Counted from the first letter of the stretch, positions 1 to 64,000 are shown. The stretch: DNA of 64,000 bases from Lawsonibacter sp. (GCA_045601985.1 JAZSAQ010000101.1:17019-81018), one strand, 5' to 3'. Notes: generated from the letters alone by a model not told the origin. Numbers and translations: made by a program.

Positions 1-524
1 GTTTGCCAAGAAAGCCCACAGGCGCCGCGAACCTCTGCTACCTTGTCCACCAAGTCGTTCCAAACCAGATGCGAAAATCCGTTGCTCGCAGGTTGGTTTC
101 CTAGCAAAATCTGATAGGCTCTTTTTGTTTGGGTACTGGTGGCTTCGCCATTTGATTGTGTCCATGACCAAGGGGAGACATCGAGAGTGTCGCCTTTAAC
201 CACGACCGTTACACCTTGTTGTCCACTCTTCGGCAAAACATTCCAGTATTTCCCATCCGGAGACGTCTGAGTGAAACCATAGACTGTGTATGTTCCCGGC
301 TCGAGATTTCGGACGATTCCTGGCTGGTAGTCGCCAAATATGGATGTGGATTTTGCAGACACATACTGCAAAATATTGTCTGGGTCCGTAGTCGAATTCG
401 CGGTTACAGGGCCTGCACAAATGCCGCACCCATAATAAAAATCGCTTGTGAAATCGGTTTGTAAGTCCCATATCGTCCACGTAATGCTTCCTACGCCGCC
501 TTCTACTTCCAACCAAGCAGCCAT
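1..524 (-). CDS. Partial tail-associated protein (runs off the window edge)
   Basis: ATG at 524 preceded by GGGGGTG; open frame MAAWLEVEGGVGSITWTIWDLQ... continues to position 1; directly downstream of the minor tail gene. Confidence 0.6.
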   Translation of the reverse strand, partial: MAAWLEVEGGVGSITWTIWDLQTDFTSDFYYGCGICAGPVTANSTTDPDNILQYVSAKSTSIFGDYQPGIVRNLEPGTYTVYGFTQTSPDGKYWNVLPKSGQQGVTVVVKGDTLDVSPWSWTQSNGEATSTQTKRAYQILLGNQPASNGFSHLVWNDLVDKVAEVRGACGLSWQ

Positions 525-538
525 GCGCACACCCCCAA

Positions 539-3500
539 TTAAGAGAACGTTAAGCAAACACCTTGAATATTGGCGTCGGCGAAATTCCAGGTGCCTTGCG
601 GCCTAAAAGTGTCTTGTCCTTGCGTTGGAGCAGTCAGCAATAATGCGCCGTTGTAGATCAAATGCGCCGGCCGTCGATTTGTATCGTAACTACATATAGA
701 GCCAAAAAGCATTGTGCCAATTGGCTGTCCGTTGTTCCATCCGGTTACATCATAGCAACCAAAACCAGCACCGGTGTCGATATCCAGAACGCCGAATGCC
801 CCTGAGATTTCATCAGCATCAAATAAATCCAGCACGCAATTTTTACCCAAAGAATAATACTTTCCTCCGCTAATGGTGCCGCCTGCAATGGTTGGCGACC
901 GGATAGATGTTGAGTCAATATATGTCTGTTGGATATAAGTTGGCACGATAGCATCACTACCGTCGGTTCCTACGAATTGGTAACCAGACCCCCATGTTTT
1001 ACCGCCGTCATAGCTTTCACGACGATATTTGTCAGATGAAGACCAGGCGTCGTGCCACGAAGAATTGTTGGTCGAATACTGGTATTTGATTGGTACATTA
1101 TTTCCCCAGTTAATAGAGCTGGCCCCAGACAAATTGATGTTTCCGCTCATCGTAATGTCGCCGCTGGTGCCGTCAAGCTGAATTTTGCCAAGATCCAGGT
1201 AATCTCTATCAAATTTGCCGTCGCTGGTCAACACGTTTTTTCCATTGACGTACATGGCGCTTGCTTTGATAGTTCCGGTAAACTCGCCTTCTGTGGCCAT
1301 GACCTTTCCGTGGAAATATCCATTTTCGGCATATATACTTCCTTTGAAGTAAGCTTCACCCGAAGGGCTCAGCCACAACGCAATCTGGTCTTGTTGTGTG
1401 AAGCTTTCCCACGTGGCAGAGGTGTCTTCTTCTGGCCATACCGGAGACAAGAAGGAGACGCCTTGATCTTCGGTCCACTCCAGCATTCCTGCTTTACCGA
1501 GCATAAACCCATACGTAGGGTCAATGCATACGGCTCGTTCTGAGGTTTGCATATAAAATTTGCCGTTATACATCTGCACACCGTTTTGGTCAACCTTAAA
1601 CTGCATCGTTTCGCGAGTGACGCCATTGTCTGTGACCGACACAGGACATTCGATGATGAGCTGCTGGCCGGCCAATAAAGTTCCCGCAATAACATCGGCC
1701 AATACGCCGACGAAGTTGTCGCCCGATGCGTCCTTGAAATTACCTATTGCCATTTTGACCGTGCCGGTCTTTTTGTCTTCGAGTGCAATCATGCCATTGC
1801 CGAGATAAATAATATCTCCACCGGCTCCGGCAGACTCGACTTTGATGCCCGCCTTACCAATCGACACGTTGCTTGTTCCGCTGTGTATTTGCGTCATGGC
1901 GGCATCCCAGCCTTCTTCAAGCAAGTTTTGTACCCAAGACGCAGCTTGGGCGCCTTGGCCATACACCATCTTTTTGGAATTGAGGGTTCGCGTAGCAGAT
2001 GAAGCTTTGCTTAAAGCGTCTTTGAGGTTGTTTACTTGGTCTGGACGCCTAAACGTGTTGGCAAAAACCAAACTAAATGATGATTCGGATTTGAATTCCA
2101 GTTTGATTTCGAGCAACACAGGGGTCAATCGGCGCGGTGCATCAATCTCCGACACTTCGCCAGACCCGAACTGTAGGTAGCATCGGCGCCCCAACGCAAT
2201 TTGATTGGCGAAAGGCAAGAATTCTTTCTGAAAGAGGATGTTTCCGCTGGAAACCTCAAACTCGTAAGAGGGGAGAGAAGCTTCGCGCAGATGCTCTTCT
2301 GCGTATTCGTACAGTGACGTTTCTACTGTGCGTTGCTGGTAATCTGATGCGTTTTTGGTCAGATACACGGATGCCTGTTCGATACGGATAGGCGTGGAAC
2401 GTTCTCCATCAACATCTAATTCCCTTCCAACTATCGTCAACGTTCCGCCACCGAAAGATGTAGACACTCCATTGTGTGTAACTGTACCGGCGCCCAGGTT
2501 TACCGACATAGTTGAATTGTTGGCGTCGGCGGCGGCGGCCAGCACAGTAGCTGTACAACACCATTTTCCGTTGTCGCTGTTCAATTCCACTTTCGGCGAG
2601 GTGGATTCGCCAGAAGGCGTAATGCGACACAGAGTGTTATTAGAATCACCAATGACCACCGGCGTGCATGTAGCCTCTACGTCATCCCATTCCACCGATA
2701 GGTCGCCAACATCGATGATGCTGGCGGATTCACTGACGTCGACATCAAAAACGGCAAAAGTCTCATCTTGAAAAGTGGACTCTTTGAAATAAAAATCCAA
2801 AGCCTTCCATTCGTCATCATCGAAATACGCAGAAGGTTTGAGATCTGCGTTAATTGCTGCAATGGCGTCTTTGTACTCCTGAATTCTCTGCTGTGTTTGT
2901 TCTACGATGTTTTTTTGTGCGTCGACATCAGCACGCAAAGAGGTGATGGTATTATTCAGCTCTTCTATTTTGACAACAGCAATTTGATATGCGTCCGAAT
3001 TTACAGCAGATGTTTCTTTGGTTTGCAGATACGTAGACCGCACCTGTTCTTGGGTTGCTACGACGTTTTGCAGGTCGGTTAGTTTAGCCGTCTCGGCCGT
3101 TAGCTGCATAGTAGCGGAGGAGCGCAATGCAACCAAGCCCGCATAATAGTCTCTCATCGATTCTATCTCTTGGCACCACGCCACCCACTTCTCTTGCAGG
3201 GCGTCGTCCAAATCTCCATTTGCCAAAAACCAATCGATATTGTAAAGGTAGTTCTCTCCGGTTGGATTAACACCACGGATGTCGACACCGTCCGCACCTT
3301 GCACATACAGCTTAGTGATAAGGTCATCACTGGAGGATTTCATCGTGCCGTCTTTCAAAAGATTGTTGTAAGACAAATATACAGGCATGATGCTCGCATC
3401 GTCTGCAGCGTTATAAGCATTCACGCGCCGATTCTCGGTATCGAACACAATGACAGCTCCGTAATTTTCTTGCACCGCTCCTTGGAAAAATTCCAGTACA

Positions 3501-4006
3501 CCACTGTCGATGTCATCAAAGGTCCTGTAGCGTAAAGCCAACTGATTATCAACGTAGCCGATGGTCCAATTGGGCATGCTTTGAGCAATGAGATGAAGTA
3601 AGCTCGCATCTGGATTGGAGCGGTCGTAGAACGGATAGGTTCCTTGCCCCAAAACAATGCGCTTGCTGGCCAGTTCTGATTCCAGCGAAGCGAGCTCGAT
3701 TCGTTTATACTCCCCTTTGGTATCGACATGCTCCTCTACGCGACTGACAACAAACGTTCCGTACGGAGCTATAGCAACCAGACGGTCTGGAACCAACTGC
3801 TCGTAGAACGGGGTCAGTTCTCCATTCACAATACGAGGATACTCAAAAGACCCTTCGGACGTCTCGTTGTATTTTAGTGTCAGTTCCAATGCGCAGTAGG
3901 AGCCCAAAACACCGATTGTTGTCAGATCCGGTTTTTGCAACGCGAGGACTGGCATCTCCACACGATTGTAAATATCACGCGGCACATTATGGAAATTTAG
4001 CTCCAC
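539..4006 (-). CDS. Minor tail / tail tip protein (Tal-like, coiled-coil middle, beta-rich C-terminus)
   Basis: 1155 aa, follows Dit-like gene and tape measure; GGAGG RBS; glycine-rich beta repeats at C-terminus. Confidence 0.75.
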   Translation of the reverse strand: MELNFHNVPRDIYNRVEMPVLALQKPDLTTIGVLGSYCALELTLKYNETSEGSFEYPRIVNGELTPFYEQLVPDRLVAIAPYGTFVVSRVEEHVDTKGEYKRIELASLESELASKRIVLGQGTYPFYDRSNPDASLLHLIAQSMPNWTIGYVDNQLALRYRTFDDIDSGVLEFFQGAVQENYGAVIVFDTENRRVNAYNAADDASIMPVYLSYNNLLKDGTMKSSSDDLITKLYVQGADGVDIRGVNPTGENYLYNIDWFLANGDLDDALQEKWVAWCQEIESMRDYYAGLVALRSSATMQLTAETAKLTDLQNVVATQEQVRSTYLQTKETSAVNSDAYQIAVVKIEELNNTITSLRADVDAQKNIVEQTQQRIQEYKDAIAAINADLKPSAYFDDDEWKALDFYFKESTFQDETFAVFDVDVSESASIIDVGDLSVEWDDVEATCTPVVIGDSNNTLCRITPSGESTSPKVELNSDNGKWCCTATVLAAAADANNSTMSVNLGAGTVTHNGVSTSFGGGTLTIVGRELDVDGERSTPIRIEQASVYLTKNASDYQQRTVETSLYEYAEEHLREASLPSYEFEVSSGNILFQKEFLPFANQIALGRRCYLQFGSGEVSEIDAPRRLTPVLLEIKLEFKSESSFSLVFANTFRRPDQVNNLKDALSKASSATRTLNSKKMVYGQGAQAASWVQNLLEEGWDAAMTQIHSGTSNVSIGKAGIKVESAGAGGDIIYLGNGMIALEDKKTGTVKMAIGNFKDASGDNFVGVLADVIAGTLLAGQQLIIECPVSVTDNGVTRETMQFKVDQNGVQMYNGKFYMQTSERAVCIDPTYGFMLGKAGMLEWTEDQGVSFLSPVWPEEDTSATWESFTQQDQIALWLSPSGEAYFKGSIYAENGYFHGKVMATEGEFTGTIKASAMYVNGKNVLTSDGKFDRDYLDLGKIQLDGTSGDITMSGNINLSGASSINWGNNVPIKYQYSTNNSSWHDAWSSSDKYRRESYDGGKTWGSGYQFVGTDGSDAIVPTYIQQTYIDSTSIRSPTIAGGTISGGKYYSLGKNCVLDLFDADEISGAFGVLDIDTGAGFGCYDVTGWNNGQPIGTMLFGSICSYDTNRRPAHLIYNGALLLTAPTQGQDTFRPQGTWNFADANIQGVCLTFS

Positions 4007-4018
4007 TCGAATACCTCC

Positions 4019-4828
4019 TCAGCTACCAATATTCCACATCACGTCGCCGTTCAATGTGAGGCCGAAATTGCCTTTCAAATACAAAGTGTTGTTGCCACGA
4101 ATGGCACGCGGCATGTAGTTTCTGTTCCAGTATTGATACAGATTGATTCCGTCAGACGCCACCATGATTTGACGAGCGCAGTCAATTGTGATAGTACGAC
4201 CCGAACCCGAAGAAGGGGAGGGGAGGCCAGATAGTACAAACGATCTTTGCTGGTCACTCTCATTCGTAATGCGTACAGATGTGCCGCGCACATTTTCCAG
4301 CGTCAACACAGGATAAAAATAATCATTCACGTTGCTAGGGTTAAAGTAGGTAAAGCGCGCGCCAGAGGACGTGGACTGCTGTTCCCATGGCGCCGTCGCT
4401 AAATATGCGAACGGACAGTCGCACGTAACCGTGGCAGTAAAACCTACAATATGCATGCCTATCTCAATGGAGTCAAGCTTCGTGATGCGACATTTATAAT
4501 ACACATTCTCCATGTCTTCTTGCAGAATGATCAGTTTCTTAAATGATTGGTGGCTCGTTAACCATCCGGCGATTGCGGCCACATCGTATCGGTCATAATA
4601 CCGATTGTCATCCATGGCGACCATGGCAATAGGGAAGGATAGAGGGTCTCCGGCTGTCACGCCATAGTCCAAACCAACAAATCGGCGGGCGATACGGTCC
4701 TCTTGAACCTTCCAGGTGCCACCGACAACACCAGCGTTTTGTTGGGATTTGTCGATATTCGCCAGCATCAATCCGTAGGCTTCACCGGGAACGCCATCAA
4801 AAATAAATTTGTTGCCCTGAAATGCCAA
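4019..4828 (-). CDS. Distal tail protein (Dit-like)
   Basis: 269 aa immediately after tape measure; FIFDG start, CDCPFAY and GNNTL motifs typical of siphophage tail components. Confidence 0.75.
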   Translation of the reverse strand: MAFQGNKFIFDGVPGEAYGLMLANIDKSQQNAGVVGGTWKVQEDRIARRFVGLDYGVTAGDPLSFPIAMVAMDDNRYYDRYDVAAIAGWLTSHQSFKKLIILQEDMENVYYKCRITKLDSIEIGMHIVGFTATVTCDCPFAYLATAPWEQQSTSSGARFTYFNPSNVNDYFYPVLTLENVRGTSVRITNESDQQRSFVLSGLPSPSSGSGRTITIDCARQIMVASDGINLYQYWNRNYMPRAIRGNNTLYLKGNFGLTLNGDVMWNIGS

Positions 4829-4857
4829 TATATAACCCTCCTTTAGAGTAATTTGGA

Positions 4858-4885
4858 GAAGAGCCGCCCCGGAGGGCGGCTCTTC
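4858..4885. terminator. GC-rich hairpin after the tape measure gene
   Basis: GAAGAGCCGCCC-CGGA-GGGCGGCTCTTC 12-bp perfect stem; weak U-tract. Confidence 0.4.
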
Positions 4886-4888
4886 GTG

Positions 4889-7800
4889 TTACAGTTTCTG
4901 AAGCTCCGAGGCCACAACTTCTGCGACTTTTCTCGGATATTGTTTAATGGTGGATAGAATCTCTTCGGACGGAAGAACGCCGTCTATCGTTAAAGGTGCC
5001 GAAACATTGAGAATGAATTTGCGAACTTTTTGCGCTGCCGCGGCCGCCAAAGCGATAGGAGTTTGCACAATCTTTGGTAGGCTGGTCAACAACCCGTGAG
5101 CATTGTCGACCATCTGGCGGCTCATCACAACCTCGTCCTTCTGTAAAAGAGCGAAAAGCTCATCGGCTTTGGGAGACACAGAACCAGTTGAGCCAACTAC
5201 GCCACCAGTATGATAGCTGTACACGTCATATAACTTCTTTGTTTTTCCTCCTTGGGAAATGTACCATGTGCCGTTTTCACGCCACACGGGCACTCCCAAA
5301 ATGTCGGAAACTTGCTGACCAAGTACAACGTTGGCGTCCTCGTAAATCTTACGCCCGGCGTCCGTGGTTTGCTTGCCCCATTTTGCGCCATTGCTCTTCA
5401 TCTCGGCCACGAGGCTTTGTACTTTGCTTGTGTTCGAATCGTAACCGTAAGCATCGTATAGCTCGCGCGTCTTGCCGTTCTCTCGGATGTACCACGTGCC
5501 ATTTTCGCGCCAAACATCGGCGCCAAGAATGTTCGAGATTTGGTACCCCAGTGCCACGTTAGCGTCTTCATAGATTTTGCGACCAGCATCAGTGGTTTGT
5601 TGACCCCACAGTACGCCGTTGTTTTGCATTTCGGCAACAAGACTACGCGCTTTGTACGAATCGGAATCGTCGTGCATGCCTAGAGAGGCGGTAAAACTAC
5701 CGTAGGTTTGAGCGGAAGCCATTGCTTCATCCCACATCGACTGCAGCTCAGCACCGGTAGTGTCGGTGTACTTCTTCGCGTAAGTGAAGAGGTCATCAAA
5801 CAGCTGCTCGTTGGCGTTGTCGAGACGAGCCAAGGCCGCTTTGGTGACAGCCTCGTTGTCGTCCAAGAAATTCTCGACTTCTTTGATTTTGGAATCCATG
5901 AGATCATGGTAGCTCTCCTCTTCTTTGTCGAGAGCTTCTTCTGTCTTGTCGATGTAATGGTCGTTCTGGGTGTCGGACAGCTCTTTTTGTTTTTCGGCCA
6001 ATTCTTCTTCAAGTTTGGCTCGCTCCAGAGCAGCCTGCCGGGAATCGTCCATCGCCAACGCATCGATGCGAGCCTGCAGCTTCGCGATTTCTTTGGTGGA
6101 CTTAGCGACTTTGTCGTTGTAAGACTGTTCTTCTTTGGTAAGACGAAGGATTTCCTTTTTGGCATCAATGATATCTGAAAAAGCATCCTTTTGTTCCTCG
6201 AGAGCTTCAACCTGTTCCTCGGCCTCGTGACGAATCAACTCCTCTGTGAGTTCAAGCAATCCGTTGAGGCTTTCGGAGGTGCGATCAAAAACGCTCTGTA
6301 GTGCATCGCATACAAAACCGTCCAAGTCACCTATCTGTTGCGTCAGTTGCTGGAACCAGGCGTCTTCGGCAATTTCGTCCGCCGTCTTTCCCGCAGCAAT
6401 CAAAGTTTGACGATAAGCCTCGCGAACCTCAACCAAATATTTTTGCTCTTCACGGTATTTTGAGATAAGCAGATCTTCGCTTTTTGCACGCTTTTTCAAC
6501 ATGCTGATTTCGTGTTCAAAATCGGCGATTCGGGCATCGACTCGCTCTTTATGGAAATCCGTGGCGTCGTTGGCGTTCTCTAAAATAGAGCGATCAAGTT
6601 CCTGAAGCGTGCTGTTGGATGCAATTTGTTCCTCGGTTAAGCCTTGCCCTTTAAGGAAATCGTAAACCAAGCTTCTGGCACTTTTAAGAAGTTTCTCTCT
6701 CTCACGATATGTATCCAAAATTTCTTGCTCACTAGCGTTCTGGAGTTTGAGCATCTCAATTTTGTGATCAATATCCGCAAGGTCTTGGTCATGAAGCTTC
6801 ATTGAGTTGTCGAAGACTTCTTTTTCGTATTTGCGCCACTCGTCTGCATATTTAGTGCGATCGGAAAAATACTTTTTATATCCGTCGTTTCCGTCAAGCC
6901 ACTCATTGAACTCTTTGAGGGTGATTTGTTCCGTGTCAAGAGCATGTTTTTGTTTCGCGTATTCTTCCTCGAAGTCTGCTTTGTTTTTGTCTTTGGCTTC
7001 GCCACTGCTGCCGCCACCTTGGCTATAATCTCTCTGAGTCGTCGCCGACCAACGCTTGAACTCATCGAAGTTGGCTGTGGCCGTGTTGAGATCGCTGAGC
7101 GCTTTTTTGGTTTCGCGGATGGATTTCTCATACGCCGCGTTTATAAGGTATATCGCCACGGAATCCTGTTCTGCTTCGGCAATAGCGAGGGCAGCCTGTC
7201 TATCAGCCTCCAGTTGGCTGAGTTGCGCCTGAAGTTGATCTCTAATTTCTTGGGTAGTGGCATTGATAGCCCGCGCTTTTGCTTCCTCATTGTCGATTAC
7301 AGCAATAGCAGCCTGGCGGGCTGTTGTGATGGCGCTTTGATAAACCGCCTCTTCTTTCTTCAAGTAGTCTTGCATCGCGTCAGCGGTTAACTTATAGCCA
7401 TTTCGGCTCGCCACAAGATACTCGTCGAGCCCCGCTTCTCGCATTGCTTGAATTGAATCGGCCGATAAGTATCCCATGTCTGCCATGTCGGATTGTGCTT
7501 CTGCGAGAGCATCCATGTCACTACCCATCCTCGACGTCATAGAGGCGAAAGCTTCTTGTTGCACAATCGCCTCTTCCAGAGAGGCTGTAGCCAGATCTAC
7601 GCCATCTGCGTAATCAAGCCATCGCTCAACAGACTCCTCTAATTCCGGTTTGAGAACGCGCCCTTCGGCCGTAACGCCAGAAATCGATGCTGCCAGATCT
7701 TGGTTATTACGAGCCGCTTCTGATGCTTGATCATACAACGAGGCATACTCGTTGTCGAGGTCCACCACTTCTTGCTTGAGCATATTTGCCATAGCGCTGT

Positions 7801-10642
7801 CGCCATTATTTTGGGCTTTTTCTAGCTCAATTAAAACCTTGGATCGCTGCTGGCGATTGGCTTCCAACAAATCGATTGTGCGATTCAAATAATCAACGTC
7901 ATCAACGCTCTCCGTGATATCCACATACGCACCGTCACGAGTCATTCTCTGACCAACAAAAATCTTTTGTTTTGTAGTAGCGTTCTTAACGGCAGTTTTT
8001 TCTTTATCCTCGGCGGCTATTTTTGCTTCGCGTTCTTTGAGCCGAATCTCTCTTTCCAACTCGTCATTGAGCAGTTTAAGTTCGCTATATTCCTCGCTGG
8101 CGTTGAGATCGATTTTGGATGATTCTAATTCTTTCATTTTTGCGCGGACTTGGTCTAGTTCAGAACGCAAAGACGAAAGTTCCTGCGTGACATTATCATA
8201 TTGCTGACACGCCTCACTCAAAGCCTCGTTCTGTTCTTCTTGGGAATAGGTGAACAAATCTACAGCACCGGCGACAGCGACAGCGACAGCGGCGATACCA
8301 GTCAATATCGCCAGTATTGGGTGAGCCTGGATGACCTTCCCCAGCCCTTTTAGTGCGGTGGAAAGACTCCATGTCGCTCCGGTTGCGGCGCCCTCCGCGC
8401 CAGCAAAACCCAATGTGGCACCAGCGGCTTTCTTTTTGGCCTGGATATCTGTCCAAAGCGAAATGATTTCTTTCCTTTGTTCACAGTTAAATCCGGCGGT
8501 TTGTAGTGTGGTCGATAGCGTTGCTACATCCAAGCCGGACATAGACGCGGCAGCGGCAATTTGCTGCGGAGTTAATTGAGCATAACTAGCCGCCAACAAC
8601 GCGTTGTTTGTAACAACGCCACCTGTTGCATTCCCCAGGGCACTCAGTGTCGGGAGGATGCTTGCCAAACTTTGTCCTGTTTGAGCAAAAGCAGCTCCGA
8701 TACCAGAAGCTTTAATCATAGTGAAAATCGACGGAAACACGAAGAAAGCCGCCCCTAAAAGCAAGGCCGGCTTGATTAACCACGACAGTCCGGCGCCGAA
8801 ATCAAGGACGGCCGCAGAAGCGTCGTAAAAGAACCCAACTAGATCGCTATCTAAAATTGCGCTCGAAAAAGCCTCCATGGAAGCTTTAGCTTTATTTGCT
8901 TTCGCCTCAACACTTTCTTGGTACAATGCCATTTTTTGGGCTGCGACTCCAGTGGAGTTTGCGGCCAATTCTGCATATTCGCCCGCATCTTCCCATCCTT
9001 GCATCAAGGCAAGAAAACGAGTTTGCTGCCTTGTGCCAGCGAACGCAGTTGCGATAGCACGTTGCTGGGTTGTAGAGAACGAGTTCCATCTCGATCCAAC
9101 CTCGTCTAAAACTTCGCCAAAATTGCGGAATTGGCCGGCTTGGTCACGCAGGTCGATGTCCAATCCTCGCAGTGTGGTTTCAACATTGCTTAAATCATCG
9201 CCACTCTCCGGGTCGTCGAGCCGGCCAGCTTTAATGTTGCCCATGCGCGAAAGCATCGTATTGTAGAATGTACCAGTCTCTTCTCCTGATTCTTGCATCG
9301 TAGAGTTGATGACAGCCAGCTGACCAATAACATCGTCGAGCGACAGACCGGCCAACTTGGCATTGGCGGCGGTTTTAGACAAGGCTTCCGCCATCTTGGT
9401 GCTGCTAGTAGCTGCGGCCATATCGATTCGGAAAAATTTGTCAACCACACTCGACGCTTGTGACACTTCTAGCCGATATCCCTTCAGAGCTGCGGTTAGA
9501 GCTGTTGTGGCTTCGCTCGATTCCATGTTGCCAACAATGCTTAACGTCGAAGATTGTTTTAACAACTCTTCCGTGTCGGCGGTATTATAGCCTTGGCGCA
9601 ACCAGCCAACGGCACCCTCGGCTACGCTAACCGTAGTAGAACCCAAAGTTTTGGCCAAAGAATTATAAGTTTTGAGAAGCTTTTCGGTTTCTGTTTTGGA
9701 TCCTCCGGTAATAATTCGCAGATCAGTCATCGCAGCATCCAGTTCTTTAACCGAAGTGATAACCGCTTTGATAGACCTGATAACCATCATAAACCCACGG
9801 GCACTGATTGTATATGCAACGAACTGACGCACCTTGGTGCGCAAAAGAGTAAAAATGTTGCCGCCTTCGTGACCCGCAAGCTTCATTTGCGTCCGGAAGG
9901 CTTGCATAGCTACCGTAGCCTCTTGTATGCGCTTTACATCACCAGACTGTAAACCGGTTTGAATGGACGCGATTTGAGCGGCATTATTTTTCAACGCTTG
10001 TGGTTGTAGTGTTTTTAAGTACGCGTTGAAGCTGTTCAGCTTCTGGGGAGCATCTCTCAAAATCTTTTGGGCTTGTTGCACAACAGTGAAAGCGCTCCGA
10101 ATTTCTGCGACACTTGCAGTAATCTCTGCTCGTTGCACGGGCAAAATTTGCGTCGCAGATTGCCCAAGAGCCTCAATTTGAGCTTTGGCGGCTTCGAAAG
10201 TCGCAGCCAACTGCCCTAAGCCCGCAGCAGCAGGAGTTAAGTTGTTTTGGTTCAAGACAGTCACAACTCTATTGTAGGCCGTCTCTAGCGCAAACAATTC
10301 TTTTTGTGCCCAAGCAAGGTTTTGTTTAGAGTAGTCTCGCACCCCTTCGCTGGATTTGGCGCCTCCGGAACTGCCGACGGAGCCTGTTGCGGAACCGCCG
10401 CGGGAACCGGTGCCTTTGCTGGCGCCTATTCCGACGTCGATGGTAATGCCGGATAGCTGCTTCCGCAACTGTTCACGCATCTTGTCAATCGACGCGGAGC
10501 TAACAGTTAAGCTAATATCAGCCGCGGTTTTGGAAAAGGCTTGTTGCAAATTGTTGCGAATTAAGGAGGCAGATTCGCCGGAAGGACTTGCACCTCCAGT
10601 GTTGCCTACTAAAATTTCAATATCTGGCGTCATTGATGCCAC
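4889..10642 (-). CDS. Tail tape measure protein
   Basis: 1917 aa, Ala-rich helical, TP901-type core (ELDAAMTDLRIIT...WLRQG), hydrophobic central segment, C-terminal YHTGG motif. Confidence 0.92.
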   Translation of the reverse strand: MASMTPDIEILVGNTGGASPSGESASLIRNNLQQAFSKTAADISLTVSSASIDKMREQLRKQLSGITIDVGIGASKGTGSRGGSATGSVGSSGGAKSSEGVRDYSKQNLAWAQKELFALETAYNRVVTVLNQNNLTPAAAGLGQLAATFEAAKAQIEALGQSATQILPVQRAEITASVAEIRSAFTVVQQAQKILRDAPQKLNSFNAYLKTLQPQALKNNAAQIASIQTGLQSGDVKRIQEATVAMQAFRTQMKLAGHEGGNIFTLLRTKVRQFVAYTISARGFMMVIRSIKAVITSVKELDAAMTDLRIITGGSKTETEKLLKTYNSLAKTLGSTTVSVAEGAVGWLRQGYNTADTEELLKQSSTLSIVGNMESSEATTALTAALKGYRLEVSQASSVVDKFFRIDMAAATSSTKMAEALSKTAANAKLAGLSLDDVIGQLAVINSTMQESGEETGTFYNTMLSRMGNIKAGRLDDPESGDDLSNVETTLRGLDIDLRDQAGQFRNFGEVLDEVGSRWNSFSTTQQRAIATAFAGTRQQTRFLALMQGWEDAGEYAELAANSTGVAAQKMALYQESVEAKANKAKASMEAFSSAILDSDLVGFFYDASAAVLDFGAGLSWLIKPALLLGAAFFVFPSIFTMIKASGIGAAFAQTGQSLASILPTLSALGNATGGVVTNNALLAASYAQLTPQQIAAAASMSGLDVATLSTTLQTAGFNCEQRKEIISLWTDIQAKKKAAGATLGFAGAEGAATGATWSLSTALKGLGKVIQAHPILAILTGIAAVAVAVAGAVDLFTYSQEEQNEALSEACQQYDNVTQELSSLRSELDQVRAKMKELESSKIDLNASEEYSELKLLNDELEREIRLKEREAKIAAEDKEKTAVKNATTKQKIFVGQRMTRDGAYVDITESVDDVDYLNRTIDLLEANRQQRSKVLIELEKAQNNGDSAMANMLKQEVVDLDNEYASLYDQASEAARNNQDLAASISGVTAEGRVLKPELEESVERWLDYADGVDLATASLEEAIVQQEAFASMTSRMGSDMDALAEAQSDMADMGYLSADSIQAMREAGLDEYLVASRNGYKLTADAMQDYLKKEEAVYQSAITTARQAAIAVIDNEEAKARAINATTQEIRDQLQAQLSQLEADRQAALAIAEAEQDSVAIYLINAAYEKSIRETKKALSDLNTATANFDEFKRWSATTQRDYSQGGGSSGEAKDKNKADFEEEYAKQKHALDTEQITLKEFNEWLDGNDGYKKYFSDRTKYADEWRKYEKEVFDNSMKLHDQDLADIDHKIEMLKLQNASEQEILDTYREREKLLKSARSLVYDFLKGQGLTEEQIASNSTLQELDRSILENANDATDFHKERVDARIADFEHEISMLKKRAKSEDLLISKYREEQKYLVEVREAYRQTLIAAGKTADEIAEDAWFQQLTQQIGDLDGFVCDALQSVFDRTSESLNGLLELTEELIRHEAEEQVEALEEQKDAFSDIIDAKKEILRLTKEEQSYNDKVAKSTKEIAKLQARIDALAMDDSRQAALERAKLEEELAEKQKELSDTQNDHYIDKTEEALDKEEESYHDLMDSKIKEVENFLDDNEAVTKAALARLDNANEQLFDDLFTYAKKYTDTTGAELQSMWDEAMASAQTYGSFTASLGMHDDSDSYKARSLVAEMQNNGVLWGQQTTDAGRKIYEDANVALGYQISNILGADVWRENGTWYIRENGKTRELYDAYGYDSNTSKVQSLVAEMKSNGAKWGKQTTDAGRKIYEDANVVLGQQVSDILGVPVWRENGTWYISQGGKTKKLYDVYSYHTGGVVGSTGSVSPKADELFALLQKDEVVMSRQMVDNAHGLLTSLPKIVQTPIALAAAAAQKVRKFILNVSAPLTIDGVLPSEEILSTIKQYPRKVAEVVASELQKL

Positions 10643-10656
10643 TGGTTGCCACCTCC

Positions 10657-11196
10657 TTATGAAATACGATCAAATTTATCGTGATTGTAGCTTGCGAGAG
10701 CATCAGCGCCATACAAGTCGTTAAATTTTTGAACTGCGGCTTGCACAAAAAATTCGCCCTCATAGCTCAAACGCGAAAACTGCAATGTTTTGTTAGAACC
10801 GGGGTCTTTGAGAAAAACGTAGCGACTTGCTGTATAGCCACGGTTCATAATTTCTACAATGTCAACTCCTTCGGGGTATCCTTCGGGATACCACGATTCG
10901 CGCCGTGAACGCACGGGGTCGAACTCGAGGTGTATTACCCACCGATTGGTTTTTGTATCCCATACCATTGACACTCTCTGTAGGTAGTCTCCGTACTCGT
11001 GGTTATATTGTTGGGCGCACTCAGTGATTAAACGAGCCATTTCCGCTTCGTAAAAATCTGGTGGGTGCGCAGCACCCCCGGCAGGCTTACCGCCAAATGG
11101 CTTACCAAGCCGCGCGGCCGTGGATTGGGCCTGACTTATTTTGGCTTTTCCTTGTTGGCTGTTCGCCCACCGGTTGAGAGCGTCCATTATACTCAT
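10657..11196 (-). CDS. Hypothetical virion morphogenesis protein
   Basis: 179 aa ORF coupled within the tail operon. Confidence 0.6.
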   Translation of the reverse strand: MSIMDALNRWANSQQGKAKISQAQSTAARLGKPFGGKPAGGAAHPPDFYEAEMARLITECAQQYNHEYGDYLQRVSMVWDTKTNRWVIHLEFDPVRSRRESWYPEGYPEGVDIVEIMNRGYTASRYVFLKDPGSNKTLQFSRLSYEGEFFVQAAVQKFNDLYGADALASYNHDKFDRIS

Positions 11197-11822
11197 TGTT
11201 TCACCGGAACCTCTTCGGGCTGGGCACCCAAAACCCCTTGAGCCAACTTCATCTCGTCCATGGCCGACAGTTTTTCAACAAGATCGGACATCGTGGCTGC
11301 GTCCACATCGTGGAACGCGTCTGTAATGTTCACAAGCGCAGCAGTGGCCGTTTCCAGCTTAGTGCTCACACTCTGCAACAAAACCCGCTCAGTGGCTAAA
11401 ATTTCTCTCTGGCGCCACTCGGTTTGTTCCGCAACGGCGACCACAAAGTCTTTGTACTGATCTCCCCAGATGCTCGCAATGGCGTCGCGCACATCCTGAA
11501 TCTCGTACAGGGCGACCAACTTATCGGTGGCCGTTTCTGGCTTAAAATTGGCAACGGTCGTTAGAATATAAACAGCCATAGCCGCGGACGCCTGAACAGC
11601 ATCGTAAGACTCGGTTCCGATTTCGTCGGCCGGCACGAAAGAGCTAGCAACAACACCGTCAACGGCAATGTGAAACTCGCTGACATCCAACCGAGACTTC
11701 ACATCAAATTCCAGTTTTTTGCCCTCTCCGAACTCCAGCGCGACGTGAACGACACCGCGGTCTTGAGACTTCAAAAATTCATCCAGCTTGGTGATAGAAA
11801 CACGATTTTCCTTTTTAGCCAT
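11193..11822 (-). CDS. Hypothetical protein (possible tail assembly chaperone)
   Basis: 209 aa, overlapping neighbours, position upstream of tape measure. Confidence 0.55.
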   Translation of the reverse strand: MAKKENRVSITKLDEFLKSQDRGVVHVALEFGEGKKLEFDVKSRLDVSEFHIAVDGVVASSFVPADEIGTESYDAVQASAAMAVYILTTVANFKPETATDKLVALYEIQDVRDAIASIWGDQYKDFVVAVAEQTEWRQREILATERVLLQSVSTKLETATAALVNITDAFHDVDAATMSDLVEKLSAMDEMKLAQGVLGAQPEEVPVKQ

Positions 11823-12270
11823 TCTTCTTGTCCTCCAAAACTTTAATCATAATTTCAGTGCGGGGATTTTCTTCATCGACGAAACACTCCAAGGTGATTT
11901 TGGAAACGTGGCGACTATCGTCGTCCACAAGCATTCCGCTCTCGCATAGTCCGTCGATAATAAATTTAGGACAACTATTGTCGGGGTCGTGCCGACGGTT
12001 GTTGCCGTAATAGGTGCGGAAGGACAGTTCGCATCGTTCAATGCGTAGGTTAGCGTAACCTTGCTGGCCAACAAACCAAACGATAAAGTCCTTCCATTTT
12101 TGTTTAAGCGCATTCATCATGGGTCTCTTCATAATCATCCACTGGTTGATCGACTCGTGATAAGGGTGCGCGATAGGTTTCTTTTTGGCTCGCGGATGCA
12201 AAGCAAAATAATGCTGCTCATACACAGCCAGCACATCCGACGTGAGCGTCAGGTTGATAGTCTGTTTCAT
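11815..12270 (-). CDS. RusA-like Holliday junction resolvase
   Basis: RRHDPDNSCPKFIIDGL...LVDDD motif matches RusA DxDN...K...D...DD pattern. Confidence 0.75.
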   Translation of the reverse strand: MKQTINLTLTSDVLAVYEQHYFALHPRAKKKPIAHPYHESINQWMIMKRPMMNALKQKWKDFIVWFVGQQGYANLRIERCELSFRTYYGNNRRHDPDNSCPKFIIDGLCESGMLVDDDSRHVSKITLECFVDEENPRTEIMIKVLEDKKNG

Positions 12271-12324
12271 ATATCCTCGATGCGAAAAGGGGAGGGGCAG
12301 TGCGTAGCACCACCCCTCCTCGCT

Positions 12325-12720
12325 TTACTTCTTCTTTTTGGAAGTTTTCTGCTTGTCCAGCTTCTCATTGACATGGTCCACCAATTCATCGAAACCCATG
12401 GCGGGATGCTCTTCGATTTCAGCGGCCAATTCCGTCTCCGTCATCTGGATGACCTCCTCGGTGGGAGTATCGAAAATCAAGGTCTTTACCTCATCTTGAG
12501 TCATGTCTGTGCGCTCGGGGAGCAGATTTACCGGCTCCTCCTTGCGCCGAGACTCGATGATTTGGGCCTGATACTCCATGTAACACTCCCAGCTGCAGGC
12601 CATAGCACGCCAGTTTTCACTGTGCGCACAATAATGGCAGGCGTAATAGTGTTTACGCCCGCCATCCTCGCCTTTGTTGCAGTTCCGATTCTTGCAGATC
12701 GTGTTAGGTTTCAGCGTCAA
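12325..12720 (-). CDS. Hypothetical Cys-rich (zinc-binding) protein
   Basis: CKNRNC, CHYC, CSWEC motifs; RBS upstream of TTG. Confidence 0.6.
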   Translation of the reverse strand: MTLKPNTICKNRNCNKGEDGGRKHYYACHYCAHSENWRAMACSWECYMEYQAQIIESRRKEEPVNLLPERTDMTQDEVKTLIFDTPTEEVIQMTETELAAEIEEHPAMGFDELVDHVNEKLDKQKTSKKKK

Positions 12721-12733
12721 TTAAGACACCCCC

Positions 12734-13531
12734 TTAGTCGGCGATCTCCTGCATGTTGTAGTCGTACAGCTTCCACAGAGTCTTGTTGGTGTCGCATACG
12801 GTGGACAGAGCTTCCACGGCGATATTCTGAACGGCGGCCTGATCGCCAAAGCTCAGGTCGATCTCGCCGGAGATCTTGGCTTTGTCCATCACGGCCTGCA
12901 GGGGAGTGTCAACCTGCGTGCACAGGTCGGTGAACCACGCATCAATGATGACCTTGCCGGCCATGGCGAACTTCTCAGCCTCGTTATCGATACGGGTGTA
13001 AGTCGTAAAGGTGGGGTAGTAGTCCACCACCACATCGTCGCCGGCCTTAAACACGCCGGTGGGCAGCTCAATCTGCTTGGTCTCGGGATCGTAGGTGAAC
13101 TCCGTAGCGGACGCAGCAGCACCTTGGACATACTCCTTGCCAGGCATGTTGTCCTTGCCGGTAGCATAGATGTAGCCGATCTCGTTGCCAGCAGCGCCGG
13201 TGGCCTTGTGGTCCAGGGTGATGGTGGTGCCATCGGCGGTCTTGTGCACCTCGCGGATCTTAATCTCGTTGCCGTTCGTCACAACAACAGGCTCAGAGCC
13301 CACCTGCATGGCCAGATAGCCGGTCTCCACGGTGCCGTTGGTGGCGTTAAAGCCAGCGACCTTGTTCAGGTCGAAAGCGGCCAGCTTGGCGCCGTCGGTG
13401 CCCTCGGCATACACGGTCTCCTGTGAGCCGGTGAACTGGGCGGTCTTCAGGTCGTTCAGGGTGACCTTGTGCATGTCGGTCGCCAGATCATAGATGCGCA
13501 TCATGCGAATCTTTTTCAGAGCGTACTTCAA
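12734..13531 (-). CDS. Major tail (tube) protein
   Basis: 265 aa, strongly biased codon usage, position between neck genes and tape measure. Confidence 0.7.
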   Translation of the reverse strand: MKYALKKIRMMRIYDLATDMHKVTLNDLKTAQFTGSQETVYAEGTDGAKLAAFDLNKVAGFNATNGTVETGYLAMQVGSEPVVVTNGNEIKIREVHKTADGTTITLDHKATGAAGNEIGYIYATGKDNMPGKEYVQGAAASATEFTYDPETKQIELPTGVFKAGDDVVVDYYPTFTTYTRIDNEAEKFAMAGKVIIDAWFTDLCTQVDTPLQAVMDKAKISGEIDLSFGDQAAVQNIAVEALSTVCDTNKTLWKLYDYNMQEIAD

Positions 13532-13568
13532 AGTCTTTTTCCTCCTTCATAAAATAAAAGCGCCGGGT

Positions 13569-14375
13569 TTACACCCAGCGCAAAGCGTCCTCAGACAAAT
13601 TATCGGTTTTTAACATACCAGTATAAATACCGTTGAACATGGATTGAACAACGACCTGCTTTTGCACGGCACGCGACACACTCAATAGTTGATAAATGTG
13701 CGCATTCATAAAGTTGTCGGGCGTGATTGTCCCGGCTCCTCCGGCGAACACAGTCGTTAAGGCGTCAGCCAGCGTCTCAGGGCGTTGGACGTCCTGTTTT
13801 TTACGCAGACGCCGCTTTTGCTCCGCACGGGTATCTTCAATCAAAATCTGTTTGGCGAATGGCGTAGCGGGCTTGATACGGTCCGAGTGATCGATGCAAT
13901 GCATCGCCTCAATGAACTCGGTCGCCACAACAAATATCTCTTTGTTGACAACCCACTGGGGGTCGTCTTTGGCGACTAAATAAGCCTCGCCGTTATACCT
14001 AACGATGTCAAACTCTTTTTGACCGAAGAAACAGGCCAGTGCCTGCTTGATAAACGATAGGGGAGAGAAGCCGTGAGTGTCGTAGACGTCTCGGTTTTTC
14101 ATGTACTCCTGCTTGGCATCATACCACCGGAGGACAAACACATCCCACGCCGTGACGGACTCGTAATCGATTTTTTGGTCGTCCAGATAAACCATGTAAT
14201 CATATGGGTCGGACAGTAAAGTAGACACGAAAGACCAGTATAGGTCTTCGCACATTTGCCCACCATCCAACGATAAAACATCTGATATGGTGGGGTGGCG
14301 GACGGTTACCGCCTGCGTTGCTTGCAGGTCGCTGCCGCTCGTCAAAAACAATTTCGAAATCAGCTTTGCTCCCAT
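13569..14375 (-). CDS. Hypothetical tail assembly protein
   Basis: 268 aa in the head-tail region, overlaps the upstream gene. Confidence 0.55.
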   Translation of the reverse strand: MGAKLISKLFLTSGSDLQATQAVTVRHPTISDVLSLDGGQMCEDLYWSFVSTLLSDPYDYMVYLDDQKIDYESVTAWDVFVLRWYDAKQEYMKNRDVYDTHGFSPLSFIKQALACFFGQKEFDIVRYNGEAYLVAKDDPQWVVNKEIFVVATEFIEAMHCIDHSDRIKPATPFAKQILIEDTRAEQKRRLRKKQDVQRPETLADALTTVFAGGAGTITPDNFMNAHIYQLLSVSRAVQKQVVVQSMFNGIYTGMLKTDNLSEDALRWV

Positions 14376-14854
14376 TGTCGAGCACCTTCACGTCTGCTGT
14401 TGATGTCGTCTGTCCGAAAGAACATTTCGCGATACGAATGCTTAGCGTCGAGGATGTGTTCTGTGCTCGACTCGAGTCGCACAGGGTCAATCCCAAGGTA
14501 CATCTGCTCATTGATCATAGAGTCGATAATGGCGCCCAACAAATCAATGCGGTCCATGCTCTCTCCTGGGATGCGCATCATGTCGTGATGTGCGTAAACA
14601 CGAATTTCTATGCGCACATTGCGGATGGTGTCGTTGCGAGGAGAAATGGATGGGACGTGCGCTTTGACTGTGATGTATGTACGAACCTCTTCCTCCGTCC
14701 CGGGAACGCGCCCAAAGGGAAAGATGTGCTTGTAAATGAGGTCGTCCTCGTATTCGCACTCGTCGTGCGGATCCAAAAGGCGCCGTACGTTTTCGTCTTG
14801 TATCAATTTACGGATAATGGTGTTTTTGAACTCACCTAATTCGTAACCATTCAT
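14360..14854 (-). CDS. Putative tail terminator / neck protein
   Basis: 164 aa, size and position typical; RIDLLGAIIDSMIN motif. Confidence 0.55.
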   Translation of the reverse strand: MNGYELGEFKNTIIRKLIQDENVRRLLDPHDECEYEDDLIYKHIFPFGRVPGTEEEVRTYITVKAHVPSISPRNDTIRNVRIEIRVYAHHDMMRIPGESMDRIDLLGAIIDSMINEQMYLGIDPVRLESSTEHILDAKHSYREMFFRTDDINSRREGARQWEQS

Positions 14855-15849
14855 AACAGCGGTGTCACCTCCACGGCTAGGGTTGCGACAGGCGTGCCAT
14901 GCGCGTCAGCGTAAGCGCGGAGAGTAACAATGTGCCCGATGGGAGCGCCCTCCAAAACATCCAACCTCAGAACGCCCTTGTCAACTTGATAGACAGCCAC
15001 ACCGTCTGCCGACTCGACACTCCACGAGACTGTCGCGGCGGACACACACTCTCCGTTCCGCACTAGCTTGTACCGACGGTATGTGCCTTGCCGAATTTGC
15101 GAAGCTCCGTCGATTTTCCAAGCTTCTGCGCTAAGGGAACCAAGAGGCTCGGAATTGGCGGCGGTACCCGCGATTACATAATCGGCGATCATCAGATCCG
15201 CATTGTCCGTCGCAGGATTATACTCGTGCTGACTTAGATTCCAAACCAAAAAGCCGCCGCCGGCGTCTTCATATCGGTTGGTGATCGTGTCTACCGAAAC
15301 CACCTCGTAAGCCTTGGGTTCATTGTCGATTTTCTCAAGCAAAAAACGCCGATTAAGCCCAACAAGAATGGTTTCTTCGTCCATGCCAATTTGGATTTTG
15401 TATTCGCGGTTTGAGTTGGCGACGACCTCTCCATCCTCAATGTTTGAAGTGTATGGCTTTGTAGCCAAACACCAACGCGACACAATTGCTCCGGTGTGTG
15501 GGTTCTGCCACTGGATTTGCCGGTTGCATCGAACCATCGTTCCGCTGCGGTTTAAGCTGTCACCAAAATTGATGTCTGTGACCAGCCAGTGCAACGTATT
15601 GAAGTAAATAATGTCTCCAATATTGAACGTTTCTCCAGGGCGTGCCCACAGCGAACATCCTTCATCGGTTGGTACAATAATGAAGCTCTGTCGAGCCCCA
15701 TTCCTCAACACGTTGTGTTCTACATTGATGGAGCTGTCGAATTCGTCGGCGAACATCCTGCGATATTCGGCAGCGCGCACATCGCGTTCTGACTGCATGC
15801 CGATAGACCCGTGAATCGCCTTAAAGTAACTCAGAGGCAAACCGTCCAT
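14851..15849 (-). CDS. Putative head closure protein with C-terminal Ig-like region
   Basis: 332 aa following the adaptor; GDIIYFN..HWLV, CN..I.W motifs; beta-rich C-terminus. Confidence 0.55.
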   Translation of the reverse strand: MDGLPLSYFKAIHGSIGMQSERDVRAAEYRRMFADEFDSSINVEHNVLRNGARQSFIIVPTDEGCSLWARPGETFNIGDIIYFNTLHWLVTDINFGDSLNRSGTMVRCNRQIQWQNPHTGAIVSRWCLATKPYTSNIEDGEVVANSNREYKIQIGMDEETILVGLNRRFLLEKIDNEPKAYEVVSVDTITNRYEDAGGGFLVWNLSQHEYNPATDNADLMIADYVIAGTAANSEPLGSLSAEAWKIDGASQIRQGTYRRYKLVRNGECVSAATVSWSVESADGVAVYQVDKGVLRLDVLEGAPIGHIVTLRAYADAHGTPVATLAVEVTPLL

Positions 15850-16346
15850 TATGCCTCCTCCTCGACGTAGGCAGCAAAGTCAATCGTCTTGAATGTGCCG
15901 GTCAGTCTATCTGTGTTGCGGTATTGGTCCAGCAACAAATTGTTGCGCGCGACCACCATGTCGTACAGTTCCTTAAAGGTAGAGCGAGCATTGCTCGGGT
16001 CAAACACTTTGAGGTCGGTGTGGGTGAAGTTGACATTATAAGTTTTTATTTTGGCGATATCTTTCGCCAAATAAAACTCATACATCAAAGAAGCCAGCAG
16101 ATAGATTTCTCTGCCGGTCAACTCTACCTCAAAGGAGTCGGTTGAGAAATCGGTGTTGGACAGGTCGATGTCCGGCATGCCATCCATCATAAAACGATCT
16201 ACGGCGTCTCTTAGGTAGTTTTTCGCCCGGTGCTCAGCCAGGCGCAGCGCCTCTTCGTCCGACAGTTCGAAGTACCGAAAAAAATCGCGATCTTCTTCGA
16301 TGCGGACGAAAAATCTGTTCAGTAGCACGTCAAATGAGGTTGCCAT
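15849..16346 (-). CDS. Putative head-tail adaptor
   Basis: 165 aa helical protein downstream of capsid genes. Confidence 0.55.
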   Translation of the reverse strand: MATSFDVLLNRFFVRIEEDRDFFRYFELSDEEALRLAEHRAKNYLRDAVDRFMMDGMPDIDLSNTDFSTDSFEVELTGREIYLLASLMYEFYLAKDIAKIKTYNVNFTHTDLKVFDPSNARSTFKELYDMVVARNNLLLDQYRNTDRLTGTFKTIDFAAYVEEEA

Positions 16347-16358
16347 AAAGCACCTCCT

Positions 16359-17042
16359 TTACCTCGTCTTGTTGCCGGATTTGTGAGTAGCCTTCTCGGG
16401 ATTGGGACGAGAGTGCTGGTTATTGGGTCTGCTAGGCGGCACGGAAGCGTTCTGCGCGCTATTCGCCTGCATAAACTGAGCCATCATTTTTTGCAACGAC
16501 TCAAGTTGCTCTTTCAGGGCGGCATAATCCTCCTCGCTGTGAGAGGCGGGAGTCTCTTCCTGTGCGACCAGCTTAATACTGGTTTTGCGCTGACCCTTCG
16601 ACATTTCAACGCGGCGTTGCTCAATCATGCGCTCGATTTTGCCGGGGATGTCGTAACCGGCGTTGCGCAAGCCAATCATGACGCCGCGAACACGTTCGAA
16701 ATAGGCGGGGTTGTCGATGTCCAAAATCTTCTGTGACGTCTCGATGTCGGGATGCGTTAACACCTCGGCGATCTGGTCATCGGTGAGAATATCTCGCCAG
16801 TTGGGGATAGACAGGGCTTCATATAGCTGTTCCTGCTTGGACGGCTCGAAACGGAGCAGTCCAATCTTAAACACTGGCGACTTGCTGTTGATAACAGCAA
16901 TCTCCTCAAAAGTCAGCGGCAGAGAGCCGGGGTCTTCGGGAGTGCCACCATTCACCAGAAAAGAGTCGTGGCGGGTGCTGATACACACCGGGCTGGCGCT
17001 GTAGTTGAGCACCAAATAATTGTTTGGTTTTGTGATACTCAT
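16359..17042 (-). CDS. Hypothetical head-region protein
   Basis: 227 aa ORF with AGGAGA RBS. Confidence 0.6.
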   Translation of the reverse strand: MSITKPNNYLVLNYSASPVCISTRHDSFLVNGGTPEDPGSLPLTFEEIAVINSKSPVFKIGLLRFEPSKQEQLYEALSIPNWRDILTDDQIAEVLTHPDIETSQKILDIDNPAYFERVRGVMIGLRNAGYDIPGKIERMIEQRRVEMSKGQRKTSIKLVAQEETPASHSEEDYAALKEQLESLQKMMAQFMQANSAQNASVPPSRPNNQHSRPNPEKATHKSGNKTR

Positions 17043-17051
17043 ATTATCTCC

Positions 17052-17234
17052 TTAAAATTTATCTCGCTCTTGTTGGTAGTAGCGATCCTTGTAGTCATTG
17101 AGCGCATCTGTACCTAAAAACAACCAGAACTTTGCGCCGCTTTTTTCATTGATGCCAACGCAGATATATCGGAAGCCGTTGGCCTCGAGAGCGCGCTTGA
17201 GCCGCGCAGAGTAACAAAAGAAAAAACGTTCCAT
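17052..17234 (-). CDS. Small DUF5659-like protein
   Basis: YSARLKRAL..NGFRYI...N..SG.KFWLF pattern. Confidence 0.55.
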   Translation of the reverse strand: MERFFFCYSARLKRALEANGFRYICVGINEKSGAKFWLFLGTDALNDYKDRYYQQERDKF

Positions 17235-17289
17235 GACAGCCCCTATAGGATGAGGGCGCCCGCTGATACACAGGCGCCCTCACACGCAA

Positions 17290-18279
17290 TTATCTTGCGA
17301 AAACGACCTTGCAGACGTTCTCCAGGGTGTTCTCGTCGAAGGCATAGCCGTAGGTGAAGTCGGCGATCTTCAGATCCACGGTCTCCTTGTTGTTGTTCAT
17401 GGTCTCGTAGGTGTGGACCTCGCCCTTCATGTCCAGGGTGCCGATCTTGCCGGCAATACCAAACAGGCGCTTGTCGGGGATCAGCAGGGAGCCGTTGGCC
17501 TGACGCTTGGCGGCGGAAACAGGATACAGGCCGCAACCGTCGTACATACCCAGGCGGCCGGTACGATGGATCTCGTTCAGCATCTCCTCGGAATTGAAGC
17601 CGTTCAGCTTGGAAGCGGCCTGAATGTACTTGGACAGACCCACAATGGTGCCGGCGCCGCGATCATTCAGATACAGAGCCAAAGCGTCCATGGTGGCCTG
17701 AGAGGGCATGTCGTTGGCCTCAGCGATGTAGTTGATGGCGCCGGAAGCGATGGCAGCGTCCACGACGTTGAAGATGTCGTAGAACATGGCATTCTCCAGG
17801 GCACGGGTGGCATAATCGGTCAGCAGGGCGATAGACTTCCAGCCGTTGCGGCGCATATCGGCATAGGAGATCTGGGTCTCGATCTGGCGGTTGCGGTAAG
17901 TAGGCTTCAGAGTAGTGAAGTCCAGATAGCTCTTCTCGACATTGCCGCCGTGAGCAGCTTCATGGGCAACCAGGGTATTCTTCACAGGGGAGACAACGGC
18001 CTCGTAGTCGTCGAACTCACCGATGGAGCCGCGCTCGAACATGGAGTCCAGCAGCTCATTGGGAGCGTCATAGAACTCCTCGTTCACAGTGCGGGTGATA
18101 AAAGCGGCAATCTCGTTGTCGGGGTCGTTGCCGGTCTCACCGATCTTGCGGGCCCACTCGTCCAGCTGAGCCACGACTTCCTTCTCGTTTTCGGACAGAG
18201 AGATGTTGCGCACAGTCTTGGCGGCAATCTCGTAAGAGCTGGTGTCCTTCATCAGCTCGGCGATCTCGTTATGAGTCAT
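17290..18279 (-). CDS. Major capsid protein
   Basis: 329 aa, high-expression codon bias, follows protease/scaffold and decoration gene, followed by a hairpin near 17250-17282. Confidence 0.8.
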   Translation of the reverse strand: MTHNEIAELMKDTSSYEIAAKTVRNISLSENEKEVVAQLDEWARKIGETGNDPDNEIAAFITRTVNEEFYDAPNELLDSMFERGSIGEFDDYEAVVSPVKNTLVAHEAAHGGNVEKSYLDFTTLKPTYRNRQIETQISYADMRRNGWKSIALLTDYATRALENAMFYDIFNVVDAAIASGAINYIAEANDMPSQATMDALALYLNDRGAGTIVGLSKYIQAASKLNGFNSEEMLNEIHRTGRLGMYDGCGLYPVSAAKRQANGSLLIPDKRLFGIAGKIGTLDMKGEVHTYETMNNNKETVDLKIADFTYGYAFDENTLENVCKVVFAR

Positions 18280-18329
18280 GATATATCCTCCTTTAGTTCT
18301 TGAAGCTTAAAGCTTGTATGTAGGGTTGA

Positions 18330-18800
18330 TTAAGCGTTAGCCACGGCGTCGCGCAGGACGGCGATCTTGGCCAGCTTGTGAGAACCGGCATCCATATAGA
18401 AGCCCTCAAAGCGATAGATGGAAGCATCGGTGGCGACAGCCCACTTGCCGTCGGTGCCAACATGCAGGGTCTTGCCGGCGTCGCCGTCGGCCAGGTCGTC
18501 AGCATACTCGGAGGTGGCGAACTTCTCGCCAAAACCATACTCGCACAGCTTCACGCGGTCGCCCTGAGCAACGGTGTTAAACTCAGTCTCGTAGTCGGAC
18601 AGCTGAGTACGGCCGGCGTTCACGCCGGTAGGGATGCGCTCCTTGGCGACAATAAAAATGTTGTCGGAGGTAGCCTCCTGGGGGATGGCGGCGGTGCCAT
18701 CAACGTTCTTCACGACGCCCATACCGGTCTTCAGATCGGAAGCAGCGACGTAAGTGGTCTCGGCGGCCTTACCGCCGTGGTTAATCAGTTCACGCAGCAT
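18330..18800 (-). CDS. Capsid decoration / cement protein
   Basis: 156 aa between scaffold and MCP, same codon bias. Confidence 0.6.
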   Translation of the reverse strand: MLRELINHGGKAAETTYVAASDLKTGMGVVKNVDGTAAIPQEATSDNIFIVAKERIPTGVNAGRTQLSDYETEFNTVAQGDRVKLCEYGFGEKFATSEYADDLADGDAGKTLHVGTDGKWAVATDASIYRFEGFYMDAGSHKLAKIAVLRDAVANA

Positions 18801-18824
18801 AGTGTTATCTCCTTTTCACACGTT

Positions 18825-20375
18825 TTAGTTTTTGCCCAGGAACACCCGCATAAAATCGCGGTTGTCGACCCTGGTGTTTTCACCCACAACAGTGCGGGTG
18901 TCTTCTACTTTCAGGGAAGCTTGTTCAACGACCTCAGCCTCGACTTCGGCAGTCTCCATCTTAGCCATAAACCGTTCGGCGATTTCGCTCTTGAGAGCGG
19001 CCTCGTCCATGCTGTCGATCATGGTGCGCAGAACCTCAGAAGTCTCCAATTCATCTTCGGTGAACAGCTTGGTGGCAACCACCTTGGCGCGGAAAGCTTC
19101 GCGCTTAGCAGCAGTCTCAGCCTCGATGCGAGCCTGCTCTGCGGCGTCGGCTGCCTCCTTATAGGGGCGCAGAGTAGCTACCTGAGCGGTCAGTTCAACG
19201 ATCTGCTCATTGGCCTTAACCAGAGAGTTATCTCTGGCGGCGATAGCTTCGTTGATTTCTGCGACAGAGACAGTCAGCGTCACGTTGATAGCGTCCGTAA
19301 TAGTGACGATATCGTTCTCAACGGTGTAGGTGACCTTGACGTACTCCAGTTCGTTCTCGCGGGTCTCGGGTTCAATCCACGCCTCATTGTCGGCGGGGAA
19401 CCAGAAAGCCACCCAGCCCCAGTTGTTGTACTGGGCGCGGTAGGCTTCATTGATGCGACCCCGCAAATCCCTCCAAGTCAGCTGAGACTGCTCCACTGAA
19501 TCAGTGCTTGTCTGCACCTCGACGCCGACAACCTCCTCTTCGACCTGCGTCTCGGCGGTCTGCGGGTCTTGCTCGTTGCCTTCAGCGGCGGATTCCGCAG
19601 TAGCCGTAACCTCCTCGGCGACGGGCTCAGCGGTCTGCACCTCCTCCACTACGGGAGTAGAGGTCTCAACGGCAACATTGTTCTCGTTATCCAAACTTTT
19701 GTCCTCCTCTCGCTGTGCTCTATTCACTCGGCACACGTCTTTGCTTAATGCAGCAGCCAGCTCCAGCTCGGGGTCAGCTTGTGCATACTCGTAAACACCG
19801 GCACCGGGGACAGCGCCAAGGACGCTTGAACCGAGCAGGGTGTTGCCGATAAAAGAAAAAGCCTTGAGAATGCGGCCTTTGAGGGTTTGCACTGCCTCTT
19901 GAACCGTTAATTCCCAAGACGATTTCACATTGTTCTCGGCCCACAACTTGTCCAGAACAGCAAAGTATTCGGGATAGCGAGTGGACCAAAGTTTTGCACG
20001 AATCATAATGCAAAACTTGTTTCCGGTGTAACCAGCAACGGGACGCTCTTCAATCCAGCTTTCCACAACACTTCCGATTGGGTGCGTGTCGAAGCGAACT
20101 TGAGAGTTGCCCTGCTCGTCCGTCACGATATACATCTCGTGGCCAGCGAAGTCGACTGGCTCTCCGGCGGCATTACAAACCATCTTTGCCAGGATGGGGA
20201 ACCCCACAATGGAAGAATGGTATAGCTCGCCAGACTCCTTGGGAATCATGCGACCATTCAGGTCGTACTCATCCAACACCGAAATTAAAAAAGTGGCCAT
20301 CTTATGGTCCTCAAATTCGGCGATCTCGATTGGACTTCCAGAAAGAATAAGCTTTTCAGTTTCCAACCTTCTCAC
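18825..20375 (-). CDS. Prohead protease / scaffold protein
   Basis: N-terminal protease-like domain (DLNGR, GHE, SSWE), acidic linker, coiled-coil C-terminus; true start may be TTG at 20366. Confidence 0.7.
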   Translation of the reverse strand: MRRLETEKLILSGSPIEIAEFEDHKMATFLISVLDEYDLNGRMIPKESGELYHSSIVGFPILAKMVCNAAGEPVDFAGHEMYIVTDEQGNSQVRFDTHPIGSVVESWIEERPVAGYTGNKFCIMIRAKLWSTRYPEYFAVLDKLWAENNVKSSWELTVQEAVQTLKGRILKAFSFIGNTLLGSSVLGAVPGAGVYEYAQADPELELAAALSKDVCRVNRAQREEDKSLDNENNVAVETSTPVVEEVQTAEPVAEEVTATAESAAEGNEQDPQTAETQVEEEVVGVEVQTSTDSVEQSQLTWRDLRGRINEAYRAQYNNWGWVAFWFPADNEAWIEPETRENELEYVKVTYTVENDIVTITDAINVTLTVSVAEINEAIAARDNSLVKANEQIVELTAQVATLRPYKEAADAAEQARIEAETAAKREAFRAKVVATKLFTEDELETSEVLRTMIDSMDEAALKSEIAERFMAKMETAEVEAEVVEQASLKVEDTRTVVGENTRVDNRDFMRVFLGKN

Positions 20376-20532
20376 CTCCTTTCAAGGCACCAAGCTCGAT
20401 GCCATGTTGGGCAGCAACAGTCGCCGCATCCTCAGAAGAAACGACTGCTCCCACCGAGACACCCTCGTCGAGGGTAATAACAATCCGACCGCCGCAGCAC
20501 GGACATTCATAGAATATCTGTTTCATAGGCAT
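20356..20532 (-). CDS. Small CxxC protein (58 aa)
   Basis: MPMKQIFYECPCCGGRIVI...; fills the gap between portal and protease with overlapping stop/start. Confidence 0.45.
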   Translation of the reverse strand: MPMKQIFYECPCCGGRIVITLDEGVSVGAVVSSEDAATVAAQHGIELGALKGGEKVGN

Positions 20533-22142
20533 CACCGGTTGTTTTGATTGTAGTTGTTGTCGTAGTCTTGCTTATCTTGCTTATCTCCATCTTTGCCGGC
20601 AGGGCGGCCTGCGCCGTCGCCGCTCGACGTGTACTGAGATGCGCGAGGAGTAAACACAGAATCAAATCCGGCGTCGTTTTCCACTTGCCGTTTCGCAAAC
20701 TCATCATCCGCGTCATAGCCCAGAATCTTCAAAGACGTATCGTACGACAGGTTCATAGTGGAGAACAAGAATTTGGCAAGCTCGATCTTCATGTCGGCTT
20801 CCATGACCTCGGAGTCCAAAATTCGGATATCCGGAGTGTACATGATGTCGATGTGGTGCGCTTCCAACCATACGGCATAGAAGCGGTGTAGGATATCACT
20901 TAGTTGTTTAGCGACCACATCCACAGTCTTCATCAACTGTTTCAGAGAAATGTTGGCGGACGACACGCTACTGAGCTCCGGGTCCAAAAAGGTGATGCCC
21001 AAAGCGGTCATCTTCATGTTGCGATATAGGGCAATCTTTTCGGTGGGCGTTCCCTCCACAGACGGCTCTACATACGAAATGCTCTCTACGGCAGGAATCG
21101 TTGTAAGCAGCACAGTGTCGTTTCCCCATGCATTCATCAGCTCGGTATGGGCATATACCGCATACTCGAACCCTTTACGGCTGTAATCTTGATTGGGACC
21201 CATCACTTCTTTGCGAAGCTTCTGATGAATAATCTTCTTGGCTTTAGCACGGTTATTGACACTGTCTGCGGCTTCGATTTCCTCTAATAAGACAGCTGGG
21301 CGTAAAGAGCGGAAAAAGTGGCTGACACCATATTTGAAGCCCATGTTGTTAATTCGCATCACGCCAGTTCGACGCCAGTCGAGACGGCAATACGCCTCGC
21401 CTTTTGTATGAGCTTCGTACACCTCCGGGGGGAAGTTGTTTTTAATCTCCTCGTCAATATTCTTAAAGAAGAGCGCTTTGCCTTTTTTGTCCTTGGTGTA
21501 CGTCTTACGCAGCCGCGCCTTAAATTCATTGAGGTTAATCTGCACCACCGGGTTGCCGTTAACGGTATAGTCCGTAATCTCAGCCACGCCGAGCGGATAA
21601 ACATCGATCACCGCGTTGCCGCCGTCCGTCCTGAGATAGAAAATGTAGTTGCCGTCCACTAAGGTGTCTGGCACGGCGGTCGCAATCAGACGCTCCAGTT
21701 TGATGGAACGATTGAATTGGTCAATGGCCGCCTTAGCCTGTTCAAGTTGCTTCTTTTTGTTGCGTCCAGCGGGATTTCCAAACGCAATATGCGAGGTCGT
21801 GTTGACATTGTTTTGAATGGCGGTAAAAGTGGCGCCCAATACATCGTCGGTGTGAATATATCTGCGCACAAACTGTCCGACCTCCTGCACGTTGGTGAGG
21901 GAGGTGTTGATGCCATTTGCCAGTTCCGCGATGCGGGCCGTCGACAAAGAACCGCCATTGGTAGTCTGAGAGAACTTCGCCCCAGACACGGTTTTGTTGA
22001 AGTCATATTTCTGTAGCGCCGCGTACAGCAACTGGTTGACTTTTTCGTCAATGTGTTCTTGAGAAGTAACAACAACAGTAGACTCGTCGGCCTGCGTAGC
22101 TGTCATCAAGACCTCAAACGGTTTGTTCTGTGTGTCCGACAC
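20532..22142 (-). CDS. Portal protein
   Basis: 536 aa directly after terminase; DGNYIFY motif and C-terminal FTPRASQYT...GRP. Confidence 0.8.
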   Translation of the reverse strand: MSDTQNKPFEVLMTATQADESTVVVTSQEHIDEKVNQLLYAALQKYDFNKTVSGAKFSQTTNGGSLSTARIAELANGINTSLTNVQEVGQFVRRYIHTDDVLGATFTAIQNNVNTTSHIAFGNPAGRNKKKQLEQAKAAIDQFNRSIKLERLIATAVPDTLVDGNYIFYLRTDGGNAVIDVYPLGVAEITDYTVNGNPVVQINLNEFKARLRKTYTKDKKGKALFFKNIDEEIKNNFPPEVYEAHTKGEAYCRLDWRRTGVMRINNMGFKYGVSHFFRSLRPAVLLEEIEAADSVNNRAKAKKIIHQKLRKEVMGPNQDYSRKGFEYAVYAHTELMNAWGNDTVLLTTIPAVESISYVEPSVEGTPTEKIALYRNMKMTALGITFLDPELSSVSSANISLKQLMKTVDVVAKQLSDILHRFYAVWLEAHHIDIMYTPDIRILDSEVMEADMKIELAKFLFSTMNLSYDTSLKILGYDADDEFAKRQVENDAGFDSVFTPRASQYTSSGDGAGRPAGKDGDKQDKQDYDNNYNQNNR

Positions 22143-22157
22143 TCATTCACCCCCTTC

Positions 22158-23975
22158 TTAAAAACTCAACACCCCGACGCAAGACGGAGCGTGTTCAAAA
22201 TCATAAATGTCTGTATTGTTGAGCAGATCACGAGCCAGCTGGGAAACGAAGTAGCACCCGTAAGAAACGGAGGTGTAACGGTCCTTGGTGTTCTGACCGA
22301 CCTCGCTGATGCGAATGAGTCCGGTGGCCGGCATCTTTTCATACACCAGGTTGATCATCTCGTGCACCGTCAGCATCGTTTCAAGATAGGGGCGTTCGTA
22401 AAACAACTGAGTCTCAGCGTCCATGTCGTCAAAGCCAGGCAGGTATTTGGACATCTCAGCAAGACCAGCGGTGCGATCCACCAACAGATCTACCCGATGC
22501 TCCATCAGCATGGCTTTGAAGTTAACCGCGATTTCGCTATTAAGCTTGGAAGTTGCGGCTATAGCAAAAATTTTTGGCTCTGCACTAGGACTCACCACGC
22601 GATTGGCTATGGTCTCATCGTTCATAACCTTGAGAGGTTTATATTCGACGCCACGCTCATCGTCGTAAAGCACGCGGGCAAGAGTGTCCGCCACAGAAAT
22701 GCCTAGGTTGCGCACGTCCAGCACAATATAATCGGCTTCGAAGTCGTCATACAATTGCCGGATGCGAATGGCTTGCCGGCGAGTTTCCTGTCCGCGGGGC
22801 GCCTCAATATAAGGCACCTGCACACGATACTCTTTTTCAGGTCGGCCGTCAGGCGTGTAAGTAGTCTCCTCAAATAACCGCAGGCACGAGAACGAACTAT
22901 TGTCGTTTCCGTGCCGGTCAATGGCGGCAATATCGCAAGCAACTACGCGCATCTCGCCAGGCTGCTTGGGCAATGCAAATTTGTTTTTGGAGTGGTTGAG
23001 TACGTCCGCAGTCCGGCGTGGATAAAACGCACGCAACAATGTCTGGTTGTCCTTGAGCAGGTCATACGTGAAATAAGCATGGCTGTTAGAGCGCAACACC
23101 AGGTTTTCGTACTCCACCATCCAAGTGATCGGATCCGCTTTGGCCTTGGCTTCAATGAGCTGGTGGCGTTTACGAATGCCGTGCTTGAGTGTAATCGAAT
23201 AGTCGAACGCGATGAAGAAGTGGCCATCTCCGTCCAGCATGCCCTTCATTGCACGGCGTGCCAGCGCATACAACCAGTGAGATTCCTCGATGCTTGAGGA
23301 AATGAAGATTTCGCACGGGTTTTCTTGGAATTGCTCGTCGCCGCTGTAGTCGGGCAACATCATGAAAGGCACCTGCCGCACAACCAGGAACGGGTTAACG
23401 ACCTCGTTGTAGGTCTCGATATCGATTTCGCGTGCCTCTTCGCCCACGTTTACAGTAGAGCGGTTGCCACGGCTGTTTTTGCTGAGAGTAACCGTGTGGA
23501 TAGAGCTGCCATTCTTGAAGCGCACATATACGTCGTTGTTGTTGTCGCTTATTTTTGATATCTCGCGCCGTAAATTCGGAGACATGTCCCAAAGTTCTTT
23601 CTTTATCTTTTCGCTCACTATCAATTGCGATTGGCCACGTGTGGCCGAAGTAAGAACTATTCGGCTTCCCGGGTAGAGGATGGCGCGGCAACATGAATAC
23701 ACCGCAATGATGAACGACTTGGCCGCAGCACGCGAAGCGATTACCACAACCAGCCGGGACATGCTCATCGCCCAGAGAATGATGATCTGATAAAGATGTA
23801 GTTTTAGGCCGAGGTAGTCCATCGCGAAGCGGTGTAAGTTCCGGCGGTAAAACGTGTTCCACTCCAAAAAATGAAGCATGTGCTCTTCTACTCCGAGCCA
23901 ATGGTCGTCGCGAAACGATTTATGTCCGCGACGCTGATTGTTGTCTAACTTACTCTTCGTCGCCATCAGCGCCAC
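22158..23975 (-). CDS. Terminase large subunit
   Basis: ASRAAAKS Walker A variant, VGEEAR Walker B, nuclease motifs ACDIA, VLD, KDRYTS. Confidence 0.9.
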   Translation of the reverse strand: MALMATKSKLDNNQRRGHKSFRDDHWLGVEEHMLHFLEWNTFYRRNLHRFAMDYLGLKLHLYQIIILWAMSMSRLVVVIASRAAAKSFIIAVYSCCRAILYPGSRIVLTSATRGQSQLIVSEKIKKELWDMSPNLRREISKISDNNNDVYVRFKNGSSIHTVTLSKNSRGNRSTVNVGEEAREIDIETYNEVVNPFLVVRQVPFMMLPDYSGDEQFQENPCEIFISSSIEESHWLYALARRAMKGMLDGDGHFFIAFDYSITLKHGIRKRHQLIEAKAKADPITWMVEYENLVLRSNSHAYFTYDLLKDNQTLLRAFYPRRTADVLNHSKNKFALPKQPGEMRVVACDIAAIDRHGNDNSSFSCLRLFEETTYTPDGRPEKEYRVQVPYIEAPRGQETRRQAIRIRQLYDDFEADYIVLDVRNLGISVADTLARVLYDDERGVEYKPLKVMNDETIANRVVSPSAEPKIFAIAATSKLNSEIAVNFKAMLMEHRVDLLVDRTAGLAEMSKYLPGFDDMDAETQLFYERPYLETMLTVHEMINLVYEKMPATGLIRISEVGQNTKDRYTSVSYGCYFVSQLARDLLNNTDIYDFEHAPSCVGVLSF

Positions 23976-24960
23976 CTATACTAAACTCTGGATCCATGTC
24001 GCGAGAGCCAGTGAAGAAGTTGCGAACTGGGCGCAACACAAACCGCTCCAGATACGATCTGAAGCTGTCCGCGTCTGCGTACAGGGTTCGGTCTTGATAT
24101 ATTTCGGCCGGCATGAAGCGCTCCACGTCTCGAATGAAATTGCCCCAGCACAACTCCGCGTCAGTCAACGAATTGGTGTCGCTACCGTTAACCTTCAGGT
24201 TGGCCGATTTCAACGTCTCCTGGTACAGTTTCGTAAATTTCTGAAACATCTCAGCGTCGCCCTTGTTTCGGGCTCGGGTTTGCTGGATTTTGATCTCGCA
24301 CAGGTCGCGAGCCAAATTGTCTTGGATAACATCATTGACGTCGATTTTGTCCTGCAAGCTTTTGTAGTGGGCATCCAGCTGTCGGTATTCGCTTTCCTCG
24401 AAGCCCAACCCCCAGCGGGTGATTTGAGCCTTAGTGACTCCGGTCTCGCCCTGCTCGCGCTTGTCTTCGAATTCGTCGTAGCTGTTCAAGACGACCGAAG
24501 CCCGGTCTCGGATCGTGTCGAGATATGTGGTGCCTCGCGACTTCCAGTTTTGCAACTGCATCTTGCTCGGATAGGCGCTCACACGAGAGCGGTCCGCCGA
24601 GATTTTGCGGGTCGTAGCCCAAATCTCGTCGCTGTAATACCAGTCGGCGATTTGGGCGACTCGGTCAATAGCCTTCTCTTCGTTGCCGGTGAAGTACCCA
24701 ACCAACTGGTCATAGTATTCATCGATGCAGGTTTTACAGATGGTCAAGTAACCGTCGTTGGCTGCATAAAGAGGAGAAGACGTGCGAAGAAAGTTGGATT
24801 TTTGAATTTTGTATTTGCTGCCACAACAAGTACAGCGGTATTCAGTCGGCACGTCAGTCGCCTTAGCCCCAGGCTTCACTGTTGCGTTGGGGTTGATTTG
24901 CGTAGCCGCGCCGCGAGACTTAGCTGCCTGCTTGGCTTTGGTCGTTGTTTTGGGCGGCAT
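23950..24960 (-). CDS. Zinc-finger protein upstream of terminase (possible small subunit)
   Basis: CTCC and CKTC pairs, RWGLGF motif, overlaps terminase start. Confidence 0.6.
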   Translation of the reverse strand: MPPKTTTKAKQAAKSRGAATQINPNATVKPGAKATDVPTEYRCTCCGSKYKIQKSNFLRTSSPLYAANDGYLTICKTCIDEYYDQLVGYFTGNEEKAIDRVAQIADWYYSDEIWATTRKISADRSRVSAYPSKMQLQNWKSRGTTYLDTIRDRASVVLNSYDEFEDKREQGETGVTKAQITRWGLGFEESEYRQLDAHYKSLQDKIDVNDVIQDNLARDLCEIKIQQTRARNKGDAEMFQKFTKLYQETLKSANLKVNGSDTNSLTDAELCWGNFIRDVERFMPAEIYQDRTLYADADSFRSYLERFVLRPVRNFFTGSRDMDPEFSIGGADGDEE

Positions 24961-25014
24961 TGCGCACCTCCTACAATTTAAGAGAGCCGCCCAAAATGGG
25001 CGGCTCCAATGTCC

Positions 25015-26046
25015 TTATAATTCGTCGAGTCCGGTGGCGGCAACCTGTTTGATACCGTCTGCCGAGAAATATTTGCCAATTTCCTCGTCCCCGTCTATGT
25101 CCTTGTACAGCTGCACCATCTCCAAGGATTCCCATCCAAGGATTTCCTTGATTACGGAATCGGGGAGTCCAGACCGGGACAAGTGCGTGGTGAAGTAATG
25201 TCGAGCCGCATGGAAGTAGAAGTCCACGCCAATCAGTCTGGTGAATGTATCCGCCCAGCTGTTCAGTGTGTCGGGCATGCGGTGCTCGCTGGGGTTGGTT
25301 GGATCAGGAAACAACCATTCGCTCTCGATACCCTTGTTTTCACGTTCCTGCATCCAGGCATCAAAATATGGCCTGAATTTTTTGACCATGGTATAGCAAT
25401 GCAGCATCTTGCCGTTGCCACGCCCTTTGGTCTTCACCTTTTCGGGTGTCTTATACAAGGAACCGAAGATGATGTTGTCGTCGCTAAAATAAGACACCTT
25501 GAAGCGCACTAACTCAGCGCGCCGGCGCCCGGAGCATAAAGCCAGCGCCAGACAACACGCCTTTTCGTGCCAGCCTTTCTCAGACAGTTTGTCCAACAGC
25601 TCGTCGCACTGCTCATCAGTCAGCACGGTCTTTTCGCGCACCGCCTGGTTGATTGGATTTTCGATTTTGCGAACGATAGGACGAAAGTCCTTAAATTCGT
25701 CATCGAGAACCGCCTCAATGTAATTGGACAGGGAAGACAACACGCTCTTGATGCGACGCACCCGCGCAGGGGAATTTTTGTTGTCGTTAAGCATCCAGTT
25801 TTGGAATGCAACAATATCGCGCTTGCTCCACTCGACGAACATCTTGTTCTTGTTGTGAAGCAGGCACCAAGTAAAGGCAATCTCTGCGTCGTTACGATAA
25901 CCGTGAATGGTGGTCTCGCTACGTTGAATGGAGCGGAGGTATGTTAGAAAATCCTCGAGCAACTGCTTGTTGTCGGGGTTCACCTGCTCCCACAACTCAG
26001 GAGATGTGATTTTGTTTTGCTGTGTTTTACGCGGCACAACCGTCAC
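25015..26046 (-). CDS. Tyrosine recombinase / integrase family protein
   Basis: SAM-like N-terminus; catalytic R (SGRRRAEL), K (KTKGR), HAAR, LGW, Y. Confidence 0.9.
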   Translation of the reverse strand: MTVVPRKTQQNKITSPELWEQVNPDNKQLLEDFLTYLRSIQRSETTIHGYRNDAEIAFTWCLLHNKNKMFVEWSKRDIVAFQNWMLNDNKNSPARVRRIKSVLSSLSNYIEAVLDDEFKDFRPIVRKIENPINQAVREKTVLTDEQCDELLDKLSEKGWHEKACCLALALCSGRRRAELVRFKVSYFSDDNIIFGSLYKTPEKVKTKGRGNGKMLHCYTMVKKFRPYFDAWMQERENKGIESEWLFPDPTNPSEHRMPDTLNSWADTFTRLIGVDFYFHAARHYFTTHLSRSGLPDSVIKEILGWESLEMVQLYKDIDGDEEIGKYFSADGIKQVAATGLDEL

Positions 26047-26963
26047 GCTCCTTTCGTTTCGTTGTCCGGGTCTTGGAACCTAAAAATATATCCGTGAGCA
26101 CTTTTTCGTTCCCCGTTACACACCCGTGATATAAGCTTATAACCAACGCCCGTCGCCTCTGCGGCGGCCCTAGCAGACGGAAAACAAGCAATGGGGTTCA
26201 TGTCGCCATCATATTGCACTACGGGCTTGCCACTCCGGGGCTTTTTTGGTGGCAGGGGAGGAAAAGTGATGCCGTCGGTTACGCACTTCCAAGTTGCCCC
26301 ATTCCGGATATCGCGCACCGTTTCTGCGGCGACTCCAGTTGTGCGGGCGACATCGGACAACGACATACGGTCGAGCAACAACGCCATGATGTGTCGCACA
26401 TCGTCCTCGCATAGTTTTCTTCGGGAGGTGTTTACGCGCCGGACAAACTCGTAGTTTGCCGTAAGCTCCGTGTACTCCGTCTTGAAGTATATTTGGTATA
26501 GGGTCCTTTCGTGGATTCCGGTCTCTAACGATACCCGAGGAATTGACAACGTGGTCTCGCACAGCAACTTGACAGCTTGATTAAACTGTTGCTCAGTAAA
26601 AGACAGCCGTCCAGACCGCAAATCTTCCATCGTGCGGTAGCGACTGCCTGTCCGGGCTATTGGAGAAAGGTTGTATCCATGCTCTCTTTTGGAGGACTGT
26701 AGCCGGTCGTACCAATATTGCTCTCTCTCCAGCAACAGGTCCGTGGTTGTTGTTTCGAGAATCGAAAACTGAAGACAGTCTGGCCCGTACTTGTCCCAGG
26801 CGCGTTGCAACAATTGGTTGCGGTGTGAATGCCGCAGCAAGTCGTGTTTGTGTTGCGCCCACCGCGTATAGATGTCTTTAGAAGACCCAACATAAACCTT
26901 GCCGTTAATTGTGTTTCGGATGCAATAAACACCACTTATTACTGCGCGTCTATCTCTTCTCAA
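26043..26963 (-). CDS. Free-standing GIY-YIG homing endonuclease with NUMOD1/HTH C-terminus
   Basis: GVYCIRNTINGKVYVGSS, R..QH, ERE..W, GYN; C-terminal KPVVQYD...ISRVCNG...AHGYIF. Confidence 0.88.
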   Translation of the reverse strand: MRRDRRAVISGVYCIRNTINGKVYVGSSKDIYTRWAQHKHDLLRHSHRNQLLQRAWDKYGPDCLQFSILETTTTDLLLEREQYWYDRLQSSKREHGYNLSPIARTGSRYRTMEDLRSGRLSFTEQQFNQAVKLLCETTLSIPRVSLETGIHERTLYQIYFKTEYTELTANYEFVRRVNTSRRKLCEDDVRHIMALLLDRMSLSDVARTTGVAAETVRDIRNGATWKCVTDGITFPPLPPKKPRSGKPVVQYDGDMNPIACFPSARAAAEATGVGYKLISRVCNGERKSAHGYIFRFQDPDNETKGA

Positions 26964-26987
26964 GGGGCTCGCACCTCCTCGGGAGAG

Positions 26988-28283
26988 TTAACAGGGGATG
27001 GTTGTATATACAACATCCGTCAGTCCGAGTTCTTTGTCATAAACAAAGCTTTTGCACTGTCGCCGGGCGCGGTAGCCTTGGTCGTTAGTCCACACGGAAC
27101 GCGCCACCGGACTAGGTAGTCTTTGGATGCGCATATTGCAGTCTTCGGCCAACAAGGCTTCGCTGTGCAGATGTTGCAACATAACCTCGGTGAAGTCAAC
27201 ATTGCTCCACACGTCGCGCGCCTCGTCGGGGATAAGCTTTTGCAGGCGTTTCGCGTCACCGTCATGTGCAAACACGAAAAGAGTTTTGCCAAACACGTAA
27301 TAGTGGCGTGGCAGAGGGGAGTAGTCCACAGACACACGGTCGTCGTTGCGGAACCACGCATCCACATATTTTGCCAGCTTAAAACCACTCTGGTTGTCGT
27401 GGTTTCCGGGAACATATATCACGTCTACGGGCGCCCGCTGTGCAAGGATGTCTACTGCCTTGACAGTCATGGCATACAACTGCTCGCAAGCATCCCAGTA
27501 GTGTTTGTCACAGTGTTGCGGAGTGCCTTTTGTGGTTGTATTCGCTGGAGAGTCGGCGTCGAGCTGGTCCCCTCCGATTGTGAACACGATGCGCTGGAAA
27601 TCGTATCTTTCCGTGCGCTCGAGCACGTCTGCGATAATATGGAAAAACACTTTTTCGGCGATCTGGCAGTTGTATTCGTTGCCGCTGTTAAATAAAGTGG
27701 CTTGCATATTAAAATGCAAATCACTGATAGGAACAACAAGTAGCTTATCGCCGGAGCCCCAGCCGTCGATCTTGGTTGGGGTGCCCACAGAGTAGTTGCG
27801 ATCGAGGTCGTTGAACCACGCCGAAATATCGGACTCTGTGGTGCCAAGCTGTTTGGGCTTTACGGCAATCCGGCTGGAGTACATAGGAGCTGTGCCAGAA
27901 CCCCACTGGGACGCCTTGGCCGAAACCAGCTCGAAACGATCTGGGTCATACCCGTGCAACTTCAACAGATAGTTAGCGTCGTGCAGATCAGACTCGTTAT
28001 GAACACTAGCGCGCAGTTCGCTCGTAAAAGTACCGTCGGCGTTCACCGAGGTGGATTTGCACGTAGTCGCGTTCTGCACTTCTGCTTCGCAGACGTCGCC
28101 GCCGTCGGCGGGGCGCACCCAGCCGGCCGCGTTAAAAATATCAAATAGGGCAACACCCTTGCGGACAAACTCTCTCTTATAATCACCGTCGGTGCAGGCG
28201 TTCATGTAATCTACTACATCCGCCCACTCCGTCTCGTCTTGCGGGTCGGCACGTCGCCCCAACAGCTCATACAACCCCGCCAA
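26988..28283 (-). CDS. Calcineurin-like metallophosphoesterase
   Basis: SDLH, GGDQLD, PGNHD, AHDGD, QHLH motifs; possible start at ATC 28301. Confidence 0.8.
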   Translation of the reverse strand: MAGLYELLGRRADPQDETEWADVVDYMNACTDGDYKREFVRKGVALFDIFNAAGWVRPADGGDVCEAEVQNATTCKSTSVNADGTFTSELRASVHNESDLHDANYLLKLHGYDPDRFELVSAKASQWGSGTAPMYSSRIAVKPKQLGTTESDISAWFNDLDRNYSVGTPTKIDGWGSGDKLLVVPISDLHFNMQATLFNSGNEYNCQIAEKVFFHIIADVLERTERYDFQRIVFTIGGDQLDADSPANTTTKGTPQHCDKHYWDACEQLYAMTVKAVDILAQRAPVDVIYVPGNHDNQSGFKLAKYVDAWFRNDDRVSVDYSPLPRHYYVFGKTLFVFAHDGDAKRLQKLIPDEARDVWSNVDFTEVMLQHLHSEALLAEDCNMRIQRLPSPVARSVWTNDQGYRARRQCKSFVYDKELGLTDVVYTTIPC

Positions 28284-28319
28284 ATATTCTGTCGTATTGA
28301 TGGGAGTATCCTCCTATTC

Positions 28320-29027
28320 TTAAAATTCTAACGCATCCGCGTGGTTAGAAACCCAGCCGCGATAATTGCGCGTCAGTGTACACACGGCTGTGCGCTCATC
28401 GTCGCGGAACCAATCAATGTAACGCACGAAGCCACTACGCTCTGGGTTTTTATATAAGTCAACTTGGCCATGGTGGCCAATAGCGATGATTTTGCAGTCA
28501 TCGCTGATGCGCGTCAGCACCTTCTTTAACTCGTCGTTATAAAAATTTTGACACTCGTCGATGATAATGACGCGATTGTTGTATGTAGTGCCGCGCAAGA
28601 ATGTATGAGTCACACACTCAATGTACGCGGTACCGTTCTTTTGGTTTTGAATATCCGAATACAGGGATGAGTTCAAAGACACCCCCAGCTTGTCGCACGC
28701 CTGATAAAAAGGGGCAAAATACGGATCACTCTTGTCCTCGAGCGACCCAGCCAAGAAACCTTGTTTCTGTTCCTGTGTAGGCGCCGCTATATACGTGATG
28801 CCTGCGTACGCGCCATGTTGGCACAACAAATCCGCGGCAGCGGTAGCCAAAAACGTTTTGCCGGTACCGGCCGGGGCATCCACGAAAACGATCAGTTTGG
28901 AAGGGTTGAGAATAGCCTCCACAAAGACTCTTTGCTCATCGTCCAGTTCCAGGCCATAAAAAGGGTGCCCGTCCAAATTCGTTGGAGGGGCACCAAATTC
29001 GTTGTTCAACTTCTTGGGCTTCGCCAA
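28320..29027 (-). CDS. phoH: PhoH-family ATPase
   Basis: APAGTGKT, GFLAG, FLRGTT, IIIDECQN, LTRI, QVDL, NYRG. Confidence 0.9.
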   Translation of the reverse strand: MAKPKKLNNEFGAPPTNLDGHPFYGLELDDEQRVFVEAILNPSKLIVFVDAPAGTGKTFLATAAADLLCQHGAYAGITYIAAPTQEQKQGFLAGSLEDKSDPYFAPFYQACDKLGVSLNSSLYSDIQNQKNGTAYIECVTHTFLRGTTYNNRVIIIDECQNFYNDELKKVLTRISDDCKIIAIGHHGQVDLYKNPERSGFVRYIDWFRDDERTAVCTLTRNYRGWVSNHADALEF

Positions 29028-29045
29028 AAGAGAGACACTCCCATC

Positions 29046-29669
29046 TTAAATAATTCCATCCAGTGTATCCAGAATGCCGTCGACCATGCCGTACTCAACC
29101 ATCTGCTCAGCAGTAAAGTACCAGTCGCGGTCCTTATACTTCTTCAGCAGCTTGGCCGAAATGGTGGTGCGATCCATCAGGAACTTCGACATCTGCTCCT
29201 CGACCACATCCAAATGTTTCGTCACATCCTGCAGCTGCCCCATAGTGCCAGACATGCCAGCTGAGCCCGAGTGCCACATGGCGTGGGCGTGGGGCAGAGC
29301 ATAGCGCTTATGACCCGCCAGTAGGAGCACACACGCGGCGCTGGCAGCCAGACCGACCACGTAGGTGTACACAGGCGTGGTGCTCAACAGAATGGCGTCC
29401 ATGATGGCTAACATCGTATAGATGTCGCCGCCAGGGGAGAGGAGTACCACGCGGATGGGCTTACGCTCCTCCACGGGAATGCCCATGTCCTTATCCTCGA
29501 AATTCCAGCGCATAATCTTCTTAACGATTTCAGCGCCGTCCCCCTCCAGTTCCTTGTCGAGCCACAGAGTACGGTTCTCTGCCTGCTCATAGTAGGAGAG
29601 CAAATACGGATCGGGCAGTTGTACATTGGCGCCGCAACCCACCGGCATTACAATTTCCTGAACGTCCAT
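29046..29669 (-). CDS. clpP: ClpP-like protease subunit
   Basis: SPGG, GLAASAA (catalytic Ser), MWH, RDWYFTAEQMVEYGMVD. Confidence 0.88.
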   Translation of the reverse strand: MDVQEIVMPVGCGANVQLPDPYLLSYYEQAENRTLWLDKELEGDGAEIVKKIMRWNFEDKDMGIPVEERKPIRVVLLSPGGDIYTMLAIMDAILLSTTPVYTYVVGLAASAACVLLLAGHKRYALPHAHAMWHSGSAGMSGTMGQLQDVTKHLDVVEEQMSKFLMDRTTISAKLLKKYKDRDWYFTAEQMVEYGMVDGILDTLDGII

Positions 29670-29836
29670 CAGTGTTTACCTCCATTACCGTATTTACCGG
29701 CACGGTAGTTTTTCAGCACCTCCAGAGCAGGCGGCTCCTCGGTCATGAAAAATTTGTGGGTGGTTTTTGCGATGGTGACTTTCAGTCGCTTTTGCTTGCG
29801 CATAAAAGCGGCTTCGTCCTTGGTGATAGGTACTAT
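29669..29836 (-). CDS. Small basic protein with probable ATA start
   Basis: AAAGGA RBS then ATA GTA CCT ATC ACC AAG...; stop overlaps the clpP ATG. Confidence 0.35.
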   Translation of the reverse strand: MVPITKDEAAFMRKQKRLKVTIAKTTHKFFMTEEPPALEVLKNYRAGKYGNGGKH

Positions 29837-29990
29837 TGTTCTCAGTCCTTTTTGGTAAGATAGGGGTATGTATATACCCTCATATTATTTACTTTGGAAA
29901 CGCAAAAAACCGACCCTTTACAACATTTACAATTTCTGTAAATTGCTGAGGGCCGGTTTTTCAAAAACAAAAGTCAAGTCGTAGAAAATG

Positions 29991-30752
29991 TTATTTTTTT
30001 CGGTGATAAGAGGCCAAAGCGACGCGGTTGTGTTGCGTAGCAGAACAATTATCGCAGTATTTTTTGCGCCCGTTTTTGGCTTGTCTGATCCAACGTCCGC
30101 ACTCGGCGCAGCGCCGGAAGGGTTCCCCTTCGTACGCACGGTAGGCGTACCCCAGGTCTTTGAAATCGGGGTCGGTCAGACGCAGGATAGGCTCCCCATC
30201 CACGTCGGCAAACTGAACACGAATGCTGCAGTTGCCTACGCGCTGACTGGCGCCCAGCAGCCCGGCCGCGTATAACGTATGCAAAAATTTTCCAAGCTCT
30301 GCCTTCGGAACCTCAACGTTGGCTCTCCGCATTACTTCCCCCCACCGGTCTCCACGAATCCAATAGTCGACTCCCTCAAACCGCATAGTGTCATATTTGG
30401 CTAAGGCTAGCGCAGAAAAGGCCAAGCAACGCACTTTACGATCCTCGAAGTCGCCAATGGCCACGAGCTCGGCCTCGGTGATGGGCACGTACGCAATGCG
30501 AGAAAGGGGGTACTTTTCTGCTTGGCGTACATAATGGGGAACGATGCCGTCGATATGAGATGGGTGAACCTCCGGAAATGCTTTCTTAGCATAGTCGGCT
30601 ACGTGCCGAACCGCCTCCTCGAATGCAATACCAGCGGCTTGGACATCGTAGCGAGCCACCAAAGAAATCGACGCCCGCAAATCCTCCAGCCCCCGGCCGG
30701 CACGGAGCAGTTCCGCTCCGCGCTCAGCCTCATTCAGCACAATATCCTTCAT
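29991..30752 (-). CDS. Hypothetical protein with C-terminal zinc ribbon, coupled to RNA polymerase gene
   Basis: GGAGG RBS before MKDIVLNE; CAEC...YCDNC. Confidence 0.7.
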   Translation of the reverse strand: MKDIVLNEAERGAELLRAGRGLEDLRASISLVARYDVQAAGIAFEEAVRHVADYAKKAFPEVHPSHIDGIVPHYVRQAEKYPLSRIAYVPITEAELVAIGDFEDRKVRCLAFSALALAKYDTMRFEGVDYWIRGDRWGEVMRRANVEVPKAELGKFLHTLYAAGLLGASQRVGNCSIRVQFADVDGEPILRLTDPDFKDLGYAYRAYEGEPFRRCAECGRWIRQAKNGRKKYCDNCSATQHNRVALASYHRKK

Positions 30753-31527
30753 TGTTGCCCACCTCCAAGGTCTGTAGTTTGTATCGACGGCCACCGTAAA
30801 CAACGGAGCCATTTTTCGCTGCGCACGGGAAATGAATCGATCCGTTTTTCAACAACAAGTTGTTCACGATAGCCTCGCCACACATATCCCACGCAAACTG
30901 CTTCGAATTCTCGCGCCCGTAACAAATGTCCAGGACTATCTCGCACAACTCATCTTCCGCAGGACACGCTTCGGCGCACGCAGCTTTGAACTCTTCGCCC
31001 AAAACACGCCGATAATCAATCAGCTCATCTTCGGGCATGTGCGACGCATTGGCCTGACGCAGGCGCCACATATAATCCTGGTAGAGGGCATACACTTTGT
31101 TTTTCGTGTACACAGAATAGGCGACGCCACTTTTCAGTATGCTCGGGTCAAATTTGTGCTCGCTGTGTGTGCGCGGTGCGGCCGACGCAAAATACGCTTC
31201 GCACATCGCACAGATGCGATTGATGACCCCGTTAGATCTCTGAACCGGGCACAGCCGGTCGTACCACATACGAAAATTTTGGACACTCTCAGTCTGCTCG
31301 ATGGAGTCCAGCTGGTTGAACGGCACGCCGAACATCAGTAGGCTTTGTGCGTTGGCGGCCTCGTGGAAAGCAAGATAACGTGCCCGCTGCTCAGGATATC
31401 GATAAATCATGAAGTATGGCTTTTTGCTGGCGCAGATTGCCTCATCAATGGGGTTAGAGCTATCGGCGGCCGCCTTTTCGTTGTACCATGCCTTTGGCAT
31501 GGGTTGGGCGACGACGCCCTTCATTTT
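30730..31527 (-). CDS. YonO-like RNA polymerase, exon 2
   Basis: Splicing restores ...NVID-KMKGVVAQPMPKAW; KKPYFMIYRY motif. Confidence 0.8.
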   Translation of the reverse strand, partial: KMKGVVAQPMPKAWYNEKAAADSSNPIDEAICASKKPYFMIYRYPEQRARYLAFHEAANAQSLLMFGVPFNQLDSIEQTESVQNFRMWYDRLCPVQRSNGVINRICAMCEAYFASAAPRTHSEHKFDPSILKSGVAYSVYTKNKVYALYQDYMWRLRQANASHMPEDELIDYRRVLGEEFKAACAEACPAEDELCEIVLDICYGRENSKQFAWDMCGEAIVNNLLLKNGSIHFPCAAKNGSVVYGGRRYKLQTLEVGNNEGYCAE

Positions 31528-32545
31528 CCTTTATACCCTCGGTTTCCCGATATTTACTAGGGGAGTAGAGCACATCATAAAGTCTTAAAGACTTCCGTGG
31601 CACTTCTGGTGTCGGAATTGCGCCGGCACCATACGGACTTCATAGCCAGTTCTTGGCCGTGTGTCCTGCTCGTTGCACCTTCCGGGGCGTCCCCACCCCG
31701 GCTTGGCACAGGATTGTCATATGTGTGTATGTGTATTATTCGATGTATTTCCAACGCTTATAATTGCAAATGTCCGACACGCACTGATAGGTGACGCCGA
31801 ACCGTCGGCCAATCTCGCTATACGAGAGCTTCTCGTCTCGGCGCAAGGCTCGTATTTCGCGCACCTGGTCTTCGGTCAGTTTAGCAAGCACCGACCTTTC
31901 TCCGGCGTGTGACACACTCAGCGAATGCTTCCACTCATCGGTCAAGGCTCCGCGCACCCTCCCTTTGCGAGTCGCAGACATCTTGCGCTTCGTGGCGTCC
32001 GACGCTTTCCGCCCCAGGTTGTGTTCGCGGTTTTTAGCGCCCACCAATTGCTTCGCGTGGTCCGACATAGGCACGCCCACATATCCGGAGCGTCCGCCAC
32101 CGCACTTGTTGTAAGCCGCGCCGCTCTCGCGGTACTTCGCGATGAACTCCGACTCCAAACGATCTATGTCCTCGCGGCCGCACCGAGCCAATACCACAAA
32201 CCGAAACGCACATTCGCCATGCTGTGCAAAATCTGCCTGCATTTCGACACATCGATGTTTACCGTTTCTCAAGAGCGAGAAGTGGCTGTCTCTACGATCG
32301 CCAAAATTCATTAGCGTCTGCCCGACATAAACACGGCCGTTCACCGTATTCTCGATGGCATAGACTCCTGTGGTTTGGTAAAGCTGATCTTCACGTTTCT
32401 TCATATTTCACCTCCTTTTACATTGCATACATACACACACTTAGATTTTCCCTGTTAGCCGCGCCTTCCGGCGCGACACCCCAGATGTCTGGGTTCACCA
32501 CGTTATTCGATACACCTCACGGTGTAAAGCGACATTGATTTACAT
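31528..32545 (-). mobile_element. Group I intron in the RNA polymerase gene
   Basis: 5' splice after U with P1 CGAU|AU pairing AUGUCG (U-G at junction); terminal G at 31528; P (AACAGGGAAA), Q (AATCCTGTGCCAAGC), R (GCAACGAGCA), S (GATGTGCTC), P3 CGTGG/CCACG. Confidence 0.88.
31736..32404 (-). CDS. Intron-encoded GIY-YIG homing endonuclease (NUMOD3-like repeats, HTH)
   Basis: GVYAIENTVNGRVYVGQT, AYN, SDATKRKMS, KLTEDQVREIR HTH; own AGGAGG RBS. Confidence 0.88.
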   Translation of the reverse strand: MKKREDQLYQTTGVYAIENTVNGRVYVGQTLMNFGDRRDSHFSLLRNGKHRCVEMQADFAQHGECAFRFVVLARCGREDIDRLESEFIAKYRESGAAYNKCGGGRSGYVGVPMSDHAKQLVGAKNREHNLGRKASDATKRKMSATRKGRVRGALTDEWKHSLSVSHAGERSVLAKLTEDQVREIRALRRDEKLSYSEIGRRFGVTYQCVSDICNYKRWKYIE

Positions 32546-34480
32546 ATCGATAACATTTTGTTGGAGATGCTGCCCCGCCGTGATGCGGTACTGCAACTCT
32601 ATGTACTCGGGCGTGTCCGGTGCGAAGAGCGACTGCAGCTCCGTCTGAGCCGTGATGCGATTGGTAACAGAACCAATCTCGTCGCCAAACCCCAGCACGT
32701 TGGCAGCGATCAAGTCATCCTCGGAAGGGACACACTTCCGCGCCCGGCGTTGCTCACATTGAATGGGTAGTACGTCGCGTACATTATCAACGAGAACCCG
32801 ATTGTCAGTTAAGAAAATCAAGTCCCCATCTTTATCCGCTCCATTCAAGGCGTGCGTCGTCATATCCCACGCATTCAGCACCGTCACCGTATCCATGTAC
32901 TGGTACCAATGCGAAGCGCTCCATCCATTCTGCACGCGCAGCTTGGCGATATTGTGGTGGCTGGACATGGGCGCCCGGAAACAGGCTACGTCTTGCGCGC
33001 CCGCCTCAGCCCAGTATCGGTTGTATAGCTCGCCGGCTTTCAAGATGCCTTTCACCGGCAAACCCCACATGTTCTGACATAGGGCAAACGGATCGCCACT
33101 AATCACAGAAAAATTGCCATGCACCTTCAATTTGCCGAACTTCGACTCGGTCACTTTCTTCTTGACCAAAGATTTGATCTGATGGCGCACGTACGGGTCG
33201 TAAAGCATCTCCGGCTCGGCCATCAAAGCCGCAACCCATGGCTGGTCTACTGGCCACGCATTCTTCTCGGAAACCTGTGTGCCGCGCAGGAATAGCAGCG
33301 CCTTGGCGTAATCGTCCCCCATTACATCCGTCAGCTCCGTCACGGTAGGCTCTATCAACTCCCAGATGTCATCGTCGCTCAGACGGAATGACTGGATGAA
33401 TTGGTAGTTGAGCCGGCGCTCCGTATCCAATTCCTTGGGCGTCGCCTTAGTCGCCGAAAAACAATATCCATTTACCTCGCAGTGGGTCAGATATTCGTCG
33501 ATGCTCCCATAGCTATCCCACAACTTTAACATGGACGCAGTCAACACCAAATCCACGTTGCGGATGTCGTGCACCACGCCCCAGATGTCTCGCACTTCAT
33601 AGCTGCCAGCCACGCTCTCGGCGAACTCATGGAAATCGAATGCAAAGACCATACCTTTACAAAAACTGTTGCGCAGACAGATGCCCGCCGGGCGGTAATC
33701 GAGACGCAGGTCGTAGCCCCACTGTCTCGCCAGCGCAGGGGACATCAGGCCAAAACCATCGCTGTCCACCAGCTCCACTTCGCCGTCGTGGACAACGGAC
33801 ATGTCGGGCGCCCCGTTATCTCCGTCCTTCAGCAAAATGTAGGAAGATTTGAAATGCGTTACGCAATCATCCACGACCAACACGCCGCGCGGAGCCGACA
33901 GGGGAATGGAGGCAGAACACACCAGAGCTTTATACGCCTCCAACTTTGCCGGCACAAACTCTTTGCTCATGTCGCGCCCGTTCTCGATGCGCCGCTTCAA
34001 TTCTTCAATGAGCGGTCTGCCGTTCCGGGCTGTTTCCGATACGAACACGACCGTGCTATTTTTCACGCCGCCCGTAGTGCCGACCAGGCGCACATACCGC
34101 AGACCGTTAACAGTAAAACCTCGGCACGCCCGCCGGAATGCGGTCTTACCCGAGCTGACCAAACACAGGTACTCCGGCATGAACTGGATGTTTACCATTT
34201 CTTGATGGATCTGCTTAATGCGCCGGACCTGCTCCTTAGTCTTGTCTTGCTTGCGCAACTCTCGCAATTCTTGCTTGAGCGTCTGCATCGTGTCGGTGGC
34301 CGTCACGCTGTCCACGCCCACGATGTCCTCAATCATACGAATGCATGTGCTCTCAGCCAGGGAGATCACTTGGCCAGCGCGCTTCGCCTCCGCCAAATCG
34401 ATTGTTAGGTTCCAGTTGTTTGCTGACAGCACGTCGGTTGTGATTTTCAGAACGTGCCGATAATAAGATTGTTGTCTTAT
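32546..34480 (-). CDS. YonO-like single-subunit RNA polymerase, exon 1
   Basis: SDGFGLMSP, R..FCKG, FRAP and catalytic NGADKDGD (DxDGD); probable ATA start at 34480 (ORF open from 34618). Confidence 0.85.
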
Positions 34481-34595
34481 GACGCTTCCTCCTTTGTCGC
34501 ATAACTTATGCGAAAATTTGCGTCGATTCCGACCAGACGTCTCCGTGCCTGCGGAACTCTGTATCTTCGCAAATAGCTCCGAATTTTTGCATATC

Positions 34596-34886
34596 TTATG
34601 GGAGTTTTTGAGCTTCAAGCAGCTCCGCTAGCCGCGCGGTGCGCAAGGCGATCTGCTCCACGCTCAGTGGCTTCCGCTTCGCCTTTGGTTTGGGCTCATT
34701 GAACCACGACGCCGGGCATTGTACGGACAAGCCAAACTCGGGGTCGTCCATCAACACCCGCACCTCATCGGGATTATCTGCAATTCTCCGCCGGAGGCGG
34801 TTTATGTATTTACGGTCGTTGGTGCTGTACACCAGATGGTCCTCTCCGGCCACCAGTTCTACCACCGTCTCCCGGATCTCAGCCAT
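34596..34886 (-). CDS. Hypothetical protein
   Basis: 96 aa with GGAGG RBS. Confidence 0.6.
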   Translation of the reverse strand: MAEIRETVVELVAGEDHLVYSTNDRKYINRLRRRIADNPDEVRVLMDDPEFGLSVQCPASWFNEPKPKAKRKPLSVEQIALRTARLAELLEAQKLP

Positions 34887-35058
34887 CGGAGTATTCCTCC
34901 TCCATCTCTCGATACTGAGCTATATTCTCGGCCAGCACCCCATCATAGAACTCAAGGTCCATGGAGTCGTCGGCGGGCGTGTAGTCTTCGCAGGGGTGCT
35001 CAGCGGCGCACTGGTCGTGCCAGATGCAGGTTGTGCAGTTACGTGGGGAAGCTTTCAT
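34879..35058 (-). CDS. Small Cys-rich protein (59 aa)
   Basis: MKASPRNCTTCIWHDQC...PCEDYTP; AAAGGA RBS, stop overlaps next gene. Confidence 0.5.
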   Translation of the reverse strand: MKASPRNCTTCIWHDQCAAEHPCEDYTPADDSMDLEFYDGVLAENIAQYREMEEEYSDG

Positions 35059-35228
35059 AGATTGACAAATCCTTTCTGTTCATGTCTCACATCATCCTTT
35101 CTGTATTTTGGAGCTGTGGGAAATTTGGGTATAAAAATACCCCATGATATGTGATGAGTGGGCAGGCCGGGGCAACGGCCTATCATTAACGTAGGTGGGG
35201 CTAACACCTCGCGCTAACTTCTATGTAA

Positions 35229-36455
35229 TTAAGGGGCATCAGCTAGTTCTTTCAGCCAGCCGTGCAGGAGGCCGCGCATGCGGCTGCTGGGCACGTACAC
35301 CCAAATCTCTTCACCGCATCGGATGGCGGATCGCCAGACCCACTGGATCATCTCCGACAGGGCGTATCGGTCCTCGTGTATTTCCACCCCCTGGGACAGG
35401 AAGTAGCGCTTGAGGACGGGATGAAAGTAGACGTTCACACAATAGGCCAAGTAGTGTCGGTCGCGGAACGCGTTGGTTGCTCGTGCGTTATACGAGAGGA
35501 AGCTCTTCTTGTATCCGTTGACGTTAAAGACTCCCTTTTGCTCCTTGAACGTAGTCCACATGCAGTCGGAGCCGGCCGCGCTGTAACGGTGCCGAAACAC
35601 ATTATAGGTCATCTTGGCCAAGGCTTTGATCTTCGACCCTTTGGTGGTCTTGCGGTCAATTTTATACCAGTTAGCCGACAGGGCGGCGCGAGCCTCTCCG
35701 AAGGCGTTGGCTTTCTCGTCGGCCAGGATGTGGACTTTGTCGATGAGCTGCTTAGCGTATTGGGGGATGGAGCCTGGGGGTGCAAAGCGGTAGCCCGCAT
35801 CGGTGTGTTCCACGCCGAGATACTCGAAGTCGATGCCGTGCATCTTATAGTAGTAGCACTGCGTCTGCGCCTCGAAGAGGTAGGTGAGCACATACACCTC
35901 AGCGAAGATATTAAAGGTGTGTGCCGGCACAGACCAGAACAGGAGCTTATCTTCGAAGAAGAAGAGATTCCGCATCTGGGCTTTGCTCTTCAGCTCGACG
36001 AACCGACCCTTGTAATCCTCCTGTAGCCACTGCACATGGACACCGTCTTCTTCCATAGCAATCACGCCGGCCTGGAACAAAACACGGAAGTCATCCACAG
36101 AGACGTTCTCTCGCTCCACTACGTTCATAACCTCGTCGAGAATGAGGGTGTAGCCTTGGGAGGCAATCAGCTCACGAATCTCGTCCGTGTACAGGGCGAA
36201 CAGGGCGTGTGTGCTGGCGATGTTGTCGCCGGCCAGTAGCAGCGCTTGGAGAGAGTCAATCTTCCGGGTCCAACGGTCAGCCTCGGGGGCAGGTTCAGAG
36301 AAGTAGAGCTCCGGACAGGAGCGCTGGATACGTTTGATCTCTTCCAGGTAAGGGGTGATGAACAGATACCGCCGGCCGGGGTTGGCTTTCATAAAGGCGA
36401 TAGCTGCTTCTGTTTTGCCCGACCCGGGGACCGAGTCGACCACTTTTACTACCAT
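35229..36455 (-). CDS. Helicase-like P-loop NTPase
   Basis: PGSGKT Walker A, LILDEV Walker B, QWVWRSAIR motif. Confidence 0.75.
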   Translation of the reverse strand: MVVKVVDSVPGSGKTEAAIAFMKANPGRRYLFITPYLEEIKRIQRSCPELYFSEPAPEADRWTRKIDSLQALLLAGDNIASTHALFALYTDEIRELIASQGYTLILDEVMNVVERENVSVDDFRVLFQAGVIAMEEDGVHVQWLQEDYKGRFVELKSKAQMRNLFFFEDKLLFWSVPAHTFNIFAEVYVLTYLFEAQTQCYYYKMHGIDFEYLGVEHTDAGYRFAPPGSIPQYAKQLIDKVHILADEKANAFGEARAALSANWYKIDRKTTKGSKIKALAKMTYNVFRHRYSAAGSDCMWTTFKEQKGVFNVNGYKKSFLSYNARATNAFRDRHYLAYCVNVYFHPVLKRYFLSQGVEIHEDRYALSEMIQWVWRSAIRCGEEIWVYVPSSRMRGLLHGWLKELADAP

Positions 36456-36794
36456 AAAAATCCTCCGTTTGCAAATGAATTATCCATTTTGCTGAAAAAA
36501 ATCAGCAAACCTTTTCAGCAAAACTTTTTTTAAGCAGGTGAATGTGTAACTGTTTTGAAGGCAAATCCTTGAAAGAAAGCAAGGTTCTTTGGCTCTATTC
36601 GAACTGCAAAGGTAAGGGCAGTTCTCATAGAGGGGTTGTCTTAATAATACAGCGAGGTAGGGGAGACGAATGTGTAGCATTGAAACAACCAAAAGTATGT
36701 AATATTGTTTGAGTAATTCGGCAGGGGACAACGTCGACCCTACCGAGCCTGTACACAAACGAGAACAGATAAGTGATGGATCAAAGCCTTTACA

Positions 36795-36850
36795 CAAACA
36801 ACTGTTCGAGTTAGTGTCTTAATGATAGCACAACGTCTGAGGAAAAGCAA
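36795..36850 (-). promoter_or_regulatory. Leftward sigmaA promoter with downstream LexA/DinR-like box
   Basis: TTGCTT-17-TATCAT on minus strand (36850-36822); CAAAC-AACT-GTTCG at 36795-36808. Confidence 0.55.
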
Positions 36851-37362
36851 GGTGTATTTGGAAGAAAATTTGCAGAAAAACTGAAAAGTCGAGGAAAACC
36901 TTACAGAATCTAAAATAAAAAATTAAAAATATTTATTTATTATAGTGGCTTCCAAATATGCTGGACCGGGGAGAAGTGGTGGAATCTGTAGGATTTAGCC
37001 GAGAATATGACCGAAGCAAAACGATGGTGTAGAGGCTAGAGAGGAGTGTATTGGCCTGGATGGTGGGTATGGCTTCGGGAAACGAAAAAATGTGACTGGG
37101 ATGGATCAACACCCAGGGTGTGGGTGGCGGTGGAATTTCCAGAAAATGTAAATCAACCCCCACGGGTCAATGTTCACCTTTTGGCAGGGGGGAACATAGC
37201 GGCACTACGGCCTTGCATTGTGGCCTTGTGTCCTGCCTTGTTTGCGCTCCGCTTGCGTTGTTGTCCTGCGTTCTCGTTCGGCGTGTTCCGTTGTTGTGCG
37301 TTCCGTCAATCGCTTGTAAATCAAGGCTTTTTTGCAAAAATAAAAAATTTTGAAAAAATATA

Positions 37363-37391
37363 TTGACATTATGGGAATAATCTGCTACAAT
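37363..37391 (+). promoter_or_regulatory. sigmaA promoter
   Basis: TTGACA-17-TACAAT with A/T-rich UP region. Confidence 0.75.
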
Positions 37392-37541
37392 ACAATCAAG
37401 CTGAACAACACACAACACAATACCACGCACAACTGTCAATAGTTACCCTGTTCTGTGGGGGTAAGACACACAACGCCGTTTTTCGTTCTTGTGCAAAGCT
37501 GTCCGTTGAGAATGAGCGGGCAAGGGCGAAAAAATTAACTC

Positions 37542-37570
37542 TTGACATTATGGGAATAATGTGGTATGAT
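37542..37570 (+). promoter_or_regulatory. sigmaA promoter (extended -10)
   Basis: TTGACA-17-TATGAT with TG; shares 19 nt TTGACATTATGGGAATAAT with the 37363 promoter. Confidence 0.75.
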
Positions 37571-38272
37571 GTAGATGTGCCAAACAGCACACCACAGCAC
37601 ACGGCCCACAACCCCACGCACAGGGCCGTGAATGACGGAACAGGGGCGAACAACCGCCCACGCCCGACCACGGCGTAACTTGTGGGATGTGAACATTGAC
37701 AACCACACACGCACGACCGAGCACACCCTGTTGTTATGGGTAAGTCTTGTATAAGGCAGTGCAAGGTCATAGGTGCGCTAATGTGGTAATGAACAAGATA
37801 CTGCAACGGTTGGCAACCTTAGCAGGAAAGCAAGTTTTCACAAATGCCTAACGAAAAACCGAGGGGATTAGTGTAACTTGGGACGGGGTCTGTGGCCTTA
37901 CAACCCACAGACGGACGGAACGATGTAAAGCAAGCCAAGCGGAACGCAACCGCTTCGGGGTGGTCGAACCCACCGGAAAACAAAGACGGAAGCACTGCAT
38001 AGAAACGGCAGAACAATCCAAGACACGCAAGCAACCTTTACGGGTGAGGTGCGCCAATGGGGACCTGGGCCGTGCGGAGTTGGCGGTGTACGGGAAATAT
38101 GCAAAAGAAGTTACCTGTCAGGGGGCAGACCGCCCTTTTGGCAGATTGACGATAAACCTATATCAAGCGCACAGGCCACAACCCTGTGCGCTTTTTTATG
38201 GGCTTATCCGCCCATAGCCTACCACATTCCACCATAGGCCGTCAAGGCCGCAATTTGAAAGGAGTAGCAAAA

Positions 38273-39175
38273 ATGAAAAAGACCGAGAACAAGACCACCG
38301 AGCAGAAGAACATCGCCCCCATCGTTGACGAAACCGCCAAGACCGCCGCCGAGTTGCTGGACGAGCTGAACGCCGTCACGGACGAGAATATCCGCAAGAC
38401 TATCGTGGTGCAGTTGGCCGAAGTCCTCAAAAGCGAAAACAAGGCCGCAACCAAAACCGCAATCCGTGCCTTGGTGACGAAGTACGCGGAGGACCAATCT
38501 GCCTTTTGGACCGAGTTGGTCAACAACCCCTACGCCCCCATTCTGAAACTCAAAGAGAATGAGGACGGCAATTTCGAGCTGACCCCCGGCAAGCGCCGTA
38601 TCCTGTTTTCGCAGGTGGACCACGCCTACGGCGAGGACAACAACGGCCGGTCTATCGCACAGAGCAAGAACTATCATCGGATGTTTGCCCGTCTGACTAA
38701 TAACCTGTACAAGGCAACTTGTGCGGAACTGTCCGAGGAAGCCAAGGCGGTTATCCGTGTTAAGTACCACGGCAAGGACGAGGAAATGGCCGTGGATTTC
38801 ACCGGGACGAGCATTGGCGCTCTGCTGGCTCAGGTGCAGGCAATCGTGGACACGATTTTCCCCGCTGACCAGACCGCCAAGATGGTGCGTGCTGATGTGC
38901 GTTACCTGCTCAAGGCGTTTACCAACGCCAAGGAGGGCGAAGTCAAGACCGCCAACGAGAAAAAGGTCGAGGCTGCCGTGCTGGATGCTTTCCGTGTCCG
39001 CAAGGCGGAGCAGGCGTACAAGGTGACCAGCACCGCAAAGTGCCACAAGGAGCCTAAGGTTAAGGCTGAGCGGTCCGAGGCCGTGGAGGAGCAGACCAGC
39101 CGCATCCCCGAGCGCCCCGAGGCCGTGGACACTGTGAAAAAGGCCGCCAAAAAGAGCAAGACCCAGGCCGCCTGA
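38273..39175 (+). CDS. Hypothetical early protein
   Basis: AAAGGAG RBS, 300 aa, strong codon bias. Confidence 0.75.
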   Translation: MKKTENKTTEQKNIAPIVDETAKTAAELLDELNAVTDENIRKTIVVQLAEVLKSENKAATKTAIRALVTKYAEDQSAFWTELVNNPYAPILKLKENEDGNFELTPGKRRILFSQVDHAYGEDNNGRSIAQSKNYHRMFARLTNNLYKATCAELSEEAKAVIRVKYHGKDEEMAVDFTGTSIGALLAQVQAIVDTIFPADQTAKMVRADVRYLLKAFTNAKEGEVKTANEKKVEAAVLDAFRVRKAEQAYKVTSTAKCHKEPKVKAERSEAVEEQTSRIPERPEAVDTVKKAAKKSKTQAA

Positions 39176-39328
39176 TGCCTTTGACGGGCCACAAGTCGGA
39201 ACCCATATTGAGCGCCGGAGCAAGTCCTCCGGCGCTTTCTTATGGGCTTTGACCCAATAAGTCTGCCCATAAAAAATCCTGCCCCAAGGCGGTGCAACGC
39301 CCGGAGCAGGAGGAAGGAGTGGATAGCC

Positions 39329-39436
39329 GTGAAAGGTTATACCACAAACGCAGGTTATATGGGTTTTGTTCCGTGGATGGGCAAGTATGTCTTGTTTGCC
39401 ACGGAGCAAGAGTACGCCGAGTACATCGCCCAATAA
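39329..39436 (+). CDS. Small protein (35 aa)
   Basis: AAGGAG RBS, MKGYTTNAGYMGFVPWMGKYVLFATEQEYAEYIAQ. Confidence 0.55.
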   Translation: MKGYTTNAGYMGFVPWMGKYVLFATEQEYAEYIAQ

Positions 39437-39709
39437 CCGCCAAGCCGTGGGCGGAGCAATCCGCCCCGGCTCCTTTATTATACATAAGACGGCATGTTTT
39501 GTCAAAACAAAATTAGATCCTCAAGGGGGTAGTCTACCCTTTTTGGGAGTCAAGAACGGAGGCAGAATGATATGTTTACATTGGTGGCGCTGACCGCTGG
39601 CTTGTTTGCACTTGCGTACTGGCTTTTTGGGGCCGTAGATAAGTGCTGTCAATGGTATTATGGAGCCGTGCGGCCTTGATGTGATTTCGAGCGGAACAAA
39701 AAAGTCGAT

Positions 39710-39739
39710 TTGACAGACGGATGGTTGATGGGGTATAAT
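39710..39739 (+). promoter_or_regulatory. sigmaA promoter
   Basis: TTGACA-18-TATAAT upstream of RHH gene. Confidence 0.6.
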
Positions 39740-39771
39740 ATAGACACCTAACAAAAACGAGGTGGGTGTCT

Positions 39772-39984
39772 ATGGCGTTTAACCAAGGCAAGTATATTGC
39801 GGGGTTTATGAGGGAAAACTACGACGAAATTAAGTTGCTCGTCCCCAAAGGAAAACGCGAGTTGTTGCGTAAGATTGCGACGGAGCGCAATATTGTGGGG
39901 GATAAAGGACGCATTTCGGTCAATCGTATGATTATTGAAGCCGTGGAGCAAGTTTACGGCATAGACCTGAGCAAAACTGAATAA
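39772..39984 (+). CDS. Ribbon-helix-helix (Arc-like) DNA-binding protein
   Basis: ENYDEIKLLVPKGKRELL...SVNRMIIEAV; followed by hairpin and T-tract. Confidence 0.7.
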   Translation: MAFNQGKYIAGFMRENYDEIKLLVPKGKRELLRKIATERNIVGDKGRISVNRMIIEAVEQVYGIDLSKTE

Positions 39985-40425
39985 GTCGCTTTAGGCCGCC
40001 CACCGTGGCGGTCTATTTTTATGCAGAAAGGAGCAGGCTATGAGATACTTTCGCAAAATCAACCAGTCCGTACACATCGGCACACCGGCCACAAGACTGT
40101 CCGTTTTTTGGCGCGATGGCCTGGCCGTCCGTTTGTGGGTTCACGACGATATCATTTTTGATTTTGGTTTCTAATTGGAGGTCACTATGCTGCACGAAAA
40201 ATATATTAACATGACCGAGGCTGGCGCTGATCACGAAGTCAACAAGTATCTGGCGCACGGCTGGTGGATTGACTACCAAGGACTTACCCTAACCATTATG
40301 CAAAAGGAATTTCTGCCTCTTGCTGGCGTGTCGCCGAATTAAGACCAACAAACAACACTTTGTTTCTCTTGCCGCCCAAGATGGCGGTATTTTTTATGCC
40401 AAAAACGAAAGGAGAGCACAGACCA

Positions 40426-40611
40426 ATGCCTATCAAAGAACCCTGTTATGGGTGTACTGACCGGCACGCTCACTGTCACAGCGAGTGCCCGAAGTGGGCA
40501 GCAAGGTGCGAACAGAAAGCCGCCGAGAAACACGAACGGATCGTGCGGCGCGATACTGTGCCTTGGACCGCAGCTCGGGTGCGAGCCTACAATAAATGGC
40601 TGGCTCGATAA
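40426..40611 (+). CDS. Small Cys/His-rich protein
   Basis: PCYGCTDRHAHCHSECPKW; AAAGGAG RBS. Confidence 0.55.
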   Translation: MPIKEPCYGCTDRHAHCHSECPKWAARCEQKAAEKHERIVRRDTVPWTAARVRAYNKWLAR

Positions 40612-40830
40612 GAGCCTATCACAACAAACTATAAGGAGGGTTAAATATGGGCGCAGTTGTGGGAAGCTTGACGCTGATGACGATGTCATTGCTGATTATG
40701 CCTATTGCGGAAATCCCACCCATCAAGCGCTGGCTCAATCGCAAGTTCGAGAACTTGCCGATGATGCGCAACTCCTAATTACCACCGCAGGAATTTTATT
40801 CAATCTCAATTACGAAAGGAAAGAAAATCA

Positions 40831-41682
40831 ATGAAAAGAACTGTCAACGCCGCCCCTCTGGACGGCAACCTCGCGAAGAACCCCAAGGCCACCAAGGTCA
40901 AGGTAAATCCTGTGAGCAAAGTTCTGCAGGACGCCACTTCGCTGGCCGGCGGTATTATGGTCGGCACTGTGCCCGTAGAACTCATCACCGTCGAGGAAAG
41001 CTACCAGCGCTACCTGCGCCCCATCACGTGGCCGAAATTCAGGCCAATTGGGACATCCGCAAAAGCGGCTTCTTGATGGTCAACCACCGGGATGGCAAGT
41101 TTATCGCTATGGATGGTATGCACCGCTTGGAGGTTGCGAAGAACAAGGGTGTCAAGGAGCTGAACTGCGTCATTTATGACGGACTGACCGTGGCTGAGGA
41201 AGCTATGATTTTCGCTGAACAGAACGACCGCACCCTGCGTATCTCTGTTCACGATAAGTTCCGCGCCCGTGTTGTGGGCGAGCGACAGTTCGAGAAGCAG
41301 GTGCTTAACCTGTGCAATATCTATTCTGTCAGCACCGACCCTAAGGGTTCGAACCAGGTCGGCGCCCTGTCTGCTTTGGGCACCGCAATCAAGATCGTGC
41401 AGCGGCGCGACCTGTACTGGCTCAATCTGATTTTTCCGTCTGGTCGAGCGGCTGGGTTGGCACAACGCCCGTGGTGGTTACAGCCGGACTGTCCTGCTGG
41501 CCGCCGAGCGGTATTTGACGGCCGCGGCCGACAAAGACGATGCCGTCAACAAGCTGGCTGCCGCGTTTGGCGCTGAACTGACGCCCAAGGACCACATCCG
41601 CCTCGCCAACGCAGAATATCCTCGGGCGGAGACCGACACGGAAGCATTGGCCACCTTCTGGAAAGCCAAGGTTTTTGGTTAA
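40831..41682 (+). pseudogene. ParB-like (DUF6551-like) protein interrupted by two frameshifts
   Basis: VEESYQR...NWD...MDGMHRL motifs spread over three frames; breaks at C4 run near 41019 and T5 run near 41431. Confidence 0.65.
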
Positions 41683-41706
41683 ATTAAAAACTTTTGAAAA
41701 AAGTGC

Positions 41707-41763
41707 TTGACAAAGCAACCAAAAGTATGTAATATAACAATCACGATACAGAACGCTTGTTCG
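41707..41763 (+). promoter_or_regulatory. sigmaA promoter followed by LexA/DinR box
   Basis: TTGACA-17-TAATAT; AGAAC-GCTT-GTTCG at 41750-41763 just before the RBS. Confidence 0.65.
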
Positions 41764-41775
41764 AAAGGAGGCAGT

Positions 41776-42381
41776 ATGAACGAGTTTGACGTTCACGATA
41801 CAATCGTTAACCCAATCACATATAACGACTTGGTTTTGATGGCCCAAAATATCAACCCTGCAAGCGGCAGGAGTTTGCGCGACGAGCTGGTTGTGCTTTT
41901 GGACGCTGTGCGCACAGAAGCTTTGGAGTGTTATGATGCGCACGTAGAGGATATCTATGCTGCGGCTTTTCCGAACGAGCGGGAGGAGCTAGTTTTGCCC
42001 AATGGGTGGAGCGAAACTGGTTGTGAGCTGTTGGCCAAGGAAATCCAGCGGTGGCTGTGCCAAAACGAACTGTGGATGGATGTGTCCATTTACTACAACG
42101 GCAAACGGATGAGTACCCACGGCGAGGTCGACGGGAAGAGTGTGTCCCGCCACAACGGCGAGCCGTTCTTTGAGGAGGACAAAGACCCCCGAGATTACTT
42201 TGAGTATGTAGCAAATCCGCACGTCCTCAGTATGAGTTTTGAGGGTCCTTTGTACGCAGTCTTGAACGGGTATTGCCAGGGCTCAGGCAGGCTCGAAAAG
42301 GAATTTTCCAATCTGCTGCGGCGCTGGGGTTTATATTACGAGCTGGGCGATGCCTGGAACCTGACGGTTGCGGGGGTGTGA
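41776..42381 (+). CDS. Hypothetical protein
   Basis: AAAGGAGG RBS, 201 aa. Confidence 0.7.
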   Translation: MNEFDVHDTIVNPITYNDLVLMAQNINPASGRSLRDELVVLLDAVRTEALECYDAHVEDIYAAAFPNEREELVLPNGWSETGCELLAKEIQRWLCQNELWMDVSIYYNGKRMSTHGEVDGKSVSRHNGEPFFEEDKDPRDYFEYVANPHVLSMSFEGPLYAVLNGYCQGSGRLEKEFSNLLRRWGLYYELGDAWNLTVAGV

Positions 42382-42385
42382 TGGG

Positions 42386-43144
42386 GTGAAGAAAATCATC
42401 AATCCGTGCACCTGCCAGGTGTATGACGGCAGATTTTATAATGCCTTTGCAAGCATCTCCTACCACGACGGCATACTCAGTATCCACGGAGTCGTCGGTC
42501 CCCAGAGAGACGGCAATTGTTATGGAGGTGCCGGCCAGTGCGTTGATGCGATCCGCGCCGGAACACCCAAAGCACCGTGGACGGCTGAAATGTTGCAACA
42601 GTTCTGCGACATTTGGGACCGGTGGCACCTTAACAATCTGCGCCCGTACTGTGCCCACCAAAAAGAGTTGGGGTGGGATGTGCAGGCTCGCGAACCTATC
42701 ATTTTGCGCCACTATCGCTTGAAAGTAGAAGCGCGCAGAGAACAAAACAAAGCCGAAGAGGCTGCCCTTGGTGCTCTGCGTAAAGGTGAGCCATTCACTC
42801 CTACCGAAGAACAGACATTCTATGCAGCTTTGCCTTATGCTGTGAAAGTCTACGGCGATGCTCCGGTGGCCGAGGATTTTTTCCGGGTTTACGAACCAAA
42901 GAAGCCGTTGTACACAGGAGATACCGGCGCCGAGGAACACAAACGCCGCGGCGATGTGTGGTATGGAAATCCAGAGGACAATACGGTTAGCCGTGTACAC
43001 AGCGAGTTGGGAATGCTCTGCAAGCCGTGTCCTGTTTGTGGTTACAAGTATGGAACGGCGTGGCAAATGGAGGAAGTTCCTGTAGAGGTCATTTCCTGGC
43101 TCGAAAATTTGCCCGACACACCGGTGCAACCGGCTTGGGTTTAA
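42386..43144 (+). CDS. Hypothetical protein with C-terminal CPVC
   Basis: WDRWHLNNL, KPCPVCGYKYGTAW. Confidence 0.7.
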   Translation: MKKIINPCTCQVYDGRFYNAFASISYHDGILSIHGVVGPQRDGNCYGGAGQCVDAIRAGTPKAPWTAEMLQQFCDIWDRWHLNNLRPYCAHQKELGWDVQAREPIILRHYRLKVEARREQNKAEEAALGALRKGEPFTPTEEQTFYAALPYAVKVYGDAPVAEDFFRVYEPKKPLYTGDTGAEEHKRRGDVWYGNPEDNTVSRVHSELGMLCKPCPVCGYKYGTAWQMEEVPVEVISWLENLPDTPVQPAWV

Positions 43145-43282
43145 GGAGGGATACCGTGTTGCAGTGTACAATCGAAGCCGCTGACAAGATGGCGACATTG
43201 CGCCTGTTGCGGCAGGTCTATATGAAGTTGTCTATCGGTCAGACCGGCGGACCTTTGCTGGACACCGATGGCAAGAAAGTAG

Positions 43283-43498
43283 GTGAATGGTCTTATGAAG
43301 AGAAAAACTAAGAAAACCTACCGTGTGCGTTGTGAGGTCAACATGGACGCATCTCGTGAGGCAACCGTCCTGGTTGTGGCAACCAAACCCAAGCTGGCCT
43401 ACAAAAAAGCCGAGCAGGAGCTGAAACGGCAGGGTTTCTTCTGTGTCTTTGCGAGAGATTGCGAGGAGGTGGTGGAAGATGAGCTGTCCTGCAGTTAA
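43283..43498 (+). CDS. Hypothetical protein
   Basis: Short ORF in a coupled run. Confidence 0.5.
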   Translation: MNGLMKRKTKKTYRVRCEVNMDASREATVLVVATKPKLAYKKAEQELKRQGFFCVFARDCEEVVEDELSCS

Positions 43499-43676
43499 CT
43501 CCAAGATCCACCTCGAAGACCCTGTTAAGGCTATCATAGCCGGTGGATACGAGGGCGAGGCTATTCTGATATTGATGGCCAGTTTCCAAGAACGCTACCA
43601 GGCACTCGTCCAAAAGCGCGCAGAGTGCGCGGCCGCGCTGAACGACCTGCGAGCTCAGATGAAAGGAACGATGTAA
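43443..43676 (+). CDS. Hypothetical protein
   Basis: Short ORF in a coupled run; start probably at the internal Met. Confidence 0.45.
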   Translation: MSLREIARRWWKMSCPAVNSKIHLEDPVKAIIAGGYEGEAILILMASFQERYQALVQKRAECAAALNDLRAQMKGTM

Positions 43677-44039
43677 CAATGCTACACATCAAGTTGGCTC
43701 AACTTTTTACGCGAAAAGTTCCTGGGTTGACTCCGAATACATACCTTGTATGTGGCCTTATCAACACAGAAACACCCATCCAAGCAGAGTCGGTTTATAC
43801 TCTGCTCGGCACTCCAGCCGGCTTGTGCATTGTCGGCCAAGAAGATCGGACTTCCGAGGCGCGAGGCAATGGACTCGACGGCATTATGGGAAGTCCGTTC
43901 TGGAAATTGAGATAGAGGGTTTTTGGTCCGGCCTTGGGGCATTGGGAAGGTCGGAGTAATTGTGTGGCAAAGTGCCTGGTGGGAAATAGCGCCGCCAACC
44001 TATCAGAGCGGCACGGCGTCCGAGCACACAGCCAAATAT

Positions 44040-44107
44040 GCCCACTTAGCTCAGAGGTAGAGCAGCCCCGGATGGGCGCGTCGCGGGTTCGAGTCCCGCA
44101 GTGGGCA
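44040..44107 (+). tRNA. tRNA-like pseudogene with truncated anticodon arm
   Basis: Acceptor GCCCACT/AGTGGGC, D arm GCTC/GAGC, T arm GCGGG-TTCGAGT-CCCGC; anticodon arm only 4 bp with 5-nt loop; no CCA. Confidence 0.6.
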
Positions 44108-44205
44108 CTTTGGGTGGACGCACCCAAAAATTAGGGGCCGAGTTGGTGTCAAAGGCAGGACACTCTCCGTCCAGATGGCGTACGCAGCCAACTCGCCCTA
44201 ATTAC

Positions 44206-44281
44206 GCCTCGTTAGCTCAGTTGGTAGAGCAGTGCCCTTTTAAGGCATTGGTCCGGAGTTCGAGTCTCCGACGGGGCACCA
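44206..44281 (+). tRNA. tRNA-Lys(TTT)
   Basis: Full cloverleaf, loop CTTTTAA, encoded CCA. Confidence 0.95.
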
Positions 44282-44390
44282 GGCGGTTTTGTTCCGCCAA
44301 CGATGGGCAGACAGAGCAGACAGAGATGACACAGGGTCATTCGTCTTGGCAAAGCGGAAAGACGCTTGACGGTGGGACAGACCACTCTAT

Positions 44391-44466
44391 TGCAGAGAGG
44401 ACAAACGGTTAAGTCACGGGCCTCATAAGCCCTGGGGCGCAGGTTCGACTCCTGCCTCTGCAACCA
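44391..44466 (+). tRNA. tRNA-Met/Ile2(CAT)
   Basis: Cloverleaf, loop CTCATAA, acceptor TGCAGAG/CTCTGCA, CCA. Confidence 0.88.
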
Positions 44467-44651
44467 TGTGCCGTTTGTAGCAAATAGTCTTTGGGTCAGA
44501 GATGTTCCAGATTTGCAAACGAGAACACATTAAGAAAAGGTGTAGGCGCGAACTGATTTCTGGATAGGTTCATGGCATAACCTCGGACGGGTGTGTTTGG
44601 TTGGAGCATCGTAAAGAGATGTGCGGTTGGGGGACCTTAACCTCGCCAAAA

Positions 44652-44727
44652 GCTCCCATGGACAAGTTGGTTAAGTTGCCGCCCTTTCACGGCGGAGGCT
44701 CGGGTTCGAATCCCGATGGGAGTACCA
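44652..44727 (+). tRNA. tRNA-Glu(TTC)
   Basis: Cloverleaf, CCGCC-CTTTCAC-GGCGG, CCA. Confidence 0.93.
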
Positions 44728-44996
44728 GTCCGCCGGTTGGGGGAGTCGTGCGACAAAACGAACAAGTTGGCTTCATAAGGGTTGTGTGCGCCTGTGTGCG
44801 GCAGCGACCGCCAGCGGCTAAAAGCGTTGACCCACAACGCTAAAAGACTCCGAGGACGAGGGCAGCAAAAACCGGATAGCCTGCCAAGTGCCGCGCGGCA
44901 CAGAAAATCTGGAAAGAACATCAGCTCGGGGTGTTCCACGTCGTCTTGAGAGGAGGGGTTAGGGGCGACACCAAATCATCGAAAAGGAGGCACAGC

Positions 44997-45149
44997 ATGG
45001 AGCATTTTGTTTGGCAACATATCGAGTTTGACGATGGTAGCAATCCGTATATCTGTAAGACTGCAGAGGCTATGGATGTGATGCAACAGAAGTACACCTT
45101 GGTGCCTCTGCGAGATAATTTCTGGCTCGCCAAGACGAGCAAAGGATAA
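44997..45149 (+). CDS. Small hypothetical protein
   Basis: AGGAGG RBS; FDDGSNPYICKT. Confidence 0.55.
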   Translation: MEHFVWQHIEFDDGSNPYICKTAEAMDVMQQKYTLVPLRDNFWLAKTSKG

Positions 45150-45167
45150 TTTGATAGGAGGATAGTT

Positions 45168-45434
45168 ATGCCATTTGGTATTCCAAGCGAAGATTTTCGC
45201 GGAGGCTTTGGACTCGACGAACAGCCGGCCGCAGCGGCGGCAATCGCGTTGACAGCCCAAGAAGCTGAGTTCTTGGCAGGGCTTGTGGACACGCATCTTT
45301 ACAATAAAAGATGCGCATTGGGCAAGGTGCTTGCCGACCCTGAGTTCTATATCGACGATCCGGACAAGTTGAGGGAGCAAGTTCGCTTCGCCAGAGGCGT
45401 TTTGTCCAAGCTCCAAGGAGGGCCGAATGAATAA
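45168..45434 (+). CDS. Hypothetical protein
   Basis: AGGAGG RBS, 88 aa. Confidence 0.55.
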   Translation: MPFGIPSEDFRGGFGLDEQPAAAAAIALTAQEAEFLAGLVDTHLYNKRCALGKVLADPEFYIDDPDKLREQVRFARGVLSKLQGGPNE

Positions 45435-45589
45435 CGATGAGCGTTTCTACAAGCTGTGCGAATGCGTGAGAGATCTCATAGACGTCCTTCCCAACGATCC
45501 GAACCTTGACTGGATACGGAAAGAAGTGGTGGAGATTATGAAAGACGTCGATGCGGAATGAGCAAATGACGATTTTGTGAGGTGGCATT

Positions 45590-45784
45590 ATGACACTGTG
45601 GAAAGTTGACAGGTATTATCACAATAGCAATGTGCCAGTTTATGAAGTTATGCCCTACAATTTACGAGGACATTTGATGTGTTGTTGGAAATGGTATGGC
45701 ATTAAAGGATTGAAGTGGTGCTATATGTTTAAGAAGCAGGCCGAGCGCAAAGCGATGAAGTTGAACAAGCGCAACAAAGAGTGA
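45590..45784 (+). CDS. Hypothetical protein
   Basis: GAGGT RBS, 64 aa. Confidence 0.5.
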   Translation: MTLWKVDRYYHNSNVPVYEVMPYNLRGHLMCCWKWYGIKGLKWCYMFKKQAERKAMKLNKRNKE

Positions 45785-45805
45785 TTTGATGAGAAAGGGG
45801 CATTT

Positions 45806-46015
45806 ATGAGGATTATATCCAAAGGTAACAAGCAGACAACGTGCGAGCGATGTGGTTGTGTTATGGAATATGACGCAAACGACGTGCGCCGCAAAACCGT
45901 AGAGGTTGGTGTTTCAATATGGTTTGATTGGATGACCAAGTCGGCAGAGCGTGAGTACATCAATTGTCCGCAGTGTGGCTTGGAAATTACAATTTCGCAG
46001 ACGTGCTGCAAGTAA
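45806..46015 (+). CDS. Small zinc-ribbon protein
   Basis: CERC...CPQC. Confidence 0.6.
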   Translation: MRIISKGNKQTTCERCGCVMEYDANDVRRKTVEVGVSIWFDWMTKSAEREYINCPQCGLEITISQTCCK

Positions 46016-46018
46016 GAT

Positions 46019-46106
46019 GCGGTGGTGCCGGAGAGGTTGAACGGGACTGACTCGAAATCAGTTTACAGGCAACTGTACGTAGGTTCGAATCCTACCCGCC
46101 GCGCCA
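46019..46106 (+). tRNA. tRNA-Ser(CGA)
   Basis: Cloverleaf with long variable arm, ACTGA-CTCGAAA-TCAGT, CCA. Confidence 0.92.
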
Positions 46107-46271
46107 AAAGGGAGATGCGCTGACCTCTATAGCTCACCCCGGGGTAGCTCCCCACAAAGATGATCAGAGGTTGTCTTGGTTTTACAAGTAAGACTTTCGA
46201 AAACAGAGAAAGGAAACTCAAGATGCATCTGGGTTGGTAAACCTCGCTCCGGCGGAAGCTTCCAACGAAAT

Positions 46272-46382
46272 GGAGAGCGTATGCAAGTGGACAAAGCAAG
46301 GGACCGTAAATCTCTACGTTGTAGACTTGGGTGCACGTGTGGTCTTTACGTTTCGGTGGTTCGAATCCATCCCTCTCCACCA
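46272..46382 (+). tRNA. Atypical tRNA-Tyr(GTA) with very long variable arm
   Basis: Acceptor GGAGAG/CTCTCC, AGGGA-CCGTAAA-TCTCT, about 39-nt variable region, GGTTCGAATCC, CCA. Confidence 0.7.
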
Positions 46383-46385
46383 TAT

Positions 46386-46460
46386 AGCGGTATAGCCAAG
46401 CGGTAAGGCACGGGACTTTGACTCCCGCATTCGCTGGTTCGAATCCAGCTGCCGCTGCCA
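46386..46460 (+). tRNA. tRNA-Gln(TTG)
   Basis: Cloverleaf, CGGGA-CTTTGAC-TCCCG, CCA. Confidence 0.93.
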
Positions 46461-46657
46461 TAGCGATATATCTTTGGCGGATCTGCCTATCCGCCGCCAA
46501 AATCGTTGAAAGGGGTGAGCCCAATGGTCCTGTAAGCGCATACTGAATGTTACCGGAAGAATGTAAAACTCAGCCTGTTAGCCCCAGGCAGGAAGCCACT
46601 CATCGATACTGGGGTATTTTTGCACCCTTTTTTAGGGTAGTACCTATCAACAAACAT

Positions 46658-46960
46658 GAATTTTATGGCGTATTGCCACACCGTGGCTCTCTCGATTTGA
46701 TTGGGAGAACAGGGCAGGTGGAGTGAAGGACAAGGACACACCTCCGGAAGACGACCGTGAGCCTCTCGCACTAGAACCCCAAGGTAACTGGTTTCAGCGA
46801 GGTCACGATGGTACGAAATCCGTACAACCCTTGCAAACACAGCATTGATGAGAACAAGCACTCCAAATCTGCTCACAGCAATGAAGAACTTATCATCTTC
46901 AGAAATACCCTGGAAAGGGTCCCTTCGCTAATCCAAGAGGTTATTCTGGCCATAAAATTC
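46658..46960 (+). ncRNA. Retron-like msr/msd element R1
   Basis: Terminal IR GAATTTTATGGC/GCCATAAAATTC, G46670 opposite G46948, hairpins GCCAC-acc-GTGGC and TCTCTCGAT-ttg-ATTGGGAGA. Confidence 0.8.
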
Positions 46961-46985
46961 GACAACAACAGAAAGGACTGTATGT

Positions 46986-47378
46986 ATGACTATCAAAGTA
47001 ATGAACGACAACACCCTGCTGGTCATTAAGTCTGACCACTCCCTGGAGAACATCAAAAACCTGGAGGAGCAGGACCCCAGCGCCCTGTGCCGGCGCAACG
47101 AAGACGGCGACCCCCTGTTCACCATCGCTGTCGCCAAGAGCGGCGAAGGCCGTCTGAACAACGTGGGGGCTGAGTTTGCCCCCGTGGCCGGCAACGACGG
47201 CAAAGCCAAGATTACCATCACCCTTCCCGCCTGTGACGATGTGAGGGAGTATATCGCCGATAAGTATGGCGTCGCCATCACTTATCTGGTGAGTATGGAC
47301 AGTGATCTGGGCAATGCTCTGACCACTGCCCGCAACCGCAAGAACCAGGTTCTCGGCATGATCAACGTTGTCGAGTAA
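46986..47378 (+). CDS. Hypothetical protein, first gene of the Ubl operon
   Basis: 130 aa, AAAGGA RBS, high-expression codon bias. Confidence 0.75.
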   Translation: MTIKVMNDNTLLVIKSDHSLENIKNLEEQDPSALCRRNEDGDPLFTIAVAKSGEGRLNNVGAEFAPVAGNDGKAKITITLPACDDVREYIADKYGVAITYLVSMDSDLGNALTTARNRKNQVLGMINVVE

Positions 47379-47399
47379 TTAAAAAGGAGGAAAGCAGAA

Positions 47400-47633
47400 A
47401 TGATCAGAGTTATTGTTCGTAACAACGTTTCCCGCACCAGCTTCGACGTGTCCGAGGACATGACCGTCGGCGCCTTTATGGACGCTCACGAAGAGGTCAT
47501 TGACCGCACCAAGACCCCCATGCTCAACGGCGTGACCATCGACGCCGAGGTCCGTAATCAGACCTTCGGCCAGCGCTGCAACGGCCTGGAGTCTGTCGTG
47601 CTGTCCTATACCAAAAACTCCGAAGGCAACTAA
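47400..47633 (+). CDS. Putative prokaryotic ubiquitin-like (beta-grasp) protein
   Basis: 77 aa, IRVIV...SFDVSEDMTVGAFM...MLNG pattern, small-residue C-terminus SEGN, context with E1/E2/JAB. Confidence 0.6.
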   Translation: MIRVIVRNNVSRTSFDVSEDMTVGAFMDAHEEVIDRTKTPMLNGVTIDAEVRNQTFGQRCNGLESVVLSYTKNSEGN

Positions 47634-47640
47634 TTTTATC

Positions 47641-47805
47641 CTTGCGAGGGATACCTACAAAGGGCTCTCAATGTCATTGAGAGTGTTTGTTTAAGAGCAG
47701 ACGCCGCAGAAGCCCGTTATCGACGGCAAAATTGCCAGTTTCAACGGGCTTCTGGGGCTCATTTGCAACATCCCCAAAAGGTTAGCGGGATGTTTAGCTC
47801 GCAAG
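47641..47805 (+). ncRNA. Retron-like msr/msd element R2 (short)
   Basis: IR CTTGCGAG/CTCGCAAG, opposing Gs, GCTCTCAAT-gtc-ATTGAGAGT hairpin, internal stem CAGAAGCCCGTT/AACGGGCTTCTG. Confidence 0.75.
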
Positions 47806-47824
47806 AAAATGAAAGGAGAAAGGT

Positions 47825-49141
47825 ATGCTACCAAGAGAGTATTTGCGGTTTGGCAACCGCGAAACCATTCAAATGCTGTTTCCCGATTTGCGGGTTGAGG
47901 CGTTGAGTGATTACATATCGATACTAGCCATGATTCTGTTTGGGGAGCGCACGTCGGTTCATCCTTTGCGGATTGGGTGTGTTGTGGGACGGGCACCGCT
48001 TGAGGCACCTGATTGCGTCGAAATCTGCTATGGACCAGTGTCGTGCACCTATGACGACGCATGGAAAGCGGTAGGGGCGACAAAGCTCATCGAGCAGAAG
48101 TGGGACGTCTACGTTCGAGTTTTTGTCAACCGAGAGTTGCGATGCAGCCACATGTACATTGGGGACATCCCCGGCGGCGACGGAGCTGCGGCGCGTGCAA
48201 TCGGAGCTCTGCTTCCGCAGGCCGCACCGTGGATGTTTGCTGCGGTTGCTTTGACCGACTGGGAAAAGGAGTTGTGCACGTCTCTTTTGGCCGCAAAGCC
48301 TACCCTTGCGGAGGCAAAAATCAAGCAGTATTTCGAAGAACGAGCATTCTTCGAAACCAAGCTTAAACAAGCACAAATGCGTGGCTTTGTTGACGGCCTG
48401 CTGGAAGCGAAATTGTCCGCCCTCAAACTTCAGGAGGCAACGATCCATTCGCTCATTCTTGAAGCCGAGCAAAAACATAATGAGTTGATGGCCGAGCAAC
48501 ATTCGATTGCACTCAAAATATTGGGTGTGCGCGCTGAACATCGAGACTCTAATATCGAAGATTTTGTGACCGCCCTCGTCGCAAATCCTAATTGTCAGAT
48601 CGTACAAGCCAGAGGGACCAGTCTGACCATTGCGGTGGCCGGCACCATCACTAATCACAACGAAAGCACCTATCGTATTATGGCGCGAGAAAAGCACTCT
48701 GCTCTCTACCCGCCTTCTTGCAATGCATCCTTGATGCAACTTGTGTGGGACGAGCTTTTCCTTAAAGATCGATATCGCATCCAATGCTCTGGCGCCATCT
48801 CGATTTGTCTGGACGGAGGTTATGTGGAAGTTATTAGGGGAGTGGCGGGCAACTTCCCCAACGCGATGCCCAACCCCCATATGTATCACTACGCATGCGC
48901 CGGAGGCTTTAGGGTGATGTATCGTGAAGCTATGGAACGCAACGATTGTGCCGATGTTTTGGATATCGCGTTCAGCGAAGTCAAAAACATCAACTGGGCA
49001 GACACCACCGTCGTAAGCCGCTTCGTCCAAGACGTTATCGGCCGCTGGAGAGATACGGCGTGTATTTGGGACAAAGACGAAAAGGTTTTTATCACGCCGC
49101 AAAACCTGATAGATAGAGTTGGAGGTGCAGAAAATGCCTGA
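47825..49141 (+). CDS. Coiled-coil protein with putative C-terminal E2-like domain
   Basis: PNPHMYHYACAGG resembles the HPH...C signature of prokaryotic E2; lies between Ubl and JAB genes. Confidence 0.55.
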   Translation: MLPREYLRFGNRETIQMLFPDLRVEALSDYISILAMILFGERTSVHPLRIGCVVGRAPLEAPDCVEICYGPVSCTYDDAWKAVGATKLIEQKWDVYVRVFVNRELRCSHMYIGDIPGGDGAAARAIGALLPQAAPWMFAAVALTDWEKELCTSLLAAKPTLAEAKIKQYFEERAFFETKLKQAQMRGFVDGLLEAKLSALKLQEATIHSLILEAEQKHNELMAEQHSIALKILGVRAEHRDSNIEDFVTALVANPNCQIVQARGTSLTIAVAGTITNHNESTYRIMAREKHSALYPPSCNASLMQLVWDELFLKDRYRIQCSGAISICLDGGYVEVIRGVAGNFPNAMPNPHMYHYACAGGFRVMYREAMERNDCADVLDIAFSEVKNINWADTTVVSRFVQDVIGRWRDTACIWDKDEKVFITPQNLIDRVGGAENA

Positions 49142-49718
49142 TATTGATAAAGCGCAGGTAGTGTTCACTCCTAGCGCATGGGTCAAAATGTGGGCTTTGG
49201 TGGATGCATTCAACTCCGAGGTGGCGTGGAACGCAACCTGCCGCCGAGACCCCGACAATGACCGACGTTTCGTCGTGGACGACATCTTGGTCCACAAACA
49301 GGTTGTGACGGGCGGCACTGTGCGCACCGACCCCGCCGAATATGATGATTGGCTGAACGAGTTCGACGACGAAACATTCAATGCCATTCGTCTGCACGGC
49401 CACAGCCACTATTACTGTGGTGCATTTGCGTCCGGACTGGACACCGAGCTCCAAGAGGACATCACCTCTCAGTTGACCGGAGATATGTTCTACATCTTCA
49501 TGATCGTAAACCGCCGGCGCGATATCTGGATTAAGGTTTGCGACAAAAAGGATGGGTTGGCGAGATGGGGCAACATGGTGGACATTTCGGTAGACTTGCC
49601 CGAATGCAACCTGGATGCTTTCATCAACAATGCCCGCACCTTGGTCGAGAAGAAACCTATTGCGCACACTTACAATCACAAAACCAACGAGGAGGAAGAA
49701 ACAGATGGACCTGGCTAA
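49134..49718 (+). CDS. JAB/MPN domain metalloprotease
   Basis: N-terminal E (SEVAW) and HSH-x7-S-x2-D (HSHYYCGAFASGLD). Confidence 0.85.
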   Translation: MPDIDKAQVVFTPSAWVKMWALVDAFNSEVAWNATCRRDPDNDRRFVVDDILVHKQVVTGGTVRTDPAEYDDWLNEFDDETFNAIRLHGHSHYYCGAFASGLDTELQEDITSQLTGDMFYIFMIVNRRRDIWIKVCDKKDGLARWGNMVDISVDLPECNLDAFINNARTLVEKKPIAHTYNHKTNEEEETDGPG

Positions 49719-50397
49719 ATCTTATGAAGTTTTCCAGCCGGAGAACGTTGCTGAGCGCATCCACATCATTGGATGCGGCGCCGGCGGCTCGACCATCGCC
49801 GAACTGCTGGCTCGGTATGGACTGACCAATATGGTGCTGTACGACGATGACATTGTGGATAGCCACAACATCGCCAACCAGATGTACCGCGCTCACGACA
49901 TCGGCCGCCCCAAGGTTGAGGCGTTGGCCGACATCCTCAAGGAAATCAACCCCGACATTGTTGAGGGCGGATTGACGCTGGTCAACGACCGATACACGGA
50001 CCAGCGCTTGAGTGGCTACGTGTTCCTGTGTGTGGATCGCATCGAGACCCGCAAAGAAATCGTAACAATGCATCGCAACAACCCCAACATCAAGGCAATG
50101 TTTGAGTTCCGCAATCGTTTGTACGACGCACAGCACCGCGCAGCGGACTGGTCCAAGCCGGAGCAGGTGCGCGATCTTCTCAAGTCTATGCAGTTCACGC
50201 ACGAAGACGCAATGCGCGACACTCCTGTTAGTGCGTGCAACCTGCCTTTGTCGGTGGCTCCCACGTTGCGTGTTATTTCGAGCTACGGAGTGGCAAATTT
50301 CGCAAACTTCGTAACCGGCAAGGGGCTTAAGACGTTTGTTCAGATGAACCCCAACGAAGATGAAACTGGCTTCGGTTTTGACATCGAAGCTTATTAA
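49705..50397 (+). CDS. ThiF/E1-like adenylyltransferase
   Basis: IHIIGCGAGGS, YDDDIVDSHNIANQ, GRPKVEAL, FLCVD. Confidence 0.9.
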   Translation: MDLAKSYEVFQPENVAERIHIIGCGAGGSTIAELLARYGLTNMVLYDDDIVDSHNIANQMYRAHDIGRPKVEALADILKEINPDIVEGGLTLVNDRYTDQRLSGYVFLCVDRIETRKEIVTMHRNNPNIKAMFEFRNRLYDAQHRAADWSKPEQVRDLLKSMQFTHEDAMRDTPVSACNLPLSVAPTLRVISSYGVANFANFVTGKGLKTFVQMNPNEDETGFGFDIEAY

Positions 50398-50404
50398 ACT
50401 GTAA

Positions 50405-50680
50405 CCATAGCGAATAGTCAAGTTTTGACGCACTCAATGTGATTGGGTGCATGGCGAAGTTCGAGGAAGAGGAAAGGGAGGAACACCTAAATCGGACCCC
50501 AGGTCCCGCAAAGTGGGCTGCGCCGAAATCCCTCGTTACGCCGTGCTTACGCCGACCCTTTGTGCCGCAATGGCTGGCGGCACAAACGCACACGCTTAAC
50601 CTTCAACCCTCATCTATTGAAGGATCAAGTTAGCCGGATACCTCAGATCCGCACCGCGATTCTATGCATTTTGGCTATGG
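50405..50680 (+). ncRNA. Retron-like msr/msd element R3 (directly upstream of RT)
   Basis: IR CCATAGC/GCTATGG, G50412 opposite G50673, hairpins GTCAA-gtt-TTGAC and GCACTCAAT-gtg-ATTGGGTGC. Confidence 0.75.
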
Positions 50681-50701
50681 AACAAGAAAGGAGCAATTAT
50701 T

Positions 50702-51862
50702 ATGTATATCACTACCCCGCTGCCTCCTCGACATCCCCAAATCCCTATGGAGGCTCTGTTCGATTTTGACAACACCTTTTCTGCAGACCGCTACAAACCG
50801 TTTTACGACCCCAGCGCTACCACAACGTCCGTCCGGGACAGCGTGCCCGCCTCTGTGTATTCCAGATGGCGCCCGGAACGCCTCGTACATAACCTGCGGA
50901 GGTTTGTCGAAGCTCATCAAGCGGTGATCGGCCTGAGCGATTATCGACACCTCTACAACCACTACGAAATCCCCAAGAAGAACGGCAAGACGCGTCCCAT
51001 TGATGAGCCGTTGCCTCTTCTGCGACTGGCGCAAGACTCCCTGGTTCAAATCATCGAGGATTGCATGCCGGCAACGCACCACTCGGCGGCCTACGCCTAT
51101 GTCAAGCGTCGCGAAACGCTGGACGCAGTCAAGAAGCATCAAGCCAACGAGTCTTGGTGGTTCGCCAAGTTTGACTTCACCAACTTTTTTGGCTCGACTA
51201 CTCCCGAGTTCCTCGAAGCTATGTTGAAGCAGATCTATCCGTTCTCTTGGGCGTACCAGAACGGTGAATGGGAGGTTGTGTCCAAAGCTCTGTCAGTATG
51301 TTTCCTTCGCGGCGGACTGCCCCAAGGCTCCCCGGTCAGCCCCTTGCTGACCAACATCATGATGATCCCCCTCGATTATGCTTTGAACACCGCTCTGCGT
51401 AACTACGAAAAAAGGAGCTTTGTCTACACCCGTTACGCGGACGACATCCAGATTTCCTGTAAGGTTGACTTTGACGTGAAGCTGATCGAGAAGCTGATTG
51501 AGCATACCCTGGGAGAGTTCCAGGCTCCCTTTGCCCTGAACAGAGAGAAGACGCATTATGGTTCTCGCAGCGGCCGAAACTGGATGTTGGGCATCAAGCT
51601 GAACGCCGAAAATAAGACGACTGTTGGCCACGTCAACAAGAAGTTTATGAAGGCGATGTTGACCAACTATGTCTTGGACCGCAAAAAAGGCGCAGACCGC
51701 AAGTGGGAGCTGAGCGAAATTCAGACGCTGTCTGGCAACCTCAGCTACTACCGCCACATCGAAAAGGAATATTTTGACCAAGTCGTCCGGCGACTGGGCG
51801 AGAAGTTCGGCGTTGACATTGACGCCGCGCTGAAGCACGACATCAAAACTATGAGCGTATAA
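50702..51862 (+). CDS. Retron-like reverse transcriptase
   Basis: IPKKNGKTRPI, AYAY, KFDFTNFFGS, LPQGSPVSP, YTRYADDI; 386 aa, no maturase or nuclease domain. Confidence 0.93.
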   Translation: MYITTPLPPRHPQIPMEALFDFDNTFSADRYKPFYDPSATTTSVRDSVPASVYSRWRPERLVHNLRRFVEAHQAVIGLSDYRHLYNHYEIPKKNGKTRPIDEPLPLLRLAQDSLVQIIEDCMPATHHSAAYAYVKRRETLDAVKKHQANESWWFAKFDFTNFFGSTTPEFLEAMLKQIYPFSWAYQNGEWEVVSKALSVCFLRGGLPQGSPVSPLLTNIMMIPLDYALNTALRNYEKRSFVYTRYADDIQISCKVDFDVKLIEKLIEHTLGEFQAPFALNREKTHYGSRSGRNWMLGIKLNAENKTTVGHVNKKFMKAMLTNYVLDRKKGADRKWELSEIQTLSGNLSYYRHIEKEYFDQVVRRLGEKFGVDIDAALKHDIKTMSV

Positions 51863-51863
51863 A

Positions 51864-52188
51864 GTTCGCGATGCATTTCTGCTATACGCAGGTCTTTTGA
51901 TTTAATCAAAAGAACAGGATTGGCGAAAAGAATAGGGGCAGCTGGGAAGGCAGGGGCCGATCAGGTACTTAGCAACAACCCAGTTCGCAGGCTTAATAAA
52001 GCCGGAGCGCCGAGAACTCCACAGAAAAACCCAACAACTTGGTAACCAACAGATACCATTCGGCGGTCCGCAATCCCAGACCCATCGCCACCAACATCAT
52101 CGCAACAACCGTTCCAACAACTCTGAAGTCATCTCGACGCGAGGTTACACCGCAAGGCGCCTCCAAGATGACCTTTTAGATCGCGAAC
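51864..52188 (+). ncRNA. Retron-like msr/msd element R4
   Basis: IR GTTCGCGAT/ATCGCGAAC, GCATTT, CTGC-tatac-GCAG, TCTTTTGAT-tta-ATCAAAAGA, ACAGGATTGGCG. Confidence 0.85.
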
Positions 52189-52219
52189 AAATACTGCTTT
52201 TATAAGGAGAGAATAGAGT

Positions 52220-52405
52220 ATGTACGCGAAAATAGTGTTTTTCGCCTATATGGAAGGGAGCGCTCTTGAGTATTGCGCTGAGGCACACGAGTGTCCCGAC
52301 GACATCAATTACGAAGAACTCTCTAACCGCTCTGACGATTTTGCTAACCGCATCGAAGATGTGTATGGCGGACATGCCATTTCGTATGGCTACAAGTTTA
52401 TTTGA
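52220..52405 (+). CDS. Small acidic hypothetical protein
   Basis: AAGGAG RBS, 61 aa. Confidence 0.55.
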   Translation: MYAKIVFFAYMEGSALEYCAEAHECPDDINYEELSNRSDDFANRIEDVYGGHAISYGYKFI

Positions 52406-52438
52406 CGAACAAACAGTGTTTTGATAAGGAGGGTTAAT

Positions 52439-52876
52439 ATGTCCTACAACACTTGGCACATCGATGGCTATGGCATTTGTGTGGACCACATCAAAATTGA
52501 CTCCGTGGACAGGCTGGAAGAATTGCTTTCCTTGGCACCAAAATATCGGCAGGAAATTCACAAATGGTTTAAGGACTGCGACATAGTTGAGCCCACCATC
52601 GACGACTACCTGGAGTTTGACCAAGACTATTATTTGGGATTGGCCACGCTTCTCAAAAATGTTATCGAAGAAGCAGACGGCATGGAGCTTACGGCCTGCG
52701 ACGACTTCGACGGGATTGATTTTCTGGTTTACGAACCATGCTACCCTTGGCAGATGACCAAAGAAGACCTGTCGATGACCGAAGAGAAGGTCGTTCAGCT
52801 ATTCCGAAAATATGTCTCAATTTTGACAGACCAGGCCATTGCCATTGAATACCAGTCAGTTGGAAACGGCGGCTAA
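52439..52876 (+). CDS. Acidic hypothetical protein
   Basis: RBS, 145 aa. Confidence 0.7.
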   Translation: MSYNTWHIDGYGICVDHIKIDSVDRLEELLSLAPKYRQEIHKWFKDCDIVEPTIDDYLEFDQDYYLGLATLLKNVIEEADGMELTACDDFDGIDFLVYEPCYPWQMTKEDLSMTEEKVVQLFRKYVSILTDQAIAIEYQSVGNGG

Positions 52877-52903
52877 CAAATAATGTTTTGATTGGAGGTA
52901 CAT

Positions 52904-53227
52904 ATGAAGATTAAACGCGAAGTCAACGGCGTTCCTATGGAGTTTGAGTTGACTGACGACGAACTCTGGAGCGCTTTTCAAGAAAAGGAGCGGCAATTTG
53001 ATAGGCAGGACATAGAGGATGCTATCTGCGACCTCGAAGACGAGGATGTTGATGACCTCTATGGTGTATCTAGAGAGGTTCTTGAATCTCTATTCGACCA
53101 AATGGCCTCCAAAAAACGTCGATATCAAGATGAATACGGGATGACGTGGACCGAAGCCCGGGACGAGGCGATTCGAGATGTTGTTCGACACTATAAGGAG
53201 GGGCGTCATGAGATTAAGAGTGAATGA
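52904..53227 (+). CDS. Acidic hypothetical protein
   Basis: GGAGG RBS, 107 aa. Confidence 0.65.
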   Translation: MKIKREVNGVPMEFELTDDELWSAFQEKERQFDRQDIEDAICDLEDEDVDDLYGVSREVLESLFDQMASKKRRYQDEYGMTWTEARDEAIRDVVRHYKEGRHEIKSE

Positions 53228-53420
53228 TACGCCCGATTTTAATCTGACGCTGGATCTCAACGTAGACTACGAATCTGAGAGCATTGAGGTCGAAGTGGGG
53301 TTCTGGGACAAGAAGGAGCACACTCGGCAACACTATACGTACCCGGCGGAGCAATTTGGTGCGGCTTTGTATATGTATCGAGGCTGCGAGGCTGTTATCC
53401 AAGAACAAACTAGCGTTTGA
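53208..53420 (+). CDS. Hypothetical protein
   Basis: AAGGAGG RBS, overlaps upstream gene. Confidence 0.55.
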   Translation: MRLRVNDTPDFNLTLDLNVDYESESIEVEVGFWDKKEHTRQHYTYPAEQFGAALYMYRGCEAVIQEQTSV

Positions 53421-53596
53421 TGGAGGTGCGAAATGACTCCGTGCGGGTATTGGATGTTGCTTGTTCGCTGCCCCCAGTGCGAATTCAATCGCTTGGTTGC
53501 GTTCTCACAGGAGAAATGGAGATGTCCTAACTGCGTGGCATGGTACAAAGTGCGAGATACCAGAGCGAGAAACAAATGATGAGAGAAGGGGCATGC

Positions 53597-54217
53597 ATGA
53601 AAAGCGGTGAGTGGATTTGGAACGAGGAGGATGAATGCTGGGTCTGTAGGTGTTGCGGGATGGCGGCATTGAACGACTATCGCGGCAATTCAGCGGATAG
53701 TGATTACTGTCCGCATTGCGGAAAAACAATGAATAGCGTTTTGATAGGAGGTTTATCAATGGATAGGCTAATCAACGCAGAGGCTTTTCTTGAAATGTTG
53801 GAGAGAGCCGAAGCGGATGTCGGCGAATGTGATGGGTATAGCGTTCGGTATGGCTTCAGTGTTGCCAAACTCAGAGAGCTGATTTTCGGCGTTGAGTCCG
53901 CAGAAAAGGAAGCGGAGAATCGGGTCGGACAGGTGACTATGGGCGACGCAACAATTAAGATTCCGCTTAACAACGGGTTGTATCTGGTTGCCGAGCAGAA
54001 CACGGATCCCGCATTTTTTAAGGAGCTTTTTATTGGGCTGAGTGATGGTCAGCTATGGTATCAAGATTTGGCTGTCATACGGCCTTCGTACGAGATTCAG
54101 AACGACCTGTCCACGAAATGGGACGATGAAAAATTCGACGTTCTGGTGTATGCGGACAAGGACCAGGAGGATTATACCCACGAGTTCCATGTCGATCTGT
54201 ACCATGGCGGGGTATAA
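53597..54217 (+). CDS. Hypothetical protein with N-terminal zinc ribbon, probably an in-frame fusion of small genes
   Basis: CRCC...YCPHCG, internal AGGAGG RBS and ATG at 53759. Confidence 0.55.
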   Translation: MKSGEWIWNEEDECWVCRCCGMAALNDYRGNSADSDYCPHCGKTMNSVLIGGLSMDRLINAEAFLEMLERAEADVGECDGYSVRYGFSVAKLRELIFGVESAEKEAENRVGQVTMGDATIKIPLNNGLYLVAEQNTDPAFFKELFIGLSDGQLWYQDLAVIRPSYEIQNDLSTKWDDEKFDVLVYADKDQEDYTHEFHVDLYHGGV

Positions 54218-54248
54218 CAAATAGATTTTTGACGGGAGGATAGCGCAT

Positions 54249-54479
54249 ATGACTGAATTTACATTCACCGAAAACCAGGCGGAGTGGTTGCGCAATTTGT
54301 TGAGTGATGCCGCCGATGAAGAATTTGGGACCGCGCAGCATTGCCATCTGTTTGCGCTCGGCAGCGATACAGGCGAGAGTGCAGCGCAATGGGAAGAATA
54401 CGCCGACGAGCATCGTGAATATGCAGGCATTTTGCGGCGACTAATGACGGAACTCGGCATCGATAAATCGGAGGAGTGA
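54249..54479 (+). CDS. Hypothetical protein
   Basis: GGAGG RBS, 76 aa. Confidence 0.6.
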   Translation: MTEFTFTENQAEWLRNLLSDAADEEFGTAQHCHLFALGSDTGESAAQWEEYADEHREYAGILRRLMTELGIDKSEE

Positions 54480-54772
54480 TTATGTGGGCGAAGTTTATTG
54501 ATGAATGGGAACAGACGCGTGCTGTTATTCAAAGTAGGCAGCATCACTATCTGAAAATCTTACCAGAATATTACTTGGCAATTGAAGATGGCACCAAGAC
54601 CTTTGAGGTGCGTTTTAACGACCGCAACTACCAGGTTGGCGACGTTCTGCATCTGCAAGAATTTGTCCCGCCGTCCACCTATACAAGTAGAGAGCTTGTA
54701 AAAACAGTGACATACATATTGGACGACGACAATTTCTGCAAAAAAGGGTTTGTCGTAATGGGGTTGAAGTAA
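54476..54772 (+). CDS. DUF3850 / ASCH-PUA-like protein
   Basis: HYLKILPEYY...GTKTFEVRFNDRNYQVGDVLHLQE. Confidence 0.8.
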   Translation: MIMWAKFIDEWEQTRAVIQSRQHHYLKILPEYYLAIEDGTKTFEVRFNDRNYQVGDVLHLQEFVPPSTYTSRELVKTVTYILDDDNFCKKGFVVMGLK

Positions 54773-54798
54773 TCAAAGATTTGTGCTGGAGGAGTGAA

Positions 54799-54984
54799 AT
54801 GGACGACCGGTTTTGTGATGTGATCGAAAACGGCCGCAACATCAAAATGCACAACATGACGGGTTGTGGCATTGGGGAAGGCTGGACTTTGGACGACTGC
54901 GAGGGCAGATGCCCCAAGTATTACAGTTGTTATGCGGTGGCGTTGGCGAACGATGTCCTAAAGGAATTCGAAGAAAACAAATAA
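54799..54984 (+). CDS. Small Cys-rich protein
   Basis: GGAGG RBS, CEGRCPKYYSC. Confidence 0.5.
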   Translation: MDDRFCDVIENGRNIKMHNMTGCGIGEGWTLDDCEGRCPKYYSCYAVALANDVLKEFEENK

Positions 54985-55006
54985 AGTTTGATAGGAGGCA
55001 GTATCT

Positions 55007-55285
55007 GTGGCGCGAGTAATGTTGGTGTTAACCGACCAAGAAGTCCGAGAGAGAATCCCGTACGCTCTGATTTGCGAAACAATGCTTGGCGCGTCTTGGG
55101 GGACGGGACGCCGCCGTCGTGCTTGGGTGGCGGAGTTCACAGAAAGTGAGCGCCGGGCGTGCCTGCGTCTCCGCGACCAGGCAAGAAAGTGGCATTTGGT
55201 CGTTGGTGTGCCGGACGAAGTGGAGATGTCGCTCTCTACTCTGAACTTATGGGACCGGCTCGCCTCATTTTGCGCATCGATTTAA
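55007..55285 (+). CDS. Hypothetical protein
   Basis: AGGAGG RBS, GTG start, 92 aa. Confidence 0.6.
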   Translation: MARVMLVLTDQEVRERIPYALICETMLGASWGTGRRRRAWVAEFTESERRACLRLRDQARKWHLVVGVPDEVEMSLSTLNLWDRLASFCASI

Positions 55286-55371
55286 GGAGGTTTGGCATGA
55301 ACTGGATGAGAGAGAAGCTGATGCCACACCCGAAGACTTCGACGAGTTAGTAAGCGACACAAACAAATAAC

Positions 55372-55676
55372 TATTTGCAATGCATTTTCGTATTATACGA
55401 ATCTCTAAATTTTATTTGGAGAATAGGATTGGTGGACTGAAGAACAGCGAGCTATTGATGCAGCAGGCACCGTCGGTGAGATTCATCAAACTCCCAAAAT
55501 AAAAATTCAGACACCTCGGCGACGCGACAACCCCAAACCATCTGGGCCGCAAGCATCTTTCACAGAGCAAACGAGTCAGCCGCCCGTCATTGGGATTATC
55601 GAGCACCTAGTAAGCACGCTGAGAAGGATCTCTTCTTCAGAGCGCTGACTGGGCATATGCATTGAGATTGCAAATA
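55372..55676 (+). ncRNA. Retron-like msr/msd element R5
   Basis: IR TATTTGCAAT/ATTGCAAATA, GCATTT, TTCGTA-tta-TACGAA, TCTCTAAAT-ttt-ATTTGGAGA, ATAGGATTGGTGGA. Confidence 0.85.
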
Positions 55677-55890
55677 AAACAACAAACAAGATTTTTATGG
55701 AGGTATATATGAAGCTTAAAGTGTTGGCAACTATCTACTTTGAGCCTGATGCAGAAATGAGCGAAGAAGGCGCTCTGGATCAGCTACAAGCAACGCTAGA
55801 AGAGAATTTGGATGGCACGGGTGTATCATATGAGCTCCATCGTGGAGTTGGCTATTGCTTCTGATCAAATGAGGTTTTGATGAGCGGACT

Positions 55891-56097
55891 ATGAAGGAAA
55901 TTTTGAGAATATACGCAAAGATTGTGGTTTTCTTTCTTCTGCCTATATTGTGCATTATATCACTGATGGCGCATTGCATTATAACTTACGTAAATAACTC
56001 AATTCTTGAGGTTGTTTTGGCTGCCACTGCAGCAATAGTCATTGGACCGCTAGCAATTTGGTGGGGCTTTTGGCTAGCCACACACGACATAAAATGA
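55891..56097 (+). CDS. Small membrane protein
   Basis: Two hydrophobic segments in 68 aa. Confidence 0.5.
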   Translation: MKEILRIYAKIVVFFLLPILCIISLMAHCIITYVNNSILEVVLAATAAIVIGPLAIWWGFWLATHDIK

Positions 56098-56118
56098 AGC
56101 TTTGATGGAGGTGGACAT

Positions 56119-56355
56119 ATGGGTGATCTTGCGATTGCGTGTGCCGATTTGAGCGAATCCGTTGACAAACTTGGTGAAGCTACCGCCAAGTCTGAGCGGA
56201 GCATGCGGGAAATAGCAGAGATGGCCGACCGTTGCCTCAAAATTCAAGACGAGATAATCAGAGACTTGCGCTCGATAGCATCCAAAATGCGGCCGATGAG
56301 GTGCACCATGCAGGTTTACATTCGAGGGCATGGGTGGAAGGAGATAAAACAATGA
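56119..56355 (+). CDS. Hypothetical protein
   Basis: GGAGG RBS, 78 aa. Confidence 0.5.
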   Translation: MGDLAIACADLSESVDKLGEATAKSERSMREIAEMADRCLKIQDEIIRDLRSIASKMRPMRCTMQVYIRGHGWKEIKQ

Positions 56356-56654
56356 AGATATGGGTTGACGATATCCGGACGCCGCCGTCGGAGGACTACG
56401 TGTGGTGTCTGAGTGTTAATGGCGCCAAAGATGCTATCACAAATTTTAGTGAATGGTTTGGGATTCCCATTGAAGTAATTGATATGGATCATGATGCCGG
56501 AGACTATGCGGCTGATGGCGGCGACTATGTTAAACTCCTCGATTGGCTCGAAAGAACGAAGCGCTCTTACCCTATTCGTATTCATAGCATGAACCCCGTC
56601 GGAGTAGAAAATATGCGCCGTATTATTCGGCGCAATGGATGGCAGGAGGTTTAA
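56352..56654 (+). CDS. Cyclic-phosphate-processing receiver-like domain protein
   Basis: MKIWVDDIRTPP, IDMDHDAGD, IHSMNPVG. Confidence 0.75.
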   Translation: MKIWVDDIRTPPSEDYVWCLSVNGAKDAITNFSEWFGIPIEVIDMDHDAGDYAADGGDYVKLLDWLERTKRSYPIRIHSMNPVGVENMRRIIRRNGWQEV

Positions 56655-56704
56655 CAACGCTTAACAGAGGCGCGAGCCTACGTGGAGCCAAAGGAGGAAA
56701 TGTC

Positions 56705-56902
56705 GTGAAGAAGAAATACTGCGTGACGATTGTCAGGTATGGGTGTCTGTTCGTGGAAGCGGAAAACGACACCGAAGCGATGGATCTTGCCGACCACCAG
56801 ACCACAGACACTGTGAGTTGGTCGGACGATTGGACACCGACAGACGCGAACGAAGATGACTCCTACTGTGGTGAGTACATCCAAGAGCGTGCTTTCGATT
56901 AA
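56705..56902 (+). CDS. Small acidic protein
   Basis: AGGAGG RBS; KKYCVTIV...VEAENDTEA. Confidence 0.55.
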   Translation: MKKKYCVTIVRYGCLFVEAENDTEAMDLADHQTTDTVSWSDDWTPTDANEDDSYCGEYIQERAFD

Positions 56903-56931
56903 CAAATGAGAATTTTATGAGAGGAGGGGCT

Positions 56932-57294
56932 ATGATGACGCTTTATGATTATGTGCGCAATGCTCACAGGTTTTATAGTGGCGCAGAGCGAACAGACATC
57001 TGGTGGGAGAACTCTGGCTTTGGTCTGGCTCTGCGAAACGGTCTGCGTCAAGGTATGCAATTGACAGCGAAAGATTATGTGAAATTCGCACAGCACGGCT
57101 ACGACAGGGAGCGTGTGTTGTCCGCAATGTTCTGTTTATCTCCGGAAGAGCTCGCACATTCTTTCGGGACCTACACCCTATTGACGGCGTACATTATGCG
57201 AGAGTGTAAGCTGGACAAAGATGCTGCGGAAGACCTCGTGTATCGCGTCGGACCATACCTCGATCGGTGGTTGGAAGAAGGTGGAGAGGGGTAA
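56932..57294 (+). CDS. Hypothetical protein
   Basis: GAGGAGG RBS, 120 aa. Confidence 0.6.
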   Translation: MMTLYDYVRNAHRFYSGAERTDIWWENSGFGLALRNGLRQGMQLTAKDYVKFAQHGYDRERVLSAMFCLSPEELAHSFGTYTLLTAYIMRECKLDKDAAEDLVYRVGPYLDRWLEEGGEG

Positions 57295-57304
57295 GTAGCA
57301 CAGG

Positions 57305-57400
57305 CCGACTTTCTGCCGGGTGGGGGGTGGTAGCCTCATCCGACCTGCTTTCCTTTCGTCGGATATCGCCGCACGGCGGCGGCATCCGGCAGAGAGTCGG
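57305..57400 (+). ncRNA. Candidate four-way-junction structured element
   Basis: 18-bp closing stem CCGACTTTCTGCCGGGTG/CATCCGGCAGAGAGTCGG with G-U pairs enclosing three hairpins. Confidence 0.45.
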
Positions 57401-57426
57401 ACGCTAAAACAACGACAATCAATTTT

Positions 57427-57714
57427 TGTTGCAATGCATTTCCATACCTATGGATCTCTTGATTTGATTAAGAGAGTAGAACTGGTGGACGGGAAAGGCT
57501 GCCCAGGACGAAAGCCTCGAGCATCCCCGCGGCACGACCACAGTCGCACAAGGACAAATCCAACGCCATCCAAAGGACACGCAAAAGCACTGTACCACAA
57601 GGATTACGGGCACGCAAGACACCAGGAGAACACGCACCAGCATCGCTGAAAACCCTGGATCCACCTAGACGAACGGGCGTCAGAAGGGTTCAAGAGCGCA
57701 TACAGATTGCAACA
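57427..57714 (+). ncRNA. Retron-like msr/msd element R6
   Basis: IR TGTTGCAAT/ATTGCAACA, GCATTT, TCCATA-cc-TATGGA, TCTCTTGAT-ttg-ATTAAGAGA, GTAGAACTGGTGGA. Confidence 0.85.
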
Positions 57715-57732
57715 CACAAAGGGGGTTAATTT

Positions 57733-58584
57733 ATGGGTCTAGCACAAATAGTCTCGTCCGATGTGAACAAAGGTGCGGGACGGGCGCCGCAGATTTTGCC
57801 CGGCGAAAACCGCGCCGAAGCGTATATGCGGCGGAAAGAGGACAGCAAAAAGGTTGACGCGCTGGAGAGCGCACAAGAAGTTAACCAAATTGTAGAGTAT
57901 TTTTTGGAAAAGCGTATGTTCCGGACTGCGTGTTTCTTCGTGTTGGGATGCAACACGGGTGTGCGCCCCAGCGACCTCCTCGAGTTTGAGTGGGGATGGG
58001 TGCTGGACGCCGACGGACAGTACCGACTTACTGCCGGCATTGTCGAGTCCAAGACCGGCAAATCAAAACCTCTTATCTCCAATGATGCCATTCGCGTGGC
58101 TGTGGAGCTATATCGAGATAGTTTGCAACAACCGATTGCGTTGCGCTCTTTTATGTTCACAAGCCAAAGCAATCGCGTGGGGCATGTGCCCGTGTCTCTG
58201 CGCGGCCAAAACACAACCTCGGTTTATGCCATGGACTCTCGCGTACAGCCTGTCAACGTGAGGTCTATGAGCCGCGACATTCGCACGGCAGCGAGAAGCC
58301 TTGGGTTGTACCGCCCGGACAGAAAGGTGTCTTCTTATTCGATGCGAAGCACCGCCCTGAGTGCCTTGGCTGGCTTGGTGGACGGTGTGGAGATTTCTGA
58401 TGCGGCAATTCGTCGCTTGGCTGGTATTGAGTTGGCCAAAATGTTGGGTAACCATGCAAAAGTGACGACGACCAGCCAACACTACTTGGACCACAATTTG
58501 TATCGTAAGCAATTGGAGCCAGCCCTACGAGAGTTAAACCTTGGGTTGCCGGCTCTGCGCAAATACCAACAGAAAGGAGAATAA
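57733..58584 (+). CDS. Tyrosine recombinase, catalytic domain only
   Basis: NTGVRPSDLL (R), ESKTGK (K), YSMR in place of HxxR, GNH, TSQHY; no N-terminal binding domain. Confidence 0.8.
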   Translation: MGLAQIVSSDVNKGAGRAPQILPGENRAEAYMRRKEDSKKVDALESAQEVNQIVEYFLEKRMFRTACFFVLGCNTGVRPSDLLEFEWGWVLDADGQYRLTAGIVESKTGKSKPLISNDAIRVAVELYRDSLQQPIALRSFMFTSQSNRVGHVPVSLRGQNTTSVYAMDSRVQPVNVRSMSRDIRTAARSLGLYRPDRKVSSYSMRSTALSALAGLVDGVEISDAAIRRLAGIELAKMLGNHAKVTTTSQHYLDHNLYRKQLEPALRELNLGLPALRKYQQKGE

Positions 58585-58586
58585 GG

Positions 58587-58784
58587 GTGGAGCGCTATTA
58601 TGACAGGCACAGCAATGATGTCACGCCGATATGCGTCGACGAGTCCGTCGTGTGTCACGACATTGGGTACGGCGTTTGCAACCATTACAAAACGTGCCCC
58701 AACCATTATGACGGCTGTTTGTATGAGTGGCAACGTATGCGCCACGATGAACAGATGCGGCGCCTAAGACGACAAACATCCTAA
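58587..58784 (+). CDS. Small Cys-rich protein
   Basis: AAAGGAG RBS, GTG start. Confidence 0.45.
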   Translation: MERYYDRHSNDVTPICVDESVVCHDIGYGVCNHYKTCPNHYDGCLYEWQRMRHDEQMRRLRRQTS

Positions 58785-58818
58785 GTGGCGCCTAACTTAA
58801 TAACGAAAACAATATAAG

Positions 58819-59086
58819 GTTTGCAATGCATTTCCATTTATGTGGATCTCTTGATGTGATCAAGAGAATAGGATTGGAGGGACGACGGGAGACGAACCAG
58901 CAAAGAGATCGTGCCTTCGCCGAATCTCGTCAGAGTCATCCATCAGACAATTCTGGCGTAACAACGTGAAGCCCAGTAGCTGCAACAGATTCAGATAGAG
59001 GCGCCCTCGCCAGCTCTGTTAGAGTTTAGTCGCGGAACTCCAGAAACCAGTTCCGTTCCAGGGAAAAGGCGATTTAGATTGCAAAC
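58819..59086 (+). ncRNA. Retron-like msr/msd element R7
   Basis: IR GTTTGCAAT/ATTGCAAAC, GCATTT, TCCAT-ttat-GTGGA, TCTCTTGAT-gtg-ATCAAGAGA, ATAGGATTGG. Confidence 0.85.
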
Positions 59087-59126
59087 AAGTAACAAATGAT
59101 TATTTGGTAAGGAGGTAACAACCATA

Positions 59127-59420
59127 ATGGGAGATTTATTGACATATAGCACGACGAGGCGAAAGATTGCCTCTTTTGTTTCTGAGCACATGCACCACTT
59201 TGGTCGCGTGAATATGAACGGTATGATTAACGATCTACGGAAAATCAAAGCTATGGTAGAGGATAACTACACTACGGCATCGTACATGACGTATGACATT
59301 GGTTATCATGGTTGGAGTGGCGACGCCGCTCAAAATATGTACGATATCGAAAAAGCAATCACGGATCGCATGCTCGAGATTTACGCGATTTGTATGATGG
59401 GGCTTGGGGAGCAACCGTAA
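59127..59420 (+). CDS. Hypothetical protein
   Basis: AAGGAGGT RBS, 97 aa, sandwiched between R7 and R8. Confidence 0.6.
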   Translation: MGDLLTYSTTRRKIASFVSEHMHHFGRVNMNGMINDLRKIKAMVEDNYTTASYMTYDIGYHGWSGDAAQNMYDIEKAITDRMLEIYAICMMGLGEQP

Positions 59421-59432
59421 ACCCAACCCAAG

Positions 59433-59732
59433 GTTCGCAATGCATTTCCATGTATACATATGGATCTTCTAATGTGATTAGAAGAATAGGGTTGGCGGAG
59501 CGGCAAATATGGCTGCGCGAGCAGCAGCAGCTCCTGCCAGCGAAATCACACCTCTGGGTGCCAGCGAGAACCAATCGCGGACGAACCCATCGGGCGGCAA
59601 TCCTTACTGTCTCAAGCATTTGAGGCATCACTGCCCCCAGCCGCAGACTCGACAGTAATTCATTTACTCATCTACGATGAGTGCCATACAGCAGGTGGTC
59701 TGCAGATCTACGCACAAATTTAGATTGTGAAC
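59433..59732 (+). ncRNA. Retron-like msr/msd element R8
   Basis: IR GTTCGCAAT/ATTGTGAAC (one G-U), GCATTT, TCCATGT-atac-ATATGGA, TCTTCTAAT-gtg-ATTAGAAGA, ATAGGGTTGGCGGA. Confidence 0.85.
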
Positions 59733-59767
59733 GAACAACAAATTTTAGTTTTATAAGGAGGTACGGC

Positions 59768-60013
59768 ATGAGTCCGGCTGAAAAACTGATGGCTACTGCC
59801 ATGGGCTGCATTGAGCGCGGCCAAACGGAGAACAAATTCTGTGGTCAAGATGATGTGCGCCAGTGGTGCGCACAACTCAATATTGCCCCTCATTCGGTTT
59901 GGGAAATGGCATGTTATGTGTTTGTGTTTCGTAGACCGCAATGGGAACAAGATGCTATTCGTCGTGATCGAGCGTGGGACGAGCTTCCTCCGATGCCGGT
60001 TGGTGTTTGTTGA
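59768..60013 (+). CDS. Hypothetical protein
   Basis: AAGGAGGT RBS, 81 aa. Confidence 0.55.
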   Translation: MSPAEKLMATAMGCIERGQTENKFCGQDDVRQWCAQLNIAPHSVWEMACYVFVFRRPQWEQDAIRRDRAWDELPPMPVGVC

Positions 60014-60062
60014 ACACCTCGATAGAACGTCAAGAATAAAAGCTTAATTTGGTGGTGGAACA

Positions 60063-60527
60063 ATGAGAGATGAACGTAGATTTGGCCTGCGGGCATATTC
60101 CGACAGGGTCAAAGGAGCCGGTTTAAGATGGCGGCTTACTGAGTTGTATTGGCAGCTCCGCTACGCGTGGCAACGAGCGTGGTATGGCTATGACGACACT
60201 GACGTGTTCGAACTAAGTTTCAACTTCGTTGCTCGTATGCCCGTTCTGCTGCGTGAATTCAAAGAAAACAATATCGCTTTGTTCCCGGACTTGGAACACC
60301 CGGGCGAGTCTTTAACTGAAGCTGAGACTGATGCAATTATCGATCAGTTGGTTTTCTATTTTGAGAACTGCAACGAGGATCATGTCTACAAGAGGCTCTA
60401 CGGTGTCAATTACTGGGAGGAAGAATTTGATTTTGAGAAACACAAGGCCGCTGCCGCCGAACAGAATGCCTGCTGGGAAAAAGCAATGGAGCTGTTCGCC
60501 AAGTGGTCCATGTGTTTGTGGTACTAA
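60063..60527 (+). CDS. Hypothetical protein
   Basis: 154 aa, YAWQRAWYGYDDTD motif, ends LWY. Confidence 0.7.
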   Translation: MRDERRFGLRAYSDRVKGAGLRWRLTELYWQLRYAWQRAWYGYDDTDVFELSFNFVARMPVLLREFKENNIALFPDLEHPGESLTEAETDAIIDQLVFYFENCNEDHVYKRLYGVNYWEEEFDFEKHKAAAAEQNACWEKAMELFAKWSMCLWY

Positions 60528-60540
60528 CAAAGTTTGATTT

Positions 60541-60746
60541 TATGCGGTGGCGGAATAGACATCCCGAAAGGATGGTAAAACGAGGCGTGCAATCAAGCGA
60601 GCGTGCGAGATTGGTAAGTCGTAGTAGTAATAGTAGACGCTAATTGGTCAGTCCCTTGCGGCACGTCGCCATAACGCTTAATGGTGAAAGCCTCTTTGCC
60701 ACTATGAACAAAGGGACATGCAGGGTGCAAATCCTTGCCCGCACAA
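60541..60746 (+). ncRNA. tRNA-like RNA with large insertions
   Basis: TGCGG-TG-GCGGAATAG...TAGACGC D-arm halves, T arm GCAGGG-TGCAAAT-CCTTGC, CCGCA closing; no normal anticodon arm. Confidence 0.55.
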
Positions 60747-60921
60747 CACAAATGGAGTATTAGACTATGACAACAAAGCGAAGAAAAGCCATGGACCGTA
60801 CGAGAGCCATAATTTATGTATGTCTGCGAAGGAAACGCCCAACGTGGACACATCGTCAACTATGCGTAGGCGTTAGATATGCTTTACTTAATTCGCGCCG
60901 CAGAGCCAAGGAGGGACGAAA

Positions 60922-61074
60922 ATGAAAACGTTTGATGTCGAAGTAACTTTGACAGTCGTGGTGACTGTTGAAGCCGGTAGCCAAAAAGAAGCCAAAGAAG
61001 AGGCTATCCAGCTTGCGGAAAGTGGTTATTTCGAAAATGGTGTAGAGGCTTCCTCTGCACGCATTATGAAGTAA
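60922..61074 (+). CDS. DpnD/PcfM-like small protein
   Basis: MKTFDVEVTLTVVVTVEAGSQKEAKEEA; AAGGAGG RBS. Confidence 0.55.
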   Translation: MKTFDVEVTLTVVVTVEAGSQKEAKEEAIQLAESGYFENGVEASSARIMK

Positions 61075-61083
61075 GAAGCGGGG

Positions 61084-61482
61084 ATGAAACTCATGACAAC
61101 AAAGGAACATTTGTTGGTGGATGGTGCGGACATTCAGCAGCGTATCAAACAGATTGATACAGATATTGCCGAGTTGCGCCGCCAAAGAGAGGACTTGGTG
61201 CGGCAAGACCGAGAGGAGTTTGTTGCCAGAGCCAAAGAAGAGATTGGTCGTTGTTACAAGGTGAACGGTGTTTGTGCCAAAATCCTCGCCGTGCCGCGGG
61301 CGTTCAGCCGCGACGATTTTCCGGCCATTCTGCTCGCTCCCGATCCGCATCTTTTCCAGGAGACGCTGGTGCCGTTTCATGAGGACGATATTCGACTCCC
61401 GGCCGAGCCAGTTTCTGATGAGGAATTTGAGCACGAATTCAATCGCATCCTGTGTGATTTTCGGCAACAAATTGGGGTTTAG
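61084..61482 (+). CDS. Hypothetical protein with N-terminal coiled coil
   Basis: 132 aa ORF. Confidence 0.6.
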   Translation: MKLMTTKEHLLVDGADIQQRIKQIDTDIAELRRQREDLVRQDREEFVARAKEEIGRCYKVNGVCAKILAVPRAFSRDDFPAILLAPDPHLFQETLVPFHEDDIRLPAEPVSDEEFEHEFNRILCDFRQQIGV

Positions 61483-61514
61483 TGCTGTTTGGATGGGCTG
61501 TTGCGGATGGACGT

Positions 61515-61540
61515 AAAAAGCCGCCCCAAAAGGGGCGGCG
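61515..61540 (-). terminator. Intrinsic terminator
   Basis: GCCGCCCC-AAAA-GGGGCGGC preceded by A-run, between convergent genes. Confidence 0.6.
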
Positions 61541-61561
61541 CAAGGTCTTCGCCAAACGGTT

Positions 61562-61732
61562 TTACGGGCCATACGTCCCGTTGTCGATATCTTTTTTGAC
61601 GTCGCTCAAAGAATCGTAGGTGCGTGTGCCGTACATGCATTGAAAATTTCCATGTGCGATGATCGATGACACAATAATTTTACCGTTTTGTTCTTCGTAG
61701 AAGATCATGAAATGTTTATATGTAGCTGTCAT
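61562..61732 (-). CDS. Small counter-oriented hypothetical protein
   Basis: GGAGGT RBS then MTATYKHFMIF; own terminator. Confidence 0.5.
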   Translation of the reverse strand: MTATYKHFMIFYEEQNGKIIVSSIIAHGNFQCMYGTRTYDSLSDVKKDIDNGTYGP

Positions 61733-61978
61733 AGTGGGCACCTCCAAGTCAAAGTTTTTACATATTTTATATTACCATGACGTTTCGAAAGATGCAATAG
61801 CGGTTTGTTAACAAAGTCTAATTTGATGGGGTAGAAAGCATGTCTCGTCGTTGACGAACGGGCTATTAGGCTCAGCTGCTGTCATAACATAATCCGCGAT
61901 GATCAATTCCAGGTTGACGAAGAGCTGCTGCAGAACGCCACCTGGGAGGAAACGAAACAAGCTATTGAAAGTGGTCGA

Positions 61979-62224
61979 TTGTCGCATTTGATGTACGTTA
62001 GTCGGACTTTTTGGAGGAGACGTCCGTATATCTCAGCTGCCGGCTACTACTTGGGTGACCCTATCCCAAAATTCTTTCAAAACGACTCTGCTCGTTTTTT
62101 CGTGGTTTGTATCTACACAAAAAATGAGCATTACACAGTAAATGACATTATAAAATACGCCCGCGCGGATCAAGCCATTCAGTGGTTTAAGGAGCGCGGC
62201 ATGACCGTGTGCCCGATGCAGTGA
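61979..62224 (+). CDS. Hypothetical protein (frame open from about 61835; possible frameshift after ATG 61840)
   Basis: Open frame extends upstream without an in-frame start. Confidence 0.4.
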   Translation: MSHLMYVSRTFWRRRPYISAAGYYLGDPIPKFFQNDSARFFVVCIYTKNEHYTVNDIIKYARADQAIQWFKERGMTVCPMQ

Positions 62225-62235
62225 GGTGAGATTAT

Positions 62236-62550
62236 ATGGAAAAGGCATATGTCGAGCGTGGGGTATTGATGGGGAGAGACGGCTTGTTTGCCCAACGAGG
62301 ATGCATAGGACGGTGTGAATATTGTGGCCTTTGGAGCGAAGCGGGATGCAGAGTCATTCTCGAAGCCCCCAAAGCCGATGTGGTGGAGGTTAAACACGAG
62401 AGGTGCGAATTCTGCGAAGACTTAGACAGATTTCGTGAGATCGTATGCTACCTGCCGCATGAAAGTGGACACGCAACGGACATCCCTATGCACCACTGCC
62501 CCAACTGCGGAGCGGAGGTCGATTGCGAACAAAGCGCCGGCGAGGCGTAA
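62236..62550 (+). CDS. Cys-rich hypothetical protein
   Basis: APKADVVEVKH, CEFC, HCPNCG. Confidence 0.6.
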   Translation: MEKAYVERGVLMGRDGLFAQRGCIGRCEYCGLWSEAGCRVILEAPKADVVEVKHERCEFCEDLDRFREIVCYLPHESGHATDIPMHHCPNCGAEVDCEQSAGEA

Positions 62551-62578
62551 CCCGGGTAACAAATCCTAGTTTGGCGAG

Positions 62579-63058
62579 GTGAATTATATGAGTCGGTCAT
62601 TCGAATTTTGTCGGATGGTTGCCGCCGACAAGATGAGGTCGAGTTACGCGGACCGGGATTGGAGCAATGCCGCCGAAGAGATAGAAACAGTCGCCGTTTT
62701 TGATGAGCTATTGCGCGGCCGCAGACATCTTCGTGTCGACACCAACGATCGTAGTTTTGACGCTAGCATCTCTTTTGACGCTGACGCGGACTTTGACTAT
62801 TTTACGTCTGAGAGCTGCGTACATGACGGCACGCTTCTCTTCATTAGAGAGATAATGGACCGGTGCGTTCGGAGGGTGTGTTTTGCTCAAACATACGACA
62901 AACGCATGGGCGAGCCGAAAGACGGCGAAACAATTCAGTGGGTTGTCGGTAATTTTGTTGTCTTAACGGAATTTGATGGCGATTTTGTGCCAGCGGACAA
63001 GCCATGGATGCGGGAACGCACAACAGTGCTACTCCCGTTAAAAATGATAAAACTCTGA
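62579..63058 (+). CDS. Hypothetical protein
   Basis: 159 aa ORF. Confidence 0.6.
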   Translation: MNYMSRSFEFCRMVAADKMRSSYADRDWSNAAEEIETVAVFDELLRGRRHLRVDTNDRSFDASISFDADADFDYFTSESCVHDGTLLFIREIMDRCVRRVCFAQTYDKRMGEPKDGETIQWVVGNFVVLTEFDGDFVPADKPWMRERTTVLLPLKMIKL

Positions 63059-63109
63059 TTTGATAAGGAGAAAATGAGGTTGAGTAGCACTAAGTAGGCG
63101 CAAAAAAAC

Positions 63110-63135
63110 AAAAGCCGCCCCCTGCGAAGGGCGGC
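63110..63135 (-). terminator. Intrinsic terminator
   Basis: GCCGCCC/GGGCGGC stem preceded by A-rich run, downstream of minus-strand gene. Confidence 0.55.
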
Positions 63136-63144
63136 AAATGTTTG

Positions 63145-63693
63145 TCACGGCAAATAGATATGGGCTTCTTGCATGCGGTCTCCGCGTTGATTGTCCGGAA
63201 ATCCTGTATATGCAGTCGCTACACGGAGAAGGTTGTCTCCGTCATCATAAAAGGCACCGACCTCGTATGAAGACACTGGGTGGATTTCTACCCAGATACT
63301 ATTTGATGGCCCGCGACATATTGACGTCAGTGCTTCATCTGGCCTTCCGAGACACAGATCTATTGCGTCTGATGATAGGGCTTCTCCATCATATATGTAA
63401 ATATGTAAATTTGCCCCGTCAAAGTATTGGTGGTCCCATTGAAAAGAAACCGCACCCGGCAAGGAATTGTCCTCGTTATAGTCTGGAGGAGAATGCACGA
63501 TGTTATTTCGATCGTGAGCCAGGAAAACAGGCACAATTAACAATACAAAAAGGATAGTCGCCAAAACACCTTTTGAGACATGTATTGGCTTAACAGCAAA
63601 AAACAACGCGGCCACTGTGCATAAACCCAACCAGATTGGCAGCGCCTCCAGCAGAGTTTCCCAGGTGATATGTGGTATGAGCTGCAACAACAT
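63145..63693 (-). CDS. Counter-oriented membrane protein (moron-like)
   Basis: Two N-terminal TM segments, AAAGGAG RBS, own terminator. Confidence 0.65.
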   Translation of the reverse strand: MLLQLIPHITWETLLEALPIWLGLCTVAALFFAVKPIHVSKGVLATILFVLLIVPVFLAHDRNNIVHSPPDYNEDNSLPGAVSFQWDHQYFDGANLHIYIYDGEALSSDAIDLCLGRPDEALTSICRGPSNSIWVEIHPVSSYEVGAFYDDGDNLLRVATAYTGFPDNQRGDRMQEAHIYLP

Positions 63694-63792
63694 ATTACAT
63701 CGACTCCTTTGTAAAAATTTTGACCATATATATTATACACCACGCAAACATAGCAATACTAGCAGCAAATTTATATTGATTGAGGAGGCAAC

Positions 63793-64000
63793 ATGATTTT
63801 TGTTACTGGCGATGTGCACGCATTTCACGACATCAGAAAACTTAATACCGACAACTGGCCTGAACAGAAACAACTAACCAAAAACGACTACTTGGTTGTG
63901 TGCGGAGATATGGGGATTGTGTGGGACGGCGGCAAGTCGGACCAGTGGTGGCAAAAGTGGTTTGAAGACAAGCCGTTCACCACCCTCTTCGTGGATGGTA
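63793..64000 (+). CDS. Metallophosphoesterase (partial)
   Basis: MIFVTGDVH, VCGDMG, FVDG; GAGGAGG RBS; truncated by window end. Confidence 0.8.
   Translation, partial: MIFVTGDVHAFHDIRKLNTDNWPEQKQLTKNDYLVVCGDMGIVWDGGKSDQWWQKWFEDKPFTTLFVDG

What the first reader, a model, noticed from the sequence alone, without database searches (positions are those of the whole stretch)
46986..51862. Ubiquitin-like conjugation operon (Ubl, E2-like, JAB, E1) interleaved with the RT and four of its RNAs
Seen: order R1 - 130 aa ORF - 77 aa Ubl-like - R2 - E2-like (NPH...C) - JAB (HSH-x7-S-x2-D) - ThiF/E1 - R3 - RT - R4, co-oriented and tightly packed, with E2, JAB and E1 overlapping. Known: E1/E2/JAB/Ubl sets act in bacterial anti-phage systems (CBASS Cap2/Cap3, Bil), and retrons usually control an adjacent effector. 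Inference: here the conjugation machinery is phage-encoded and may be the functional partner of the RT, for example gated by msDNA, modifying the RT or host defence proteins, or ligating Ubl to nucleic acid. JAB could trim the terminal Asn of SEGN to expose a Gly. The Ubl and E2 calls are weaker than E1 and JAB.
Basis: partly seen in the sequence, partly recalled or inferred. Interest (0 to 1): 0.82.

Follow-up and report, generated by a model that had tools for sequence, protein, structure and literature searches.

The report
Phage ubiquitin-like cassette tied to retron
A large gut phage carries a small ubiquitin-like tag, its activating enzyme, its trimming protease and a probable transfer enzyme in one gene block with a retron-type reverse transcriptase and its RNAs. 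In related phages the two halves are kept, rearranged and lost together, and I found no paper describing this pairing.

Summary
On the + strand lie R1, a 130-aa ORF, a 77-aa protein, R2, a 438-aa protein, JAB, E1, R3, RT and R4. All genes have strong ribosome-binding sites, and p438/JAB and JAB/E1 overlap.

How firm each call is:
- The 77-aa protein is a ubiquitin/SUMO-like beta-grasp. A complex model places its tail in the E1 adenylation site (0.76, best control 0.00).
- E1 is a minimal ThiF-type enzyme.
- JAB is a divergent JAMM peptidase. All 17 PDB profile hits are Rpn11, CSN5 or JAMM1.

Linkage to the RT is strong.
- It is seen in 72 of 73 RT-seeded loci and 63 of 65 E1-seeded loci.
- Flanking genes vary while the module stays constant.
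- The order inside the module changes without breaking it up.
- Some relatives have an RNase H1 gene inside it.
- One locus lost both halves in a single deletion.
- Among 29 terminase-related contigs, E1 and RT occur in the same 6 and in none of the other 23.

The target and purpose are unknown. No paper searched describes the pairing. This scan has noted the same module before on other DNA, in at least 8 genomes.

The parts
46658..46960 (+). R1: non-coding copy of the RT-associated RNA scaffold, closed by a perfect 12-bp inverted repeat
   Evidence: Inverted arms at 46658-46669 and 46949-46960. The two-hairpin 5' scaffold is shared with R4-R8. No equivalent was found at this position in relatives.
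46986..47378 (+). orf130: conserved 130-aa protein of unknown fold, always next to the Ubl gene
   Evidence: Homologues in 52 of 73 E1-seeded loci. Alignment A11. No Pfam, PHROG, PADLOC, NCBIfam, PDB or Atlas assignment.
47400..47633 (+). Ubl: 77-aa ubiquitin-like beta-grasp protein, probably a precursor ending ...S-E-G|N
   Evidence: AF2 pLDDT 85.9. Foldseek top matches SUMO, Ub, ISG15 and NEDD8 at TM 0.6-0.7. Family C-termini. Tail placed in the E1 site in the complex model.
47641..47805 (+). R2: short non-coding copy of the RNA scaffold between Ubl and p438
   Evidence: Terminal arms at 47641-47648 and 47798-47805, and an internal 16-bp stem at 47703-47758. Hairpin 2 is shared with R1 and R3-R8.
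47825..49141 (+). p438: three-part protein with an N-terminal alpha/beta domain, a long coiled coil (residues 175-241) and a C-terminal UBC/RWD-like domain. The C-terminal domain carries P349-N350-x-H352-x5-C358-x-G360. Candidate E2.
49134..49718 (+). JAB/JAMM metallopeptidase, a short form lacking the N- and C-terminal extensions of its relatives
   Evidence: Invariant Glu, H-x-H, S and D. A profile of 40 cores hits only JAMM proteins in the PDB, with Rpn11 at E 0.003.
49705..50397 (+). E1: minimal single-domain ThiF-type adenylating enzyme with an invariant Cys in P-V-S-A-C
   Evidence: Pfam ThiF 6e-22, above the cut-off. PDB profile hits UBA5, Uba1, MoeB, ThiF and Cap2. Alignment A4.
50405..50680 (+). 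R3: non-coding RNA just upstream of the RT, at the position of a retron msr-msd
   Evidence: The spacer between E1 and RT is at least 217 nt in 150 loci. Relatives share a conserved 5' scaffold and pairing 5'/3' arms around a variable middle.
50702..51862 (+). Retron-type reverse transcriptase
   Evidence: Pfam RVT_1 1.2e-21. PADLOC RT_II-A 1.8e-54. NCBIfam retron St85 RT 1.5e-55, below its cut-off.
51864..52188 (+). R4: first of five downstream RNA copies that share YGCRATGCATTT
   Evidence: Motif scan. Arms at 51864-51871 and 52181-52188. Weak hit of the family covariance model, E 0.075.

Best explanation
This is a phage-borne composite module. A complete minimal ubiquitin-like conjugation cascade is genetically coupled to a retron-type reverse transcriptase and its array of template RNAs.

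Inferred order of events:
1. The JAMM peptidase trims the short variable extension of the 77-aa beta-grasp precursor. Here that removes the last Asn and exposes a small C-terminal residue, Gly in this phage and Ala in most relatives.
2. The homodimeric ThiF-type E1 binds the tail in its ATP site and adenylates it. It probably passes it to its own conserved crossover-loop Cys.
3. The Ubl is handed to Cys358 in the UBC/RWD-like domain of the 438-aa protein, which conjugates it to a target that is not yet known.
4. JAMM may also reverse the conjugation.

The cascade and the RT with its RNAs work in one pathway of phage-host or phage-phage conflict, as the two arms of a retron-like system. The direction of control is not known: the RT product may gate conjugation, or conjugation may regulate the RT.

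Shown by computation: the folds, the motifs, the E1-Ubl docking model and the genetic linkage. Inferred: every chemical step, the E2 role, the target and the biological purpose.
For: Ubl: beta-grasp model with pLDDT 85.9. Its best PDB matches are SUMO2, SUMO1, ubiquitin, ISG15 and NEDD8 (TM 0.6-0.7, E about 3e-3). The 87 distinct family members end in K-A-D-[N/G]-[A/G] plus 0-4 variable residues, as Ubl precursors do.

E1: Pfam ThiF 6e-22, above the cut-off. PDB profile hits are UBA5, Uba1, MoeB and ThiF at 1e-15 to 1e-10. The G-loop, the Asp and a Cys are invariant.

E1 with Ubl: the complex model scores 0.76 against a best control of 0.00. That mark was reached by 58 of 80 solved complexes and 2 of 110 mismatched pairs. 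The runs agree in at least 89% of contacts and the partner's pLDDT is at least 86. Ubl residues 71-77 touch E1 residues 26-27, 58, 109-113 and 135-143. Similar complexes are solved (ThiF-ThiS, MoeB-MoaD, UBA5-UFM1), so the pass may reflect likeness to them.

JAB: the catalytic Glu, H-x-H, S and D are invariant in 40 cores. All 17 PDB hits of the profile are JAMM enzymes, with Rpn11 at E 0.003.

Linkage:
- 72 of 73 RT-seeded viral loci with room upstream hold E1, JAB and p438.
- 63 of 65 E1-seeded loci with room hold the RT.
- In 39 full loci only p438 (37), RT (37), JAB (35), E1 and orf130 (30) are common. No flanking gene family exceeds 12 of 39.
- Order varies inside the module. The RT lies between JAB and E1 in L151, and Ubl and orf130 are swapped in four loci.
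- An RNase H1 gene sits between Ubl and p438 in 12 loci and after the RT in 4.
- L082 lost p438, JAB, E1 and the RT N-terminus in one deletion.
- Among 29 terminase-related contigs, E1 and RT are in the same 6 and in none of the other 23. Six of those 23 are at least 94% complete.
Against: No experiment or expression data.

The E2 call has no sequence support:
- no Pfam E2 family in 95 members;
- no E2 among PDB profile hits;
- nothing from hhalign against one Prok-E2_D protein;
- no E2 in the Foldseek PDB list;

The Ubl lacks a Gly-Gly end. No target, E3 or effector domain is recognisable, and orf130 and the N-terminal half of p438 are of unknown function.

All carriers share a distantly related terminase (31-36% identity). 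Co-occurrence is therefore partly common descent, and the six positive contigs may form one subclade.

R1 and R2 inside the operon are not seen in relatives, so the interleaving itself carries no weight.
Confidence: 0.55

Rival explanations
1. Conjugation runs without an E2, as in archaeal SAMPylation. E1 and JAMM alone handle the Ubl. The 438-aa protein is not a carrier enzyme but the target, a scaffold or a sensor that links the cascade to the RT or its DNA product.
Against: P-N-x-H-x5-C-x-G is invariant or nearly so across a family with only about 18% identity to the window protein. That is typical of an active site, and the Asn-to-Cys spacing is that of E2s. The gene is translationally coupled to JAB and E1.
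Confidence: 0.2
2. Two independent functions sit side by side. The Ubl/E1/JAB set and the RT with its RNAs are separate systems that share a conserved block only through common descent in one phage lineage.
For: All carriers tested have a related terminase. The module-positive contigs may form one subclade. No physical or regulatory link has been shown.
Against: Flanking genes are variable while the six module genes are constant. Members change order but stay together. RNase H1, which retron DNA synthesis uses, is inserted inside the Ubl part in 12 loci. One deletion removed both halves. E1 (50-58%) and RT (41-51%) are better conserved than the terminase (31-36%).
Confidence: 0.13
3. The module is a sulfur-carrier pathway, not a protein tagger. 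The beta-grasp protein is thiocarboxylated by E1, like ThiS, MoaD or TtuB, and donates sulfur to modify nucleic acid such as the phage tRNAs or the RT product. JAB releases the carrier.
For: The best NCBIfam hits of E1 are ThiF, MoeB and TcdA. The module follows a tRNA array. JAB, E1 and a beta-grasp protein also occur together in sulfur-transfer pathways (my knowledge, not tested here).
Against: Every NCBIfam hit is far below its cut-off. The module has no rhodanese, cysteine desulfurase or PP-loop thiolase. The C-terminus is not Gly-Gly. The conserved Cys domain of p438 has no place in such a pathway. The best fold matches of the Ubl are SUMO and ubiquitin, not ThiS or MoaD.
Confidence: 0.07
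4. The acceptor is a nucleotide or nucleic acid. The E1 adenylates the Ubl tail and the activated carboxylate is joined to the RT product or to a nucleotide, giving a protein-DNA or peptidyl-nucleotide conjugate (compare MccB).
For: MccB is among the PDB relatives of E1. The module is always joined to an RT with several template RNAs. An Asn is conserved next to the C-terminal residue in most Ubls.
Against: MccB needs a C-terminal Asn on a short peptide (my knowledge, not tested here). Here the conserved last residue is Ala or Gly on a folded beta-grasp. No evidence bears on any nucleic-acid acceptor.
Confidence: 0.05

Closest known systems
Bil (BilABCD) bacterial ubiquitination operons, types I and II (PMC10557695, PMC11601596)
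   Same: The same four roles in one operon: a free Ubl, an E2, a JAB/JAMM peptidase and an E1. The Bil peptidase pre-processes the Ubl to expose its C-terminal residue. No E3 is present.
   Different: The Bil E1 is a large IAD-AAD-CYS protein, whereas this E1 is a single 223-aa adenylation domain with a loop Cys. The Bil E2 is a recognisable E2, whereas p438 matches no E2 model and carries an extra N-terminal domain and a coiled coil. Bil is a host defence operon, whereas this module is phage-borne and joined to an RT. The Ubl ends in Ala or Gly after Asn or Gly, not in a Gly exposed from a Bil-type precursor.
Type I Bub (6E.1) operons: BubCD JAB-E1 fusion (PMC11601596)
   Same: A JAMM peptidase is paired directly with a minimal homodimeric ThiF/UBA5-like E1. 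Here they are adjacent genes that overlap by 14 nt.
   Different: The Bub E1 lacks a crossover-loop Cys and works through oxyesters, whereas this E1 has an invariant Cys. Bub has a Ubl-E2 fusion and a DUF6527 serine protease, and neither is present here.
CBASS type II Cap2 (E1-E2) and Cap3 (JAB)
   Same: The E1 Rossmann part matches PADLOC E1-E2 models (5.9e-17). The set of E1, E2 and JAB is attached to a nucleotide-polymerising enzyme. C-termini end in a small residue.
   Different: There is no CD-NTase and no E1-E2 fusion. In CBASS the enzyme's own tail is conjugated, whereas here a separate beta-grasp Ubl exists.
Retrons, nearest RT profile type II-A (St85/Sen2 family)
   Same: The RT scores best against retron models. 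A structured RNA with pairing terminal arms lies just upstream. Accessory genes are tightly linked to it.
   Different: The RT is below the NCBIfam cut-off. Each phage has 3-8 RNA copies with unrelated middles. The accessory genes form a Ubl cascade instead of an NDT-type effector. The module is carried by lytic-looking large phages. msDNA has not been shown.
Archaeal SAMP / UbaA / HvJAMM1
   Same: A small beta-grasp modifier, a single-domain E1 and a JAMM peptidase.
   Different: SAMPs end in Gly-Gly and no E2-like partner is known for them. NCBIfam UbaA scores 43 bits against a cut-off of 450.
PRTRC cassette of plasmids and conjugative elements (ThiF-related, Prok-E2_D, JAB)
   Same: A mobile-element cassette with ThiF-like, E2-like and JAB-like proteins. 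An Atlas feature search gave a weak lead to Prok-E2_D (0.88).
   Different: PRTRC_ThiF scores 29.5 bits against a cut-off of 144.75. PF14460 finds nothing in this genome. There is no ParB-related gene, and PRTRC has no RT.

Membership tests
Ubiquitin-like beta-grasp modifiers | beta-grasp fold (beta-beta-alpha-beta-beta-beta) | tested here: met
   AF2 pLDDT 85.9, elements E2-7, E12-17, H23-29, E40-42, E65-70. Foldseek top 50 dominated by SUMO, Ub, ISG15 and NEDD8 at TM 0.6-0.7.
Ubiquitin-like beta-grasp modifiers | flexible C-terminal tail ending in Gly-Gly, or a small residue exposed by processing | tested here: inconclusive
   No Gly-Gly in most members. The end is a conserved [N/G]-[A/G] followed by 0-4 variable residues in 87 sequences. 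The window ends S-E-G-N.
Ubiquitin-like beta-grasp modifiers | binds its E1 with the tail in the adenylation site | tested here: met
   Model only: score 0.76 against a best control of 0.00. The mark was reached by 58 of 80 solved and 2 of 110 mismatched pairs. Contacts agree in at least 89% and partner pLDDT is at least 86. Similar complexes are solved, so the pass may be from likeness.
E1 / ThiF-MoeB adenylating enzymes | ThiF Rossmann domain above the Pfam cut-off, with G-x-G-x-x-G loop and Mg-binding Asp | tested here: met
   PF00899 78.4 bits against a cut-off of 28.1. G-C-G-x-x-G-S and D111 are invariant.
E1 / ThiF-MoeB adenylating enzymes | catalytic Cys in or near the crossover loop | tested here: inconclusive
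   Cys178 in P-V-S-A-C is invariant. Neighbouring residues 171-173 and 181-183 touch the Ubl in the model. Its chemistry is not testable here.
JAB/JAMM (MPN+) metallopeptidases | Glu ... H-x-H-x7-S-x2-D zinc site | tested here: met
   Invariant in 40 homologues. Aligned to the Rpn11 site.
JAB/JAMM (MPN+) metallopeptidases | match to a family model or to solved members | tested here: met
   No Pfam JAB hit in 12 members. The core profile hits only JAMM proteins in the PDB: Rpn11 E 0.003, archaeal Rpn11-like 0.042, CSN5 0.13, JAMM1 0.35.
E2 / UBC superfamily | UBC fold | tested here: inconclusive
E2 / UBC superfamily | H-P-N flap followed by the catalytic Cys | tested here: inconclusive
   A variant P-N-x-H-x5-C is invariant or nearly so. 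The Asn-to-Cys spacing of 8 equals that of Ubc9 (my knowledge). The canonical His before Pro is absent.
E2 / UBC superfamily | match to any E2 sequence model (UQ_con, Prok-E2_A to E) | tested here: not met
   None in 95 members at E up to 1. PF14460 has no match in the genome. hhalign against one Prok-E2_D protein gave probability 0.1. PDB profiles gave no E2.
Retron | RT of the retron clade | tested here: inconclusive
   The best models are retron RTs: PADLOC RT_II-A 1.8e-54 and NCBIfam St85 188.5 bits, but the NCBIfam cut-off is 235.
Retron | adjacent structured ncRNA with pairing 5' and 3' arms | tested here: met
   Conserved 5' scaffold, covarying hairpins and pairing arms in 30 loci. The covariance model finds one copy upstream of every RT.
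Retron | production of branched msDNA | not testable with these tools
Bil (BilABCD) | [quoted passage not shown] | tested here: not met
   The E1 is one 223-230 aa domain in all 12 aligned members.
Type I Bub | Ubl-E2 fusion, JAB-E1 fusion, DUF6527 protease, E1 without Cys | tested here: not met
   The genes are separate, there is no DUF6527 hit, and the E1 Cys is invariant.
PRTRC cassette | PRTRC ThiF-family protein above the NCBIfam cut-off | tested here: not met
   TIGR03736 scores 29.5 bits against a cut-off of 144.75.

The most novel reading that the evidence does not exclude
The ubiquitin-like cascade and the retron are one machine. Either the several different RT-made DNAs act as guides or baits that decide when or on what the Ubl is conjugated, or the Ubl is joined covalently to the RT or its DNA product. 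That would be a nucleic-acid-programmed protein-tagging system, used by a phage against its host's defences or against rival phages.
Probability: 0.12. Interest if true: 0.95.

Novelty: new variant of a known kind. Interest (0 to 1): 0.8.

Why it matters
Ubiquitin-like conjugation in prokaryotes is known from host defence operons (Bil, Bub, CBASS Cap2/Cap3). Retrons are known as host defence systems with one RNA and a toxic effector.

Here both appear on the phage side, joined into one module that is widespread:
- the p438 family has 2417 representative clusters;
- the JAB family has 2759 proteins;
- more than 500 IMG/VR contigs carry the RT.

Carriers were labelled as coming from the guts of humans, ruminants, rabbits, chickens and termites.

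If the two halves work together, this would be a new retron type with a protein-tagging effector arm. It would also be the first complete Ubl cascade assigned to a virus of bacteria. It offers a compact E1, a new E2-like fold variant and a set of natural multi-RNA retrons that could be tested in the laboratory.

Tried and rejected
For p438 as an E2, these gave nothing:
- Pfam, PHROGs, PADLOC and NCBIfam on the protein.
- Pfam on 95 relatives, which gave only coiled-coil noise.
- PDB profile searches with the whole protein and with the C-terminal domain.
- Foldseek against the PDB. BFVD returned only one uncharacterised family member.
- The Atlas shape search returned only family members.
- hhalign against one Prok-E2_D protein.
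- PF14460 in 401 genomes of the phylum, which gave a single hit. I could therefore not assemble a usable E2 reference alignment.
- The Atlas feature search gave only a weak lead: 0.88 to a viral cluster in which 39% of members carry Prok-E2_D.

The N-terminal domain of p438 gave scattered low-probability nucleotidyltransferase matches. I do not rely on them.

orf130 has no assignment by any library, by PDB profile or by the Atlas.

Other searches that led nowhere:
- Megablast of the locus against phage records found no match.
- A single-protein terminase search found only one fragment.
- Literature searches for retron with ThiF, JAB, ubiquitin-like or phage-encoded retron found no description of the pairing. 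One survey only notes retron-like RT clades in viruses (PMC13681634).

I considered that the module is a universal core of the phage lineage. I rejected this because 6 terminase-related genomes that are at least 94% complete lack both E1 and RT.

Full report
WHAT IS THERE

The window is phage DNA. The minus-strand half encodes a tape measure, a minor tail protein, a portal, a terminase and an exonuclease. A cluster of six tRNA genes lies at 44040-46460. The window sits on the largest contig (162,752 bp, GC 53%) of a 1.87-Mb metagenome-assembled genome with GC 57%.

Downstream of the tRNAs, all on the + strand, lie:
- orf130, 46986-47378
- a 77-aa ORF, 47400-47633
- a 438-aa ORF, 47825-49141
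- a JAB-like ORF
- a ThiF-like ORF
- an RT, 50702-51862

Each gene has a strong Shine-Dalgarno sequence. The likely starts are ATG 49134 for JAB and ATG 49705 for E1. With these starts p438/JAB overlap by 8 nt and JAB/E1 by 14 nt. Four non-coding spacers (R1-R4) separate the coding blocks. Each is closed by 7-12 bp inverted arms, and all share a two-hairpin 5' scaffold with four more copies downstream of the RT.

THE FOUR CONJUGATION PARTS

The 77-aa protein. With an alignment of 12 homologues it folds confidently (pLDDT 85.9) as beta-beta-alpha-beta-beta-beta with a disordered tail. Its best PDB matches are SUMO2, SUMO1, ubiquitin, ISG15 and NEDD8 (TM 0.6-0.7, E about 3e-3). The 87 distinct family members from 121 loci end in K-A-D-[N/G]-[A/G], followed by nothing or by 1-4 unrelated residues. 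In the window the aligned end is S-E-G plus one extra Asn. A conserved small residue followed by a variable extension is the signature of a Ubl precursor that a peptidase must trim. This has been shown for the Bil peptidase (PMC10557695).

E1. It is a 223-230 aa single ThiF domain. Pfam scores it 78 bits against a cut-off of 28. PDB profile hits are UBA5, Uba1, MoeB, ThiF, MccB and Cap2. The nucleotide loop, the Asp and a Cys in P-V-S-A-C are invariant.

E1 with Ubl. A complex model of two E1 chains and the Ubl scores 0.76 against 0.00 for the best of three controls. That mark was reached by 58 of 80 solved and 2 of 110 mismatched pairs. Contacts agree in at least 89%, and the partner's pLDDT is at least 86. 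Ubl residues 71-77 are threaded into the E1 site. Similar complexes are solved, so this shows likeness rather than binding.

JAB. It matches no Pfam model, in the window or in 11 relatives. Its Glu, H-x-H, S and D are invariant in 40 diverse cores. A profile of those cores finds only JAMM enzymes in the PDB: Rpn11 at E 0.003, then archaeal Rpn11-like, CSN5, PSMD14 and JAMM1.

THE E2 QUESTION

The 438-aa protein belongs to a very large unannotated family with 2417 representative clusters, 1111 of them at E below 1e-30. With 112 sequences it models at pLDDT 81.8, and above 92 for residues 250-438. The model has three parts: an N-terminal alpha/beta domain, a helix of about 65 residues, and a C-terminal alpha/beta domain.

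The family's best conserved stretch is P349-N350-x-H352-x5-C358-x-G360. It follows the beta-sheet, as the HPN flap and catalytic Cys do in E2s. The Asn-to-Cys distance of 8 is the same as in Ubc9 (my knowledge).

Against this, no E2 sequence model matches any of 95 members, and neither PDB profiles nor an hhalign test give anything. I therefore call it E2-like, at roughly even odds. A non-catalytic RWD-type scaffold or target is the main alternative.

IS THE RT A PARTNER?

The RT scores best against retron models: PADLOC II-A 1.8e-54, and NCBIfam St85 1.5e-55, which is below that model's cut-off. The spacer in front of it is never shorter than 217 nt in 150 loci. In 30 relatives the spacer shows a conserved 5' scaffold with covarying hairpins, a variable middle, and 5'/3' arms that pair. 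A covariance model finds one copy upstream of each RT and two to four downstream. It finds none inside the Ubl operon of 15 relatives. R1 and R2 are therefore peculiar to this phage.

The linkage evidence has several independent lines.
- Every one of 15 JAB-seeded loci keeps p438, JAB, E1 and RT in order.
- 72 of 73 RT-seeded loci with room hold the Ubl machinery.
- 63 of 65 E1-seeded loci in genome bins hold the RT.
- In 39 full-length loci, clustering of all ORFs shows that only the module genes are common (30-37 of 39). No flanking family exceeds 12.
- Members move but stay inside the module. The RT lies between JAB and E1 in L151. Ubl and orf130 are swapped in four loci. A 160-190 aa protein lies either between JAB and E1 or after the RT.
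- A complete RNase H1 gene, the activity that retron DNA synthesis uses, sits between Ubl and p438 in 12 loci and after the RT in 4.
- L082 lost everything from p438 residue 52 to RT residue 97 in a single deletion.
- Module carriers share a terminase only 31-36% identical to the window's. Among 29 contigs found through that terminase, E1 and RT are present in the same six and absent from the other 23, six of which are at least 94% complete.

The carriers are kin, so these counts are not independent events. Even so, independent assortment is excluded.

MECHANISM AND RIVALS

The best-supported reading is a Ubl cascade of trimming by JAB, adenylation by E1 and transfer through p438 Cys358. It would act in one pathway with the RT and its RNAs. 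Everything beyond folds, motifs, docking and linkage is inference. The rivals are:
- an E2-independent SAMP-like cascade, with p438 as target or scaffold;
- two unrelated functions in a conserved block;
- a sulfur-carrier pathway;
- transfer of the activated Ubl to a nucleotide or to the RT product.

The purpose (counter-defence, exclusion of rival phages, or control of the phage's own cycle) cannot be decided from sequence.

COMPARISON AND NOVELTY

The nearest described systems are Bil, type I Bub, CBASS Cap2/Cap3, archaeal SAMPylation, PRTRC and type II-A retrons. The module fails defining features of each: the E1 architecture, the gene fusions, DUF6527, the CD-NTase, and the NCBIfam cut-offs. 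It also adds an RT with several RNAs.

I found no paper that describes the pairing. Other agents of this scan have noted the same kind of module on other DNA, in at least 8 genomes. Those notes agree with this report but are not independent evidence.

Noticed in passing
L007:5363-6007, L011:5334-6050 and 14 further loci: A complete RNase H1 gene (hybrid-binding domain plus RNase H) is inserted in the module of some relatives: between Ubl and p438 in 12 loci and after the RT in 4. The window's contig has none. The only RNase H of the bin is on contig C16.
   Followed up: partly
window 53178-53420; L004:8827-9387, L007:8827-9315: A 160-190 aa protein of unknown family is a semi-constant seventh member. 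It lies between JAB and E1 in about 30 loci and after the RT in about 31. The window has only a weak 80-aa match (E 0.002), 1.3 kb downstream of the RT.
   Followed up: partly
L002:9435-10301, L003:9624-10274 and 37 further loci: A DUF6273 protein lies between E1 and the RT in 39 of 167 loci. It is absent from the window.
   Followed up: no
window 51863-59800; L004, L007, L008, L108, L112 and others: Every relative searched has two to four further copies of the RT-associated RNA scaffold downstream of the RT, all on the same strand, with unrelated middle parts. The window has five, at 51867, 55376, 57430, 58822 and 59436.
   Followed up: partly
L082:5773-8861: One viral contig carries a remnant: orf130, Ubl, the first 52 residues of p438, then the RT from residue 97 on. 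A single deletion removed p438, JAB, E1, the RNA and the RT N-terminus.
   Followed up: yes
records behind L203 and L246 (G423, G427): In two contigs the RT match is split in two by about 170-230 nt within one open frame, as if an in-frame insertion interrupts the gene.
   Followed up: no
window 44040-44107: Rfam finds a sixth tRNA (51 bits) that ARAGORN does not report.
   Followed up: no
L100-L172 (GTDB genome contigs): Contigs with the module are binned under very different labels, mostly gut Clostridia but also Alistipes, Prevotella, a betaproteobacterium and an archaeon. This suggests that phage contigs are often mis-binned. One lies on a 428-kb contig of an isolate (L160), and one IMG/VR record is classed as a provirus (G404).
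   Followed up: no
window 49134-49718 compared with L002-L015: The window's JAB (about 194 aa) lacks the roughly 45-aa N-terminal segment and the roughly 100-aa low-complexity Gly/Tyr/Lys/Asp-rich tail of its relatives. The window's p438 lacks about 45 N-terminal residues that are conserved elsewhere.
   Followed up: partly
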